The position numbers were made by a program, and so were the translations under genes. The notes below the pieces were generated by a model. That model ran no database searches and was not told the origin of the DNA. It saw only the letters and a program-made list of their open reading frames with translations. DNA of 63,975 bases, the filler included. It is 8 parts of 8 records of this genome, joined end to end, with 100 filler letters (N's around TTAATTAATTAA, not from the genome) between each part and the next. Parts side by side here need not be neighbours in the genome. Positions count along the whole stretch, not along the records: positions 42,801 to 52,040 come from SRR31147125_28286; 7 more parts are not named here. One strand, given 5' to 3'. Positions 1 through 63,975 of this stretch are shown piece after piece; position 1 is the stretch's first letter; every line of letters starts with the position of its first letter.

Positions 1-9785: not shown

Positions 9786-10265
9786 ATGGACGAAAAAGAG
9801 AGCTTAGAACGCAAAGCACTAGCCTATTTCTTGAGACTTTATAATCGGAAATTTGATACAAAGTTTCGGCTCTATAAAAAGCGCGAAAGACCTGACTTTG
9901 AGGTCCGAGACAAGATTTCAGGCGATGCAATGGGGGTTGAAATCTCACATATATTTCACGATAAAAAAGAAGCTATGATGTTTTTGGGAAGAGATTCAAG
10001 CCATATTCACGGAATCATCACAGCTCAAGATCATGTTAACGTCTTTACAAGAATACTCAAACAGAAGGCCATCAAAATCAAAGGTTACGATTTTGACGGC
10101 CCTATTATTTTAGTCATTAGAGACTATTCTAGAACTTTTAATGCCCATCACCTATTCGACCATAGACTTGGTCTGAAAGTCCCAGGTTCAGGATATCAAG
10201 AAATATGGTATCTAAGCAGATCGAGACCCGTAAGAAAATGGGATCAATTGGTTCAAATCAAATAA
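9786..10265 (+). CDS. Hypothetical protein, possible PD-(D/E)xK nuclease-like fold
   Basis: ERPDFEVRD..MGVEI motif, later IILVI and EIWYL strands. Confidence 0.5.
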   Translation: MDEKESLERKALAYFLRLYNRKFDTKFRLYKKRERPDFEVRDKISGDAMGVEISHIFHDKKEAMMFLGRDSSHIHGIITAQDHVNVFTRILKQKAIKIKGYDFDGPIILVIRDYSRTFNAHHLFDHRLGLKVPGSGYQEIWYLSRSRPVRKWDQLVQIK

Positions 10266-10316
10266 GCAAGTATAGTCCTACTATTATTTTAGAATTCAAA
10301 ACGAACTCAACATTTT

Positions 10317-10343
10317 TGTCATTCCTGCGAAGGCAGGAATCTA
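10317..10343. repeat. REP-like half element at contig end
   Basis: TGTCATTCCTGCGAAGGCAGGAATCTA, near-identical to 4671-4697. Confidence 0.75.
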
Positions 10344-10349
10344 GAAAAT

Positions 10350-10449
10350 NNNNNNNNNNNNNNNNNNNNNNNNNNNNNNNNNNNNNNNNNNNNTTAATTA
10401 ATTAANNNNNNNNNNNNNNNNNNNNNNNNNNNNNNNNNNNNNNNNNNNN
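10350..10449. other. Artificial contig spacer
   Basis: 44 N + TTAATTAATTAA (stops in all frames) + 44 N. Confidence 0.99.
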
Positions 10450-12081
10450 AAACTCCAGGTTCATATTATAAATACCCCGGTGCTTTAAATTATAAATAGT
10501 ATCGATTGGTGCCTGTGTTGCTTTTATGTCGGGCAAGTCGGCCTCGTAGCAGAAAAACCAATCGCCTCCTTTTTGGCACGCCTCATTTAATCGTTCAGAT
10601 TCTTCAATATTTTCAACCTCGGTATTGCTGTAAAAATAAAGCTCAAATTGCTCGTATTTATAATTATATAATCGCTCATTTTCTTCTGAATGTTCGTTGT
10701 ATATTCGGGTTGCTTCAATTGATGATTGATAGAAAAACAACGAAGGCAGAATGAATAAATTAATACAAAAAAACAATATTGTTACAACAAGCATGGATGG
10801 CGCAAGTAGTCGGCTGATTATATCTGTGTTTTTTAAATATATCCAAATCGTGAAAATTAATCCCATTGCCGGAATGATATAAAATTCAAAATGGTTTGTG
10901 GGAACCATGTATAAAGAAAAAAATCCAACCAAAAACCATAATAAAACAACAGTTGAGAACTGAATTATTTTTACTGATTTTAAAAGTTTTGGGAAATCTC
11001 CTGAAAGAAATGCATCAATCCATTTACTTAAAATTATTGCCATTAAGGGAACGAGAACGGCGATGTAATTGGGCGATTTCCCTTTGGCAACTGACAGAAT
11101 TATAAAGAAAAGCCACATTCCTCCGAAAACATAAAAATCGGCTCCTGAAAATTTCTTTTTGAATAGGAATTTAAAGTCATGAAACAAGGCAAGATACAAT
11201 GCAAAACACCATGGCGCATAGATATAGAGCAGCGTGTGGATGTAAAAAAAGTAATCGGTATTTTGAGTGCCCGAAACCGTTCCGTCAATACGTCCTGCGT
11301 TATTTGTCCAGAAAAAGAATTTTACACCTTCGATTCCGAATTGATTATACAAACCAAGTACTGCTGGCGTTGTAATTATTAGCGAAATAATAATTCCCAA
11401 CAACCATTTTGGGTGGAAAAGTTCTTTCCATTTTTTCTGACTGATTAAGAATACAATTACGGCCATTGCAGGAATAAATCCTCCGGTTGGCCCTTTGGTT
11501 AGCATTGCCAAACCGATTGCTGCAAAACCAATAATAAAGTTAATTGGCTTCCTGAATTTTAAATATGCAAAAAGTTGCCACAATGCAAAAACAATGTTCG
11601 TCATCATTACCAAATCGGTATGAACATCAACATTGTATAAAAAGAAAAGAAATGAGAAGGTTAGAAAAACGGCACTTAACTGCCCAACTTTTTTTGAATA
11701 TAATAGCGATGCTAGTTTGTAGGTACAATAAATTCCGAAGAAAGAATAAAGCACCGGAATTATTTTAAATCCAGAGTTGGAAACACCGAACAACCAGAAG
11801 CCGATTGCAGATAACCAAAACATAAATGGTGGCTTTTGTTCGTAAGGCTCATCGTGGATGGTTAAGTTGATAAAATCGCCCGACTCTAATATGTTTTTTG
11901 AAATGGCTGCGTATTTGGCTGCATCGCCCGAAACATCAACAAAAAGGCCTATGAAAAAAGTTGCCAATGCAAGTGCGGAGATTAATCCGAAGATTAATCG
12001 ATTTTGTGATGTGCTGAATATGGAATTATTTTGCTCCATTTTATTTTTTATGAGATAGCTGCTAAGTTTACTTGAATTCAC
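10450..12081 (-). CDS. ArnT/GT39-family membrane glycosyltransferase (3' truncated)
   Basis: DAAKYAAISK, YEQKPPFMFW, AMLTKGP, multiple TM helices; start could be 12039. Confidence 0.85.
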
Positions 12082-13745
12082 TCACTTCCAAACCAGTCAT
12101 TTTGCCCCGATTTTGTTCCGCAGTTTGTGTAAACAGAATTAAATGAGTGTCGAAATCAATCTGTTCTTTTTCTATTTCAAATTCAACCGAAATGAATTTG
12201 CCGGGCAAAATTTCCATTGATTCTGTTAATTCAGATAAGTGAATGCTTTTTTGTTTGTCTTTTTCTTGTTTCCAACCCAGAACCGGTTGTGATGGATGGT
12301 TGATGTAAATGGTTTTATCGGAGTTGTTTTGCAGCTTTAAAGTTAATTCAATTGATTTTGCGTTTGATTGTACAGAGTCTATCTCAATATTTAATTTTGT
12401 AAAAGATTGAAAAGGTTGACTGATTACTGTTTTTACCTTTTTTCCGTTTTTCAGAGTTATTAGCTTGTCGGCCTCCATTTTGTCGGGAATCACAACAAAA
12501 AGAGAATCGTTATCAGCTATTGTTTCATCGTTCCAAAGGTCGAATTGCGTATACCGGTAATCGGGAGTTGACAGGTGAATACATTTTTCGCCAGTGTAAA
12601 ATTCGTACATCCCGGGAGACGCGAAATTGTTGAAAAAAGCAACCGGCTTTCCCTGCGCCATTTCCTGAATTTGTTCTGAAGTTGCACCTCTGTTGTAAAA
12701 TGCCAGTTTTAAATGACCAACGTTTGGAAGAACATCAGCAATTAAATAAATCCGAAACAATGCAAACAATGCAACCGTTGGAATTCCCAAACGAATAAAC
12801 CATTTTTTCAGTTGAATATTTTCTGAAATAATTGGATACGTGGTTAGCATTAACAAAGGAGTAGCAGCCACTGTCCAGTGTGCTTCTATTCGGTTCCAGA
12901 AACTGAATAGCCCCAGAAAAATGTAAAAACCAAGTACTACAAACAGCAATGCCCGTTTGTACAAATCGTTACCTGTTTTGAATTTCGATAATCCGATAAA
13001 AACAATTATTCCGGTTAATGGCCCGGCAATTATTACCTGGCTTAAAATATTGTCGAAAAAATATTTTAGTTGAAGTGGTTTCGTTCTTCCAACAAAATGG
13101 TATTTAAAAGAAGGGAACTGATTTTCGAATTGCCAAATTACATGGGGAATTAGTAATGCTACTGAGATTACGGCAATGCTCCAAAAATATTTACTTCTTA
13201 GCAGTTTTAGATTCGAGAGAACAATTAGTCCTAAAATCAGAAATGCATGATATTTACTGTAAATCATTGAAGCGGCAACAACGCCCATTAACAACGAAAG
13301 CTGCCAGGTTGGGTTAACCACAAATCGTTTATACAGCATCACAAAGAGTAAAGTAAAAAATACAAGCGGAGTATCGGGCAGTGTAGAAACCTCCAATTTG
13401 TGTGTGCATTAATGGGAACGAGAGAAGGAAAACAGAAAGGAACAGAAAATCCTTTTTTTCGTTTAATTCATTCATAATTATTGCCACGCTCAAAGTTGAA
13501 AGAATCAGGACAAAAATTCTGACACCAATTTCGGCATGAACAACTGAATCGCCCAAAGATATTAATAGAGCAACCATTGGCGGATGATCGAAAAATCCCC
13601 AGTCTAAATTCTGAGAATAAAGCCAGTAATACGATTCGTCGGCGTGTAATTCGGTAAAAATGGCTTGCAACAGATTAATTACAAACCACAAACTCAAAAG
13701 TACAAAATGAGGTCTTCTTAAATTATTCAAAATAAAACAGGGCAT
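12068..13745 (-). CDS. ArnT/GT39-family glycosyltransferase, split by a frameshift near 13385
   Basis: DESYYWLYS..WGFFDHPPMVA in the upstream frame continues as LPDTPLVFF..YSKYH in the downstream frame. Confidence 0.8.
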
Positions 13746-14017
13746 TAAAGCGTCAATAAAAAATAAGCATTCAAACACAACAATATTGCCCACTTTGCAA
13801 TACAAATTTTGTAAGGCAAATCTTTAAATACATTATTAAAATAAGCACTTATTGCCAGCAAGCCCACACAAATACTAATAATAAGAGTTGGTTCGCGATA
13901 AATAAACAACACATAAAAAATGCTTACAACCAAAACAATGCTATTTAAAACAATAAGAATACGCAGTAATAATGGTGCGTAATTTGTTTTTTGTCGACTT
14001 TGAGTAAAACTTTGCAT
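13745..14017 (-). CDS. Small membrane protein
   Basis: 90 aa, 2-3 hydrophobic segments, tightly packed between glycosyltransferase genes. Confidence 0.6.
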   Translation of the reverse strand: MQSFTQSRQKTNYAPLLLRILIVLNSIVLVVSIFYVLFIYREPTLIISICVGLLAISAYFNNVFKDLPYKICIAKWAILLCLNAYFLLTL

Positions 14018-14019
14018 AG

Positions 14020-15639
14020 TTAATATTTTAAAAGGTACATCTGTTCGTGCATTTTGCTCCGTGTTTTTGGATTAAAATACAACCCGGCATTTTTCATCGA
14101 AAAATGATTGTACTGAATAATAGTATCGGGTTTTGCATTTAGCACAATCAAATCGTTCAACCCTTCTTTTGTTGTAAAAATCCAGTTTCCTTCTTTATTT
14201 GCAATTTTGCTAATATCTTCATTTTTATGAATTTGCTCGGCTTGCGGCTCGCTGTAAAAAAACAATTCGTACTGATCGTATTTGTAGTTAAACAGTTTGC
14301 TGTTTTCTCCAAAATGCCTCGAGAAATACCTGGCAGCTTCGGAAGGAGCCTGCAACCTGAACATTTCAGGAAAAACCGATGTGTTTAACACAAAGGCAAG
14401 TACAACAAATGTAATTGCAGAAGGCATTAACAGCCTGTCGATTCCTACCGATTTTGATGAGTAGATATATAGTGTTCCGGTAATTCCCAACGCAATAAAA
14501 ATGTAGTTATACCATGGGAGATTTTCGAATACATAAAAGGCCAGGATGAGAATAAAAAGCCACAGAAAGAAGCTTATTGCAGTTTGCACAAATGTAATTA
14601 CTGTTAAGGTTTTCGATTTTTCGTTGACTGCTTTATCAATCCACTTGGCAGTTAAAACCGCAATTAGAGGAATAATTCCAAAAACATAGTTAGGGAGCTG
14701 GCTTCTGGATGTGTTAAGGATAATGAAAAATATCCAGATTCCTGCGAACGTGAAATATTCGTGAGTTTTGAATCTGTTTTTTATCAAGTATCGAAATTCG
14801 GAAAATGCAGCTATGTAAAATAACAAACTCCATGGCAATAATAAATACAGCAGGGTGTGTACGTAAAATATCGGATCGCTGAAAGTATTTGTATAGCTAC
14901 CGTTGTATCTTCCAAAATTGTTATCCCAGAAAAAGAAACGCAAACCTTCCCACTCAAACTGGTTCCAGAGACCAATCAAGGCAGGACTTACAACTAAAAA
15001 TGATATTATAATACCCAGGTACCAGCGATAGTCGGCTAAAAATTTGTAATCTTTTTTCATGATAATATGGCCCAAAACCGCGAATGCAGGAATAGCTGCA
15101 CCAATTGGCCCTTTGCAAAGCATTGCCAAACCAATGGCAACAAAACCCAAAATGCAGTGAAGTGTTTTTTTTGTTTTTATAAACTCAAAAAATTGCCACA
15201 ATGCCAGTGTAATAAACGCTTGTAATGGCGTGTCGGTATGAATATCCATGCTGTACATGGAATAAACCAACGAAAAAGCCATAATAAAAGCAGCTATCCA
15301 GCCAACTCGTTTATTGTACAAACTTTGCCCTAAACGAAATGCCCAGTAAAAACCAGCAAATACTAATAGTAATACAGGTAGCTTAAACCAGAAATTTGAG
15401 ATGCCTCCTATTGTAAAACCAAGTGCTCCCATCCAGAACAACATTGGTGGTTTTTGGTCGTAAGCATCTCCATGCACGGTAAGGTTTATGTAATTCCCGT
15501 TTTGGTAAATCTCTTTCGAGATGGTTGCATATTTTCCGGCATCGCGGGTAACATCAACAGTTAAACCGGAAAAATAGCCAATCAGCGCCACTACAACAAC
15601 GGCAAAAAATATATACTTTGCTGTTTTCTGTTCAAACAT
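14020..15639 (-). CDS. ArnT/GT39-family membrane glycosyltransferase
   Basis: DAGKYATISK, YDQKPPMLFW, MLCKGPIG; clear paralog of 10450-12081. Confidence 0.85.
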   Translation of the reverse strand: MFEQKTAKYIFFAVVVVALIGYFSGLTVDVTRDAGKYATISKEIYQNGNYINLTVHGDAYDQKPPMLFWMGALGFTIGGISNFWFKLPVLLLVFAGFYWAFRLGQSLYNKRVGWIAAFIMAFSLVYSMYSMDIHTDTPLQAFITLALWQFFEFIKTKKTLHCILGFVAIGLAMLCKGPIGAAIPAFAVLGHIIMKKDYKFLADYRWYLGIIISFLVVSPALIGLWNQFEWEGLRFFFWDNNFGRYNGSYTNTFSDPIFYVHTLLYLLLPWSLLFYIAAFSEFRYLIKNRFKTHEYFTFAGIWIFFIILNTSRSQLPNYVFGIIPLIAVLTAKWIDKAVNEKSKTLTVITFVQTAISFFLWLFILILAFYVFENLPWYNYIFIALGITGTLYIYSSKSVGIDRLLMPSAITFVVLAFVLNTSVFPEMFRLQAPSEAARYFSRHFGENSKLFNYKYDQYELFFYSEPQAEQIHKNEDISKIANKEGNWIFTTKEGLNDLIVLNAKPDTIIQYNHFSMKNAGLYFNPKTRSKMHEQMYLLKY

Positions 15640-15829
15640 AATAAGGTGCAAAATTTTAGTAATACTTCCTAAAAATCGCACTTTCGAGGACACAAAAAAA
15701 GGCTTTAAAAAAAGGCTTTAACAGAACGTTAAGCCAAAATTAATCCGGTTTTCAGATTTAAAATAAACTTTACTAAAATTTCATTTTCAGATAAAAGTTG
15801 TAATTCTTTTGTAATAAAGATTTAGGGTT

Positions 15830-16184
15830 TTAGGAGTTGCCAATAAGTTTTTCCTGCTCGTTCCAGGGCTCAATAAAAACCAGTAAAAGAAGTAGTACAA
15901 ACAGTGTTTCCCATAATTCCCAGATTCTTAAGTCGGGAATAATAGTAATAAAACCCGTGCAAGCCAGCATTATAACAGTATGTTTAAATTTTGGCAACGG
16001 AACTCCAAACAGGTCAACCAGTTTTTTAAACCAGTTAACTTTTCGGTATAAAATAAGTGAAGCAACAAAGTAAAAACCAAACACAAGCACAAGTCCCTGC
16101 GAGAAAATAAGTTTGTTGAGTTTTACCCCGCCCACTTCCAGATTGTGCAAATTCGTTTCGTTCTGAAGATTATTCTGCGAAAAA
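15830..16184 (-). CDS. Membrane hypothetical protein (5' truncated)
   Basis: Open frame to the contig edge, QNETNLHNL followed by hydrophobic helices. Confidence 0.6.
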
Positions 16185-16284
16185 NNNNNNNNNNNNNNNN
16201 NNNNNNNNNNNNNNNNNNNNNNNNNNNNTTAATTAATTAANNNNNNNNNNNNNNNNNNNNNNNNNNNNNNNNNNNNNNNNNNNN
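16185..16284. other. Artificial contig spacer
   Basis: N44-TTAATTAATTAA-N44. Confidence 0.99.
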
Positions 16285-16906
16285 AAAAAAGCGGATGAAA
16301 GTTCACACCTATATATCCGTTTCTTGCGATTATAGTTTTTATCTGCTCATCCGTTAAATTTCTCTTGTGGTCGTTTAACGCATTACAGCAAGAATGCGAA
16401 GCCATAACTTTACCTTTATAATAGTCCATAACCTGCCAAAACGATTGTCTGTTTAAGTGAGAAACATCCAAAATAGCATTATGTTTGCTTATAATATCTA
16501 AAGCTTCTTTACCAAGCGGAGTTAGCTCGCCATCCGAAAGTGCTCCACCAACAAACTTGTTTTTTTCATTCCAAGCAAGCGATATTATTTTTGCGCCATT
16601 TCTTATATAAAACTCTAAAAGCTTTAAGGAATAATTGGCAGATTTCATACCCTCTATAGCTAATATAGGAAATATTCTATTTTCATCATGAGATACTTTT
16701 GAAGTAAAAAGTTTATGAGATGCAGTTATGTATTTAAATTTAATATACTGCCTGATACTATGATAAAAGGAATTTTTAATATCCGGATTAACAAATATAG
16801 CAAAAACCTGAATGAGCAAATTAGAAGATTTTAAAAGCTCCAAATCCTTTTTATTCTTTTTAACGCCATGATATAAAAAATCGCAATGCGTATCACTATA
16901 TCTCAT
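16285..16906 (-). CDS. Membrane dipeptidase family (M19) protein, 3' truncated
   Basis: DTHCD, LAIEG, LAWN, DVSH, ASHS, HKRNLTDEQ motifs. Confidence 0.85.
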
Positions 16907-17624
16907 AAGTTTCAAGCTCACTTACTATTTCACTATTTTCAAATGTCTCTGTTGCTTCATCCAAAAGCTTTTTTTCATCCGCATTAGGGTTTATATGCGT
17001 TAATAAAAGTTTTTCTATACCTGCCGATTTTGCAGTATAAGCAGCTTGATATGCAGATGTATGAGCAAAATTAACTGTTCTATCTTTTTCTAAAATAGCA
17101 CAATCAAAAAGTACTGTATTAGCTCCTTTACAAAAATCTATAATATGATTTGAAAAAACCGTATCAGCGGAAAAGACAAATTCTTTTTCATCATTAGAAA
17201 TTTTAACCGCATAGGTTTCAACAGGATGCTTCATCTGCTTAAATGATAGTTTCAAATCATTAATCTCAACCTCAAATCCATCACTTATTATATTTTTATT
17301 AAATCTATCTATTTCCAAAATAGCTTCATGTGTGTTTTTAGGAGTTTCGGGTAAATATAAATCTATCTTTTTCATATTTTGAGTAAGCAGTTGATAACGC
17401 AAAACCAAAATATCCGACATATGGTCGCTATGCAAATGAGTTAATATTATAGCATCTATATTTTTAGTATCTATAAACTTTTGCAAATTAGAAAGCGACC
17501 CACAGCCCATATCCACCACAATATTTGTATTATCTGTTTTTACAAGATAAGAAGAACAAGCACCTCCTGCTTTTGGAAACGGACCATATTTTCCTAAAAT
17601 AGTAATATCAAACAAAGAAATCAC
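16896..17624 (-). CDS. MBL-fold metallo-hydrolase (RNase Z-like)
   Basis: CSSYLV, DMGCG, THLHSDH, SADT, LLLTH. Confidence 0.85.
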   Translation of the reverse strand: MISLFDITILGKYGPFPKAGGACSSYLVKTDNTNIVVDMGCGSLSNLQKFIDTKNIDAIILTHLHSDHMSDILVLRYQLLTQNMKKIDLYLPETPKNTHEAILEIDRFNKNIISDGFEVEINDLKLSFKQMKHPVETYAVKISNDEKEFVFSADTVFSNHIIDFCKGANTVLFDCAILEKDRTVNFAHTSAYQAAYTAKSAGIEKLLLTHINPNADEKKLLDEATETFENSEIVSELETYEI

Positions 17625-17630
17625 CCTTTC

Positions 17631-18947
17631 TTATATCATTTCACCAAACAGTGAATTTTTCATAGCTCTTGTTACTTTCAACTTGATAAATTCACCAACA
17701 ACATCATTATCACATACAAAATTAACCGTTTTAAAACACTCTGTTTTCCCAAAATACTGACTATTTCGATCTCTTTTACCTTCAACCAAAACTTCAACTT
17801 TTTTTCCTACCATAGCTTTGTTTTTATCATAGGTAATCTCGTTTTGAACTTCCAAAAGTCTCATAATCCTATCTTTTTTAACTTCATCAGATATATGATC
17901 TTCTATTTCGCAAGCTTTTGTTCCGGTTCTTTTTGAATACATAAAAGTAAAAGCAGAATCATAACCTACTTTTTTAACCAAGTCTAAAGTATCTAAAAAT
18001 TCATCTTCTGTTTCTGTAGGAAAACCAACTATTATATCTGTAGTAATAGCAATATCAGGACTTATTTTTCTCAATTTCTCAATTTTCGATAGATACTCGC
18101 TTCGCGAGTACTTTCTATTCATCAATTTAAGCACCCTGTCAGAGCCAGCCTGCACAGGCAGGTGAATATGGTTGCATACAGGATTTATCCCCTTAAATAT
18201 GTCAATAAGTTCATCTGATAAGTCTTTTGGGTGAGAAGTCATAAATCTAACTCGTTTTATACCTTCTATTCTGCATATTTCATCTAAAAGCTGCCTAAAT
18301 GATATATCTGTATCTAAATCGTTCCCATAAGAGTTGACATTTTGACCAAGTAGCATAATCTCTTTATATCCATCGCTTGCCAATTCTCTTATCTCTTTTA
18401 AAATATTTTCTGGCGTACGGCTTTTCTCTCTTCCACGTACATAAGGTACAATACAATAAGCACAATAATTATTACAGCCGTAGATTACATTAACAAATGC
18501 AAACGGCTTTTTGTATCTGTTAACTGGCACATTCTCATGTATATCGAGTTCGGCTTCATCTACAGCAAACATACGCGTATTTAAATCTATGCATTGCTGT
18601 AAATACTGAGGAATCATATGCATGTTTTGTGTCCCCATTATCAGAGTTACAAATCTAAAACGGTCATATATTTTTTTTGCAACCTTAGTTTGTTGAGATA
18701 AGCACCCACATACAATAACTTTTAAGTCTTTATCAACCGCATATTTCTTTAATGCTCCAATATTGCTTATAATTTTTTGTTCTGCACTTTCTCTTATACA
18801 ACAAGTATTAATCGTAATAATATCGGCTTGACCAATATCAGCTGTTTTTATATATCCCATACCAGCAAGCATACCTTCTACTTTTTCAGATTCGTGTTCA
18901 TTCATTTGGCATCCGTATGTCACTACATGGTATTTTTTTATTTCCAT
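17631..18947 (-). CDS. miaB: tRNA-i6A37 methylthiotransferase MiaB
   Basis: TYGCQMNEHESE, radical SAM GCNNYCAYCIVP, LLGQNVNSYG, TSHPKD, C-terminal TRAM domain. Confidence 0.95.
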   Translation of the reverse strand: MEIKKYHVVTYGCQMNEHESEKVEGMLAGMGYIKTADIGQADIITINTCCIRESAEQKIISNIGALKKYAVDKDLKVIVCGCLSQQTKVAKKIYDRFRFVTLIMGTQNMHMIPQYLQQCIDLNTRMFAVDEAELDIHENVPVNRYKKPFAFVNVIYGCNNYCAYCIVPYVRGREKSRTPENILKEIRELASDGYKEIMLLGQNVNSYGNDLDTDISFRQLLDEICRIEGIKRVRFMTSHPKDLSDELIDIFKGINPVCNHIHLPVQAGSDRVLKLMNRKYSRSEYLSKIEKLRKISPDIAITTDIIVGFPTETEDEFLDTLDLVKKVGYDSAFTFMYSKRTGTKACEIEDHISDEVKKDRIMRLLEVQNEITYDKNKAMVGKKVEVLVEGKRDRNSQYFGKTECFKTVNFVCDNDVVGEFIKLKVTRAMKNSLFGEMI

Positions 18948-19097
18948 CTTTATTCACTACCTTAATTTTTTTTACATTAAATTATACATTTAATATTACC
19001 TTTAATCAACCATCAACTGATCTTTAGTTGGTAAAAACAAGGGCAAACAACAAAAAACGTTATCTGCCCAAAATAATTCAACTATACTTATAAGATA

Positions 19098-20978
19098 CTA
19101 TTTAATAAGCTTACATATATTTTTAGAAAATTCAACTGGATTTTCTATTTGCAAACCTTCAATAAGCAATGCTTGATTATATAAAAGATCTGTATATAAG
19201 TCTATATCATCGGTTTTATTTTCAACTGCATTTTTAATAGAAGCAAACACCTCATGATCCGTATTAACTTCTAAAATACGTTCTGCCTTTGCACCTTGAT
19301 TATTTGGCATAGCACTTAAAACCTTTTCCATCTCTATTGTCAAATCACCATCAGATGAAAGACAAACAGGCGTGTTTTTAAGCCTCTTAGAAGCAACAAC
19401 ATCTTTAACCTTATCTCCAAGAACTTTTTTCATAGCCTCAAATACATCATCAAAGCTTTCGTCCTTTTTATCGTCCTCTTCTTTGTCTTTTTCCTCATCA
19501 AGACCTAAATCACCGCTGGAGACAGATTTAAATTTCTTCTCTTCGTATTCTGCCAAAATATTAATAGCAAACTCATCAACGTCTTCCGTAAAGTAAAGAA
19601 TCTCATATCCTTCGTCTAAAATACGTTCTGTTTGAGGTAAAAGTGCAATTCTTTCTACAGAATCACCAGATGCATAGTAAATATATTTTTGATCTTCTTT
19701 CATACGCGATACGTATTCTGAAAGAGTTACCATTTTCTCTTCTTTTGATGAATAGAACATGAGTAGATCTTGTAGATCATCTTTGTTAGCACCATAATTT
19801 TCATAAACACCATATTTAAGCTGGCGTCCAAATGATTTATAGAATTCATCATAAGTGTCTCTGTCCTTATCAATCATCTTTTTAAGTTCAGATTTAATTT
19901 TATTTTTAATATTCTTAGCAATAACTTTTAATTGCCTGTTATGCTGTAATATTTCCCTAGATATATTCAAAGATAAATCCTCAGAATCAACCATCCCTTG
20001 AACAAAACTAAAATAATCTGGTAAAAGGTCACCACATTTTTGCATAATTAAAACACCGTTAGAATATAGCTCTAGGCCTTTTTCAAACTCTTTTGTATAA
20101 AAGTCAAAAGGCGTGCTCTTTGGAATATAAAGAATTGAAGTATATCTTGTTAGACCTTCTGCATTTATATGCACATACTTAGCAGGCTTATCGAATCCAT
20201 ATCTTTTTTCGTTATAAAAATTTTCGTAGTCTTCATCTTTAAGCTCGTTTTTGTTTTTACGCCAAATTGGAACCATGCTATTAATTGTTTTTTCTTCAAC
20301 AACAGTATCAAATTCGCCTTCTTCACCTTCTCTTGGAACAGTAGACGTCATGTCCAACTTGATTGGGTATCTTATAAAGTCAGAATATTTTTTTATGAGA
20401 GCTTGTACTCTATATTGGTCTGCATATTCATCATATTTTTCATCGTCTGTGTTTTCTTTAAGTTCTATTACTATTTCAGTACCAATATCATCTTTTTCAC
20501 ATTCAGAAATCGAATACCCTTCAGCACCTTCCGATTCCCAGATATAAGCGTTGTCACTTCCTAGTGCTTTGGTCTTAACAGTAACCTTTTTTGCAACCAT
20601 AAAAGCAGAATAAAAGCCAACACCGAATTGACCAATGATATCGAAATCCTCTTTCTTTTCAACATCATTTTTAAATTGAAGCGACCCACTTTTAGCAATA
20701 ACGCCTAAGTTATCAGCAAGTTCCTTTTCAGTCATACCAATTCCAGTATCCGCTATTTTTATAGTTCGCGCATCACTATCCAAAAACAGTTTAATAAAAT
20801 AATCGTCTTTATTAAAAGAAATATTTTCATCAGCAAGTGCTTTATAATAAATTTTGTCAATAGCATCACTAGCATTAGAAATTAGTTCTCTTAAAAAAAT
20901 TTCCTTATGAGTATAAATCGAGTTAATCATTAAGTCTAATAATCTTTTTGATTCAGCTTTAAATTGTTTTTTTGCCAT
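19098..20978 (-). CDS. htpG: Molecular chaperone HtpG (Hsp90)
   Basis: [38 protein letters not shown]. Confidence 0.97.
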
Positions 20979-21054
20979 CTTTAAACCACCTTTTATCTTT
21001 TGTTATATTATTTATTTATTTGAACTCCAAACACTCATTGTGTCTGAAAATTCT

Positions 21055-22434
21055 TTACAAAATGAATTTTTGTAAGTTGAGTTGTTTTATATTCTCACCA
21101 AGATGAGATTTAACGTATTCTTTATCAATCTTAACTTCAACTTCGGTATCTACACCACCAGCATTAAAAGATATATCATCTAAAAGATTTTCCATAATCG
21201 TATGCAATCTTCTAGCTCCTATATTTTCTGTAGTATCATTAACCATAACGGCATATTCAGCAATAGCCTCAATCGCATCATTTTCAAACACAAGGTTTAC
21301 TTTTTCTGTAGAAAGAAGCGCCTTATATTGTGTTATTATTGCGTTTTTAGGCTGAGTCAGTATCTTTTTAAAATCATCTGATGTCAAAGTTTTTAAATCA
21401 ACTTTAATCGGGAATCTACCTTGAAGTTCAGGTATTAAATCTGATATCTTCGAAACATGAAAAGCACCAGCAGCTATAAATAAAATATAATCCGTCTTTA
21501 CGGGTCCATACTTTGTAACAACGGTACTGCCCTCAACAATAGGTAATATATCACGTTGAACGCCTTCACGAGAAACATCAGGACCATGACTTCTTGCTTT
21601 TCCCGCAATTTTATCAATTTCATCCAAAAAGATTATGCCGTCTTGCTCTGCTCTTTCAATGGCTGTAGATGTTACTTCATCCATATCAATAAGTTTATCA
21701 GCTTCCTCTGCCTGCAAAATCTTTCTTGCATCGCCAACAGTTACTTTTCTTTTCTTAGTTTTTTTAGGAAGCATCCCTTCCATTATTTCACCAATATTTA
21801 TATCGCTGCCGATTCCAGCAATCTCAATGCCTATTCCACCAGATTCTTCAACTTCAATCTCAATTATGTTATCTTCTAAAGTTCCAGCTTCAAGAGCATA
21901 AGCAATCTTTTCTTTTCTGCTCATTCTATCTTGCTTTTGTTGTTCTGTTTCATTGACTTCGCCACTAATCTGATTTTGACCCATAAGAGCCATGAGCGGA
22001 TTTGGTTGCGCTTGCTTTTTTGGTCCATTTGTTAATATATCTATAATACGTTTTTTAGCTAATTCTTCGGCTTTTTCTTTAACGCTCTCATATCTATCAT
22101 TTTTAACAATTCTGATAGAAGCTTCAATCAAATCTCTTATCATAGATTCAACATCACGACCAACGTAACCTACTTCTGTAAACTTCGTCGCTTCAACTTT
22201 TACAAATGGCGCATTCATAAGCTTCGATAATCTTCTTGCTATCTCTGTCTTACCTACTCCAGTAGGTCCTACCATGATAATATTTTTAGGAGTAATCTCA
22301 TCTTGCATCTCTTTAGAAAGCAAGCTCCTTCTATATCTATTTCTAAGAGCAATCGCAACAGCTCTTTTAGCATCATCTTGAGAGATAATATATTTATCCA
22401 GTCTATCGACTATTTCTTTTGGTGTTAAATTCAT
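21055..22434 (-). CDS. hslU: ATP-dependent protease ATPase HslU (ClpY)
   Basis: [36 protein letters not shown]. Confidence 0.97.
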
Positions 22435-22497
22435 ATCCTTGCCATCCTTTTTTCTATCTTGGCTCTAATTTATTTATAATAATTAAAAACTCTTCTC

Positions 22498-23028
22498 TTA
22501 TACTTCTTCTAAAGTAATATGTCCGTTTGTATAAACACAAATATCACCCGCTATTTCAAGTGATTTTCGCGCAATCTCAGGCGCAGATAGTTCTGTGTTT
22601 GCATAAAGAGCCTTAGCTGCACTTCTTGCATATTCTCCACCAGACCCAATAGCCGCAATACCATCATCAGGGTCTATAATCTCACCAGTACCAGATATGA
22701 TAAGAAGTTCGTCTTTATCAGCAGCTATCATCATCGCTTCAAGTTTTCTTAAAATCTTATCACTTCGCCACTCTTGCACAAGCTCTACCGCCGCACGCTT
22801 TAAGCTTCCACTATATTGTTCAAGCTTTTCTTCAAACATGTCAGAAAGAGTAAATGCATCAGCAACTGATCCAGCAAATCCTATAACCACCTTGTCATCA
22901 AAAAGTCTTCTTACCTTTACAGCACTGTGCTTCATAACTGTACGTTCACCAAAAGTAACCTGACCATCACCAGCAACCGCACATTTTCCGTCTCTTTTAA
23001 TTCCGATTATAGTTGTTCCTTTAAACAT
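22498..23028 (-). CDS. hslV: ATP-dependent protease subunit HslV (ClpQ)
   Basis: [28 protein letters not shown]. Confidence 0.97.
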
Positions 23029-24348
23029 TTTCTTCCTCCAACAGAGAAAATTTCTCTTTTATATTATCAATATATTCCAAAGCTCTATTTGATATAGCTA
23101 GATTTCTCTCTCTTTTATTTTTTATTCTTGTATCATTAGGTTTAATTATACCAAAACTAACATTCATTGGTTGAAAACTATTTGTGAACTCACAAGAAAT
23201 ATATTGCGAAAGTGCACCAATTGCACATGTATTATCAAAATCACATATATCTTTTTGCTTAAACTGATAAGCTGAATATATACCAGCTAATAACCCAGAA
23301 GAAGCAGATTCTATATACCCTTCAACACCAGTAATTTGACCAGCAAAAAATATATTTTTATTACTTCTCATTCTATATTTATTATCCAATAACTTAGGTG
23401 AATTTAAAAAGGTATTTCTATGCATAACGCCAAGCCTTATAAATTCTGCCTTTTCAAGACCAGGTATCATGGAAAAAACTCTTTTTGTTCGCCATGCTTT
23501 AAGTTTGTCTGAAACCCAACAAGGTTATACATTGTACCTTCTACGTTTTCTTTTCTAAGTTGAACAACAGCATATGGTTTTTTATCAGACCTTTTGTCTT
23601 TAAGCCCAACAGGTTTTAACGGTCCATATAAGAGTGTTTTAAATCCTCTTTTTGCCATAACTTCAACAGGCAAACATCCTTCAAACACAGATTTTTTTTC
23701 AAATGATTTAAGCTCAACAGTTTCAGCTTCTATAAGTTCGCTATAAAACTTTAAATACTCATCCTCACTCATAGGACAGTTAAGATAATCGTCATCACCC
23801 TTATCGTATCTAGATGCAAAAAAAGCCTTTGTCATATCAACGCTCTCAGCCGAAACTATCGGTGCTGCTGCATCATAAAAACTTAGGTATTCTTGCCCAA
23901 CAATTTCTTCTATTTTTTTAGCTAATGCATCGGAAGTTAAAGGTCCTGTTGCAATGATGGTAATAGTATCTTTCGGAATTTCTACTATTTCTTTATTTAT
24001 CACTTCAATATTTTTGTGTTTGATTACTTTTTCGGTAATATAATTGGAAAATAAATTTCTATCAACGGCCAAAGCACCGCCAGCCGGTACTTTAGTTTCT
24101 TCTGCTGCTTGCATAACCAAAGAATCAAGTGCCCTCATCTCATATTTCAAAAGACCAACAGCATTTTCCTGCCTGTCTGACCTTAAAGAATTACTACATA
24201 CAAGTTCAGCAAAACCATCTATGCTATGAGCATCAGATTTCTTACTTGGTTTCATTTCATAAAGCTTTACTTTAATACCACGGTTAGCAATCTGCCATGC
24301 AGCCTCACATCCTGCAAGCCCAGCACCAACTACATTAATATATTCCAT
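23021..24348 (-). CDS. trmFO: Methylenetetrahydrofolate-tRNA-(uracil-5)-methyltransferase TrmFO, frameshift near 23484
   Basis: [29 protein letters not shown], then GVMHRNTF and [10 protein letters not shown] in the next frame; one A missing in an A-run. Confidence 0.92.
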
Positions 24349-26441
24349 TACGCCTTTTGTTTCTCCACATTCAGGATTAGAGCATTTTTTAATATCATCA
24401 GACTTAGCACGTTTTTTCAGCACCATGTAGCTTTCACATTTGTCACATTTATCATCCAGTGGTAAATCCCAAGAAACAAAATCGCAGTCTGGATAACCTT
24501 CGCATCCATAAAAATCTTTCTTTTCTTCGACTTCTTTTCAACTACTCGTTTACCACATTTAGGGCATTTTGTTCCTGTATATTTCACAAGTGGCTTTGTT
24601 GTCTTACATTCAGGATAATTTGGACAAGCTAAAAATTCTCCAAATCTTCCGTCTTTTATAATCATATTTGCACCACAGTTTTCACAAATCTCATCAGTTT
24701 CTACAACTGGCAGCTCAACTTTTTCGATATCGTTTGCATTACTAAGAGAAACTTCAAACGGCTTATAAAAATCTACTAGCAATTTTTTCCAGTTATTTCC
24801 GCCGTTTTCTACATTATCCAGCTTATCTTCCATATCGGCAGTAAACTCAATATCAATAACCTCTTTAAAGTTATCTATCAAAAGCTTTGTAACAGCTTCA
24901 CCTAAAAATGTCGGCTTAAAGCTTCTGTTTTCTCTTTCAACATATTTTCTCGCAATAATTGTTGATATAATAGGAGAATACGTACTCGGTCTTCCAATAC
25001 CTTTTTCTTCTAAAACCTTAACAAGCGATGCTTCATTGTATCTTGCTGGCGGTTGAGTGAAGTTCTGCTTTGGAGTGATTTTTTTAACTTTGCATAAATC
25101 ATCCTTTTTAAGCTCTGGCAATACATTATCTTTGTTATCGCCATTAATATTGTACACAGCAAGAAAACCCTTAAACACCAACCTTTGTCCATTGGCTTTA
25201 AAATTATATCCATTACAAACTAAATCAACAGAAACCGTATTGTATAACGAAGGTTTCATCTGAGAAGCAACAAACCTATTGTATATAAGCGTATATAGCT
25301 TCAATTGGTCTGCACTCAAACTATCCTTAACCTTATCAGGTGAAAGTTCTAAATGCGTAGGTCTAATAGCTTCATGAGCGTCTTGAGCTGATTTTTTGCT
25401 CTTATATACATTTGGTGTATCTGGTAAATACTCAGCACCAAATCTATTGCTGATCTCTTCTCTCACAGCCACAATTGCTTCTTGCGAAACTCTAGTTGTA
25501 TCAGTTCTTAAATAAGTGATAAGACCTGTTGTTCCGTACCCTTTAACTTCAGCACCTTCATAAAGCTGTTGCGCAATACTCATTGTTCTTGAAGCATAAA
25601 ACCCAAGTTTTTTAGAAGCATCTTGTTGCATTGTTGATGTAGAAAAAGGAGCAACTGGGTTTTTCTTTCTTGTAGATTCTTTAACATTGTTAACAACAAA
25701 ATCTTTATTTTTAATAGCATCCAAAACTTCATCAGCTTGTTCTTTGTTTTCTAGTTCAAGCTTTTTACCGTCTTTACCATAAAAGTTCGCATCAAAAAAC
25801 TCTTTACTATCAGCACTCAAATTTGCTTGTATTGTCCAATATTCTTTAGGGATAAAGTTTCTAATTTCCTCTTCTCTATCACAAATTATCTTAACTGCAA
25901 CAGATTGAACTCTACCAGCAGAAAGTCCAGACTTTACTTTATACCACAATATTGGGCTTATCTTATATCCAACCAGTCTATCCAACAATCTTCTTGCTTG
26001 TTGGGCATTCACTAAATCCATATTGATTTTTCTAGGATTAGAAACAGCAGATTTAACAGCTTTTTTAGTTATCTCATTAAATTCAATTCTACAAACATCA
26101 TTTTCATCAATACCAAGTATATTTGCAATATGCCATGATATCGCTTCACCCTCTCTATCAGGGTCAGTTGCAAGGTAAACAGTCTTTGCTTTATTAGCAT
26201 TAGTCTTAAGTTCTTTAATAAGATCGCCCTTACCTCTAATATTGATATACTCTGGTTCAAAATTATTTTCGATATCAATTCCTATCTTAGATTTTGGTAA
26301 ATCTCTAATATGACCGTTAGATGCCTTTACAAAATAGTTTTTCCCTAAAAACTTTGTAATAGTTTTTGCTTTGGCTGGTGATTCCACAATCACCAACGTT
26401 TTATCTTTATTTATTTTTTTGCTAGCCTGACTCGATGCCAT
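24348..26441 (-). CDS. topA: DNA topoisomerase I, frameshift near 24512; exact 3' end uncertain
   Basis: [43 protein letters not shown]; zinc ribbons continue ([19 protein letters not shown]) in the shifted frame. Confidence 0.93.
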
Positions 26442-26593
26442 TATTTACTTTCCACCTTATATAATTCTTTTTTTAGTCCATATATATTACCAGGACGTTT
26501 TATTATTATCTTTTTCATCTCAAGCAAAGTTAAACTTGTTAAGATATTACTATGATCCATCTTTAATTTTGTTGTAAGTTCATCAATAGATAA
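26441..26593 (-). CDS. dprA: DprA C-terminal winged-helix fragment (5' truncated)
   Basis: LSIDEL..LTLLEMKKII..PGNIY; conserved dprA-topA synteny; TAA overlaps the topA ATG. Confidence 0.75.
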   Translation of the reverse strand, partial: LSIDELTTKLKMDHSNILTSLTLLEMKKIIIKRPGNIYGLKKELYKVESK

Positions 26594-26693
26594 NNNNNNN
26601 NNNNNNNNNNNNNNNNNNNNNNNNNNNNNNNNNNNNNTTAATTAATTAANNNNNNNNNNNNNNNNNNNNNNNNNNNNNNNNNNNNNNNNNNNN
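26594..26693. other. Artificial contig spacer
   Basis: N44-TTAATTAATTAA-N44. Confidence 0.99.
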
Positions 26694-27708
26694 TTTTTCT
26701 TTTCATATCACCGGAACGTGTTTTTGAGCGCTGTTGCCTCTTTTCTCGTGTAGGCGATTTTTCTGTAGCGCCCCCATCTTCAGCGCTATTGTCATCATCT
26801 GAAATAAAATGTTTTTCTAAAATTGCGACAATTTCCTGAACAATATGAAACTGCTTGTTCATATTGACTATTGGGTATGATTTGTCCCGGAGCAGATAGG
26901 TATTGGAAAGATCCTCAAGGCAGGGAGATGTCGATGTGTACTCAACCCCTTCGCAGGTGGTCACAACGCCGGAAATCCTGACAATGGCGCTGGCAAATTG
27001 AGTCAGAGCGCTGATTTCCCGAAATTCCGTTTCCGATGCTTCAGGTGTTTTCCAATATTCCACAGCCGCGCATACTTTATCGGGGATGTTCCATGCCGCT
27101 AGGATATGACGCGCGACATGGGCATCGGTGGTGTTGAAAACTTTCAGCTCCACCTCTTCCAATGGACGTCCGCTTTTTCTGCTCATCTCAAGGCAGCGGT
27201 TGAAATTTTCAGGATCGTAAACGGCGAGGATCAATCTGCCGATGCCGTGCAGCAGTCCTGCTATGTAGAGTTCACCCGGAAGGCTTTCCACCATCAGCCT
27301 GGGATCTCCCAGGCGTCTGTTGGCAATGGCACATGCCCAGGATTCCTCCCAGAAGGCTTTATCGGAAAATCCCGTCATTTTCGGAAAAGTCGGCAGCGTA
27401 TTCTTGAACAGATAGAGGTAAAGGGAGTGGATGGTGTCGGCAAGTCCGATGCGCATGATGGCCGTCCGAAGGCCGGTGACCTCCGCCGTGGTACGATAAT
27501 AAGGGGAGTTGGCAAGATTGATGAGCTGAGCAAAAAGGACAGGATCTTTTTGAATCAGTTTTTCCAGGTCGCCGATATCGATACTGTCCAGCGGTTTGTG
27601 GATCATGGATAACAGCTGCGGGGCAGATGCGGGAAGTGAGGGGATTTTGATGCCGGAATCTAAGATTTCCTGGGCAATGGTGTTGGCGATGATCTTATTG
27701 TAAAGCAT
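26694..27708 (-). CDS. HDOD domain protein (3' truncated)
   Basis: IPSLP, KDPVL..LANSPYY, AIMRIG, YIAGLLHGIG, WNIP. Confidence 0.88.
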
Positions 27709-27748
27709 TAGGCGTTAACCTTTGGAGTCTCTGATTCGATCTCTTTTT

Positions 27749-28834
27749 TTAATCGTGTGATGAGTGGCAAGCAGGTTGTGCGTATTCGGTTGATGCATGA
27801 GATGCGGGAAGCGCCGAAGAAATGGAGAAAAACTCCATGGCGTTTTTGTAAGTGATGCGTTCTAAAAAAGATTTTGATAGGCACCTATCGGCAATGACTT
27901 TCAGCTCTCTATCCCAGGCATAGGGAATGTTTGGAAAGTCAGAGCCATACAGGATTCGATCCTGTCGGAAGGTCGTAAAATCAGGCAGGTCATCCATCGG
28001 TAGATAGTCGGTAATGGCCACGGCAGTGTCTACCCACAAGTTGTCGTATTGTTCAAGCAGGATACGATAGCGCTCAAATTCATCCATTCCCAGGTGAGGA
28101 ACACAGAGCTTCAGGCCCGGATAATGTTTAACGACTTCTTCAACACGATCGGCACTACATAGTCTATATGGATCGCACGAGTAGGCCGGGCTGTTGGGTT
28201 CCCTTCCGGCATGGATCACCATGGGCTGATTCATTTTTTCACAAAGGCGGTAGATGGGTTTCATCTCCTGGGAGACCATGTCAAAGCATTGGACATGTAC
28301 ATGAAGTTTGATCCCTTTTAGCCCCTTCTCAAAGGCGTTTCGTACAATCTCTTCCGCTCCCCCTTCACCGGGAAATACCGTTGCCATGCCGGTGAGTTTT
28401 CCTTGGAACTGGGCCACTTTTTTTGCCATGTATTCATTGAGCCATTCGGCCATTCCCTCTTTGTGGGCATATTGGAACGCCACCACATGATCAATCCCCC
28501 GACTGAAAAGAAATTCCAGAAGTTCTTTGCTGGAAAGTTTATAGCGAATGGGCCAACCATATTTTTCAAACCACTCCCAGACGGCGTTGAAGATCATAGC
28601 CGGAAAAATGTGTACATGGGCATCAATGACTCGCCCCAAAGTGCTGGGTGGACTGCCTCCCTCCGGATCGTTCAGTCCGGGAAGCGGGGTTTTTACAGAA
28701 AGATACCCTTGGGTGGCGTGTTTGTTTTCCATGATTTTTCCTCCAGAGTGCTTCTCGTTTTTCTCCATGTTTTTTAACAGCTGCTCGATTGACCAACTTG
28801 AGTTCGGCCTATCATTTTTAAAGTGTTCTGACAA
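27749..28834 (-). CDS. Amidohydrolase family 2 protein (start uncertain)
   Basis: IDAHVH, GIKLH, IHAG, PHLG, ILYGSDFP. Confidence 0.88.
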   Translation of the reverse strand: MSEHFKNDRPNSSWSIEQLLKNMEKNEKHSGGKIMENKHATQGYLSVKTPLPGLNDPEGGSPPSTLGRVIDAHVHIFPAMIFNAVWEWFEKYGWPIRYKLSSKELLEFLFSRGIDHVVAFQYAHKEGMAEWLNEYMAKKVAQFQGKLTGMATVFPGEGGAEEIVRNAFEKGLKGIKLHVHVQCFDMVSQEMKPIYRLCEKMNQPMVIHAGREPNSPAYSCDPYRLCSADRVEEVVKHYPGLKLCVPHLGMDEFERYRILLEQYDNLWVDTAVAITDYLPMDDLPDFTTFRQDRILYGSDFPNIPYAWDRELKVIADRCLSKSFLERITYKNAMEFFSISSALPASHASTEYAQPACHSSHD

Positions 28835-28961
28835 TGTTTATGCGATGTTCATTGAGCGGGGTGCGTTGCAGCATCTGAATCTTTGATAATCAGGTGTTGT
28901 GGAACCATCGGGCATTGGCCGTATTTTAGGGGTAAGTTTAAAATTACCACTATGACACAAT

Positions 28962-28977
28962 TGTCTGTAAACAGACA
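28962..28977. promoter_or_regulatory. Palindromic putative operator
   Basis: TGTCTGT-AA-ACAGACA perfect inverted repeat in a divergent intergenic region. Confidence 0.4.
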
Positions 28978-29316
28978 GTTGAAGTCGAGGAATATTGATC
29001 ATCTGATCGGTTACATGGGCGTACGCGAAGTTTGAAACGCTTCACTCAACAGGTCCGCTAAGTGCCGCTTGACAATCCCCGGTCATTTAATGATATACTC
29101 TCCCCCAATTTTAACAATTGGATTGAAATATTGAATATTTGTCTTGTTTAATACCGTTACCGTAAAGGATAAAGCGGTATTGGGTACATTAGTTGAAACG
29201 GTGTTGAATTGTTGTGGGTTTTTAATAACGACCACTGCAACTTGATTTATCGTACAAACCATGGAAATCTCAGTAGGTAAAAAAAAGCTGCTGTTTTATA
29301 AAAAATGGAGAAATGA

Positions 29317-29958
29317 ATGGAAAATTCCGGCTCCGGTACACAACCTATGGGTATTATTGAAAGCATCGCCGATGCCGTTCGGAAGACCAATGAGCGTCTG
29401 GATCATGTGGAGTCTAAATTGGATCGCATTTGGGAGATTGTGAGTAGTCTTCCCGGACAGAACAATGAGGTTCCTGCGGCTCGCGCGAATCATCAGTTGG
29501 GACTTTTTGATGAAGCATATGAAGATCAAGAGAACGGCACGCCAAAATATGAGGCGCCGGAAGCCCTGAGGTTTGAGCCGGATGGTGATGCTGCTGATGA
29601 GGATGAGAGGGAGGCCCTTTTTGAAGCGCCGACACCCTCCTATTCAGCCATCGAATTTGAGGACGATTTTTCCGAAGAAGCATCCGACCATGAAAACAAT
29701 TTGGAAGAGAACCCGGATGAAGATATCTTTGACATGACGCCGGATGATGACGATGATATGATGGAAGCCCCCCACTGGCAGGATAAACCCGCTTATAAAG
29801 AGTATACGGCTGCATTGATTTCGGAAATGAGAGATGCGGGTATGCCGTTGAAAGTCATTGCAGATGAGCTTACGGAGATGGGACTTAAAACCCGAACCGG
29901 TAAGAATAAATGGAGTTTTGGCAGTGTTGCCAGTATTTTGAAGCAGATACAAGATTGA
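29317..29958 (+). CDS. Hypothetical acidic protein with C-terminal recombinase-type HTH
   Basis: N-terminal coiled coil, D/E-rich middle, C-terminal GMPLKVIADELTEMGLKTRTGKNKWSFGSVASIL. Confidence 0.65.
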   Translation: MENSGSGTQPMGIIESIADAVRKTNERLDHVESKLDRIWEIVSSLPGQNNEVPAARANHQLGLFDEAYEDQENGTPKYEAPEALRFEPDGDAADEDEREALFEAPTPSYSAIEFEDDFSEEASDHENNLEENPDEDIFDMTPDDDDDMMEAPHWQDKPAYKEYTAALISEMRDAGMPLKVIADELTEMGLKTRTGKNKWSFGSVASILKQIQD

Positions 29959-29968
29959 CGGACGTCTC

Positions 29969-30685
29969 TCACGGACGGTGCCAGTCGGTCAGATCTTTTT
30001 TGGGTGTGGCGGTCAAAATTGCGAAATTGGAAACGATTTGTTGTTTTACATTTCGCAAATGTGTCGTCACTTCCCTTTCCAGACCGGAGGCATCCTTGCT
30101 TTGAAGTGTCGATAAGATATTGAAATGTTCCTGCTGGGAGCTGTCCATGATACCCAGCAGAATCAGATTTTTGCTGTACTTCAAGAGAACCAGGTCGAAT
30201 AATTCCCTCAATATTTTAATCTGGATTCCGCATCCGGAGATAGACGCCAAGGTGAGGTGAAACCGCATGTCGGTCATGAGGCGTCCATAATAATCCTCAC
30301 CCTCTACCGCTGTTTCGTATGCATCCATGCAGTCCTGTATTTGTTTAATATCCCTGTTGGTACACTTTTCAACAGTGGCGCTGGCCAGGGAGCCCTCCAG
30401 AAGCGTTCTTGTGTCGTAAATCTCGGTAATTTCCTGAAGACTCACTTCATTGATGTAATACCCCTTATTGGGCTCATGCCTTACGATTCCCTTCAATTCA
30501 AACCATTTGAGGGCTTGAATGACGGGTGTCATGCTGACGCCCAATCGATCGGCCATATCTTTATATTTGATTTTCTGACCAGGTAAGATCTCGTTGAAAT
30601 AGAGCAGTCGGCTGATTCCGTTATATGCCTTTTCAACCAGGTCGCCACTCCCATTTGGTTTTTGTCCTTTTTTTACTACCGTCAT
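29969..30685 (-). CDS. GntR family (FCD) transcriptional regulator
   Basis: PGQKI..LGVSMTPV..PNKGYY wHTH, FH and EH residues of the FCD domain. Confidence 0.9.
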   Translation of the reverse strand: MTVVKKGQKPNGSGDLVEKAYNGISRLLYFNEILPGQKIKYKDMADRLGVSMTPVIQALKWFELKGIVRHEPNKGYYINEVSLQEITEIYDTRTLLEGSLASATVEKCTNRDIKQIQDCMDAYETAVEGEDYYGRLMTDMRFHLTLASISGCGIQIKILRELFDLVLLKYSKNLILLGIMDSSQQEHFNILSTLQSKDASGLEREVTTHLRNVKQQIVSNFAILTATPKKDLTDWHRP

Positions 30686-30780
30686 CTCGTCTTGATCTCC
30701 TTATCCCCTTTAATTATTCATTTCCTGAAAAAGCTGCAAGTGAAATATATAAATTATTAAATAGTTTTTTACTAATGAAT

Positions 30781-30810
30781 ATTATTTTATTAAAAAATTA
30801 ATAAAATAAT
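30781..30810. promoter_or_regulatory. Putative operator (13-bp inverted repeat)
   Basis: ATTATTTTATTAA-AAAA-TTAATAAAATAAT just before a TTGACA, between the GntR gene and the divergent operon; AT-rich so it could be chance. Confidence 0.45.
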
Positions 30811-31168
30811 TATTGACATCTTGGTAATTATTATATTAAAAAATAACCAAAATGTATTTTGATCGTTGGTACTCACTGTTCTCTTCACTGCTTTCTTACA
30901 TCGCTTGCTTCACACGCCAAGGGGTAACTCCATTTCATGCAGCTAAGATATGGCCGTTCGACTTCTACAAAAATAAAAAAGGGCATACAATAATGGATGA
31001 GTGAATTTGAAATGAATCTGAAAATAGTCATTCAATTTGCATGGCGTGTGAATCAACTGTCGTAAAAAAGCGCATGGGAGGTTGGCTGAATCGATTTTAC
31101 ATTCAGGTTGAGAAAAAATAAGAAATGAATTGTCTGAAGCAGCAAAGGAATTAAAAAGGGGATTGAAA

Positions 31169-32923
31169 ATGAAAGGTGCCCGAATTTTAGTTGAGATGTT
31201 GAAAGCATATCAGGTGGAGTACATATTCGGTGTTCCGGGAGACACCAGTGTCTCTCTTTATGAGGCGTTGTATGATGAAAAAAGTGAGATCACCCACGTG
31301 ATGGCGCGGGATGAGCGATCGGCCACGTTTATGGCCGATGCCTATGCACGTCTCAGTCACAAACCCGGCGTCAGTGAATGCCCCAGTGGTGCCGGACCGC
31401 TCTATGCCATTCCCGGGGTGGCTGAGGCCCATGCCTCATCCATTCCCCTAATTTTAATTACATCGGATATTCCCCTTTCCGGAGAGGGTAAGCAGACCAT
31501 CACCGAGCTCGATTGTCAGTCGCTCTATCAATCTGTGACCAAGTGGTCGACAGTGATTAAAAGTGTGAATAAAATTCCGGAATCCATCCGAAGAGCCTTC
31601 AGAATTGCCACGACAGGACGACCTGGTGCCGTGCATCTGGCAGTGCCCCACGAGAGTTTGAATGGTACTGTTGAAGGATTGGAAGCCATGGACACGTTCG
31701 CTTCAGATGCGGACGAAAAATCCAGCTCACTTGCTGGTATGCTTTATGGTGAGGATGAATGCTGCAGCTATCCGGCATATCGTACCCGTGGCGCAAGAAA
31801 AGAGCTGGAGAAGTTGACTGATCTCATCGTGGACGCTGAAAAGCTTCTCATCGTCGCCGGAGGCGGTGCCAATCACTCCCAAGCCGGGGAGGCTGTGGGG
31901 GCTGTGGCCGAGTGGCTCAGGGCTCCGGTGGTAACCACCATTTCCGGACAGGGTATCCTCTCCGATGACCACCCCCTGGCCCTCGGGGTCATTGGCGACA
32001 ATGGATTTCATCCCCATGCCCATCAAGCCGTGGCAGAGGCCGACACCCTTCTTTACATCGGTTGCAAAATGGGGTCGGTCTCCACCATCAGTTGGCAACT
32101 GCCTGCGGTGGATTCCGGAAAACGGATTCTTCAGATCGATCTCAATCCCGAGATCATGGGAAACAATTACCAAAACAGTCTCAGCATTGCCGGGGATGCC
32201 CGATTGATACTGGAAGACCTGATGGTGTTGGTGCGGGGACGAATCAATCAGCGGCAGGACTCAAGCTGGATGACTCGGCTCAACAAGGCACGATCGGCAT
32301 TCTGGCAGGAAGAGGCCGCCATGCTGACCAGTACCGATACCCCCCTGAAGCCCCATCGAATTGTGGATGAACTAAACAAATACCTGACATCTGAAAGTGT
32401 GGTAATCTCCGATGCAGGTACCCCCACCCCCTATGTCACCCGATTCCTGCGCATGGGAGGCAACGGCTCCCGATTTCTCATTCCCAGATCCTACGGCGGG
32501 CTCGGCTATGCCATCCCCGCAATGGTGGGGGCCCACTATGCCCGTCCCAACGCCAAACTGGTGGGCCTGTTCGGAGACGGAAGTCTCGGCATGTCCGCCG
32601 GAGAGTTGGAAACCCTTGCCCGTCTCAATATTCCCTGTGTACTGCTTCATTTCAACAACAGCACGTTTGGATGGATCAAGGCGTTGCAAAAAATTCATAA
32701 CAACGAAAAATATCACTCCGTGGACTTTACCCCCGGCGATCCGGTAATGGTGGCCGAAGGGTTCGGCATTCCCGGGTTTCGGGTAGAGACTGCTTCGGAT
32801 TTGGAATCAGCCATGCAGAAGGCCTTTAAAGCTTCCGGCCCTGTGTTTCTGGATCTCATTAGTGAACCTGAAACAGATCGATTGCCACCGGTCTATTCAT
32901 GGTTGCAACATGTAGAAAAGTGA
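31169..32923 (+). CDS. Thiamine diphosphate-dependent enzyme, acetolactate synthase large subunit-like
   Basis: IFGVPG, RDERSA.FMADAYAR, GRPGAV, GLGYAIPA..GA, GDGS..NN ThDP motif. Confidence 0.9.
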   Translation: MKGARILVEMLKAYQVEYIFGVPGDTSVSLYEALYDEKSEITHVMARDERSATFMADAYARLSHKPGVSECPSGAGPLYAIPGVAEAHASSIPLILITSDIPLSGEGKQTITELDCQSLYQSVTKWSTVIKSVNKIPESIRRAFRIATTGRPGAVHLAVPHESLNGTVEGLEAMDTFASDADEKSSSLAGMLYGEDECCSYPAYRTRGARKELEKLTDLIVDAEKLLIVAGGGANHSQAGEAVGAVAEWLRAPVVTTISGQGILSDDHPLALGVIGDNGFHPHAHQAVAEADTLLYIGCKMGSVSTISWQLPAVDSGKRILQIDLNPEIMGNNYQNSLSIAGDARLILEDLMVLVRGRINQRQDSSWMTRLNKARSAFWQEEAAMLTSTDTPLKPHRIVDELNKYLTSESVVISDAGTPTPYVTRFLRMGGNGSRFLIPRSYGGLGYAIPAMVGAHYARPNAKLVGLFGDGSLGMSAGELETLARLNIPCVLLHFNNSTFGWIKALQKIHNNEKYHSVDFTPGDPVMVAEGFGIPGFRVETASDLESAMQKAFKASGPVFLDLISEPETDRLPPVYSWLQHVEK

Positions 32924-33155
32924 CGTATGGAAGTAAGCTAAACTTCTTATTAAGTGCAGGGAGAGATGGGTAGGACGATTCCTATGACTGCAAAATGCCG
33001 TATGGTTTAAGTCAACCATTCATACCTCGGTTTTGATCGTTTCCCATGTCGGGATCAAATTTTGAATGGTGATGCAGATCATTTTGTCTCCCTTTTTGTG
33101 TTGCTGCGGCAGATGGACTGCCGCGGTTATAACTTCTATTTAAGGAGGAAACATC

Positions 33156-34184
33156 ATGAAAAATCAGGTTGTCAGTATTGTTGCCGTATTCATCATTACC
33201 CTTTTAGCTGTTCCGGGATTTGGTGTTGGTCAAGCAAAAAGTGATGAGCTCAAACCTTCAACCCTCACCTGGGTGGCCGGTGGCGTGGGTGGGGGATGGT
33301 ATGTCCAGGCCGGTGGTATCGCTCGGATGATCGCAGAAAAAGAGCCCAAAATCACCATCAAGGTGGTTCCTGGTGGCGGTGTGGTCAATCCCGTTCGGGT
33401 CTCTCGCCATAAAGACGATCTGGGGTGGGGCATCACCTTTGTGGACAAGATGGCCTATGCCGGTCTTGCGCCGGTCTACAAAAAAGCCAATCCCGACGTA
33501 CGTTCCCTGGGCGGTGTTTTTGGTATCTACCATGTTCATTTTGTCGCGGCCAAAGATGCCGCTATCACCACCGTTGAAGAGCTGGCTGCCATGATCAAAG
33601 CGGGAAAAAAGATCAAAGTGGGCGCTCCCATGAAAGGCACTTCGGATCTGCCCCTGGTTAAAACCATCCTGAAGTTCTACGGCGTCTCTTTGGATGACGT
33701 GAAAAAAGCGGGGGGTAAAGTGATCAACGCCGTATATTCCGATATGGTCAATCTTTATAAAGACAAGCATGTGGATTTTGTTTTCACCCATCTGGGATTG
33801 CCCGGTGCTGCCGTCACCGAGATGTCCGTCAGCAGGGACACCACCCTACTCTCCGTTTCCGACGACTGTGTGGCATATATCCACAAAGAGCTGGGAACCC
33901 TTGCTAAATCTTCCGGAAAGGCTGTCATTCCCGCCGGGACCTATACCGGTCAGGAAAAAGATGTCCAGGCCGTGGTTTCAGCCGGCGAATTGATCATCAA
34001 TAAGGATTTGTCGGATACAATGGCCTATACCATCACCAAGATTCTTTGCGAGAACTTGGAAGAGCTTCACAAAATCAATCCCGCCAACAAATACTTTGTT
34101 CCTGAGCAGGGATGGAAGAATGTGGCCCTTCAGCTTCATCCCGGTGCAGAGAAGTACTATAAAGAGGCTGGTTACATGAAATAG
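33156..34184 (+). CDS. TAXI-family TRAP transporter solute-binding protein
   Basis: Signal peptide, GGVGGGWY, IPAGTY, LHPGAEKYYKE. Confidence 0.9.
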   Translation: MKNQVVSIVAVFIITLLAVPGFGVGQAKSDELKPSTLTWVAGGVGGGWYVQAGGIARMIAEKEPKITIKVVPGGGVVNPVRVSRHKDDLGWGITFVDKMAYAGLAPVYKKANPDVRSLGGVFGIYHVHFVAAKDAAITTVEELAAMIKAGKKIKVGAPMKGTSDLPLVKTILKFYGVSLDDVKKAGGKVINAVYSDMVNLYKDKHVDFVFTHLGLPGAAVTEMSVSRDTTLLSVSDDCVAYIHKELGTLAKSSGKAVIPAGTYTGQEKDVQAVVSAGELIINKDLSDTMAYTITKILCENLEELHKINPANKYFVPEQGWKNVALQLHPGAEKYYKEAGYMK

Positions 34185-34233
34185 TGGGGATGTTTCGTTT
34201 GTAAATTGATATGTTCAACAAAGAGAGGATTGA

Positions 34234-35312
34234 ATGAAAGCGCTTCAAGGATGGCAAAACAAGGCGATCGGTTTATGGCTGGTCTGTCTTTCCTTATTTC
34301 AACTTTATACCGCGACAGTCGGTATCTATGAACCAAGGATTCAGCGGGGGATTCATCTGCTGTTTCTTCTGCCGGCCGCTTTTGTGCTCTTTCCGGCACG
34401 AAAGAAAAACATCGACGTTAAAACCGTGGGGATTGTTGATGCCATTCTTGCCTTTCTGGCGCTGTTTCCGCCCCTCTACATTGTCCTCAATCATACTGCT
34501 TTGGCAGAAAGGCTGGAGTTTGTCGATCCGGTGACACCACTGGAGATGGGCTTGGGTCTTTTGATGATGGGGCTGGTGATAGAAGCGATTCGCCGGGCAG
34601 TGGTGCCGGCCATGGCCATTCTCATTGGGCTTTTTTTCATCTATTTGGCTGTGGCCCCATGGCTCCCTGGTGTTTTTTACGCAAAGATGTCCGATATTTC
34701 CGAATTGGTGGAGATGCAGTTTCTCATCACCGATGCCGGGATGTTCGGCTCCATTACCGGCGTTTCCGCCACATTTGTGGCCCTCTTTGTCATCTTCGGG
34801 GCGTTTCTCGAGAATGCCAAAGCCGGGCAGTTTTTTACCGATTTGGCCTGTCGGTTGGCCGGTAAAGGATATGGCGGGCCTGCCAAGATCGCCGTCATCA
34901 GCAGCGGGCTTTTCGGTTCCATCAGCGGGGTGGCGGCCGCCAATGTTTACTCCACCGGTGTTTTCACCATCCCGCTCATGAAAAAGCTGGGCTACCGGGA
35001 TCAATTTGCCGGAGCTGTGGAGGCATCCGCGTCAACCGGGGGAATGCTCATGCCGCCGGTAATGGGAGCCGGGGCGTTTGTCATGGCCGAAATCACCGGC
35101 ATCTCATACATCAAGATCGTTATTGCCGCCATGTTGGGGTCCATCATGTACTATGCCAGCTTAGTGGTACGGGTGCACTTTACAGCGGTCAAGAACGAAC
35201 TCAAGGGGATGGGCGATATTGAGGTGGTGCCCTTCAAACAGCTTCTCAAGGATTCCTATCTGCTGCTGCCCATGGTGGCCCTGGTGACCATGTTGCTCAA
35301 AGGCTACTCCCC
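34234..35312 (+). CDS. TRAP transporter fused 4TM/12TM permease (3' truncated)
   Basis: GGPAKIAVISS, SGVAAANV, TIPLMKKLGY, EASASTGG..PPVMGAGAF. Confidence 0.92.
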
Positions 35313-35412
35313 NNNNNNNNNNNNNNNNNNNNNNNNNNNNNNNNNNNNNNNNNNNNTTAATTAATTAANNNNNNNNNNNNNNNNNNNNNNNNNNNNNNNN
35401 NNNNNNNNNNNN
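35313..35412. other. Artificial contig spacer
   Basis: N44-TTAATTAATTAA-N44. Confidence 0.99.
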
Positions 35413-35450
35413 TTTTTGAGGTCTGAATTTGGACTTCAGGAGGAGAAGAC

Positions 35451-35660
35451 GTGGAAAAGGAAAAAGGAACAGTAAAGTGGTTTGATAACAAAAAGGGTTT
35501 TGGTTTCATTACCCCAGAAAAAGGCGACAAAGATTTGTTCGTTCACTATTCAAATATTGATGGTGATGGTTATAAATCTTTAGAAGAAGGTCAGACAGTT
35601 GAGTATGTTGCTGGCGAAGGTAAAAAGGGTCCAGAAGCAACTCACGTGATCCCTTGCTAA
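35451..35660 (+). CDS. csp: Cold-shock protein (CspA family)
   Basis: GTVKWF, KGFGFI, LFVHYS; GTG start with AGGAGG. Confidence 0.95.
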
Positions 35661-35676
35661 TTAGAATAATTATAAT

Positions 35677-35708
35677 AAAAGGCCCCGCTATTAGCGGGGC
35701 CTTTTTTT
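35677..35708. terminator. Rho-independent terminator
   Basis: AAAAGGCCCCGCTA-T-TAGCGGGGCCTTTTTTT. Confidence 0.88.
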
Positions 35709-35736
35709 GCCGATGCTCAATGTGCTAGAGCGTGAA

Positions 35737-36558
35737 CTATAGACAGCCTAAGCAGGAGGGGGCAATCTCACAACTTGCGAATTCATTGTCGTTAATACTA
35801 GTTGAAATTTCACCGGTACATTCAATTACCACATTCTTAGGGTCTTTTAGAAAGTCGTCATTCGATATCGATATCGAGACATCAACCATATCTACAGATC
35901 CTTCAACTTCGCGATCTGCAATGCTGCCAGTAGCTGTTACATCAGACTCGACAATAGAGGATGTCAAATTTGCACTCATAGAGCGAACTTTCCAGCGTTT
36001 GATGATGACGTCAAATGATCCCTCCATTTCCATTAGGTTTGAGCCGTCAAGAGCCAGATAGTACGGGATATCTTTCACAGCCCCGTTTCTTTCAACACCA
36101 ACTAGGTCTGATGAAAGTTCTCCGCTAGCTATTAGCTGGATATGACCCCAGCTTTTGAATCTTAGCTTCAAGCCGACTTCACCGTTTAGAATCATTTTAC
36201 CGCCAGCAAACGGGATTTCTTCATCTGTGATGAATACGCTAAGACCTCTTGAACCCAATCCAACAGTTAGGTCTTTTGCGGCTAGTCCACTTGCTTGCGC
36301 GGCTTCAATTTCGTATCCCAATTCACCATCTTCAAGTTCTGCATTAATTTCCTCTTCAACCTTCTGTGCCACAACTTCGAAAATTTTCGCATTCATATCC
36401 GCTTCAGTTTCAGATCCTTCTACGCTGAGTCCACCGCCTGTAATAGCCACTGCAGCAGCGTCGTTCTCTGTCGCGCTGCCCGATGCTCCCATGTTTGCGC
36501 CGCAACCTATTGTTGCTAGTGCTAGGATTACGGCTGTTGAAATTACAATGTTCCTCAT
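35737..36558 (-). CDS. Hypothetical lipoprotein
   Basis: Signal peptide with lipobox-like TIGC; beta-rich body; GGAGG RBS. Confidence 0.75.
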   Translation of the reverse strand: MRNIVISTAVILALATIGCGANMGASGSATENDAAAVAITGGGLSVEGSETEADMNAKIFEVVAQKVEEEINAELEDGELGYEIEAAQASGLAAKDLTVGLGSRGLSVFITDEEIPFAGGKMILNGEVGLKLRFKSWGHIQLIASGELSSDLVGVERNGAVKDIPYYLALDGSNLMEMEGSFDVIIKRWKVRSMSANLTSSIVESDVTATGSIADREVEGSVDMVDVSISISNDDFLKDPKNVVIECTGEISTSINDNEFASCEIAPSCLGCL

Positions 36559-36746
36559 AACCCCTCCCTTTTTTAATCCAGAGGTCCTTTAGATAGAAGG
36601 TTTCCTTTTCCTCCCTTCTTTTACTTCTATTTAAAAGATCCTTGGTTCTAGTTCCTGTCTTCGTTCTGATGGGGATTATGACAGTTGCAGTATATAATTA
36701 AAAATTATTATTTGTTATGGTATCTATAATCTGGTATTATAAGCAT

Positions 36747-37634
36747 ATGGAGTTTATAGATTTAAGAGTTTTTGTTGCTATTGCTGAATTTGGTTCAGCT
36801 ACACGTGCTGCATTGAGGCTTGGTATGACTCAGCCTGGAGTAAGTCAGCACTTAGCTCGCCTTGAAGATGAAGTTGGTGGTCAGTTGTTTGAAAGAGTAG
36901 GGCGGAGTTTAAAGATTAATGATTTTGGAAGCCTTCTTTTGGGTAAAGCCAGACAATTATTAATAGATGCTGAACAATTAAAATATTTAAGTTCCGATTC
37001 AGTATGCCCTGTTGGAATGTTGAGGTTGGGCTTAACAGATTCATCAACGCTAACAGTTGTTCCTAAGGCATTAGCAGAATTTCAAAAAAAATATTTTGGA
37101 GTTCATATAGGAATAGATGTTCATGATTCAGTAGAGATTGAAGATAGGCTCTTAAGAGGACAATACGATCTTGGTCTAGTTACAGCAGATCCAAAAAAAA
37201 CACATCCGATGTTAGAAGAAGAGGTTCTGTATCAAGATAGGCTAGATGTAATTGTTTCAAAAAGACATCCCCTTTCCAAATTGAAGAGAGTTTCTTTGGA
37301 AAAATTGGCAGAGTGGCCGCTTTTAATGTATCCAAGACGTTCTAGGACAAGACATATAATAGATGAAGCCTTCCATTCAAAAGGCTTATTTCCCAAACAT
37401 GTAATAGATGTCTACTTTAATTCAGCAGCTGCAAGATTAGTTGAAGTTGGAGTAGGTGTAGGAATTCTCTCACATTCCTTTATCACAGGTGAGATCCATA
37501 AACATCGCTGTACTCATCTAAGAATCAAAGGAGATCCATTTCATAGGATCATAAGTGTAGCCAGAAGAAAAGATGCGCATCTCTCAGAATCAGCTAGAGC
37601 TTTTTATGAATTATTAAAAAAAGATGCAAAATAA
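36747..37634 (+). CDS. LysR family transcriptional regulator
   Basis: GSATRAA..TQPGVSQHLARLE..LFER HTH and substrate-binding domain. Confidence 0.93.
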   Translation: MEFIDLRVFVAIAEFGSATRAALRLGMTQPGVSQHLARLEDEVGGQLFERVGRSLKINDFGSLLLGKARQLLIDAEQLKYLSSDSVCPVGMLRLGLTDSSTLTVVPKALAEFQKKYFGVHIGIDVHDSVEIEDRLLRGQYDLGLVTADPKKTHPMLEEEVLYQDRLDVIVSKRHPLSKLKRVSLEKLAEWPLLMYPRRSRTRHIIDEAFHSKGLFPKHVIDVYFNSAAARLVEVGVGVGILSHSFITGEIHKHRCTHLRIKGDPFHRIISVARRKDAHLSESARAFYELLKKDAK

Positions 37635-37672
37635 AAAAACACGCTATTTAAATTTTCTAAATAACGTGTTTT
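37633..37672. terminator. Terminator, copy 1 of a duplicated element
   Basis: AAAACACGCTATTTA..TAAATAACGTGTTTT hairpin. Confidence 0.7.
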
Positions 37673-37689
37673 ATATTTCTTTATTTTTA

Positions 37690-38790
37690 TTACAAATTAT
37701 CGATTAAAACCCATGCCAGCTTGCCTGTCTCACCATCAAATTTATTGTGAAAGAGAGCGATTTTTGCTGCTAATTTGTAGTCTCCATTTTTTGTTGGAAG
37801 AACTTCGAAGGATTTAATCTTGCCTTTGTGCGGAGTGTCTTTTAATTTAAATTCTAGAATTTGACCTGTTTTGAATGTCTTTCCTGTGAGTATACTTTTT
37901 GCTGTTCTTTTATCTCCAGTTATTTTGGGTACGAATTCCTTTTGTCGCTGTGTCTGGTTTCCCGGCTTGCCAATGCCGCTGCAAAACTTTTGAGCTTCTT
38001 CATACTCTGTTTCTAAAAAAACATCCGTATCGTTTGACATTGAGTTGTCTACAGTAACTTCATATGGATTTTCTATAAGATCTATTTTGCTACAATCAAC
38101 AGACCTTTGTTTGTCGAATTCATAAACTCTATCGGGCTTGCCATCACCATCAATGTCTCCAATTTGAATAACCCTCGAATCTCCTTTTTGCTCCCACTTG
38201 CTTATACCTGGTATTTTCTTTTTCGTTGGATTTCCAGTGGTTTCGAAATGTTCATAATCTTTCTTCCACCCATTTGTTGCTTTTGAAAAATCTTTTTTCC
38301 ACCCTTTCATTTCTTGTGCAAATGCGGACTTATCTATTCCAGCTGTTTTCATTTCTTCTTCAGTCGTTAATTGCTCAGAACTCATCATTAAAAATTTGCT
38401 ATAGAGAGAATATATTTTATTAATTTTGGTAGAATTGAATTTAGGGTTGGAACACTGCTCAGCTCCTATTTTACATAGGCGATGGTTGATTTCTCTTTCT
38501 CCGAGTACACCGTCTCCACCCTTATCGATAATAGAAATGTCATCTTTTTTAGTTGTTAAATTTTTACACTTTAGAAAGACAATAGGAATCAGTTTCTTTG
38601 TTTTGCTATCTGTTATTTTAGTAGCTGTAGCAGTGCATAGAGAGTCTTTTGCTTCGAATTTAAGCTGATTTGTTTCTATCTTTGTTGTGTGTACAGTTTT
38701 GCTTGAAGCGGTCCCAGAAATTGTAGTTTTTTCAGTTTTTGCTTTTGGGCTGTTTTTAATAATAAAATTGTATATCTTTCCTGGTTTCAT
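37690..38790 (-). CDS. Orphan Lys-rich protein, paralog of 40713-41924
   Basis: Start MKPGKIYN at 38790 with AAGGAG RBS; shares N-domain and C-domain with 40713-41924; GDIDGDGKPD Ca-loop-like motif. Confidence 0.75.
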   Translation of the reverse strand: MKPGKIYNFIIKNSPKAKTEKTTISGTASSKTVHTTKIETNQLKFEAKDSLCTATATKITDSKTKKLIPIVFLKCKNLTTKKDDISIIDKGGDGVLGEREINHRLCKIGAEQCSNPKFNSTKINKIYSLYSKFLMMSSEQLTTEEEMKTAGIDKSAFAQEMKGWKKDFSKATNGWKKDYEHFETTGNPTKKKIPGISKWEQKGDSRVIQIGDIDGDGKPDRVYEFDKQRSVDCSKIDLIENPYEVTVDNSMSNDTDVFLETEYEEAQKFCSGIGKPGNQTQRQKEFVPKITGDKRTAKSILTGKTFKTGQILEFKLKDTPHKGKIKSFEVLPTKNGDYKLAAKIALFHNKFDGETGKLAWVLIDNL

Positions 38791-38970
38791 TATTTTCTCC
38801 TTTTGTATGCTAAGAGCTTCTAAATCAATTATCGTCACAAGCCCATGTAATGTTGTTGGAGAAAATATATTTCCGTGTACTGGAGTATACATGGTTGAGG
38901 AAAAAGGAGGCTTGTATGGCTGTACCTGATCTTTGGAATGGTTAGTTTGTAGTATTGTGTATGTCTTAAT

Positions 38971-39009
38971 AAAAAAACACGCTATTTAGCCTTCTAAATA
39001 GCGTGTTTT
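38971..39009. terminator. Terminator, copy 2 of a duplicated element
   Basis: AAAACACGCTATTTAG-CCTT-CTAAATAGCGTGTTTT. Confidence 0.75.
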
Positions 39010-39028
39010 ATCTTTTTTTTATCATTTT

Positions 39029-39613
39029 TTACAAGAAAACAGGTATGCCGTTGTCTCCAGGATAGCTTCTTGGAAGTTCTTTATATTCTGCTGTGCAGTC
39101 TTTTCGTTCTGTATATAGTAGTGAAGATTTTGCTATTTCATTTTTTTGGCTCATTATATCGTTTAATAACACTTGGATAGCAGCTTCATAACCATCAGCT
39201 TTGCCTGTTTCACTTCTTGAGTAGCAGGACATAGAGTTTATGGCTATGTCGATGACACCATATGGGTCGCAAAAGGCCCACTCTCTTTCTGGACTTGTGT
39301 TTGTTCTCCAAGCTTTCATGCTCCAGCGTTTTGTTGATGAGTTGTATGTAAAGTCAATTCTTCCGCCTCTAAATAGACCAACTCTAACTTCACTATCGAA
39401 ATCTACGGAAACCTTATAATTGCCATTTCTTGCCTCTCCTGTGACTACAATATCATCATCAATGGCATACCAGGGCTCTGATTCACAAATCATCTGGATT
39501 CTACCTTCATGGTGTCCATTTGATGTTCTCGTGTTTTCCAAGTTCAAGTTGTCAAATTCTGCGCTGAATTTGCACGGTAGTTTTCCCAAACCTTTGATTT
39601 CACACTGTGTCAT
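39029..39613 (-). CDS. Orphan Cys-containing hypothetical protein
   Basis: 194 aa, AAGGAG RBS, six Cys, no Sec signal. Confidence 0.65.
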   Translation of the reverse strand: MTQCEIKGLGKLPCKFSAEFDNLNLENTRTSNGHHEGRIQMICESEPWYAIDDDIVVTGEARNGNYKVSVDFDSEVRVGLFRGGRIDFTYNSSTKRWSMKAWRTNTSPEREWAFCDPYGVIDIAINSMSCYSRSETGKADGYEAAIQVLLNDIMSQKNEIAKSSLLYTERKDCTAEYKELPRSYPGDNGIPVFL

Positions 39614-39811
39614 GTCTCTCTCCTTTGTTAGCCCCCGGTTTTCGATTGTTTCAAAGATTTATAAAGGATCTGATTTGACGTCAATCTAGGTTTAACGGGA
39701 GGTATAAGAAACTGTTTGCATTTGAAAACACCTGAACTTAGGTAGGTAGGCAGGTAGATAGGTAGGGCAGGTACGATGAATCAATGAATTAGTGTCTGTA
39801 TTGAGAGGTTC

Positions 39812-40669
39812 TTATGGCTTTTTATGGGGGGCTTGTTTTGAAAAGAAGGTACTTATCGTAGTCTTGATATCGTTTGGTATTTTATTTTTATAGAATTTTA
39901 TGGATGCTAGGCTTAAGAAGCTTGAATGGTCCTTGATAGCAGAGATTATTTTTAGGAAACCGTAATTATGTGGAGAGAAAACTCCATCATATTTTTCTAG
40001 GATTCTACAGAGTGAGATCTTTATCAATTCTTTTTCTGTCTTTGTTGTGTCTCCATCAATCATAAGTTTCTTATCAAGGTCGTTAACGATTTCCCATGCT
40101 TTGTCTCCAATATCTACGGAAACCATGAGAAGGAGCCAGTCTTTAGGTCTAAAGTGTCTTAATACCAGTGAAGCTAAAGCTTTGTCTGTGTTTGAGGGGG
40201 TGAATTTGATGTATCGAATTATTTTTTCAATTGGAGAAAAAAGGTGAAACTTTAGTTCTTCATTTATTGAAACATCACCTTTCAGAGAATTCCAGGTGCT
40301 AGTGTTTTCTGAATAAATAGCCATAGATTCTGCGAGGTCGTTTATAATTAAATATTCTGGATCTGTTGAACCGAGGTTGGTTGCTTGGAAATCTGCAAAG
40401 GATAGCACTTTATCAAAAGATGATGATTTTTTAAGTCCTTCGAAAACATTGTTTCTGTCTGTGTTGTTTAGTCTTGCCAAATCATATATTATGGAGTCAA
40501 ACTTGTTAGTATTTGCATTTAATTGAAGTCCCGGTTTTTCTTTGTCTGCATCATAGCGTTGCATAAATTTGCTATAAGCCATCTTTTTAAATAGTATTGT
40601 ATCACCATCAAGTTCATATTTTTCTGGGTCTGGTTTTGATGCTTCTTTGTATAGCTTGCTTAGATTCAC
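39812..40669 (-). CDS. Orphan hypothetical protein (N-terminus MNLSKLYK)
   Basis: 285 aa, GTG start with GAGGA RBS. Confidence 0.7.
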   Translation of the reverse strand: MNLSKLYKEASKPDPEKYELDGDTILFKKMAYSKFMQRYDADKEKPGLQLNANTNKFDSIIYDLARLNNTDRNNVFEGLKKSSSFDKVLSFADFQATNLGSTDPEYLIINDLAESMAIYSENTSTWNSLKGDVSINEELKFHLFSPIEKIIRYIKFTPSNTDKALASLVLRHFRPKDWLLLMVSVDIGDKAWEIVNDLDKKLMIDGDTTKTEKELIKISLCRILEKYDGVFSPHNYGFLKIISAIKDHSSFLSLASIKFYKNKIPNDIKTTISTFFSKQAPHKKP

Positions 40670-40712
40670 GATTATTCCTCGGCTAATAAATAATAATGAG
40701 ACGTATGTTTAA

Positions 40713-41924
40713 TTACTGGGCTGTTTTGATGAGGCTCACGTCGTCGATTGAAATCATTTTTATTTTACCGTATATTCCGGATCCCCAATCGCTAAATTCT
40801 TTTTTGGTGGAGCCGGCTACGGGAAGCATTCTACCTATTTTTAAATAGAGTGTTTTTTTACCGAAATCATCGAATCCTTTAATCTTTCCCGCATATCTTT
40901 TGCCCTCGTGTTTGAATTCAACAATATCGTTTAGTTTGTATATGACATTATTTGAATCTTTCATCTGTGTTAATTCGATATTGCCATGTTCGCCCCATAT
41001 TTTTTTACCCGTAATGATTTTGTGTGTAACTGTTGTTTTTGTATGAGTTGTTGCGTCTTTTTTGTCTACGATATCTGTCTTTGAATAAATTGTTACACCT
41101 TTTTCTTCGTCTGCTGGTATCTTGGACGATTTTACAAAATCTTTCATTGGTGTGTTTATATGTTTTTTAAATTCCGAATCAAGTTCGGGATATTTCTTGT
41201 CAATCTCAGATTTATCTCCTAATAGAGCTTCTGCATCTTTGCTTAGTTTTTTGAGGGTAGGATCGTTTGTAAGAGATTCTTCTGTAATGGGGGAGGTATC
41301 ATTTCCCCAATCCTGGGCTTTTTTGTCGACTTTATTTCCCCAATCCTGGGCTTTTTTATCAACTTCATTTCCCCAATCTTCTGCTTTTATATCATAATCA
41401 GACCCACCTTTTTTCATCTTAGCTGAATGTTTCTTTTTCCATTTGGCCATCTCTTGTTTGTGAGCTTTTTTATCAATACCAACTGAAGTCATTTCTTCTT
41501 TGTTAGATAGAGGTTTGCCGGTTGTTACTAAGAGCTTTTGCATGCTGTAATAAGTAGAGTTTATCTTTTTAAGATCGATAGTTGAACAGGCGTCTCCCTT
41601 AAAAGTGCACTCTTGGTGTTTTTGTTCGTCTTTCCCTATTTCTCCATCGCCATATTTGTCTATAATTGAAAGATTCATTTCTCCTGTGGCCTTCCATTTG
41701 CATTTTAAAAAGACAGTTGGCACAAGCTGGCCCGTCTTTGTATCGATGATCTTTGAAGCTTTAGTTGAACAGATAGAGTTTGCTGTTTGGAATTTCATAG
41801 TAGCAGCTTTCTCTTTCTTAATACTCGTTTTTAGATCAGATGCCTTTCCTTCAATTATAGTTTTTTCAGATATAGACTTTGAACCGTTTTTAATAATGTG
41901 TTTATATAATTTGCCTAATTTCAT
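40713..41924 (-). CDS. Orphan Lys-rich protein, paralog of 37690-38790
   Basis: MKLGKLYK start with AAGGAG RBS; conserved VFLKCK, SIIDKxGDG, GIDK. Confidence 0.75.
   Translation of the reverse strand: MKLGKLYKHIIKNGSKSISEKTIIEGKASDLKTSIKKEKAATMKFQTANSICSTKASKIIDTKTGQLVPTVFLKCKWKATGEMNLSIIDKYGDGEIGKDEQKHQECTFKGDACSTIDLKKINSTYYSMQKLLVTTGKPLSNKEEMTSVGIDKKAHKQEMAKWKKKHSAKMKKGGSDYDIKAEDWGNEVDKKAQDWGNKVDKKAQDWGNDTSPITEESLTNDPTLKKLSKDAEALLGDKSEIDKKYPELDSEFKKHINTPMKDFVKSSKIPADEEKGVTIYSKTDIVDKKDATTHTKTTVTHKIITGKKIWGEHGNIELTQMKDSNNVIYKLNDIVEFKHEGKRYAGKIKGFDDFGKKTLYLKIGRMLPVAGSTKKEFSDWGSGIYGKIKMISIDDVSLIKTAQ
41301..41399. repeat. Coding tandem repeat, 3 x 33 bp (KAQDWGNxVDK)
   Basis: ATTTCCCCAATCCTGGGCTTTTTT.. 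unit repeated at 41301, 41334 and 41367. Confidence 0.85.
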
Positions 41925-41947
41925 TGTTTTCTCCTTTGTGGCGCGGT

Positions 41948-42700
41948 TTAATTGTACGTGCTTTCAAATGATTCAAACTTTTCGCTTAATTTTAAGTATT
42001 CTACTTTGAATATGGTTGTTATTGCGTCATATGCAGCCTCTAGTTTGGTAGTGTAGTTCTGGTATTCTGAGTTGATTTGAGTGCTGAATTGTGAGTGCAA
42101 AGCAGCATATTCTTTTGAAAGAGTGCTGTGCGCCTTACCGAAAGCGCTACTCATAAATTCTCTTTTGTTGCTTAGTTTATTATTCACGCTGCTTATGACG
42201 AGATTTAGAATTTTAATCTTTTTTAAATGGCTTTGAAGACCTTTGTAACCCTCGTTATTGCTGGGATCCTTGTCCCAAATCTGATCAAGTCCCTTAGTTG
42301 CAATGTCTTCTAGTCCTTGAGCCTGCTTTTTATATGTGTTGAAAAGTTTTGTTGCTTTGCTCAAGAATTTCGAATGCTCCGCTTTAATTGATTCGACAAA
42401 TTCTGAATGAAATTTTGTAGCTTTAGAGTTGAAACCCTTGTTAATTAGTTCAATCGTAAGCTCAAACTTTGCATGAGATGTTTTAATTCTTTTCTCGTAT
42501 TTCTTGTGTGCATCTTGAAGTTTACCCCACGAATTTCCGGCTTTATCAGCATATTGTTTGAAATACTCAAGACCTTTTGTGTATGAGCTTGAGCTCTTAG
42601 CAATATCTAAATAGTAGTCTTTTCCCATTGAGTATGAACTGTCACTTTTTGCCTGCTCAAGATAGTATTTTGAACCCTTGGAGTGCGAGCTCTTGCTCTT
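41948..42700 (-). CDS. Helical/coiled-coil hypothetical protein with 17-aa repeats (5' truncated)
   Basis: Frame open to the contig edge; SSHSKGSKYYLEQAK / SSYSMGKDYYLDIAK / SSYTKGLEYFKQYA. Confidence 0.65.
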   Translation of the reverse strand, partial: KSKSSHSKGSKYYLEQAKSDSSYSMGKDYYLDIAKSSSSYTKGLEYFKQYADKAGNSWGKLQDAHKKYEKRIKTSHAKFELTIELINKGFNSKATKFHSEFVESIKAEHSKFLSKATKLFNTYKKQAQGLEDIATKGLDQIWDKDPSNNEGYKGLQSHLKKIKILNLVISSVNNKLSNKREFMSSAFGKAHSTLSKEYAALHSQFSTQINSEYQNYTTKLEAAYDAITTIFKVEYLKLSEKFESFESTYN

Positions 42701-42800
42701 NNNNNNNNNNNNNNNNNNNNNNNNNNNNNNNNNNNNNNNNNNNNTTAATTAATTAANNNNNNNNNNNNNNNNNNNNNNNNNNNNNNNNNNNNNNNNNNNN
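42701..42800. other. Artificial contig spacer
   Basis: N44-TTAATTAATTAA-N44. Confidence 0.99.
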
Positions 42801-42847
42801 TTTTTGAGTTAGAGCTAAACTGCTTATAGATAGTTCGGCTGCTGCAA

Positions 42848-43786
42848 TTAAATTTCTAATAGATCTTTTGCAGTAATTGAATCTGTAATTAAAACATTGC
42901 TATATCCACCAACTAATGTAGCGTGAATTGATCTTGCAATATCTTTGTCAGATGATATACAGACAGAATAATCTTTTGATTTAAGTAAGTCAAGGCTATG
43001 ACCAATTACTCTGTCTTCATAGTTTTCATCAACGACTTTTCCTTCATCATCAATAAAATGACCATATACTTCAGCTACAGCGCCTTTTGATTTAATAGTT
43101 TGTATTTCTTGTGAAGAAAAATACTCACATTGAGCCAACATGGATTTTTCATGCACTAGATTTGCTGAGAAAAGAGCGATATTTGTTTCTTCAAGCAATT
43201 CGAGAATATACTTGATATTAGGTGAACGATGCAAAGAATCTCTGACTTCAATATTTTCAACAACAGCTGGTGCAGGAAAATAATAATAAGTAGCATCTGT
43301 TTTTAGACTTGATTCACGTACAGTATCATATAAATATCCTTTTACATGCTCACTCATTGCACCACAAAGTTGTAAAAAGGTTAGATTTTCGTAATGGATT
43401 GTAGGCAAAAATCTTGGTATTTTAGAAGTTATTTCACTAAATGCAAGAGCTACACTATCATTCATTTGCATAATATTTACCAAAAATTCGGCTGCCGCTT
43501 TTGCAACATCAATTTTAATTATTCTATAATCTTCAACTTTTACATCAACAATCTTTGCAGATTTTAAATTATATTTTTTGCATATATCTTTAGACAAATT
43601 TTCAGCTTTTGAAAAAGGATCATTTACAAAAGTTTGTACATACCCATTTTCTTTTGCATAATTAATCAGTCTCGAAACTTGAGGTATGGATATATTTACA
43701 ATTTTAGATATTTCATCCTGTGTTAGATTATCCTCGAAGTAAAATTTCGAAACCAAAATAACTTTTTTTAAATCTGGCTTTTTCAT
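42848..43786 (-). CDS. SorC/DeoR-type sugar-binding transcriptional regulator
   Basis: YFEDNLTQDEI..VSRLI..GYV HTH; PAPAVV, GAVAEVYGHF, LITD sugar-binding domain. Confidence 0.9.
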   Translation of the reverse strand: MKKPDLKKVILVSKFYFEDNLTQDEISKIVNISIPQVSRLINYAKENGYVQTFVNDPFSKAENLSKDICKKYNLKSAKIVDVKVEDYRIIKIDVAKAAAEFLVNIMQMNDSVALAFSEITSKIPRFLPTIHYENLTFLQLCGAMSEHVKGYLYDTVRESSLKTDATYYYFPAPAVVENIEVRDSLHRSPNIKYILELLEETNIALFSANLVHEKSMLAQCEYFSSQEIQTIKSKGAVAEVYGHFIDDEGKVVDENYEDRVIGHSLDLLKSKDYSVCISSDKDIARSIHATLVGGYSNVLITDSITAKDLLEI

Positions 43787-43866
43787 CTTATACCTTTCTT
43801 ATGCTGTTAAAATCATTTAATTATTTAATTATAGTATCAATAGTATACAAATGCAATAGAAAAAAA

Positions 43867-43884
43867 TTTCATAAAAATATGAAA
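43867..43884. promoter_or_regulatory. Putative operator palindrome
   Basis: TTTCATA-AAAA-TATGAAA just upstream of the -35 box. Confidence 0.45.
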
Positions 43885-43900
43885 AAATTTTCAAAAACCA

Positions 43901-43929
43901 TTGACAGCTATAAATTGTTTGTTTATAAT
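43901..43929 (+). promoter_or_regulatory. Consensus sigmaA promoter
   Basis: TTGACA-17 bp-TATAAT perfect consensus 33 bp before the ATG at 43963. Confidence 0.85.
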
Positions 43930-43962
43930 TTATTCATAATTAAAAATTCGAAGGAAATTATT

Positions 43963-45027
43963 ATGGCATATACAAATCGCGAAAGAGTTCTGGATGCGTT
44001 GGCAAAAAAAGAAACTGATAGAGTTCCGTTCGACTTTTGGGCAACGCCAGAAATCCTTGAAAAGTTAAAATTATATTTTAATACAGATTGTGTGACAGAT
44101 TTTCTGGATGAGCTTGATATTGATATAAGACAGTTTAATCCTGATTATATTGGTCCAGAATTTGAAGTTTTGGAAGATGGAAGCTATATAGATGCTATGG
44201 GGATTAATAGGAAAAGTCAGGTAAATGAATTTTGCGTGTATGAAGAGTATGCGAGTTTTCCATTGGGATATGCTGAATCAGTTAAAGATTTAGAAAAATA
44301 TGAAAATTGGCCAGATATAGATAAATATGATTTTAGTACTCTTAGTGACAAAATTGGAGATATGTATAAGACCCATTATATTAAAATCGAAACAGGAGGG
44401 TTGTTTGAACTTGCATGGGCGTTGAGAGGATATGAGCAGTTTATTATAGATATGATGCTTCAACCAGAGCTTTGTGATTTTATAATGACGAAACTTACTG
44501 ATTATTATTGTGAGTATGTAAAAAGAGCTATGGAAAACGCAGGAAGCAAAATAGATATGGTTTATACATATGATGATATTGCAGCTCAGACTACTCCAAT
44601 GATGTCTATGGATACTTGGGAAAGGATAATCAAACCACACCATGTTAGGTTGAATAAAGTTATAAAATCTTATAGAAAGACAATCATGTATCATTCATGT
44701 GGAGCTGTGTATGATTTTATACCAAGGCTTATTGAATTGCCGATTGATGTTTTAAATCCAATTCAAGTTACAGCAAAAGGTATGGATATTCGTAAAATTA
44801 AAGATAATTTTGGAGATAAGATATCATTCCATGGCGGAGTTGATATTCAGTACTTGCTTCCGAGCGGGTCTGTTGATGATGTAAAAGCGGCAGTGGAAGA
44901 GCTTATAAGTGTATTAGGTGAAAATGGTGGATATATTTTGACAAGTGCACATTATATTCAAGGGGATACCCCATTAGAAAACATTATTGCAATGTATGAG
45001 GCAGCAAAAAATTATAGAAGACAATAA
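43963..45027 (+). CDS. Uroporphyrinogen decarboxylase / MtaA-CmuA family protein (probable corrinoid methyltransferase)
   Basis: RERV..DRVP, LRGYE, YDDIA, YHSCG, LNPIQ, FHGGVD, GGYIL..AH; retains the HxCG Zn-type motif. Confidence 0.85.
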
Positions 45028-45044
45028 AAAGGAGTGGAATAACA

Positions 45045-45808
45045 ATGAGTTTTAATAGTATTGAACATCATATTGATATGAAAAAAGGCGACGTTGGTAA
45101 ATATGTAATCTTACCAGGAGATCCAAAGAGGTGTAAAATTATTGCTGAATATTTTGATGATGCAAAGCTTGTTGCAGACAAAAGAGAATATGTGACTTAC
45201 ACAGGTTATATGGATGGCGTTAAAGTTAGTGTTACATCAACAGGTATCGGGGGACCTTCTGCTGCAATTGCAATGGAAGAATTAGTGCATATTGGAGCTG
45301 ATACTTTTATAAGAGTTGGAACATCTGGCGGAATGGCAGAACATGTTTTAGGCGGAGATGTTGTTATAGCAAATGGAGCAATTAGAAAAGATGGAACAGG
45401 TAAAGAATATTTGCCAGTTGAATATCCTGCTGTTGCGAACTATGAGATTGTGAATGCGCTTGTTGATGCATCAAAGGATTTAAATCAAAAGTACCATGTT
45501 GGAGTATGCGAATGTAAGGATTCATTTTATGGACAACATGAGCCAGAAAAAAAACCTGTATCATATGAGCTTTTAAACAAATGGGATGCATGGGTTAAAG
45601 GAGGAGCATTGACATCTGAGATGGAATCTTCAACTTTATTTATTGTAGGTGCGTGTTTAAGAGTTAGAGTAGGATCAGTTTTATTAGTTTGTTGTAATCA
45701 AGAAAGAGAAAAAAAGGAATAGAAAGTCCTCAATGTAATGATGTACATATTCCAATTAAAGTTGCAATAGAGGCGCTTAGAAAGCTAATTGCACAAGATA
45801 GAAAATAA
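45045..45808 (+). CDS. udp: Uridine phosphorylase, frameshift near 45712
   Basis: [38 protein letters not shown]-terminal [12 protein letters not shown] in the shifted frame. Confidence 0.88.
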
Positions 45809-45833
45809 AATTTAGGAGTAATAATAGCGTTGC

Positions 45834-46793
45834 ATGAGTGATTTTAAAAGAAAAGTTATTATAGATACTGATTGTGGTTCTGATGATGCTATGGCAATTG
45901 CAATGGCATTAAATGATAAAAGTGTAGAGATTATGTTTTTTGTTGCAGTTCATGGGAACGTACCTATGGAGCAAGCGGCGATAAATACTTTGACTACAAT
46001 AGAATATTCAAATTCTTATGAGCCACCTGTATATCGTGGATGTGAAACTCCATTGATTAGAAAAAGTGAGTTTGCATATGAAACTCATGGCGTTGATGGC
46101 ATGGGGGGTATTGGGCTTAAGCCAGAAAAACTTAAAATTGCTGATGGGTACGGTATTTTAAAAATGTTGGAAGCTTTAGAAGAATCAGAGGACGGTGAAA
46201 TAGAGATTATAACTTTGGGAACATTGACGAATATAGCAATTGCTATAAAAATGGCTCCTGAAACTATGAAGAAAGCAAAAAGGATCTCGATGATGGGGAC
46301 ATCAGGTCTTGGCGTTGGAAATGTAACACCAGTTGCTGAATTCAATATTTGGCAAGATGCAGAGGCGGCAAAGATTGTTTTTGATAGTGGTTTGCCAATT
46401 TTGGCAGTTGGCTGGGATGCGTGTCTTGGTGAAGCAATGCTATGGCAAAAGGATATAGATAAAATAAAAAACGGATCGAAACTTGGAAAGTTTACAATAG
46501 ATTGTAACAAACAACTAGCTGAGCTAAACCGTGAAAGATTTGGCGAAAACGTATTGGATATGGCTGATCCAGCTGCAATGGCAGCAATTTTATATCCAGA
46601 ATGTATTAAAGAAAACGGTGAATATTATTGTGAAATTGATATTAACAATGGAATCGGTTATGGAAATGCTATGATTTACGATTGTGAATATTTTGCCGAT
46701 AAAAAACCAAATTCAGAAATATGTAGTGCGCTTGATGGTGGTAAATTTAAAGACTATTTATTTAAGACACTATGTGAATCACAAGAAAGTTAA
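45834..46793 (+). CDS. Nucleoside hydrolase (IU-NH family)
   Basis: IIDTDCGSDDA, HGNV, HGVDGMG, GNVTPVAEFNIWQD, DPAA. Confidence 0.92.
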   Translation: MSDFKRKVIIDTDCGSDDAMAIAMALNDKSVEIMFFVAVHGNVPMEQAAINTLTTIEYSNSYEPPVYRGCETPLIRKSEFAYETHGVDGMGGIGLKPEKLKIADGYGILKMLEALEESEDGEIEIITLGTLTNIAIAIKMAPETMKKAKRISMMGTSGLGVGNVTPVAEFNIWQDAEAAKIVFDSGLPILAVGWDACLGEAMLWQKDIDKIKNGSKLGKFTIDCNKQLAELNRERFGENVLDMADPAAMAAILYPECIKENGEYYCEIDINNGIGYGNAMIYDCEYFADKKPNSEICSALDGGKFKDYLFKTLCESQES

Positions 46794-46797
46794 TTAG

Positions 46798-47958
46798 GTG
46801 CATATCTTGAATTTGAGTAAATATTTTAATAAATTTTTATGTGTTTTGATGTTTTTTATGGGCATGTTTTTTGTGGGGAACCAGCTATTAGTTCACTATG
46901 TAAACGAATCCATAGGTGGATCTGATATATATCAAGGATATCAACTTACAGCTATGTATGTAGGTTCACTTTTATCGGTTTTGATAATGGGCGAAATATC
47001 TGAGAGGATAGGTAAAAGAGTTGGAATTGTAATAGCTTCTTTATGTTATAGCGCTGGCGCAGCATTTGTTGCTTTTTCAGATAATATAGTTTTTGCAGCA
47101 GTGGCGTTTTTCGTATTTGGTGCAGGAACAGGTTCAATAGAAGGAGTGTTATTTTCACTAATAGGTGACTATAACAAAGAAAAAACCAATAAATATATGA
47201 ATCTTGGTCAAGTGTTCTTTAGTATCGGAGCTGTTATTAGTCCTTTAATAATAGATTATGTTATTGGGTATATAGGTTATAAACCAATATATCAAATAAT
47301 GTGGGGATCAATGTTTTTGCTTGCTATATTCTTCTACTATGCAAAAAGTATAGATACTTTTGTAGTAAAAGAACAAAAGAGTGCTAAGGGAATGGCTATT
47401 TTCAAGGTGTTGAAAAACCCTGCGATGATAATATTGATGTTTACATTGATGATTACAATTGGATGTGAAACAGCTTTCACTTATTGGTTAGCAAATTTCT
47501 TTGAGGACTTAGGTGCTTTTGAGCTTTCGGCTATGGCACTGTCTGCATATTGGATAGCTAGTATACCGGGGAGATATGCTAGCAGTCTTGCAAAGAAGCA
47601 TGAAAGATATTTAATGTTTTCGTATTTGCTTAGTGCTGCAGGTGTAGTGTTAATATTGGTCTTACCTACGCCAGTATTAAAGATTTTTGGAATTGTAGTG
47701 CTTGGATGGGGATTGGCTCCAGCTTACCCAACTCTTAGTACAATGGGAGCAAGCTTAGCGCAAAATAGAAGCGCAGCTGCATTTTCTTTGATGGTTTTTT
47801 CATCTGGACTTGGAGGAGCGTTAGCCCAACCAATTATTGCAACAATTGTAAGTAAGGCTTCTATTACAAACGTATATACTGGCATAAGTATTATTATGAT
47901 AATAGCACTTTTACTAGTTAAGTTAAGCGTAAAGATTAACAAAAATAATGATAATTAA
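46798..47958 (+). CDS. MFS transporter
   Basis: About 12 TM segments, GEISERIGKR motif A. Confidence 0.85.
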   Translation: MHILNLSKYFNKFLCVLMFFMGMFFVGNQLLVHYVNESIGGSDIYQGYQLTAMYVGSLLSVLIMGEISERIGKRVGIVIASLCYSAGAAFVAFSDNIVFAAVAFFVFGAGTGSIEGVLFSLIGDYNKEKTNKYMNLGQVFFSIGAVISPLIIDYVIGYIGYKPIYQIMWGSMFLLAIFFYYAKSIDTFVVKEQKSAKGMAIFKVLKNPAMIILMFTLMITIGCETAFTYWLANFFEDLGAFELSAMALSAYWIASIPGRYASSLAKKHERYLMFSYLLSAAGVVLILVLPTPVLKIFGIVVLGWGLAPAYPTLSTMGASLAQNRSAAAFSLMVFSSGLGGALAQPIIATIVSKASITNVYTGISIIMIIALLLVKLSVKINKNNDN

Positions 47959-48011
47959 GCTTAAACAGGTAGGTCAACTTGTTTATGAAAATAAATACTT
48001 AGGAGATTATT

Positions 48012-48677
48012 ATGTCTAGAGAATCGAAATTTTCAATTAAAAAAGATTTTTCAATGTTAGCTTTGTTGCTAATACCAATCGCTGTTGCGATCAACTTTGT
48101 TGGAGGACAACTTGCAGTTGCACTTAAACTACCATTTTATCTTGACACCATTGGAACAATTTTAGTTGCTATGCTATGTGGACCATGGGTTGGTGGTTTA
48201 GCTGGTTTGATTACAAATCTTGTTCTTGGAATTACAAATCCAGTTTTCTTACCTTTTGCTATTGTTAATGTAGTTGTTGGTATTGTAACTGGTTTCTGTG
48301 CAAGATGGGACGGATTTTCAAAGTGGTGGAAATTTGCTTTATCAATGCTATTTATGGCACTGGCATCATTAATTACAGCTGCACCTATTGTTGTACTATT
48401 ATATGGTGGAATCACAGCATCTGGAACTTCTCTAATAACAGCAACATTGATGGCTACAGGAACGAATATCTGGTCAGCAGTTTTATCAACAGAACTTGTA
48501 TTTACAGTATTAGATAGAATTATATCTGTAGCAATAACATATGCAATTATAAAAGTCATACCTGCTAAAACACTTATTAAGTTCTCACTTGGTAATTTTT
48601 ATATTGGAAAAAATAAGAAAAGTAAAGCCGAAGCCTTTGTAGATGAAGCAGGTGAAGCAGATGAAGCAGATGAATAG
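48012..48677 (+). CDS. ECF transporter S component
   Basis: IPIAVAINFVG, LPFYLDTIGT, GPWVGGL. Confidence 0.85.
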   Translation: MSRESKFSIKKDFSMLALLLIPIAVAINFVGGQLAVALKLPFYLDTIGTILVAMLCGPWVGGLAGLITNLVLGITNPVFLPFAIVNVVVGIVTGFCARWDGFSKWWKFALSMLFMALASLITAAPIVVLLYGGITASGTSLITATLMATGTNIWSAVLSTELVFTVLDRIISVAITYAIIKVIPAKTLIKFSLGNFYIGKNKKSKAEAFVDEAGEADEADE

Positions 48678-48700
48678 TTAATATAAATAAGTCTGTATAT

Positions 48701-48735
48701 ATAAATCACTTCATTAAAGCAATGGAGTGATTTAT
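48701..48735 (+). terminator. Intra-operon stem-loop
   Basis: ATAAATCACTTCATT-AAAGC-AATGGAGTGATTTAT. Confidence 0.55.
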
Positions 48736-48754
48736 TATAAGAAAGGGAATTTTT

Positions 48755-49567
48755 ATGTGGCAAGAGAAGCTCAAAATCAAAAAAGAAAGTTCTTTAGCGT
48801 CACTTTATCCATTTTCTAAATTGATAATAGTTGCGTTATATATTGTTTCTTTATCATTTTTATCAAGCGCAAAAGTAAATGGCTATCCTATATATGGGAT
48901 ATGGTCTTTGTTAGCGGTTTTGATTATGGTATTGCTTACAGGAAAGATAACGACTAAAGCTTTTTTTAAGACTTTTAAGGCGATTTTTTTCTTGGTAGTG
49001 TTTATTGTAATTGTGCAGATAATTGCTGTAAGGAGTGAAGAAATATTATATAGCATAAATGTTTTTAATTTATTTACTATAAATTGTTATAAAGCAGGGG
49101 CTATTTCAGGACTTGGACTTGGAACAAGTATTACTGGCTTTGCTGGGGCGCTTGCTTGGTTTTTTGCTTGCACAGAAAATAAAGAGCTTATAAGTGCTTG
49201 TGAGCAGGCAGGAATGTCACCAAAATCATCATATGTATTACTATCAACTCTTCAAATGATCACAGTTTTGCAAAAGAGCTCAAAGGCTATAATGAGTGCA
49301 CAACAAGCAAGAGGGGTTGAAACTGAAGGCAATGTTTTTGTTAGAACAAAGGCATTTGTTCCTTCACTAATACCGTTAATAATTAGCTCTATTTCTAATA
49401 CAGAGGAAAGAGTTTTAACGTTAGAATCTAAAGGTTTTTCTGTTGTTGGGGAGAGAACAAGACTTTATAAAGTTGAGAAAAATGGAAAAGAAAAATTAGC
49501 AGTTATTATTGCTTCAATTATCACAATTCTTGTTATTTTGTGGAGGTTATTTTTATGGAACCAGTAA
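48755..49567 (+). CDS. ECF transporter T component
   Basis: AQQARG and LESKGF coupling motifs. Confidence 0.88.
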   Translation: MWQEKLKIKKESSLASLYPFSKLIIVALYIVSLSFLSSAKVNGYPIYGIWSLLAVLIMVLLTGKITTKAFFKTFKAIFFLVVFIVIVQIIAVRSEEILYSINVFNLFTINCYKAGAISGLGLGTSITGFAGALAWFFACTENKELISACEQAGMSPKSSYVLLSTLQMITVLQKSSKAIMSAQQARGVETEGNVFVRTKAFVPSLIPLIISSISNTEERVLTLESKGFSVVGERTRLYKVEKNGKEKLAVIIASIITILVILWRLFLWNQ

Positions 49568-50415
49568 TCAAGTTAAATAATGTAAGTTACAGTTACCCGC
49601 TTACTGAAGAAGCTACACTTAAAAATATCAACCTTGATATTGAAAAAGGCAAGTTTTATGGAATAATTGGAGAAAATGGTAGTGGTAAAACAACTCTTTG
49701 TAATGTAATAAGAGGATTTGCACCTGATTTTTATTTAGGGGAGATTAGAGGAGAGGTGCTTTTGTATGGAAAGAATATTTCAGAGTATTCTGCTGGAGAT
49801 ATTTCTTTAAAAATAGGATATGTTTTTCAAAACCCGTTCAACCAAATATCGGGAGTTAAAGAAACAGTATTTGAAGAAGTGGCATATGGGTTAGAAAACT
49901 ATGGTGTCCCAGTTGAAGAAATCGAAAAGCGTGTTGTAGATATTATGGAACTTACTGATATAACTCATTTGGCAGAAAAAAATCCTTTTGAGCTTTCTGG
50001 AGGACAGCAACAACGTGTTGCACTTGCTTCTATAATAGTTTTGGAACCAGATATACTGGTTATTGATGAGCCTACATCACAACTTGATCCAGAGGGAACA
50101 GAGAGCGTTTTTAAAATAATTACAGCTATGAAAGAAGCGAAGAAGACTATAATATTAGTTGAACATAAAATTGATTTAATAGCTGAGTATGCAGATGAAA
50201 TAATCGTGCTAAAAAATGGAGAAGTTATAAAACTTGGCGAAAAACAAGCTGTTTTATCTGATATATCTTTATACGAAAGAGGAATTCAGCTTCCACAAGT
50301 AACTTTATTAGCACATGAGCTTGTGAAAAATGGTGTTGAGTTAGATGAAATTCCGATTACTATTAATCAAGCTAATGAAACTATAGGCAAAAAGTTTAAT
50401 AAAGGGGTGAAATAA
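49555..50415 (+). CDS. ECF ATPase (EcfA)
   Basis: GENGSGKTT, FQNP, LSGGQQQR, DEPTSQLDP. Confidence 0.92.
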   Translation: MEPVIKLNNVSYSYPLTEEATLKNINLDIEKGKFYGIIGENGSGKTTLCNVIRGFAPDFYLGEIRGEVLLYGKNISEYSAGDISLKIGYVFQNPFNQISGVKETVFEEVAYGLENYGVPVEEIEKRVVDIMELTDITHLAEKNPFELSGGQQQRVALASIIVLEPDILVIDEPTSQLDPEGTESVFKIITAMKEAKKTIILVEHKIDLIAEYADEIIVLKNGEVIKLGEKQAVLSDISLYERGIQLPQVTLLAHELVKNGVELDEIPITINQANETIGKKFNKGVK

Positions 50416-51218
50416 TGGCATATTTATCTGTGAAAAATGTTAGTTTTAAATATCCTAATGGCTTTTTGGCTGTTGATGATTTGAGCTTAGAAATCGAAAA
50501 AGGCGAAAATATTGCAATAGTTGGACAAAATGGTGCTGGAAAAACAACAACTGTAAAAATGTTAAATGCATTGGAAAAGCCAACAACTGGTGATGTTATA
50601 ATTGGTGATATTAACACAAAAGATTATACTACTGCGCAGGTTTCAAGAAAAGTTGGATATGTCTTTCAAAATCCTGATGATCAAATTTTCCACTCAACTG
50701 TTTATGATGAGGTAGCATTTGGACTTGAAAAGATGAAATTGCCTGAAGACAAAATCAAGGAAAGATTAAAATATGCTTTAAAGCTTACTGGTATTTTAAA
50801 ACACAGCGGTGAAAATCCATATAACTTACCTTTTTCGCAAAGAAAGTTTGTAACTATAGCGTCAATTATAGCTATGGATGTTGATGTTATGATTTTTGAT
50901 GAACCTACTGCGGGACAAGATCTTATTGGATTAAAAAGGTTGAGTAATATTTTAAAAGAGCTTAATAGATTAGGTAAAACAGTAATCACGATCACTCATG
51001 ATATGCAATTTGTAGTAGAGAACTTTGATAAAGTTATTGTTATGGCGAATAAAAAACTTATTAAAGTTGGAACAACAAAAGAAATATTCTGGGATTTTGA
51101 TTCATTAAAAGTTGCAAAGCTCAAACAACCTTATATTAGCGGGCTTGCTAAAAAAATTGGGCTAGATGGAAATATTATTAGCAAAGAAGAATTTATTGAA
51201 AAGATGAAGGGTCTTTAA
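50415..51218 (+). CDS. ECF ATPase (EcfA')
   Basis: GQNGAGKTT, FQNPDDQ, DEPTAGQD, ITHDM. Confidence 0.92.
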   Translation: MAYLSVKNVSFKYPNGFLAVDDLSLEIEKGENIAIVGQNGAGKTTTVKMLNALEKPTTGDVIIGDINTKDYTTAQVSRKVGYVFQNPDDQIFHSTVYDEVAFGLEKMKLPEDKIKERLKYALKLTGILKHSGENPYNLPFSQRKFVTIASIIAMDVDVMIFDEPTAGQDLIGLKRLSNILKELNRLGKTVITITHDMQFVVENFDKVIVMANKKLIKVGTTKEIFWDFDSLKVAKLKQPYISGLAKKIGLDGNIISKEEFIEKMKGL

Positions 51219-51239
51219 AATTATATTATAACGTTTAAT

Positions 51240-51282
51240 AAGGATGCACCATTATCCTATGAGATCATTAGGTGCATTCTTA
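51240..51282 (+). terminator. Stem-loop after ECF operon
   Basis: AAGGATGCACC..GGTGCATTCTT inverted repeat. Confidence 0.5.
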
Positions 51283-51327
51283 GATTAAACCATATTGCGA
51301 TTAAAGGTGGTGAAAATAGTAGAATAA

Positions 51328-51810
51328 AAGCGTATGATTGAAACTAAAGAAGCGATACTTTCATGTATACCAGAAGCGTGATAAAATTGGTATGATAGCG
51401 TTTAGAAAGGATTTAGCGTAAATACTGCTTCCAATAACAAGGTCAGTTGATTTTGCACAAAAGATGTTGCATGAGCTTCCTACTGTAGGAAGAACACTGT
51501 TTTCTGAAGGCTTTTTGACAGCATTGCAGATGATTCATACGCAAAGAATTAAGGACAAAGTTATGATTCCTCTTTTGGTTTTAGTAACTGATGGAAAAGC
51601 AAGCAGTAAAGGTGGCAATGTAGTGCATGACGCATTACGGTCTGCAAAATTAACTGCTAGTTCGGATACCTCTGCTGTAGTTATTGATACCGAAGCAGGA
51701 ATGTTTCCATTAGGACTTGCAAAAGAAATCTCCATCAATATGAATGCCGCTTATATGAAGGCAGAATAATTAAGAGCAAGTGATTTGAAAGATGCTGCGA
51801 AAGTAAATTA
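51328..51810 (+). pseudogene. Decayed VWA fragment of a ChlD/BchD-like chelatase subunit
   Basis: KRMIETKEAILS / YQKRDKIGMIAFR..LA*ILLPITRS..LPT.GRT..VTDGKA..VIDTE; a frameshift plus two in-frame TAA stops, N-terminus absent. Confidence 0.75.
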
Positions 51811-51962
51811 AAAAAGGTATAATAAATTGTTATGTGGGTTTAAAAGCATTTTCACTTAATTTTTTGTTCAGAATACCGTATACTTTTAAACCGTCATTTT
51901 TGTTAGTTGATAATACATTTAAGATTTAGTATGAAACTTGAAAAACAGATAAATAGAATTAT

Positions 51963-52040
51963 GCGAGCATGCTGGAATTGGCAGAGGGCCTGCCCCAACG
52001 AAGTGAGGATACAGGCACGGTTGTGGTGAGGTAGCCACTG
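51963..52040 (+). tRNA. 5' part of a tRNA-Leu-like gene with two insertions, truncated at contig end
   Basis: GCGAGCATGCTGGAATTGGCAG + ACAGGCACGGTT match the acceptor/D-arm/anticodon-stem 5' strand of Firmicutes-type tRNA-Leu once a 26-nt insert is removed. Confidence 0.5.
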
Positions 52041-52140
52041 NNNNNNNNNNNNNNNNNNNNNNNNNNNNNNNNNNNNNNNNNNNNTTAATTAATTAANNNN
52101 NNNNNNNNNNNNNNNNNNNNNNNNNNNNNNNNNNNNNNNN
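52041..52140. other. Artificial contig spacer
   Basis: N44-TTAATTAATTAA-N44. Confidence 0.99.
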
Positions 52141-52752
52141 GGAATGCCCAGGGTGTCGAAGGGGCGAGCAGGTTCCTGAACAGGGTGTATCGATTCGTTC
52201 TCGATTTTAATTCCGCGCCGCAGAATCAAAGCGATGGGAGCGATGATATCGCATCCTCCGACAACTCCGCTTTACAACGGAAACTGCACCAGACCATCAA
52301 AAAGGTTACCTACGACATAGAGAACAACTTTCATTTCAATACAGCAATCAGTGCCGTGATGGAGTTGTTCAACACCCTCAGTGCCCACACTTCGGAGAAC
52401 AGTAAATACGGTGACGTTCTGGTCAATCAGGCCGTACAGACCATACTGATCCTGCTCTACCCGATGGTTCCCCACTTCTGCTCCGAGCTGTGGCAGGAGA
52501 TGGGGTTTGAAAAATCCCCGGAAGAACAGCGGTGGCCGGAATACGACGAGGCAAAGGCGAAGGAAGAACGGTTGACCATCGTCGTCCAGGTTAACGGGAA
52601 AGTCCGGTCACGCCTCGAGGTGGATGCGGACACTGACGATCAGGTGCTGCAGGAAATGGCGCTGGCCGATGAAAAGATCTGCAGATTCCTCGAAAAAAGC
52701 AGTGAAAAAGGTTATCGTAATCAAGAAGAAACTTGTCAATATCGTGGTTTGA
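52141..52752 (+). CDS. leuS: Leucyl-tRNA synthetase C-terminus (5' truncated, frameshift near 52695)
   Basis: FHFNTAISAVMEL, PMVPHFCSELW, VVQVNGKVR; KVIVIKKKLVNIVV* in the shifted frame. Confidence 0.92.
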
Positions 52753-52816
52753 TACTACCTTAGCACTGTTGCTGTGTCATGTGTCGTAAATCTCTCAATA
52801 GACAAGGAGCTACGGT

Positions 52817-53344
52817 TTGAAACTTGTTACTCGCTGGATTCTCGTAGGTGCAGCCATCGCCGTATTCGTTATCGGGTGCGGATATCGAAACCCGTATTAC
52901 TATTCGGGCCCTGATCAATCGATTTACGTGACCACCTGGAAGAACCGAACCAGCAACCTGCAACTGGATGCTCAGATCTACCAGGAGCTCGTGAAATGGT
53001 TCCAGAAATCGGGCTCCCTTAAAATCACCAAGCAGAAAGAGGGGGCTGACTATATCCTCGCAGGCGAGATTGTCTCTATCGACATCCCCAGTCTTGCCTT
53101 CGATTCAAGCAACGATGCCTCCGACGTAAGACTCAAAATGAGGGTGCGCTATATACTCAAGGACCTGGGAAGTGACCGCATTATGTTCCAGAGATCGGAC
53201 TCAACCAGAAGTGAATCGTATACGGTGACCGGTGATTCGAATGAAACCCGGGACAATTACGATGAGGCGCTTGAGACCATCGTTGAAGAACTTGCCCAGG
53301 ATATCTACCAGAGAACCCTGGTCGAATTTTCCAAAAATATCTAG
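52817..53344 (+). CDS. lptE: LPS assembly lipoprotein LptE family
   Basis: Lipobox IGCGY; position directly after leuS. Confidence 0.75.
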   Translation: MKLVTRWILVGAAIAVFVIGCGYRNPYYYSGPDQSIYVTTWKNRTSNLQLDAQIYQELVKWFQKSGSLKITKQKEGADYILAGEIVSIDIPSLAFDSSNDASDVRLKMRVRYILKDLGSDRIMFQRSDSTRSESYTVTGDSNETRDNYDEALETIVEELAQDIYQRTLVEFSKNI

Positions 53345-53360
53345 CACGAGTGCCAGTACG

Positions 53361-53404
53361 AAGCCGGCTCCCCGTCACCTGCCGGGGGTGCCGGCTTTTT
53401 CTTT
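53361..53404 (+). terminator. Rho-independent terminator
   Basis: AAGCCGGC.CCCC..GGGG.GCCGGCTTTTT. Confidence 0.75.
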
Positions 53405-53441
53405 AACTCCGTACCGAACACGACTCTCTTCACCTTTTATC

Positions 53442-54393
53442 ATGATTGACATCGGCGGACGCACTATCTCCGGCCCTCTCGTGCTTGCCCCTCTGGCAGG
53501 ATATTCTGATTTACCGTTTCGCCTGCTGTGTCGCCAGTTCGGAGCCTCCCTGGCAGTATCCGAAATGATCAGCTGCCACGGCCTTGTATACGGTCAGGCG
53601 AAAACCCGGGCAATGCTGGCGAGCTGCGCAGAAGAGCGACCGGTCTCCTTTCAGCTGTTCGGCGCCGACCCGCAGGTGATGGCCGAGGCGACGGCGATCC
53701 TGGCAGAACATGATCCGGACTTCATCGACATCAACATGGGCTGCCCTGTCAAAGGTCACAAAACGGGGCGCTGGAGCCGCACTGATGGGTGACCCTCGGC
53801 TCGCCGCCCGGATTACCCGGTCCGTGGTTGAAAACAGCAGCTGTCCGGTTACCGTCAAATTCCGATCCGGCCCGGATAGCGCCAGCATCTGCGCAGTAGA
53901 TTTCGCACTGATGATGGAGGAGTGCGGGGCGGCGGCCGTCGCGGTTCACGGTCGCACGTGGAAGCAGGCATTCTCAGGTCTTGCCGACTGGCAGGTTGTC
54001 GCCGACGTTGTCCGGCGCGTGTCTATACCCGTGTTCGGCAACGGCGACATCGAGACCTGTGACCAGGCTCACCAGAGAATGCAGCAGACAGGATGCAGCG
54101 GGGTTCTGATCGGCAGGGGGGCAATCGGCAACCCCTGGGTGTTCAGCCGGGAAGGCAGGCCTGCCGACTCCTCCGCCATTATCCAGATTGTACTGAAACA
54201 CATGGACCTGGTGGAACATGTAAACGAAAACCAGGGAAAGGGGCTGGGAAACATCAAGAACCACCTCGGAAAATATTTCAGAAATATTCCCGGCAGTGCG
54301 CAATTCAGGAAAAAGGTCTATGAGCAGCCCGACTGGAGCAGCCTGCGGTCGTTTATCCAGTCGTGCGATTCTCTGCACGTCACTCCAGCATGA
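53442..54393 (+). CDS. dusB: tRNA-dihydrouridine synthase (DusB-like), frameshift near 53752
   Basis: LAPLAGYSDLPFR, DINMGCPV | KV..GAGAALM, VTVKFRSG, VHGRT, GNGDI, IGRGAIGNPW. Confidence 0.88.
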
Positions 54394-54440
54394 GCACCAG
54401 CAGTTGATTACCACCTCCTGATACGGCAGGACTGGGCCAG

Positions 54441-56968
54441 CTACATCATATTTTCAGGATCGATGTCGACCAGTATGGTCGTATCTGATCTTGTTTTAAA
54501 ACCGGTCAGAATCCAATCGGTCACCCCATGCAGCTGGGCGAAGTGCTCTGATTTGAGCAATACCTGCCACCGGTAGGTATCACGCAGCTTTTCGAGCGGC
54601 GCCGGCGCCGGCCCCAGCACCGTGACCGTGCGGTCCGTGTCGTAACGCCGGCACCAGTGGTTGATGCCATCGCACAATTCGATCCCCGATTTTTGTGCAC
54701 GATGATTGTTCGGATTCTCAATTATTACGAGAATCAGGCGGGAAAACGGCGGAAATCAATTTCCGAGCGGATTTTCAGCTCTGTTTCGATCAGTTTTGCG
54801 TAGCCCTGACGTGCGGCGAGCGCCACCGCGTAATGATCCGGCTGCATGGTCTGGATGATGACCTTGCCTCCCGTTTCTCCCCTTCCCGCCCGCCCGGTGA
54901 CCTGGGTGATCAGCTGATAGGTTTTCTCTGCAGCCCTGAAATCGGGGAACCCGAGCCCGCTATCCGCCATAATTACCCCGACCAGCGTAACGCCGGGAAA
55001 ATGGAGCCCTTTGGCAATGATCTGCGTACCGATCAATATGTCAATTTCCCCTTCCTTCATCTCCTTCAGAATTGCAAGAAACCGTTTCCGGTCCGATGCG
55101 ATATCTGAGTCGAGCCGGGCGACTCTCGCGTCGGGAAGAATGGTGTCGATCTCATTTTCGACGCGCTCCGTGCCGAATCCGACAGGGTGCAGGTCAGGCG
55201 AACCACAGTCCCGGCAATGGGTGTCGGCACCCTCCTGAAATCCACAATAATGGCACATCAACACGTTTTTTTGTTTGTGCAGGTTGAGTGTCACCTTGCA
55301 GTGATTGCACTCGACGAATGCGCCGCAGCTCTTGCAGATAACCGATGTCGAAAACCCGCGTCGGTTCAGCAGGAGTATCGATTGATGGTTCTGCTGCAGG
55401 TTGGTTTCAAGTGCCGTCCGCAGCGTCTGGTGGAAAAGCGGAACCGCCTTCCTCCCATTACCCGCGGCTTCTTTGAGATCGACAAGTACCGCTTCGGGCA
55501 ATGTCCTCTCACCAATACGCCGGGTAAGCTCCACAAGCCGGAACTTCCCGGTACGGCTGTGATGATAGCTGGTCACGGATGGAGTTGCAGAACCGAGGAT
55601 AACCGTGCAGCCGCACTGCTTTCCCCGAACGAGGGCCAGGTCGCGTCCGTTGTAGCGAAGCCGGTCGGCCTGTTTATAACTCGCGTCATGCTCCTCGTCG
55701 ACGACGATCAACCCGATGTCGCGAACCGGCGCAAAAACAGCAGAACGAGCCCCGATCACGATTGTTGCAGCCCCGTTGAGAATTCGCCACCATTCGTCAA
55801 ACCGCTCCCCCGGGCTCAAGCCGGAATGCAGAAGCGCGACTATGTCCCGGAAGCGCGAAATAAAATGAGCCTCGATCTGTGTCGCCAGTGCGATTTCAGG
55901 CACCAGCACGAGAACCGACTTCCCCTTCTCCAGCGCCTTTTCGGCTGCGCGCAGATAGACTTCGGTCTTACCGCTGCCGGTGACCCCATGAAGCAAAAAC
56001 GGCTGATACCGTGCATCGTCCATCGCTGCATGTATCTGCGCGAGAGCCGCCGCCTGTTCGATGCTCAGTTCGTCCGGCCGTGAGTAATAGGGAAGCAGCT
56101 CACCTAACGGGGTGCGATAGATTCTTCGCGTGTTCTCGATAACAAGGTGATCCTCTATCAGTCCTTTGATCGCCCTTGCCCCATAGGGATACCGGGCAAT
56201 GAACTCCCTGCGTGGAACACCCTCCCTTCCGTCGATCTCACGAGCGAGGTTTTCTATGAGGCGTAAACTTTTCAATTCCGCCTTGCGCATGGTTCGCTGC
56301 GGCCATCCGCTTCCCGTTGTCTCGGCATCGTCGCCCCACTCACGGATCTGCTGTTCGATAACCGGCTCGAGAAGATAGCACCGCTCGAGTTTACTGGAAA
56401 CTTTGTCCCGCTTCAACTCCGTATGGACTCCTACGATGCCCCCGGCCTCGAGCAGCTCGACATCTTTTCGGAGTTTTCTCTTCGAAAACAGCGTTTGCAC
56501 GGAACGGCCGCTGATTTCCCCGTCGCGGAGCAACCGGGCAAACCACTCCGTCCCCGATATGGAGTCGGGAACAGCGTGCTCATCATAATCTTTCCCGTTT
56601 TCAAGAAGAACTATCGTTTTCTGGGGAGTGGCGCTCATGCCGGAAGGCAGGGCGGACTTGATCACCAGGCCCAGCGGATAATGGTAATAGTCTGCAACCC
56701 ACCGGAACAGACCGATCAGCTCATCCGGAAACAATCTCTCGGGGTCAATAACTTCGGTGACCGGTTTGATTGTAAAGTCACCGTCCTCACCGTGTTCGGC
56801 GCACTCCGCGAGAACATATCCGATGACCCGCCTCGCACCGAACGGAACGACCACGCGTTTGCCCACCAAATCCGGGGAATCGGAACGATCGGCCGATTCA
56901 TGGTGAGGAGTCGAATAGGTGTAGGTCTGCCTGACCGGAGCACAGACGGCTACCTCCAGTACCGTCAT
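54441..56968 (-). CDS. priA: Primosomal protein N' (PriA), frameshift(s) near 54690-54745
   Basis: HGVTGSGKTEVY, DEEHD, SATPS, Cys clusters, GTQIIAKGLHFP, AGR; LGPAPAP..YRWQ..DIDP tail in a separate frame. Confidence 0.92.
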
Positions 56969-57515
56969 AGGGTCTTGGCGATCTCCTTGATATGCTTCTT
57001 GAACGGTTCGCCGAGCTCGTCATGCCGCAGCGCGTAATCTATAATCGCCTGCAGGTAACCGAATTTGTCCCCTGCATCAAAGCGGGTTCCGTCGAACTCG
57101 TATGCATACATCTCCCGCTTGTTTGACAGCGCGAGCGGCATCGGTGAGCTGGATTTCACCGCCGTGACCGGGAGTAGTATTGCTCAGGATATCGAAGATT
57201 TCCGGCATCAGAATATATCTGCCGATAATCGCCAGATCCGAATCGGTCATGCCCGGAGCCGGTTTTTCGACCATCCGCTTAACCTTGTGCGTCCGCTCTC
57301 TCCCGTTATCCTCACCCTCGACAATGCCGTACTGGTACGTCTGGTCAGGTGGCACCCGCTGTACCGCAACAATGGATTCCCCGACTTCCCGGAATAATTC
57401 AAGCATCTGCCAGGCGCAGGGAACGTTGCTCGATACCAGATCGTCGCCGAGACAAACCATGAATGGTTCGTTGCCGACGATATGCCGCGCGGTCCAGATC
57501 GCATGGCCAAGCCCC
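56965..57515 (-). CDS. galU: UTP-glucose-1-phosphate uridylyltransferase (5' truncated, frameshift near 57135)
   Basis: GLGHAI, LGDDL, YGIV, VEKP, IIGRYIL, GGEIQLTDA, RFDAGDKFGYL. Confidence 0.9.
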
Positions 57516-57615
57516 NNNNNNNNNNNNNNNNNNNNNNNNNNNNNNNNNNNNNNNNNNNNTTAATTAATTAANNNNNNNNNNNNNNNNNNNNNNNNNNNNN
57601 NNNNNNNNNNNNNNN
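57516..57615. other. Artificial contig spacer
   Basis: N44-TTAATTAATTAA-N44. Confidence 0.99.
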
Positions 57616-57616
57616 T

Positions 57617-58093
57617 CACGGCATTGCCCATATTCGGCTGGCCACGGAATCGGGCGTCCGTGCAGATACCGCTCACCCCTTCTGGGCATGCGGATTCCCC
57701 GATATTGCAACCGTTCACAACGGACAAATTACCAATTATTGGATCATGCGGCGTCGCCTGGAGCGAAAAGGCATGACTTTTCAGACGCAAAACGACACGG
57801 AACTCATTGCGATCTATTTAGCCTATCAAATGAGCCGGAGTGCCTCTTTGGAGGATGCCCTCAAAGCCTCTCTGGAAGATTTGGACGGCACCTTTTCCTA
57901 CCTTGTCGCCACAAAGGATGCCATCGGGTATGCCAAAGACAAGCTGGCTGCCAAACCCATGGTCAAATTTGAGAACGACGAAATGATCGCCATCTCCTCG
58001 GAAGAGGTGGGACTCAATCGACTTTTCCCCGGGAAAGCCCTCGAAACCAGCGAACCTCCCCCTTTCAGCTACGGACTCTGGACAAAAGAATAA
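57617..58093 (+). CDS. glxB: Class II glutamine amidotransferase-like protein GlxB/MgsA (5' truncated)
   Basis: HIRLATES, AHPF, VHNGQITNY, NDTE, LDGTFSY, KP. Confidence 0.8.
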   Translation, partial: HGIAHIRLATESGVRADTAHPFWACGFPDIATVHNGQITNYWIMRRRLERKGMTFQTQNDTELIAIYLAYQMSRSASLEDALKASLEDLDGTFSYLVATKDAIGYAKDKLAAKPMVKFENDEMIAISSEEVGLNRLFPGKALETSEPPPFSYGLWTKE

Positions 58094-58158
58094 GCGGGCC
58101 AAGCGCGACAACCGGGAACCAATTAAATTTCAGTCCCCACATACATTTCAGCATTATT

Positions 58159-58192
58159 CTCCCCCTCTCCATGGAGAGGGGCCGGGGTGAGG
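58159..58192. repeat. REP-like palindromic element
   Basis: CCCCTCTCCA-TGGAGAGGGG-CCGGGGTGAGG. Confidence 0.6.
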
Positions 58193-58256
58193 TTTTGTTT
58201 CGACAATCCTCCTCAGATCATAAGGACAGACTCAAACAACAAGAGGAAGAACAGCC

Positions 58257-60536
58257 ATGGCAACCATCGATCTTGCGACCATACCCATCCGAACCGCCAA
58301 CGAGGTGATCCGGGGCTATGGCGCGACCCACCAGGATATTGAGATCATCAATCCCGACGCCAGACACTATATTGCCGTGGGTCTGACCAATCCCGTAAAG
58401 GTCGCCATCCATGGATCTGCCGGATATTTTTGCGGTGGCCTCAGTGACGGCCCTCATCTTTCCATCGAAAACAACGTCAGCTGGGGCGTTGGAGACAACA
58501 TGCTCTCCGGCAGCATCGTGGTTGGGGGAAATGCCGGTGCCATTGCCGGTGAAGCCCTCAGAGGCGGCGAGATTGTCATCAAAGGCAACATGGGCTCCCG
58601 GGCAGGCCAGGTGATGAAAAAAGGAACCCTCTGCTGTGCCGGTAATTCCAGCTTCATGGCCGGTTATATGATGTACGGCGGTCGGATGATTATTCTCGGC
58701 AACTCAGGTGAAAAGGTGGGAGAAAACATGGCCGGTGGTGAAATCTTTGTGGGCGGCACCATCGACTCCCTAGGGGCCGATACAAAAGTCATCGCTCCCA
58801 CTGCGGATGAGATTGAAGAGATCACGCGGTTTCTAAAGCGATACAGTCTTTCCTGCACCCCCTCTTCAGGTTCATTTCAAAAGGTGGTATGTGCCGGTAA
58901 AGATCTCAGCTACGGCAAAGCCGAACCCCGCCTTAAAAGCATCCCCTTTACCCGTTTTTCCGGTGAACGCACCCCTTGGTGGAACGAAAAGGTGCAAGAG
59001 GATATTCGGGTCAAAAGTGAAATCGGACGCTACAGAGTCCGGGGATACGGCACCTCACGCCCTCTCCCCCACTTCAACGACATTGCTTTCAAGCAGGATC
59101 TCAGTCTGAAACTCAACAACTTAAAGTTAAATGAGTTACATAAGACGCTCCGGCTATCTGAATCTAAATGCCCATCAAACGATCAACATGCCGTCCCCAC
59201 TGAAAAGCCAATCAACAACGATGCCATGCCCAATAACGGCAGCTCCTGCCCAATGCAGCCTTTTACTGCGGATTTGAGAACATTTATCGGTGCAAGAAAC
59301 GGCGGAAAAGCACTCGATTTAAGCATGCCGGTCATGATTGCTCCCATGAGTCTCGGCGCTTTGAGTCCAAAAGTAAAAACTGCGTTGGGCATTGCCTCCC
59401 GCCTCTCCGGTATTTGCGAAAATACCGGAGAGGGAGGCATGTATTCCGTGGAGCGGGCAGAAGCACAACAGCTCATCGCCCAATGTCTTTCCGGCCGATT
59501 GGGATGGAATATCCATGACATGAAACGCGCCGATGCCATCGAGCTTTACATCTCCCAAGGTGCCAAACCCGGCCTTGGAGGACAGCTCATGGCAGCCAAA
59601 CTCACCCGGGAAATCGCCGACATGCGCGGCATCCCCCATGGGATGGATCTGCGTTCTCCCTCCAGACACCCGGATGTGTTGGGCGGAGACGATCTCATCA
59701 TGAAGGTGGCAGAGCTCCGGGAGGCGGTTGGATGGCGGCTTCCCGTCAGTCTGAAACTCGGTGGCGGCCGTACCAGGGATGATGTGAAGATCGCCTATAA
59801 GGACGGCATCGACTATGTCGCGCTGGATGGGCTGCAGGGCGGCACCGGCGCCGGTGGCAATGAAGTGATCGAATATGTGGGGATCCCCACCATCTCCGCC
59901 CTGATGGAGGCCATGGACGGGCTGGATGAAATCGACGCCCGAGGCAAGCTTCCCATTGTACTCATGGGGGGGATCCAAAACGGGACGGATGCAGCCAAAG
60001 CCATTGCGCTTGGTGCCACAGCTGTTGCCTTGGGAACGCCCATGCTGGTTGCGGCCGGATGTACCGGCTGTATGCAGTGCAGTACCGGAAGCTGCCCTTT
60101 AGGAATCACCACCCAGACGCCGGAGTTTGTGGAACGATTCGATGTGGAGAAGCAGGCGCTTGCCATGCACAGTTACCTGGAGTCCTTCAGATGGCAACTG
60201 GCTGCCGTCACCACGGCATTGGGACGGTCAAATATCCATGAACTCTGCCGGGATGATCTGGTGGCCCTCACGCCGGAAGCCTCTGCGTTGACGCGTCTTC
60301 CTTACGCACCGGAATATGGAGAACCAAGCTATTCCCTATCCATCGATCTATACGACGAAGAGCGCGAAACGGAAGCCATGGATTCAAAGCCCGATGCCGG
60401 TGACATGCCCCCCATGGACAATGACGGACCGATGGCGGAATCGCCCCATGGAATCCCACTGCCTCCCCCACCGGCAAAAAAGAAACCGGATCCGCCACAT
60501 TTCCAAAACGCTCCCGTGATATCATCAAACGGATGA
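58257..60536 (+). CDS. GlxC(GXGXG)-GlxD(FMN glutamate-synthase-like) fusion; probably continues into 60482-61662
   Basis: N-terminal GSAGYFCG/GNAG/GENMAGG repeats; APMSLGALS, TGEGG, QGAKPGLGG, DGLQGGTG, CTGCMQCSTGSCPLGITTQ. Confidence 0.88.
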   Translation: MATIDLATIPIRTANEVIRGYGATHQDIEIINPDARHYIAVGLTNPVKVAIHGSAGYFCGGLSDGPHLSIENNVSWGVGDNMLSGSIVVGGNAGAIAGEALRGGEIVIKGNMGSRAGQVMKKGTLCCAGNSSFMAGYMMYGGRMIILGNSGEKVGENMAGGEIFVGGTIDSLGADTKVIAPTADEIEEITRFLKRYSLSCTPSSGSFQKVVCAGKDLSYGKAEPRLKSIPFTRFSGERTPWWNEKVQEDIRVKSEIGRYRVRGYGTSRPLPHFNDIAFKQDLSLKLNNLKLNELHKTLRLSESKCPSNDQHAVPTEKPINNDAMPNNGSSCPMQPFTADLRTFIGARNGGKALDLSMPVMIAPMSLGALSPKVKTALGIASRLSGICENTGEGGMYSVERAEAQQLIAQCLSGRLGWNIHDMKRADAIELYISQGAKPGLGGQLMAAKLTREIADMRGIPHGMDLRSPSRHPDVLGGDDLIMKVAELREAVGWRLPVSLKLGGGRTRDDVKIAYKDGIDYVALDGLQGGTGAGGNEVIEYVGIPTISALMEAMDGLDEIDARGKLPIVLMGGIQNGTDAAKAIALGATAVALGTPMLVAAGCTGCMQCSTGSCPLGITTQTPEFVERFDVEKQALAMHSYLESFRWQLAAVTTALGRSNIHELCRDDLVALTPEASALTRLPYAPEYGEPSYSLSIDLYDEERETEAMDSKPDAGDMPPMDNDGPMAESPHGIPLPPPPAKKKPDPPHFQNAPVISSNG

Positions 60537-61662
60537 CCCGAACGGCCAATCATGACTTTGACGCCCAGCAGCGGATCATGGAAATGGCCCTTCCGGGAAG
60601 GCCCAATCCTTTTCCGCCCACCCGTGACGCCCATCTGGACGATGTGGTGTTTCTCTCTGCCGCCCTGACCCGCTTGGTGATCGACCCCTATCGAGAGGCG
60701 TGTAACACCCGAACCCGCCTTACCCGAAGTATCGATATCGGCCCTATCGCCCCGGATACCCCGATGGTAGAGTTGGCCCACCCGTTTCTTTTTACCGGAT
60801 TCGATGACGCCCCACAGGTCGTAAAAACGGCCCTTGCAAAGGCGGTGACGGACTGCGGTTGCGCCTATATTGGCCGTGCACCTCTGGTGGATCCCTCAAT
60901 CACGAATTTCGATTCATCTCATAGCCAGACCTGGTTTCAACTGCTTCTACCGGAGGATATCCCCTCGCCCAAGGCCTCCGGCCTCATCCATGTCCCCGGT
61001 AGAAGCCCACTTCAAATGGAACGGATCGAACGTCTGCATGCCAATCAGCTGTTGGGGATTTGCGCAGACAGTAAGAACCTCCCCACGATACTTCCCTATG
61101 CACTGAGCAATGCCTTGGATATTCTGATTTTAGATACCACAACAGCCATTGGGGAGGCCCATGGGGAACTGGAAAGAGCATTTGATCTCACACTGATCAG
61201 AGATACCATTTTCCGTCTTCGATCCTTAAAAAAGGAAGAAGAAATTTGCCTGATCAACTTCGGCGGCATGCGTTCCGGTACCGATGTTGCAAAATTGCTG
61301 GCGCTGAACTGTAACGCATCCATCTTTGGTGCTGCCATGGCCTTTGCTTTGGGGGGAGTGTAGAAAAAGGGAAATTTCAATTTCCGGAAGCGCCTCAAGG
61401 CGACCGGAAATGGCTGAAAGGGCCTCTATCTTCTTCGGGTTCGGGAAATACGAACGCCTCTTCATATGAAGAGGCGCTGTATGAAGCTGCGGTGAATTGG
61501 ATCAAGGGAAGCTCCCAGGAAACGGCCATCATTGCCAGATGTGCCGGCAAAACCAACATTCATAACCTGGAACCTGAGGATATGCGTTCCATCTCCATTG
61601 CCACGTCAGAAGCGCTTGGGCTCGCATTGACATCCGGAGCGGTGAAACGGAAAAAATTCTGA
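60482..61662 (+). CDS. Second, degenerate GlxD-like domain (frameshifts near 60480 and 61355)
   Basis: GSATFP, HLDDVVFLSAALTRLVIDPYRE, GGMRSGTDVAKLLAL, then IARCAGKTNIHNLEPED in the shifted frame to TGA 61662. Confidence 0.75.
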
Positions 61663-61663
61663 A

Positions 61664-63712
61664 TCAATAATCCCAACCCGTTCCATTTAAAGCAAAACTG
61701 CCGCCGATCTTACGATCTTGATGGCTGAAGTAAGGAATAACCCCCACATCGGCCTCAATGTGGATTCCGTATGAGATTCCCCCAAACTCAGGGGGCTGCC
61801 GCAGTTCTTCCATTTCATGAAGGGAAAATGAAGTCTTACCGTAAGACGGTATTTCAAATGGGATCAGTGTCGGATCATTTCCATCGTCATAGAAGATTGA
61901 TACGGTTCCTACGGAAGAAATCGTCGACGGATTGAATATTTCAAGATGTTCCTGGACACTGCCGAGATTTGAATCCCGATATCCTTCGGCAAATTCCCAA
62001 TATCGGTGAGGTGTTTTCTGAAACCTGATGCCTTCCATTTTACCGGCCTCAGCGTGAATGAAATTGGCAACCAGGGGGGCTTCCTGTCTGTCGTACCAGT
62101 AGTAATCCCGATACGCTTTGTACTCAACCGCATAGGGAATATCAGATCTTGTAACCAATCCACTGGTCAATGTGATACCGTTCCACCTGCCGTAACCGGC
62201 AACATAGTGCTCCATGGTGTGAGTGATTCCGTCAGCATAGTGAATGCTTAACTCCAAATCGATACCAAAATCATTGAGATTGAGAAGATCGACAAATTCG
62301 AAATTAATATCATTTTTCAACCCTTCTGCAACATATCCCGAACTCTCACCGAAATTGGGAGACGCCATGAAAAGCATGCCATCGCCAAAAGCGTCATCAT
62401 ATCTTGAAAGCGCCGCCACGACCGGTATATCGGACATCATTGTTACGCCATAGGCATAGGGAAAAAGGTCTTCATCGATAAATTCATGAATATTTAATGT
62501 GGCTCTTTGCTTTCCTCCGATTCGAATGATCAACTCCCCTTCCGGCCATGGATTGGGATGAAGATTGACCGCCACTTCGGCAAAGCCGTCATTGGGATTG
62601 AAAATGGAGAGGAGATCCCGTGTATGATCCGTTGCATACCCTTCCGCCACACTCCATCGGGTACTTGTGGTACTGGTAAAATTGGCTCCCAATGCTCTTC
62701 CGTTTTCGTAATGAATCAATGTCGCCGTCACTAGCCGATCGGTTTTCAAAACGGTTGAGAATTTCTTTTCCGATTCGATGCCGAGATCCGACAGGATCAG
62801 GGTGGATCTTTGATGGGGCGGGAAAGTCACCGGATAGGACGCTGACGTACCGTCTTCATAGTAGATATAACACGTTCCGTTTGCTCCCTGGGTGGAACTG
62901 TTGAGTACCCCGACATACGCCATAATTCCATCATCGAGATTTCCTTTGGGCATATAGAGCGTATACATCCCATCTTCATCTGTAGGATCATCCGTCACCA
63001 ACGCCTGGGGATCGAATTCAAACTCATCCACCTCAATGGCAACATACACACCGGGATATTCCTGCCCTTCGTAATAATTCCAATATCTCTCGATATCGAC
63101 TCCGAATGAAACACTTCCCAAGTTGAGATAATCCGGTGTCCAATCCGTTCCCAAGCGATCCTGCCAGTCAATCTCGAGGGCACCGTCGATATATAATTGC
63201 AGCCCCTCCTTATCCCCGACAAGACGATACTCATGAAACTGACGGGTATCGATTTCGATCTCCTGATAATACCCATCCAACATCACTTTCCCGTCATAAA
63301 TGACTAATTTGGTCAAACGAAGGTCATCCGATGCTTGAATATATGCCACTGCCACGTCCTTTGTATCGGTAACGTTCGGATCTGCAATCTCCTGATTTTC
63401 ATACTGCAAAATCATCGCTTCCGTCACACGCAGGGTGCTCTTTATCACCCATCCGGTGTCATTGTACTCCGTGGTATCAAATTGAGGGGAAAAAAGGTAT
63501 GAGCTGTTGCTCTCAATACCCAGAATCCCTTCATTCAACCATGATGAACCGACGCCATGATAGCTGATGCTCACATCAGCCCCCTCATCCTGAGGATGCG
63601 TATCCATGTCATATACAATCGGCGCGGCAAAGAGACTCCCTGTCACAAAAAACGACAAACAGAATGAGACAATAAAAAACGTTAGTTTCCTTTTCATACT
63701 TTTTCTCCCCAA
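61664..63712 (-). CDS. Secreted protein with lectin-like N-domain and four (W/Y)xxAEG..NP repeats
   Basis: Signal peptide ending LFA; FHEYRL..LYIDG; repeats LYMPKG..LNSS, WSVAEGY..IFNP, YVAEGL..LNLN, WEFAEGY..IFNP. Confidence 0.75.
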   Translation of the reverse strand: MGRKSMKRKLTFFIVSFCLSFFVTGSLFAAPIVYDMDTHPQDEGADVSISYHGVGSSWLNEGILGIESNSSYLFSPQFDTTEYNDTGWVIKSTLRVTEAMILQYENQEIADPNVTDTKDVAVAYIQASDDLRLTKLVIYDGKVMLDGYYQEIEIDTRQFHEYRLVGDKEGLQLYIDGALEIDWQDRLGTDWTPDYLNLGSVSFGVDIERYWNYYEGQEYPGVYVAIEVDEFEFDPQALVTDDPTDEDGMYTLYMPKGNLDDGIMAYVGVLNSSTQGANGTCYIYYEDGTSASYPVTFPPHQRSTLILSDLGIESEKKFSTVLKTDRLVTATLIHYENGRALGANFTSTTSTRWSVAEGYATDHTRDLLSIFNPNDGFAEVAVNLHPNPWPEGELIIRIGGKQRATLNIHEFIDEDLFPYAYGVTMMSDIPVVAALSRYDDAFGDGMLFMASPNFGESSGYVAEGLKNDINFEFVDLLNLNDFGIDLELSIHYADGITHTMEHYVAGYGRWNGITLTSGLVTRSDIPYAVEYKAYRDYYWYDRQEAPLVANFIHAEAGKMEGIRFQKTPHRYWEFAEGYRDSNLGSVQEHLEIFNPSTISSVGTVSIFYDDGNDPTLIPFEIPSYGKTSFSLHEMEELRQPPEFGGISYGIHIEADVGVIPYFSHQDRKIGGSFALNGTGWDY

Positions 63713-63975
63713 TTATCACCAACCGGTCGGGACTGAAAACCCGACATAATGAAAATGAGCCATCCCGGCAAACAGTCAGGACGTTACCCATATTAAAAAA
63801 TCGACTTTAAACAAATATCCCATTTGTTCGCAAATGGCAAGCTAATTTCCTACACATTCCTAAGGATCCACGTGAAAACAAACTGCCTAACTTATTTTTG
63901 ATTTTTCATAAAATCAATAAGCAGCAGTACAAACTCGAGCGTCAAAACTTCTCTTTTTTCATACCACATGTAGAG

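Follow-up and report, generated by a model that had tools for sequence, protein, structure and literature searches.

A conserved nucleoside uptake and cleavage operon headed by a UroD-like protein, a candidate demethylase of 2'-O-methyl ribonucleosides

Results

Gene content of the operon

The analysed stretch of DNA (the window, 63,975 nucleotides) consists of eight contigs joined by N44-TTAATTAATTAA-N44 spacers, and the operon is located on a contig of 9,240 bp with a G+C content of 33% (42801-52040). This contig is bounded on its left by a spacer at 42701-42800, taken from the listing of N runs, and on its right by a spacer at 52041-52140, which was both listed and read directly. Because the left spacer marks the end of the contig, ORFs that precede it in the window do not adjoin the operon. 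Nine reading frames were present at the coordinates given below, and all nine could be assigned to a family.

The first gene on the plus strand (43963-45027) encodes a protein of 354 amino acids that belongs to the URO-D/MtaA superfamily and to a nucleoside-linked clade within it, here called the UroD-like protein. It matched PF01208 with 88.3 bits (gathering score 23.9), and the match covered residues 144-351 in the C-terminal half only, which left the N-terminal 140 residues outside of the Pfam model. The initial annotation had placed a UroD/MtaA-like gene with an HSCG motif first in the operon; the family and the motif were both recovered, but the start was reassigned from 43801 to the ATG at 43963, which is preceded by a GAAGGA ribosome-binding site. 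The longer ORF of 408 amino acids from 43801 was rejected, as it would span the promoter.

The second gene, udp, encodes a uridine phosphorylase and is frameshifted (45045-45810, plus strand). Its truncated product of 225 amino acids scored 288.4 bits against TIGR01718, for which the equivalog cut-off is 280.3. The shift is located in a run of seven A residues (45709-45715) and leads to a stop codon at 45720-45722, while translation showed the rest of the C-terminus in the +1 frame, up to 45810. A contig from the public run X1 contained an extra A behind 45708 (A8) that restores the frame, at a low depth of 4.3. The earlier identification of udp agrees with the family score of the truncated product, and the frame is broken at the A7 run in this stretch.

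The third gene (45834-46793, plus strand) encodes a ribonucleoside hydrolase of 319 amino acids in the IU-NH family, with 251.4 bits against PF01156 (threshold 34.2) and the N-terminal aspartate motif DTDCGSDD; the aspartate cluster of this family is DxDxxxDD. The protein scored below the equivalog cut-offs of RihA, RihB, RihC and UriH (197.1 bits against the RihC model, cut-off 382), and its best solved relative was IunH-2 (3T8I, E 2.1e-45). It is followed on the same strand by a gene with a GTG start for an MFS transporter of 386 amino acids (46798-47958; PF07690, 113.5 bits) and by the genes for an ECF transporter, namely the substrate-capture S component (48012-48677; PF12822, 43.6 bits), the T component (48755-49567; PF02361, 69.7 bits) and the ATPases A (49540-50415) and A' (50415-51218). 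Both ATPases matched PF00005 and fell below the TIGR04520 cut-off of 315 bits, with 244 and 227 bits, respectively. The S component scored 118.1 bits against NF045596 (the CD3073 family), which is below the cut-off of 180 and places it outside of that family. The dedicated ECF module is therefore complete, with S, T and two A components in one row (48012-51218). ECF transporters mostly carry scarce micronutrients, and the use of one here fits salvage better than bulk catabolism, which weighs against the function proposed below.

Promoter and regulator

A sigma-70-type consensus promoter (TTGACA-17 nt-TATAAT, plus strand) was identified at 43901-43929 with a match of 12 out of 12 positions. No other site in the region 42500-52200 matched perfectly; the region contained 44 promoter-like sites in total, a number that is not above that in shuffled sequences (mean 42.9). 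Directly upstream of the -35 hexamer is a 17-nt direct repeat (family D1) with two copies, GAAAAAAATTTCATAAA and GAAAAAATTTTCAAAAA, spaced 22 nt apart (43859-43897), which is a candidate operator.

The divergent gene on the minus strand (42848-43786) encodes a probable repressor of the SorC/DeoR type with 312 amino acids (PF04198, 176.2 bits). It scored 228.4 bits against the model for DeoR of B. subtilis (NF053881), below the equivalog cut-off of 420, and its best solved relative was B. subtilis DeoR (8R7Y, E 4.7e-43). In the alignment, the lysine in the DeoR motif 'QLKGG' corresponds to a cysteine in the regulator of the operon ('QLCGA'); we take this lysine to be the effector residue Lys141, which forms a Schiff base with deoxyribose-5-phosphate. 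A search of 81 loci yielded no DeoR homolog.

Thus, the consensus promoter in front of the operon, the hydrolase, the MFS carrier, the full ECF set and the divergent SorC-type sensor described in the initial annotation were all recovered, the proteins by profile matches, and the family assignments back its reading of the operon as a unit for nucleoside uptake and cleavage.

Fold and active site of the UroD-like protein

The AlphaFold model of the UroD-like protein (pLDDT 91.7) was most similar to the MtaA structures of Methanosarcina mazei (4AY7/4AY8, TM 0.68 to 0.71) and to UROD (0.64 to 0.69), followed by MetE structures. The (beta/alpha)8 URO-D fold in the model and the PF01208 score above the gathering threshold place the protein in the URO-D superfamily. 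The sequence match to solved relatives was weak (E 6e-5 for the single sequence, 0.005 for the profile), and the scores were below the cut-offs for MtaA/CmuA (TIGR01463, 60.6 versus 235.4 bits; NF040654, 59.5 versus 400) and for HemE (TIGR01464, 32.4 versus 302.95 bits). Within the URO-D/MtaA superfamily, the protein is a member of a distinct clade.

His244-x-Cys246 aligns with MtaA, whereas the third-ligand cysteine of 4AY7 ('PGCGI') aligns with His330 ('TSAHYI'); the zinc site motif of MtaA/CmuA is His-x-Cys ... Cys. Within the family, H244 was conserved in 109 of 110 rows, C246 in 92 (with Asp in the other 18) and H330 in 108. The His-x-Cys/Asp and His residues are situated at the C-terminal ends of the barrel strands and are conserved family-wide, corrinoid-linked members included. 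The UroD-like protein is a candidate metal-dependent methyltransferase (demethylase).

Conserved linkage to nucleoside genes

The clade that contains the UroD-like protein comprised 33 rows with a support of 99 in the FastTree phylogeny and 25 rows with an SH-aLRT of 99 in the IQ-TREE phylogeny. Nucleoside-related neighbours, counted as IU-NH, Udp/PNP, ribokinase/PfkB, Bmp, cdd and ECF-S, were identified in 12 of the 23 locus rows of the 33-row clade (L002, L005, L006, L008, L010, L012, for which the link is weak, L015, L016, L017, L019, L020 and L022, a count in which L015 to L017 are nearly identical to one another). The remaining 11 rows lacked such neighbours, and each of them is a contig of at most 3.7 kb. 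The gene order UroD-like-udp-IU-NH(-MFS)-ECF was also observed in the metagenome contigs L002, L005, L006 and L008, with 52% to 83% protein identity, and the order in the operon is not due to chance. Homologs of the ECF S component were present in the same four contigs and in L039.

Two fusion proteins were identified. In P0122 of Vallitalea longa (58% identity), the UroD-like protein and an IU-NH hydrolase form a single polypeptide. In P0123 (41% identity), the homolog is joined to a B12-binding_2 and a B12-binding domain, and the DxHxxG motif is present; this protein was placed in the sister clade, whose loci are linked to ribokinase. The recurrence of the operon and the hydrolase fusion bear out the conserved linkage for which the initial annotation had proposed a check. 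Overall, the linkage extends over two phyla and occurs together with ECF, Bmp-type ABC, sugar-type ABC and MFS transporters. The partner enzymes vary in base preference between loci (Udp, DeoD, PNP-I, IU-NH), while ribokinase recurs and in L015 scored 368.9 bits (cut-off 299.65). The nucleoside genes used as queries (tblastn, about 17 kb) were not found at L113 and L118 of the Chloroflexota, both of which contain well-scoring homologs. At 50% identity and E<=1e-30, the group annotated as "uroporphyrinogen decarboxylase family" comprised 1,998 clusters.

Corrinoid genes at related loci

In tblastn searches (E<=1), no corrinoid protein, RACo or second methyltransferase was found on the 9.2-kb contig or in the rest of the window. 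The absence of a corrinoid protein had been remarked on previously; this holds for the contig of the operon, but the remark on the window as a whole carries no weight, since the window joins separate contigs end to end. Nor were these genes found in the examined flanks of L002, L005, L008, L012, L015 to L017, L019 and L020. In known systems, the genes for the substrate methyltransferase and the corrinoid protein are usually adjacent.

Among the distinct clade loci longer than 3.7 kb, only L022 (49% identity, same clade) contained corrinoid genes in a tblastn search with one B12 domain (E<=1). This locus encodes a PNP-AraC protein, a DeoD-type PNP, a Bmp nucleoside-binding protein and ABC components, followed by two URO-D paralogs and the homolog, and thereafter by a corrinoid protein, a DUF2284 protein and a RACo activator. 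In L114 of the phylum Chloroflexota (42% identity), a corrinoid protein is encoded together with the homolog and a URO-D paralog, and next to these three are a purine nucleoside phosphorylase, an amidohydrolase resembling deaminases of adenosine analogues and an MFS carrier. At two independent loci, a member of the clade, or a near-clade member, thus has both a corrinoid protein and a purine nucleoside phosphorylase as neighbours. The corrinoid protein at these loci could serve other paralogs, since URO-D paralogs adjoin it there. RACo or corrinoid proteins were also found near the more distant homologs L052, L097 and L098. In summary, the gene set of a corrinoid-dependent MT I was not found at the operon but is present beside homologs in L022, and a corrinoid protein is present in L114. 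The removal of a methyl group, as first suggested for this operon, draws indirect support from the B12 fusion and from the corrinoid context of L022 and L114; the missed MtaA/CmuA cut-offs, the histidine as third ligand and the lack of a corrinoid protein on the contig of the operon speak against it.

Discussion

Proposed function

Gene content, the promoter, conserved synteny, fusions and the corrinoid context of relatives were observed here, whereas repression, the metal, methyl transfer, its corrinoid acceptor and the 2'-O-methyl substrate are inferred from them. The linkage within the clade, the fusions, the corrinoid genes at L022 and L114, and the combination of varied base partners with a recurring ribokinase lead us to favour demethylation of the ribose, that is, of the 2'-O-methyl group. 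We suggest, at slightly less than an even chance, that the operon is a nucleoside uptake and cleavage unit in which the UroD-like protein is a methyltransferase that removes the 2'-O-methyl group, most likely to a corrinoid. In such a pathway, the ECF transporter and the MFS carrier would import ribonucleosides, to be cleaved by the uridine phosphorylase and the IU-NH hydrolase, and the UroD-like proteins of the clade would work together with nucleoside-cleaving enzymes and ribokinase. As a methyltransferase dependent on a metal, probably zinc, the UroD-like protein could strip modified ribonucleosides, or 2-O-methylribose released by the hydrolase, of the 2'-O-methyl group, after which the pentose would enter metabolism by ordinary phosphorolysis or via ribokinase. 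The most likely acceptor of the methyl group would be the Co(I) of a corrinoid protein whose gene is located at another site in the genome, and the divergent DeoR/SorC-type regulator probably represses the operon. A ribose demethylation of this kind is probably corrinoid-dependent, yet we know of no case other than methanol in which a corrinoid-dependent system cleaves an alkyl (sugar) methyl ether. The more specific suggestion that the clade represents an oxygen-independent, corrinoid-dependent O-demethylase of 2'-O-methylribonucleosides or 2-O-methylribose is possible but rather doubtful.

It is unlikely, yet deserves weighing, that the UroD-like protein is a corrinoid-independent metalloenzyme for another pentose or nucleoside step, such as hydrolysis, isomerisation or MetE-like thiol methyl transfer, in an operon that would still serve riboside utilisation. 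The His, Cys-or-Asp and His site is closer to hydrolytic zinc sites than to the Cys-rich sites of thiol alkylation, MetE structures follow directly behind MtaA and UROD among the fold matches, seven of the eight distinct clade loci longer than 3.7 kb lack a corrinoid protein, and the close homologs L007 and L011 adjoin genes for sugar-type TIM-barrel and GFO/IDH/MocA proteins. Against this stand the B12-binding domain fused to a homolog, the corrinoid protein beside a homolog at two independent loci and the RACo or corrinoid genes near the distant homologs; furthermore, we know of no URO-D superfamily enzyme with any of these chemistries.

Two other substrates seem improbable, each to about the same degree. 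One is the S-methyl group of 5'-methylthioadenosine or methylthioribose, in analogy to the action of the URO-D member MtsA on methylthiols. The amidohydrolase in L114 matched chlorohydrolase-type (TRZ/ATZ) models best and 5'-deoxyadenosine and MTA/SAH deaminase models next, all below the cut-offs, and the locus also has a phosphorylase of the inosine/guanosine type; such a pair of deaminase and phosphorylase constitutes the route from MTA to methylthioinosine. The URO-D superfamily includes S-demethylases (PMC10418091), but the uridine phosphorylase and cytidine deaminase partners clash with a substrate restricted to adenine, and a true ribokinase requires a free 5'-OH on the product. The other is the base, by O-demethylation of 5-methoxyuridine or a similar base, or by a UroD-like decarboxylation of a carboxymethylated base. 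The partners in the operon, as well as cdd in L006, are directed at pyrimidines, the third-ligand histidine aligns with the 'GH' of plant UROD, and aryl-type methyl ethers are described as classic substrates of URO-D-type O-demethylases (PMC13222342). However, partners elsewhere are purine-directed (DeoD in L022, L032 and L044; PNP-I in L114), no one base is common to all loci, and a cofactor-free decarboxylase would match neither the B12 fusion nor the conserved metal-type motif His-x-Cys. Least probable of all is an ordinary nucleoside scavenging operon with the UroD-like gene as a passenger of unrelated role: for unmodified nucleosides, nothing beyond Udp, IU-NH and the transporters would be needed, but the protein is found fused to IU-NH, the linkage is repeated in two phyla with several transporter types, and its gene is the first behind the promoter.

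Significance

Anaerobes in guts, digesters and sediments constantly meet 2'-O-methyl nucleosides, and the demethylation of nucleosides without oxygen is a step not yet known in anaerobes. In the account given in PMC12709175 (December 2025), how 2'-O-methyl nucleosides are catabolised has for the most part not been explored, and the only demethylase reported needs O2. The clade supplies a specific candidate, amenable to cloning, for this missing step. If a corrinoid-dependent ribose demethylation is confirmed, the clade would represent the first anaerobic route for ribose-methylated products of RNA breakdown. It would also be the first case of a cobamide methyltransferase system with a carbohydrate alkyl methyl ether as its substrate, a new substrate class, and methyl groups derived from RNA would feed the one-carbon metabolism of gut and sediment anaerobes. 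The same reading would identify an ECF transporter of nucleoside type and explain the group of clusters annotated as uroporphyrinogen decarboxylases. Should the corrinoid part fail, the close, fusion-backed link between the uncharacterised URO-D clade and riboside cleavage would still flag an unknown enzymatic step.

Comparison with known systems

As in the deoR-controlled operon of B. subtilis, the regulator is divergent from genes for nucleoside uptake and cleavage and has DeoR as its closest solved relative; it differs from DeoR in the score below the equivalog cut-off and in the cysteine in place of the effector lysine. LbNH, AgNH and RK9NH are IU-NH family hydrolases that release 2-O-methylribose and whose clusters include a ribokinase, with a DERA-like aldolase in place of the URO-D protein (PMC6278475). 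The hydrolase of the operon shares their family and is likened to them by the published description rather than by sequence. The proposed net reaction, the demethylation of free 2'-O-methyl nucleosides, is that of the 2-oxoglutarate dioxygenases FJS and PHYHD1 (PMC12709175), which require O2, are unrelated to the UroD-like protein in fold and chemistry, and belong to a family that is absent from the operon.

MtvB, OdmB, VdmB, MtoB and CdmB (PDB 9RUI) belong to the same superfamily as the UroD-like protein, and URO-D-type methyltransferases of this kind transfer the methyl group of ethers or halides to a corrinoid protein that is served by a RACo-type activator, with zinc in some of these substrate:corrinoid methyltransferases and none in others (PMC13222342). 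The L022 locus contains the same list of parts, whereas the contig of the operon lacks a corrinoid protein, CdmB is marginally similar in sequence (E 0.45 with the profile), and the known substrates of these systems comprise aromatic methyl ethers and halomethanes but no sugars. The methylcobamide:CoM methyltransferase MtaA of M. mazei (4AY7/4AY8) differs in its context, which is methanogenesis rather than nucleosides, and the UroD-like protein has only 18% identity to it, a TIGR01463 score of 60.6 versus 235.4 bits and a histidine for the third cysteine. Yet MtaA was both the best fold match and the best sequence match among the solved structures, the His-x-Cys motif is aligned, and relatives of the UroD-like protein are fused to, or adjoin, corrinoid proteins.

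Organization of the operon and its contig

The window consists of 8 contigs with G+C contents of 0.33 to 0.55, joined by 7 N44-TTAATTAATTAA-N44 spacers (10350-10449, 16185-16284, 26594-26693, 35313-35412, 42701-42800, 52041-52140, and 57516-57615). Since the pieces differ this much in G+C content, they may stem from more than one organism, possibly reflecting a mixed bin, and gene neighborhood across the spacers is meaningless. The operon is located on a contig of 9.2 kb (42801-52040), and ORFs before position 42700 and G+C-rich genes past 52140 were ruled out as its neighbors, since they belong to other contigs. The ORFs at 37690-42628, on the separate contig 35413-42700, were likewise ruled out as members of a deoR operon. 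These are 5 successive minus-strand ORFs of 400, 194, 285, 403, and 226 amino acids, lysine-rich and without Pfam match at E<=1e-5; the 400- and 403-amino acid proteins have paralogous-looking N-termini.

The region 42848-51218 contains 9 genes. A SorC/DeoR-type regulator (PF04198, 176 bits) is encoded on the minus strand. The plus strand encodes, in order, a URO-D family protein of 354 amino acids (PF01208, 88.3 bits, C-terminal half only), here called the UroD-like protein, a uridine phosphorylase, Udp (TIGR01718, 288.4 bits versus a cut-off of 280.3), a nucleoside hydrolase of the IU-NH family (PF01156, 251 bits), an MFS carrier, an ECF S component whose nearest family is CD3073 (118 bits, where 180 is the cut-off), and the T, A, and A' components that complete the ECF transporter. 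These genes and the promoter were described in the initial annotation, which was borne out after the make-up of the window, the start of the UroD-like gene, and the frame of udp had been corrected.

The promoter, TTGACA-17-TATAAT (12/12, 43901-43929), is the sole perfect match in 42500-52200, where the total of promoter-like sites was no different from that in shuffled sequences. A 17-nt repeat in 2 copies directly upstream is a candidate operator. The UroD-like gene begins at the ATG at 43963, after GAAGGA, and extends to 45027; the start at 43801 that had been given for it was abandoned, since the longer ORF would cross the gene's own promoter. The udp gene stops early at 45722, and its last 28 residues are found in the +1 frame, to 45810. 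The frameshift lies in an A7 run (45709-45715), which is A8, with the frame restored, in a contig from the sole public run with this DNA (0.88 of sampled words). We therefore consider a homopolymer error or strain variant probable, though that contig had a depth of only 4.3 and the window may derive from the same sample as the run.

A 101-amino acid ORF past the last ECF gene (51464-51769) had no Pfam match and may be a gene remnant; its upstream frame looks broken. The final 80 bases of the contig (51960-52040) are G+C-rich, and a truncated cobalamin riboswitch guessed there was dropped, since no Rfam family matched at E<=1. Nothing in the window reached the Rfam gathering score.

The best solved relative of the regulator is DeoR of B. 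subtilis (8R7Y, E 4.7e-43), but its score falls under the DeoR equivalog cut-off, and the lysine of the DeoR motif QLKGG, which we take to be the Schiff-base site for deoxyribose-5-phosphate, is replaced by Cys at the aligned position. Because of these differences, its effector may differ from that of DeoR. No homolog of the regulator was found in 81 loci; regulators at related loci were of the GntR, LacI, or AraC types, or none was visible.

Conservation of the gene neighborhood

A profile search of metagenomes with an alignment of 16 homologs of the UroD-like protein yielded 80 loci, some of which share the gene order of the operon. The series UroD-like, udp, IU-NH, (MFS), ECF-S-T-A-A' was complete in loci L002 and L008 and was followed in L005 and L006 up to the ends of those contigs, with proteins 52% to 83% identical to those of the window. 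A cytidine deaminase gene neighbors the homolog in L006, and the ECF-S family of the window was also found in L039. Divergent from the UroD-like operon, L005 has a PRAI-like (phosphoribosylanthranilate isomerase family) gene on the minus strand (1912-2619), accompanied by genes for a PfkB kinase and another IU-NH.

For homologs of 39% identity or more, the neighboring genes were grouped into clusters and assigned names by Pfam and NCBIfam. Those that were repeated included IU-NH hydrolases, Udp, DeoD-type, or PNP-I phosphorylases, ribokinase/PfkB, and Bmp/PnrA-type binding proteins with ABC genes. The kinase in L015 scored as the ribokinase equivalog (368.9 bits versus 299.65). L020 encodes a fusion of a LacI-type repressor with a PfkB kinase (6922-8901, 659 amino acids) immediately upstream of the homolog, and 2 transport systems, a Bmp-type and a sugar-type ABC. 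FGE-sulfatase-like (SUMF1/EgtB-type) proteins and GntR/UTRA regulators were repeatedly located beside homologs of 40% to 47% identity (L039, L043, and L045).

With 1,998 clusters at 50% identity (E<=1e-30), this is a large family. Clade members also occur in Vallitalea longa and Sporanaerobium hydrogeniformans. In a FastTree phylogeny of 110 family rows, the window was placed inside a clade of 33 rows with a support of 99, and in a smaller IQ-TREE run in a clade of 25 rows (SH-aLRT 99). Nucleoside-type neighbors were present in 12 of the 23 locus rows of the window's clade, counting the near-identical L015, L016, and L017 separately and including L012, which is weak; the remaining 11 rows without them are all contigs of 1.3 to 3.7 kb.

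Homologs at E<=1e-60 were identified in 26 of 401 sampled Chloroflexota genomes. In L001, also from this phylum, the homolog is adjoined by 2 Udp-like genes and an MFS gene. No nucleoside genes were matched by tblastn in 7 Chloroflexota regions, including L113 and L118, a weak screen since a phosphorylase in L114 escaped tblastn and was later identified by Pfam. Several Chloroflexota genomes contained 47 to 104 first-look URO-D-family candidates each, and 5 tandem paralogs of this family were seen in one genome of the phylum (L115, G013:C303, 6949-12383).

Fusion proteins and corrinoid-associated relatives

A search for fusions among longer proteins identified 2, and an alignment query gave the same 2. 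In P0122 from Vallitalea longa, a UroD-like protein (58% identity) is joined to an IU-NH hydrolase resembling that of the window. Together with the synteny, this makes it very likely that the UroD-like protein and the hydrolase share a pathway. In P0123, a homolog of 41% identity is joined to B12-binding_2 and B12-binding domains bearing DxHxxG. It is sister to the PfkB-linked L043 and L047 in both trees, plus L045 in FastTree, inside a wider nucleoside-linked group.

When the B12 domain of P0123 was searched by tblastn against all loci and the window, matches were obtained only in L022, L114/L085, and L098. The homolog in L022 (49% identity) is a member of the window's clade and is preceded by genes for a PNP-AraC fusion, a DeoD-type phosphorylase, a Bmp binding protein, an ABC ATPase, 2 permeases, and a URO-D paralog; it is followed by a convergent MtaA-like URO-D, a PocR-AraC regulator, a methyltransferase-type corrinoid protein, DUF2284, and the corrinoid activator RACo. 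The fusion (2020-3105) joins a nucleoside-phosphorylase-like domain (PNP_UDP_1) to an AraC-type DNA-binding domain, and resembles a regulator whose nucleoside sensor is a former enzyme domain. In L114, from a Chloroflexota genome, one strand encodes an ABC permease, an amidohydrolase whose nearest models are TRZ/ATZ and 5'-deoxyadenosine/MTA deaminase, a purine nucleoside phosphorylase (383 versus 218 bits), and an MFS carrier, and the other an isochorismatase-family protein, a corrinoid protein, a URO-D paralog, and the homolog (42% identity). The corrinoid proteins of L022 and L114 could belong to the URO-D paralogs there. Near distant homologs, RACo was found in L052 and L097 and a corrinoid protein in L098.

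In the remaining clade loci whose flanks span several kb (L002, L005, L008, L012, L015-17, L019, and L020), the same tblastn search matched no corrinoid protein. The initial statement that the window encodes none holds for the 9.2 kb of the operon's contig and says nothing beyond it, since the window joins separate contigs. As weak evidence for a possible remote corrinoid partner, G001, the genome of L001, contains stand-alone B12-binding ORFs of corrinoid-protein size elsewhere.

Sequence and predicted structure of the UroD-like protein

The UroD-like protein is far from all characterized relatives by sequence, and its protein atlas matches were to URO-D family clusters only. The best solved match was MtaA of M. 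mazei (4AY7, E 6e-5; profile E 0.005), followed by plant UROD (0.027) and CdmB (0.45). Its AlphaFold model (pLDDT 91.7) was most similar to MtaA (TM 0.68 to 0.71), then to UROD (0.64 to 0.69) and MetE.

The His-x-Cys motif of MtaA aligned with His244-x-Cys246, and at the third MtaA ligand position the protein has His330, aligned with the His of the UROD motif GH. Over the 110 family rows, His244 was conserved in 109 and His330 in 108, position 246 was Cys in 92 and Asp in 18, and Asp19, Asp205, Gln209, and Gln268 were almost invariant; corrinoid-linked members showed the identical pattern. In the predicted model, the conserved residues lie just past the ends of the successive strands 240-244, 263-268, 288-293, and 324-328. 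The active sites of TIM barrels sit at such strand ends.

Proposed function

The partner enzymes vary in base preference, with Udp in the window, L002, L005, L008, and L001, cytidine deaminase in L006, DeoD in L022, L032, and L044, PNP-I in L114, and unspecific IU-NH at many loci, whereas ribose handling, by ribokinase or phosphorolysis, recurs throughout. The sugar is thus the common denominator, and the abundant methylation of ribose is 2'-O-methyl. URO-D-type substrate methyltransferases are described for O-methyl, S-methyl, and halomethyl groups in the available text of 2 reports (PMC10418091; PMC13222342). On these grounds, we propose that the UroD-like enzyme removes the 2'-O-methyl group. 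Removal would occur from the nucleoside ahead of Udp or IU-NH, or alternatively from 2-O-methylribose freed by the hydrolase. The Lewis acid for the ether oxygen would be the conserved metal site, and the methyl acceptor would be corrinoid Co(I). We give the proposal as a whole slightly less than an even chance and consider the version with both 2'-O-methyl and corrinoid doubtful.

A corrinoid-independent metalloenzyme, for which the corrinoid-free flanks of most clade loci could speak and against which the B12 fusion could be set, appears unlikely. S-demethylation of MTA-type compounds, to which the L114 amidohydrolase might point at that one locus, is improbable, and we rate no higher a reaction directed at the base, with a cytidine deaminase beside one homolog and phosphorylases of differing base preference at the others. 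That the gene is a passenger is the least probable reading given the recurring gene order and the hydrolase fusion.

The initial interpretation, methylated-nucleoside catabolism led by a UroD/MtaA-family methyltransferase, is partly supported and, with demethylation of the ribose, sharpened: the nucleoside linkage is conserved, and the IU-NH and B12 fusions and the corrinoid neighbors of relatives have been added. The sequences suggest a clade of cobamide-type methyltransferases recruited to riboside catabolism, a function that is unproven.

Comparison with known systems

In the literature searched, supplements excluded, we found no link between a URO-D protein or corrinoid system and nucleosides or methylated sugars, nothing joining uroporphyrinogen decarboxylase, nucleoside, gene cluster, and ECF transporter, and no mention of CD3073; a nucleoside hydrolase together with an ECF transporter was not found among the matches listed. 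The available text of the mlp-cluster preprint contains no mention of nucleosides (PMC10418091). A report of December 2025, as far as its text was available, calls the catabolism of 2'-O-methyl nucleosides largely unexplored and presents FJS/PHYHD1, an O2-dependent 2-oxoglutarate dioxygenase, as the only demethylase for the free nucleosides (PMC12709175). The hydrolases LbNH, AgNH, and RK9NH, which split 2'-O-methyl nucleosides, are IU-NH enzymes, and their gene clusters are reported, in the accessible portion of the source, to contain a DERA-like aldolase and a ribokinase (PMC6278475).
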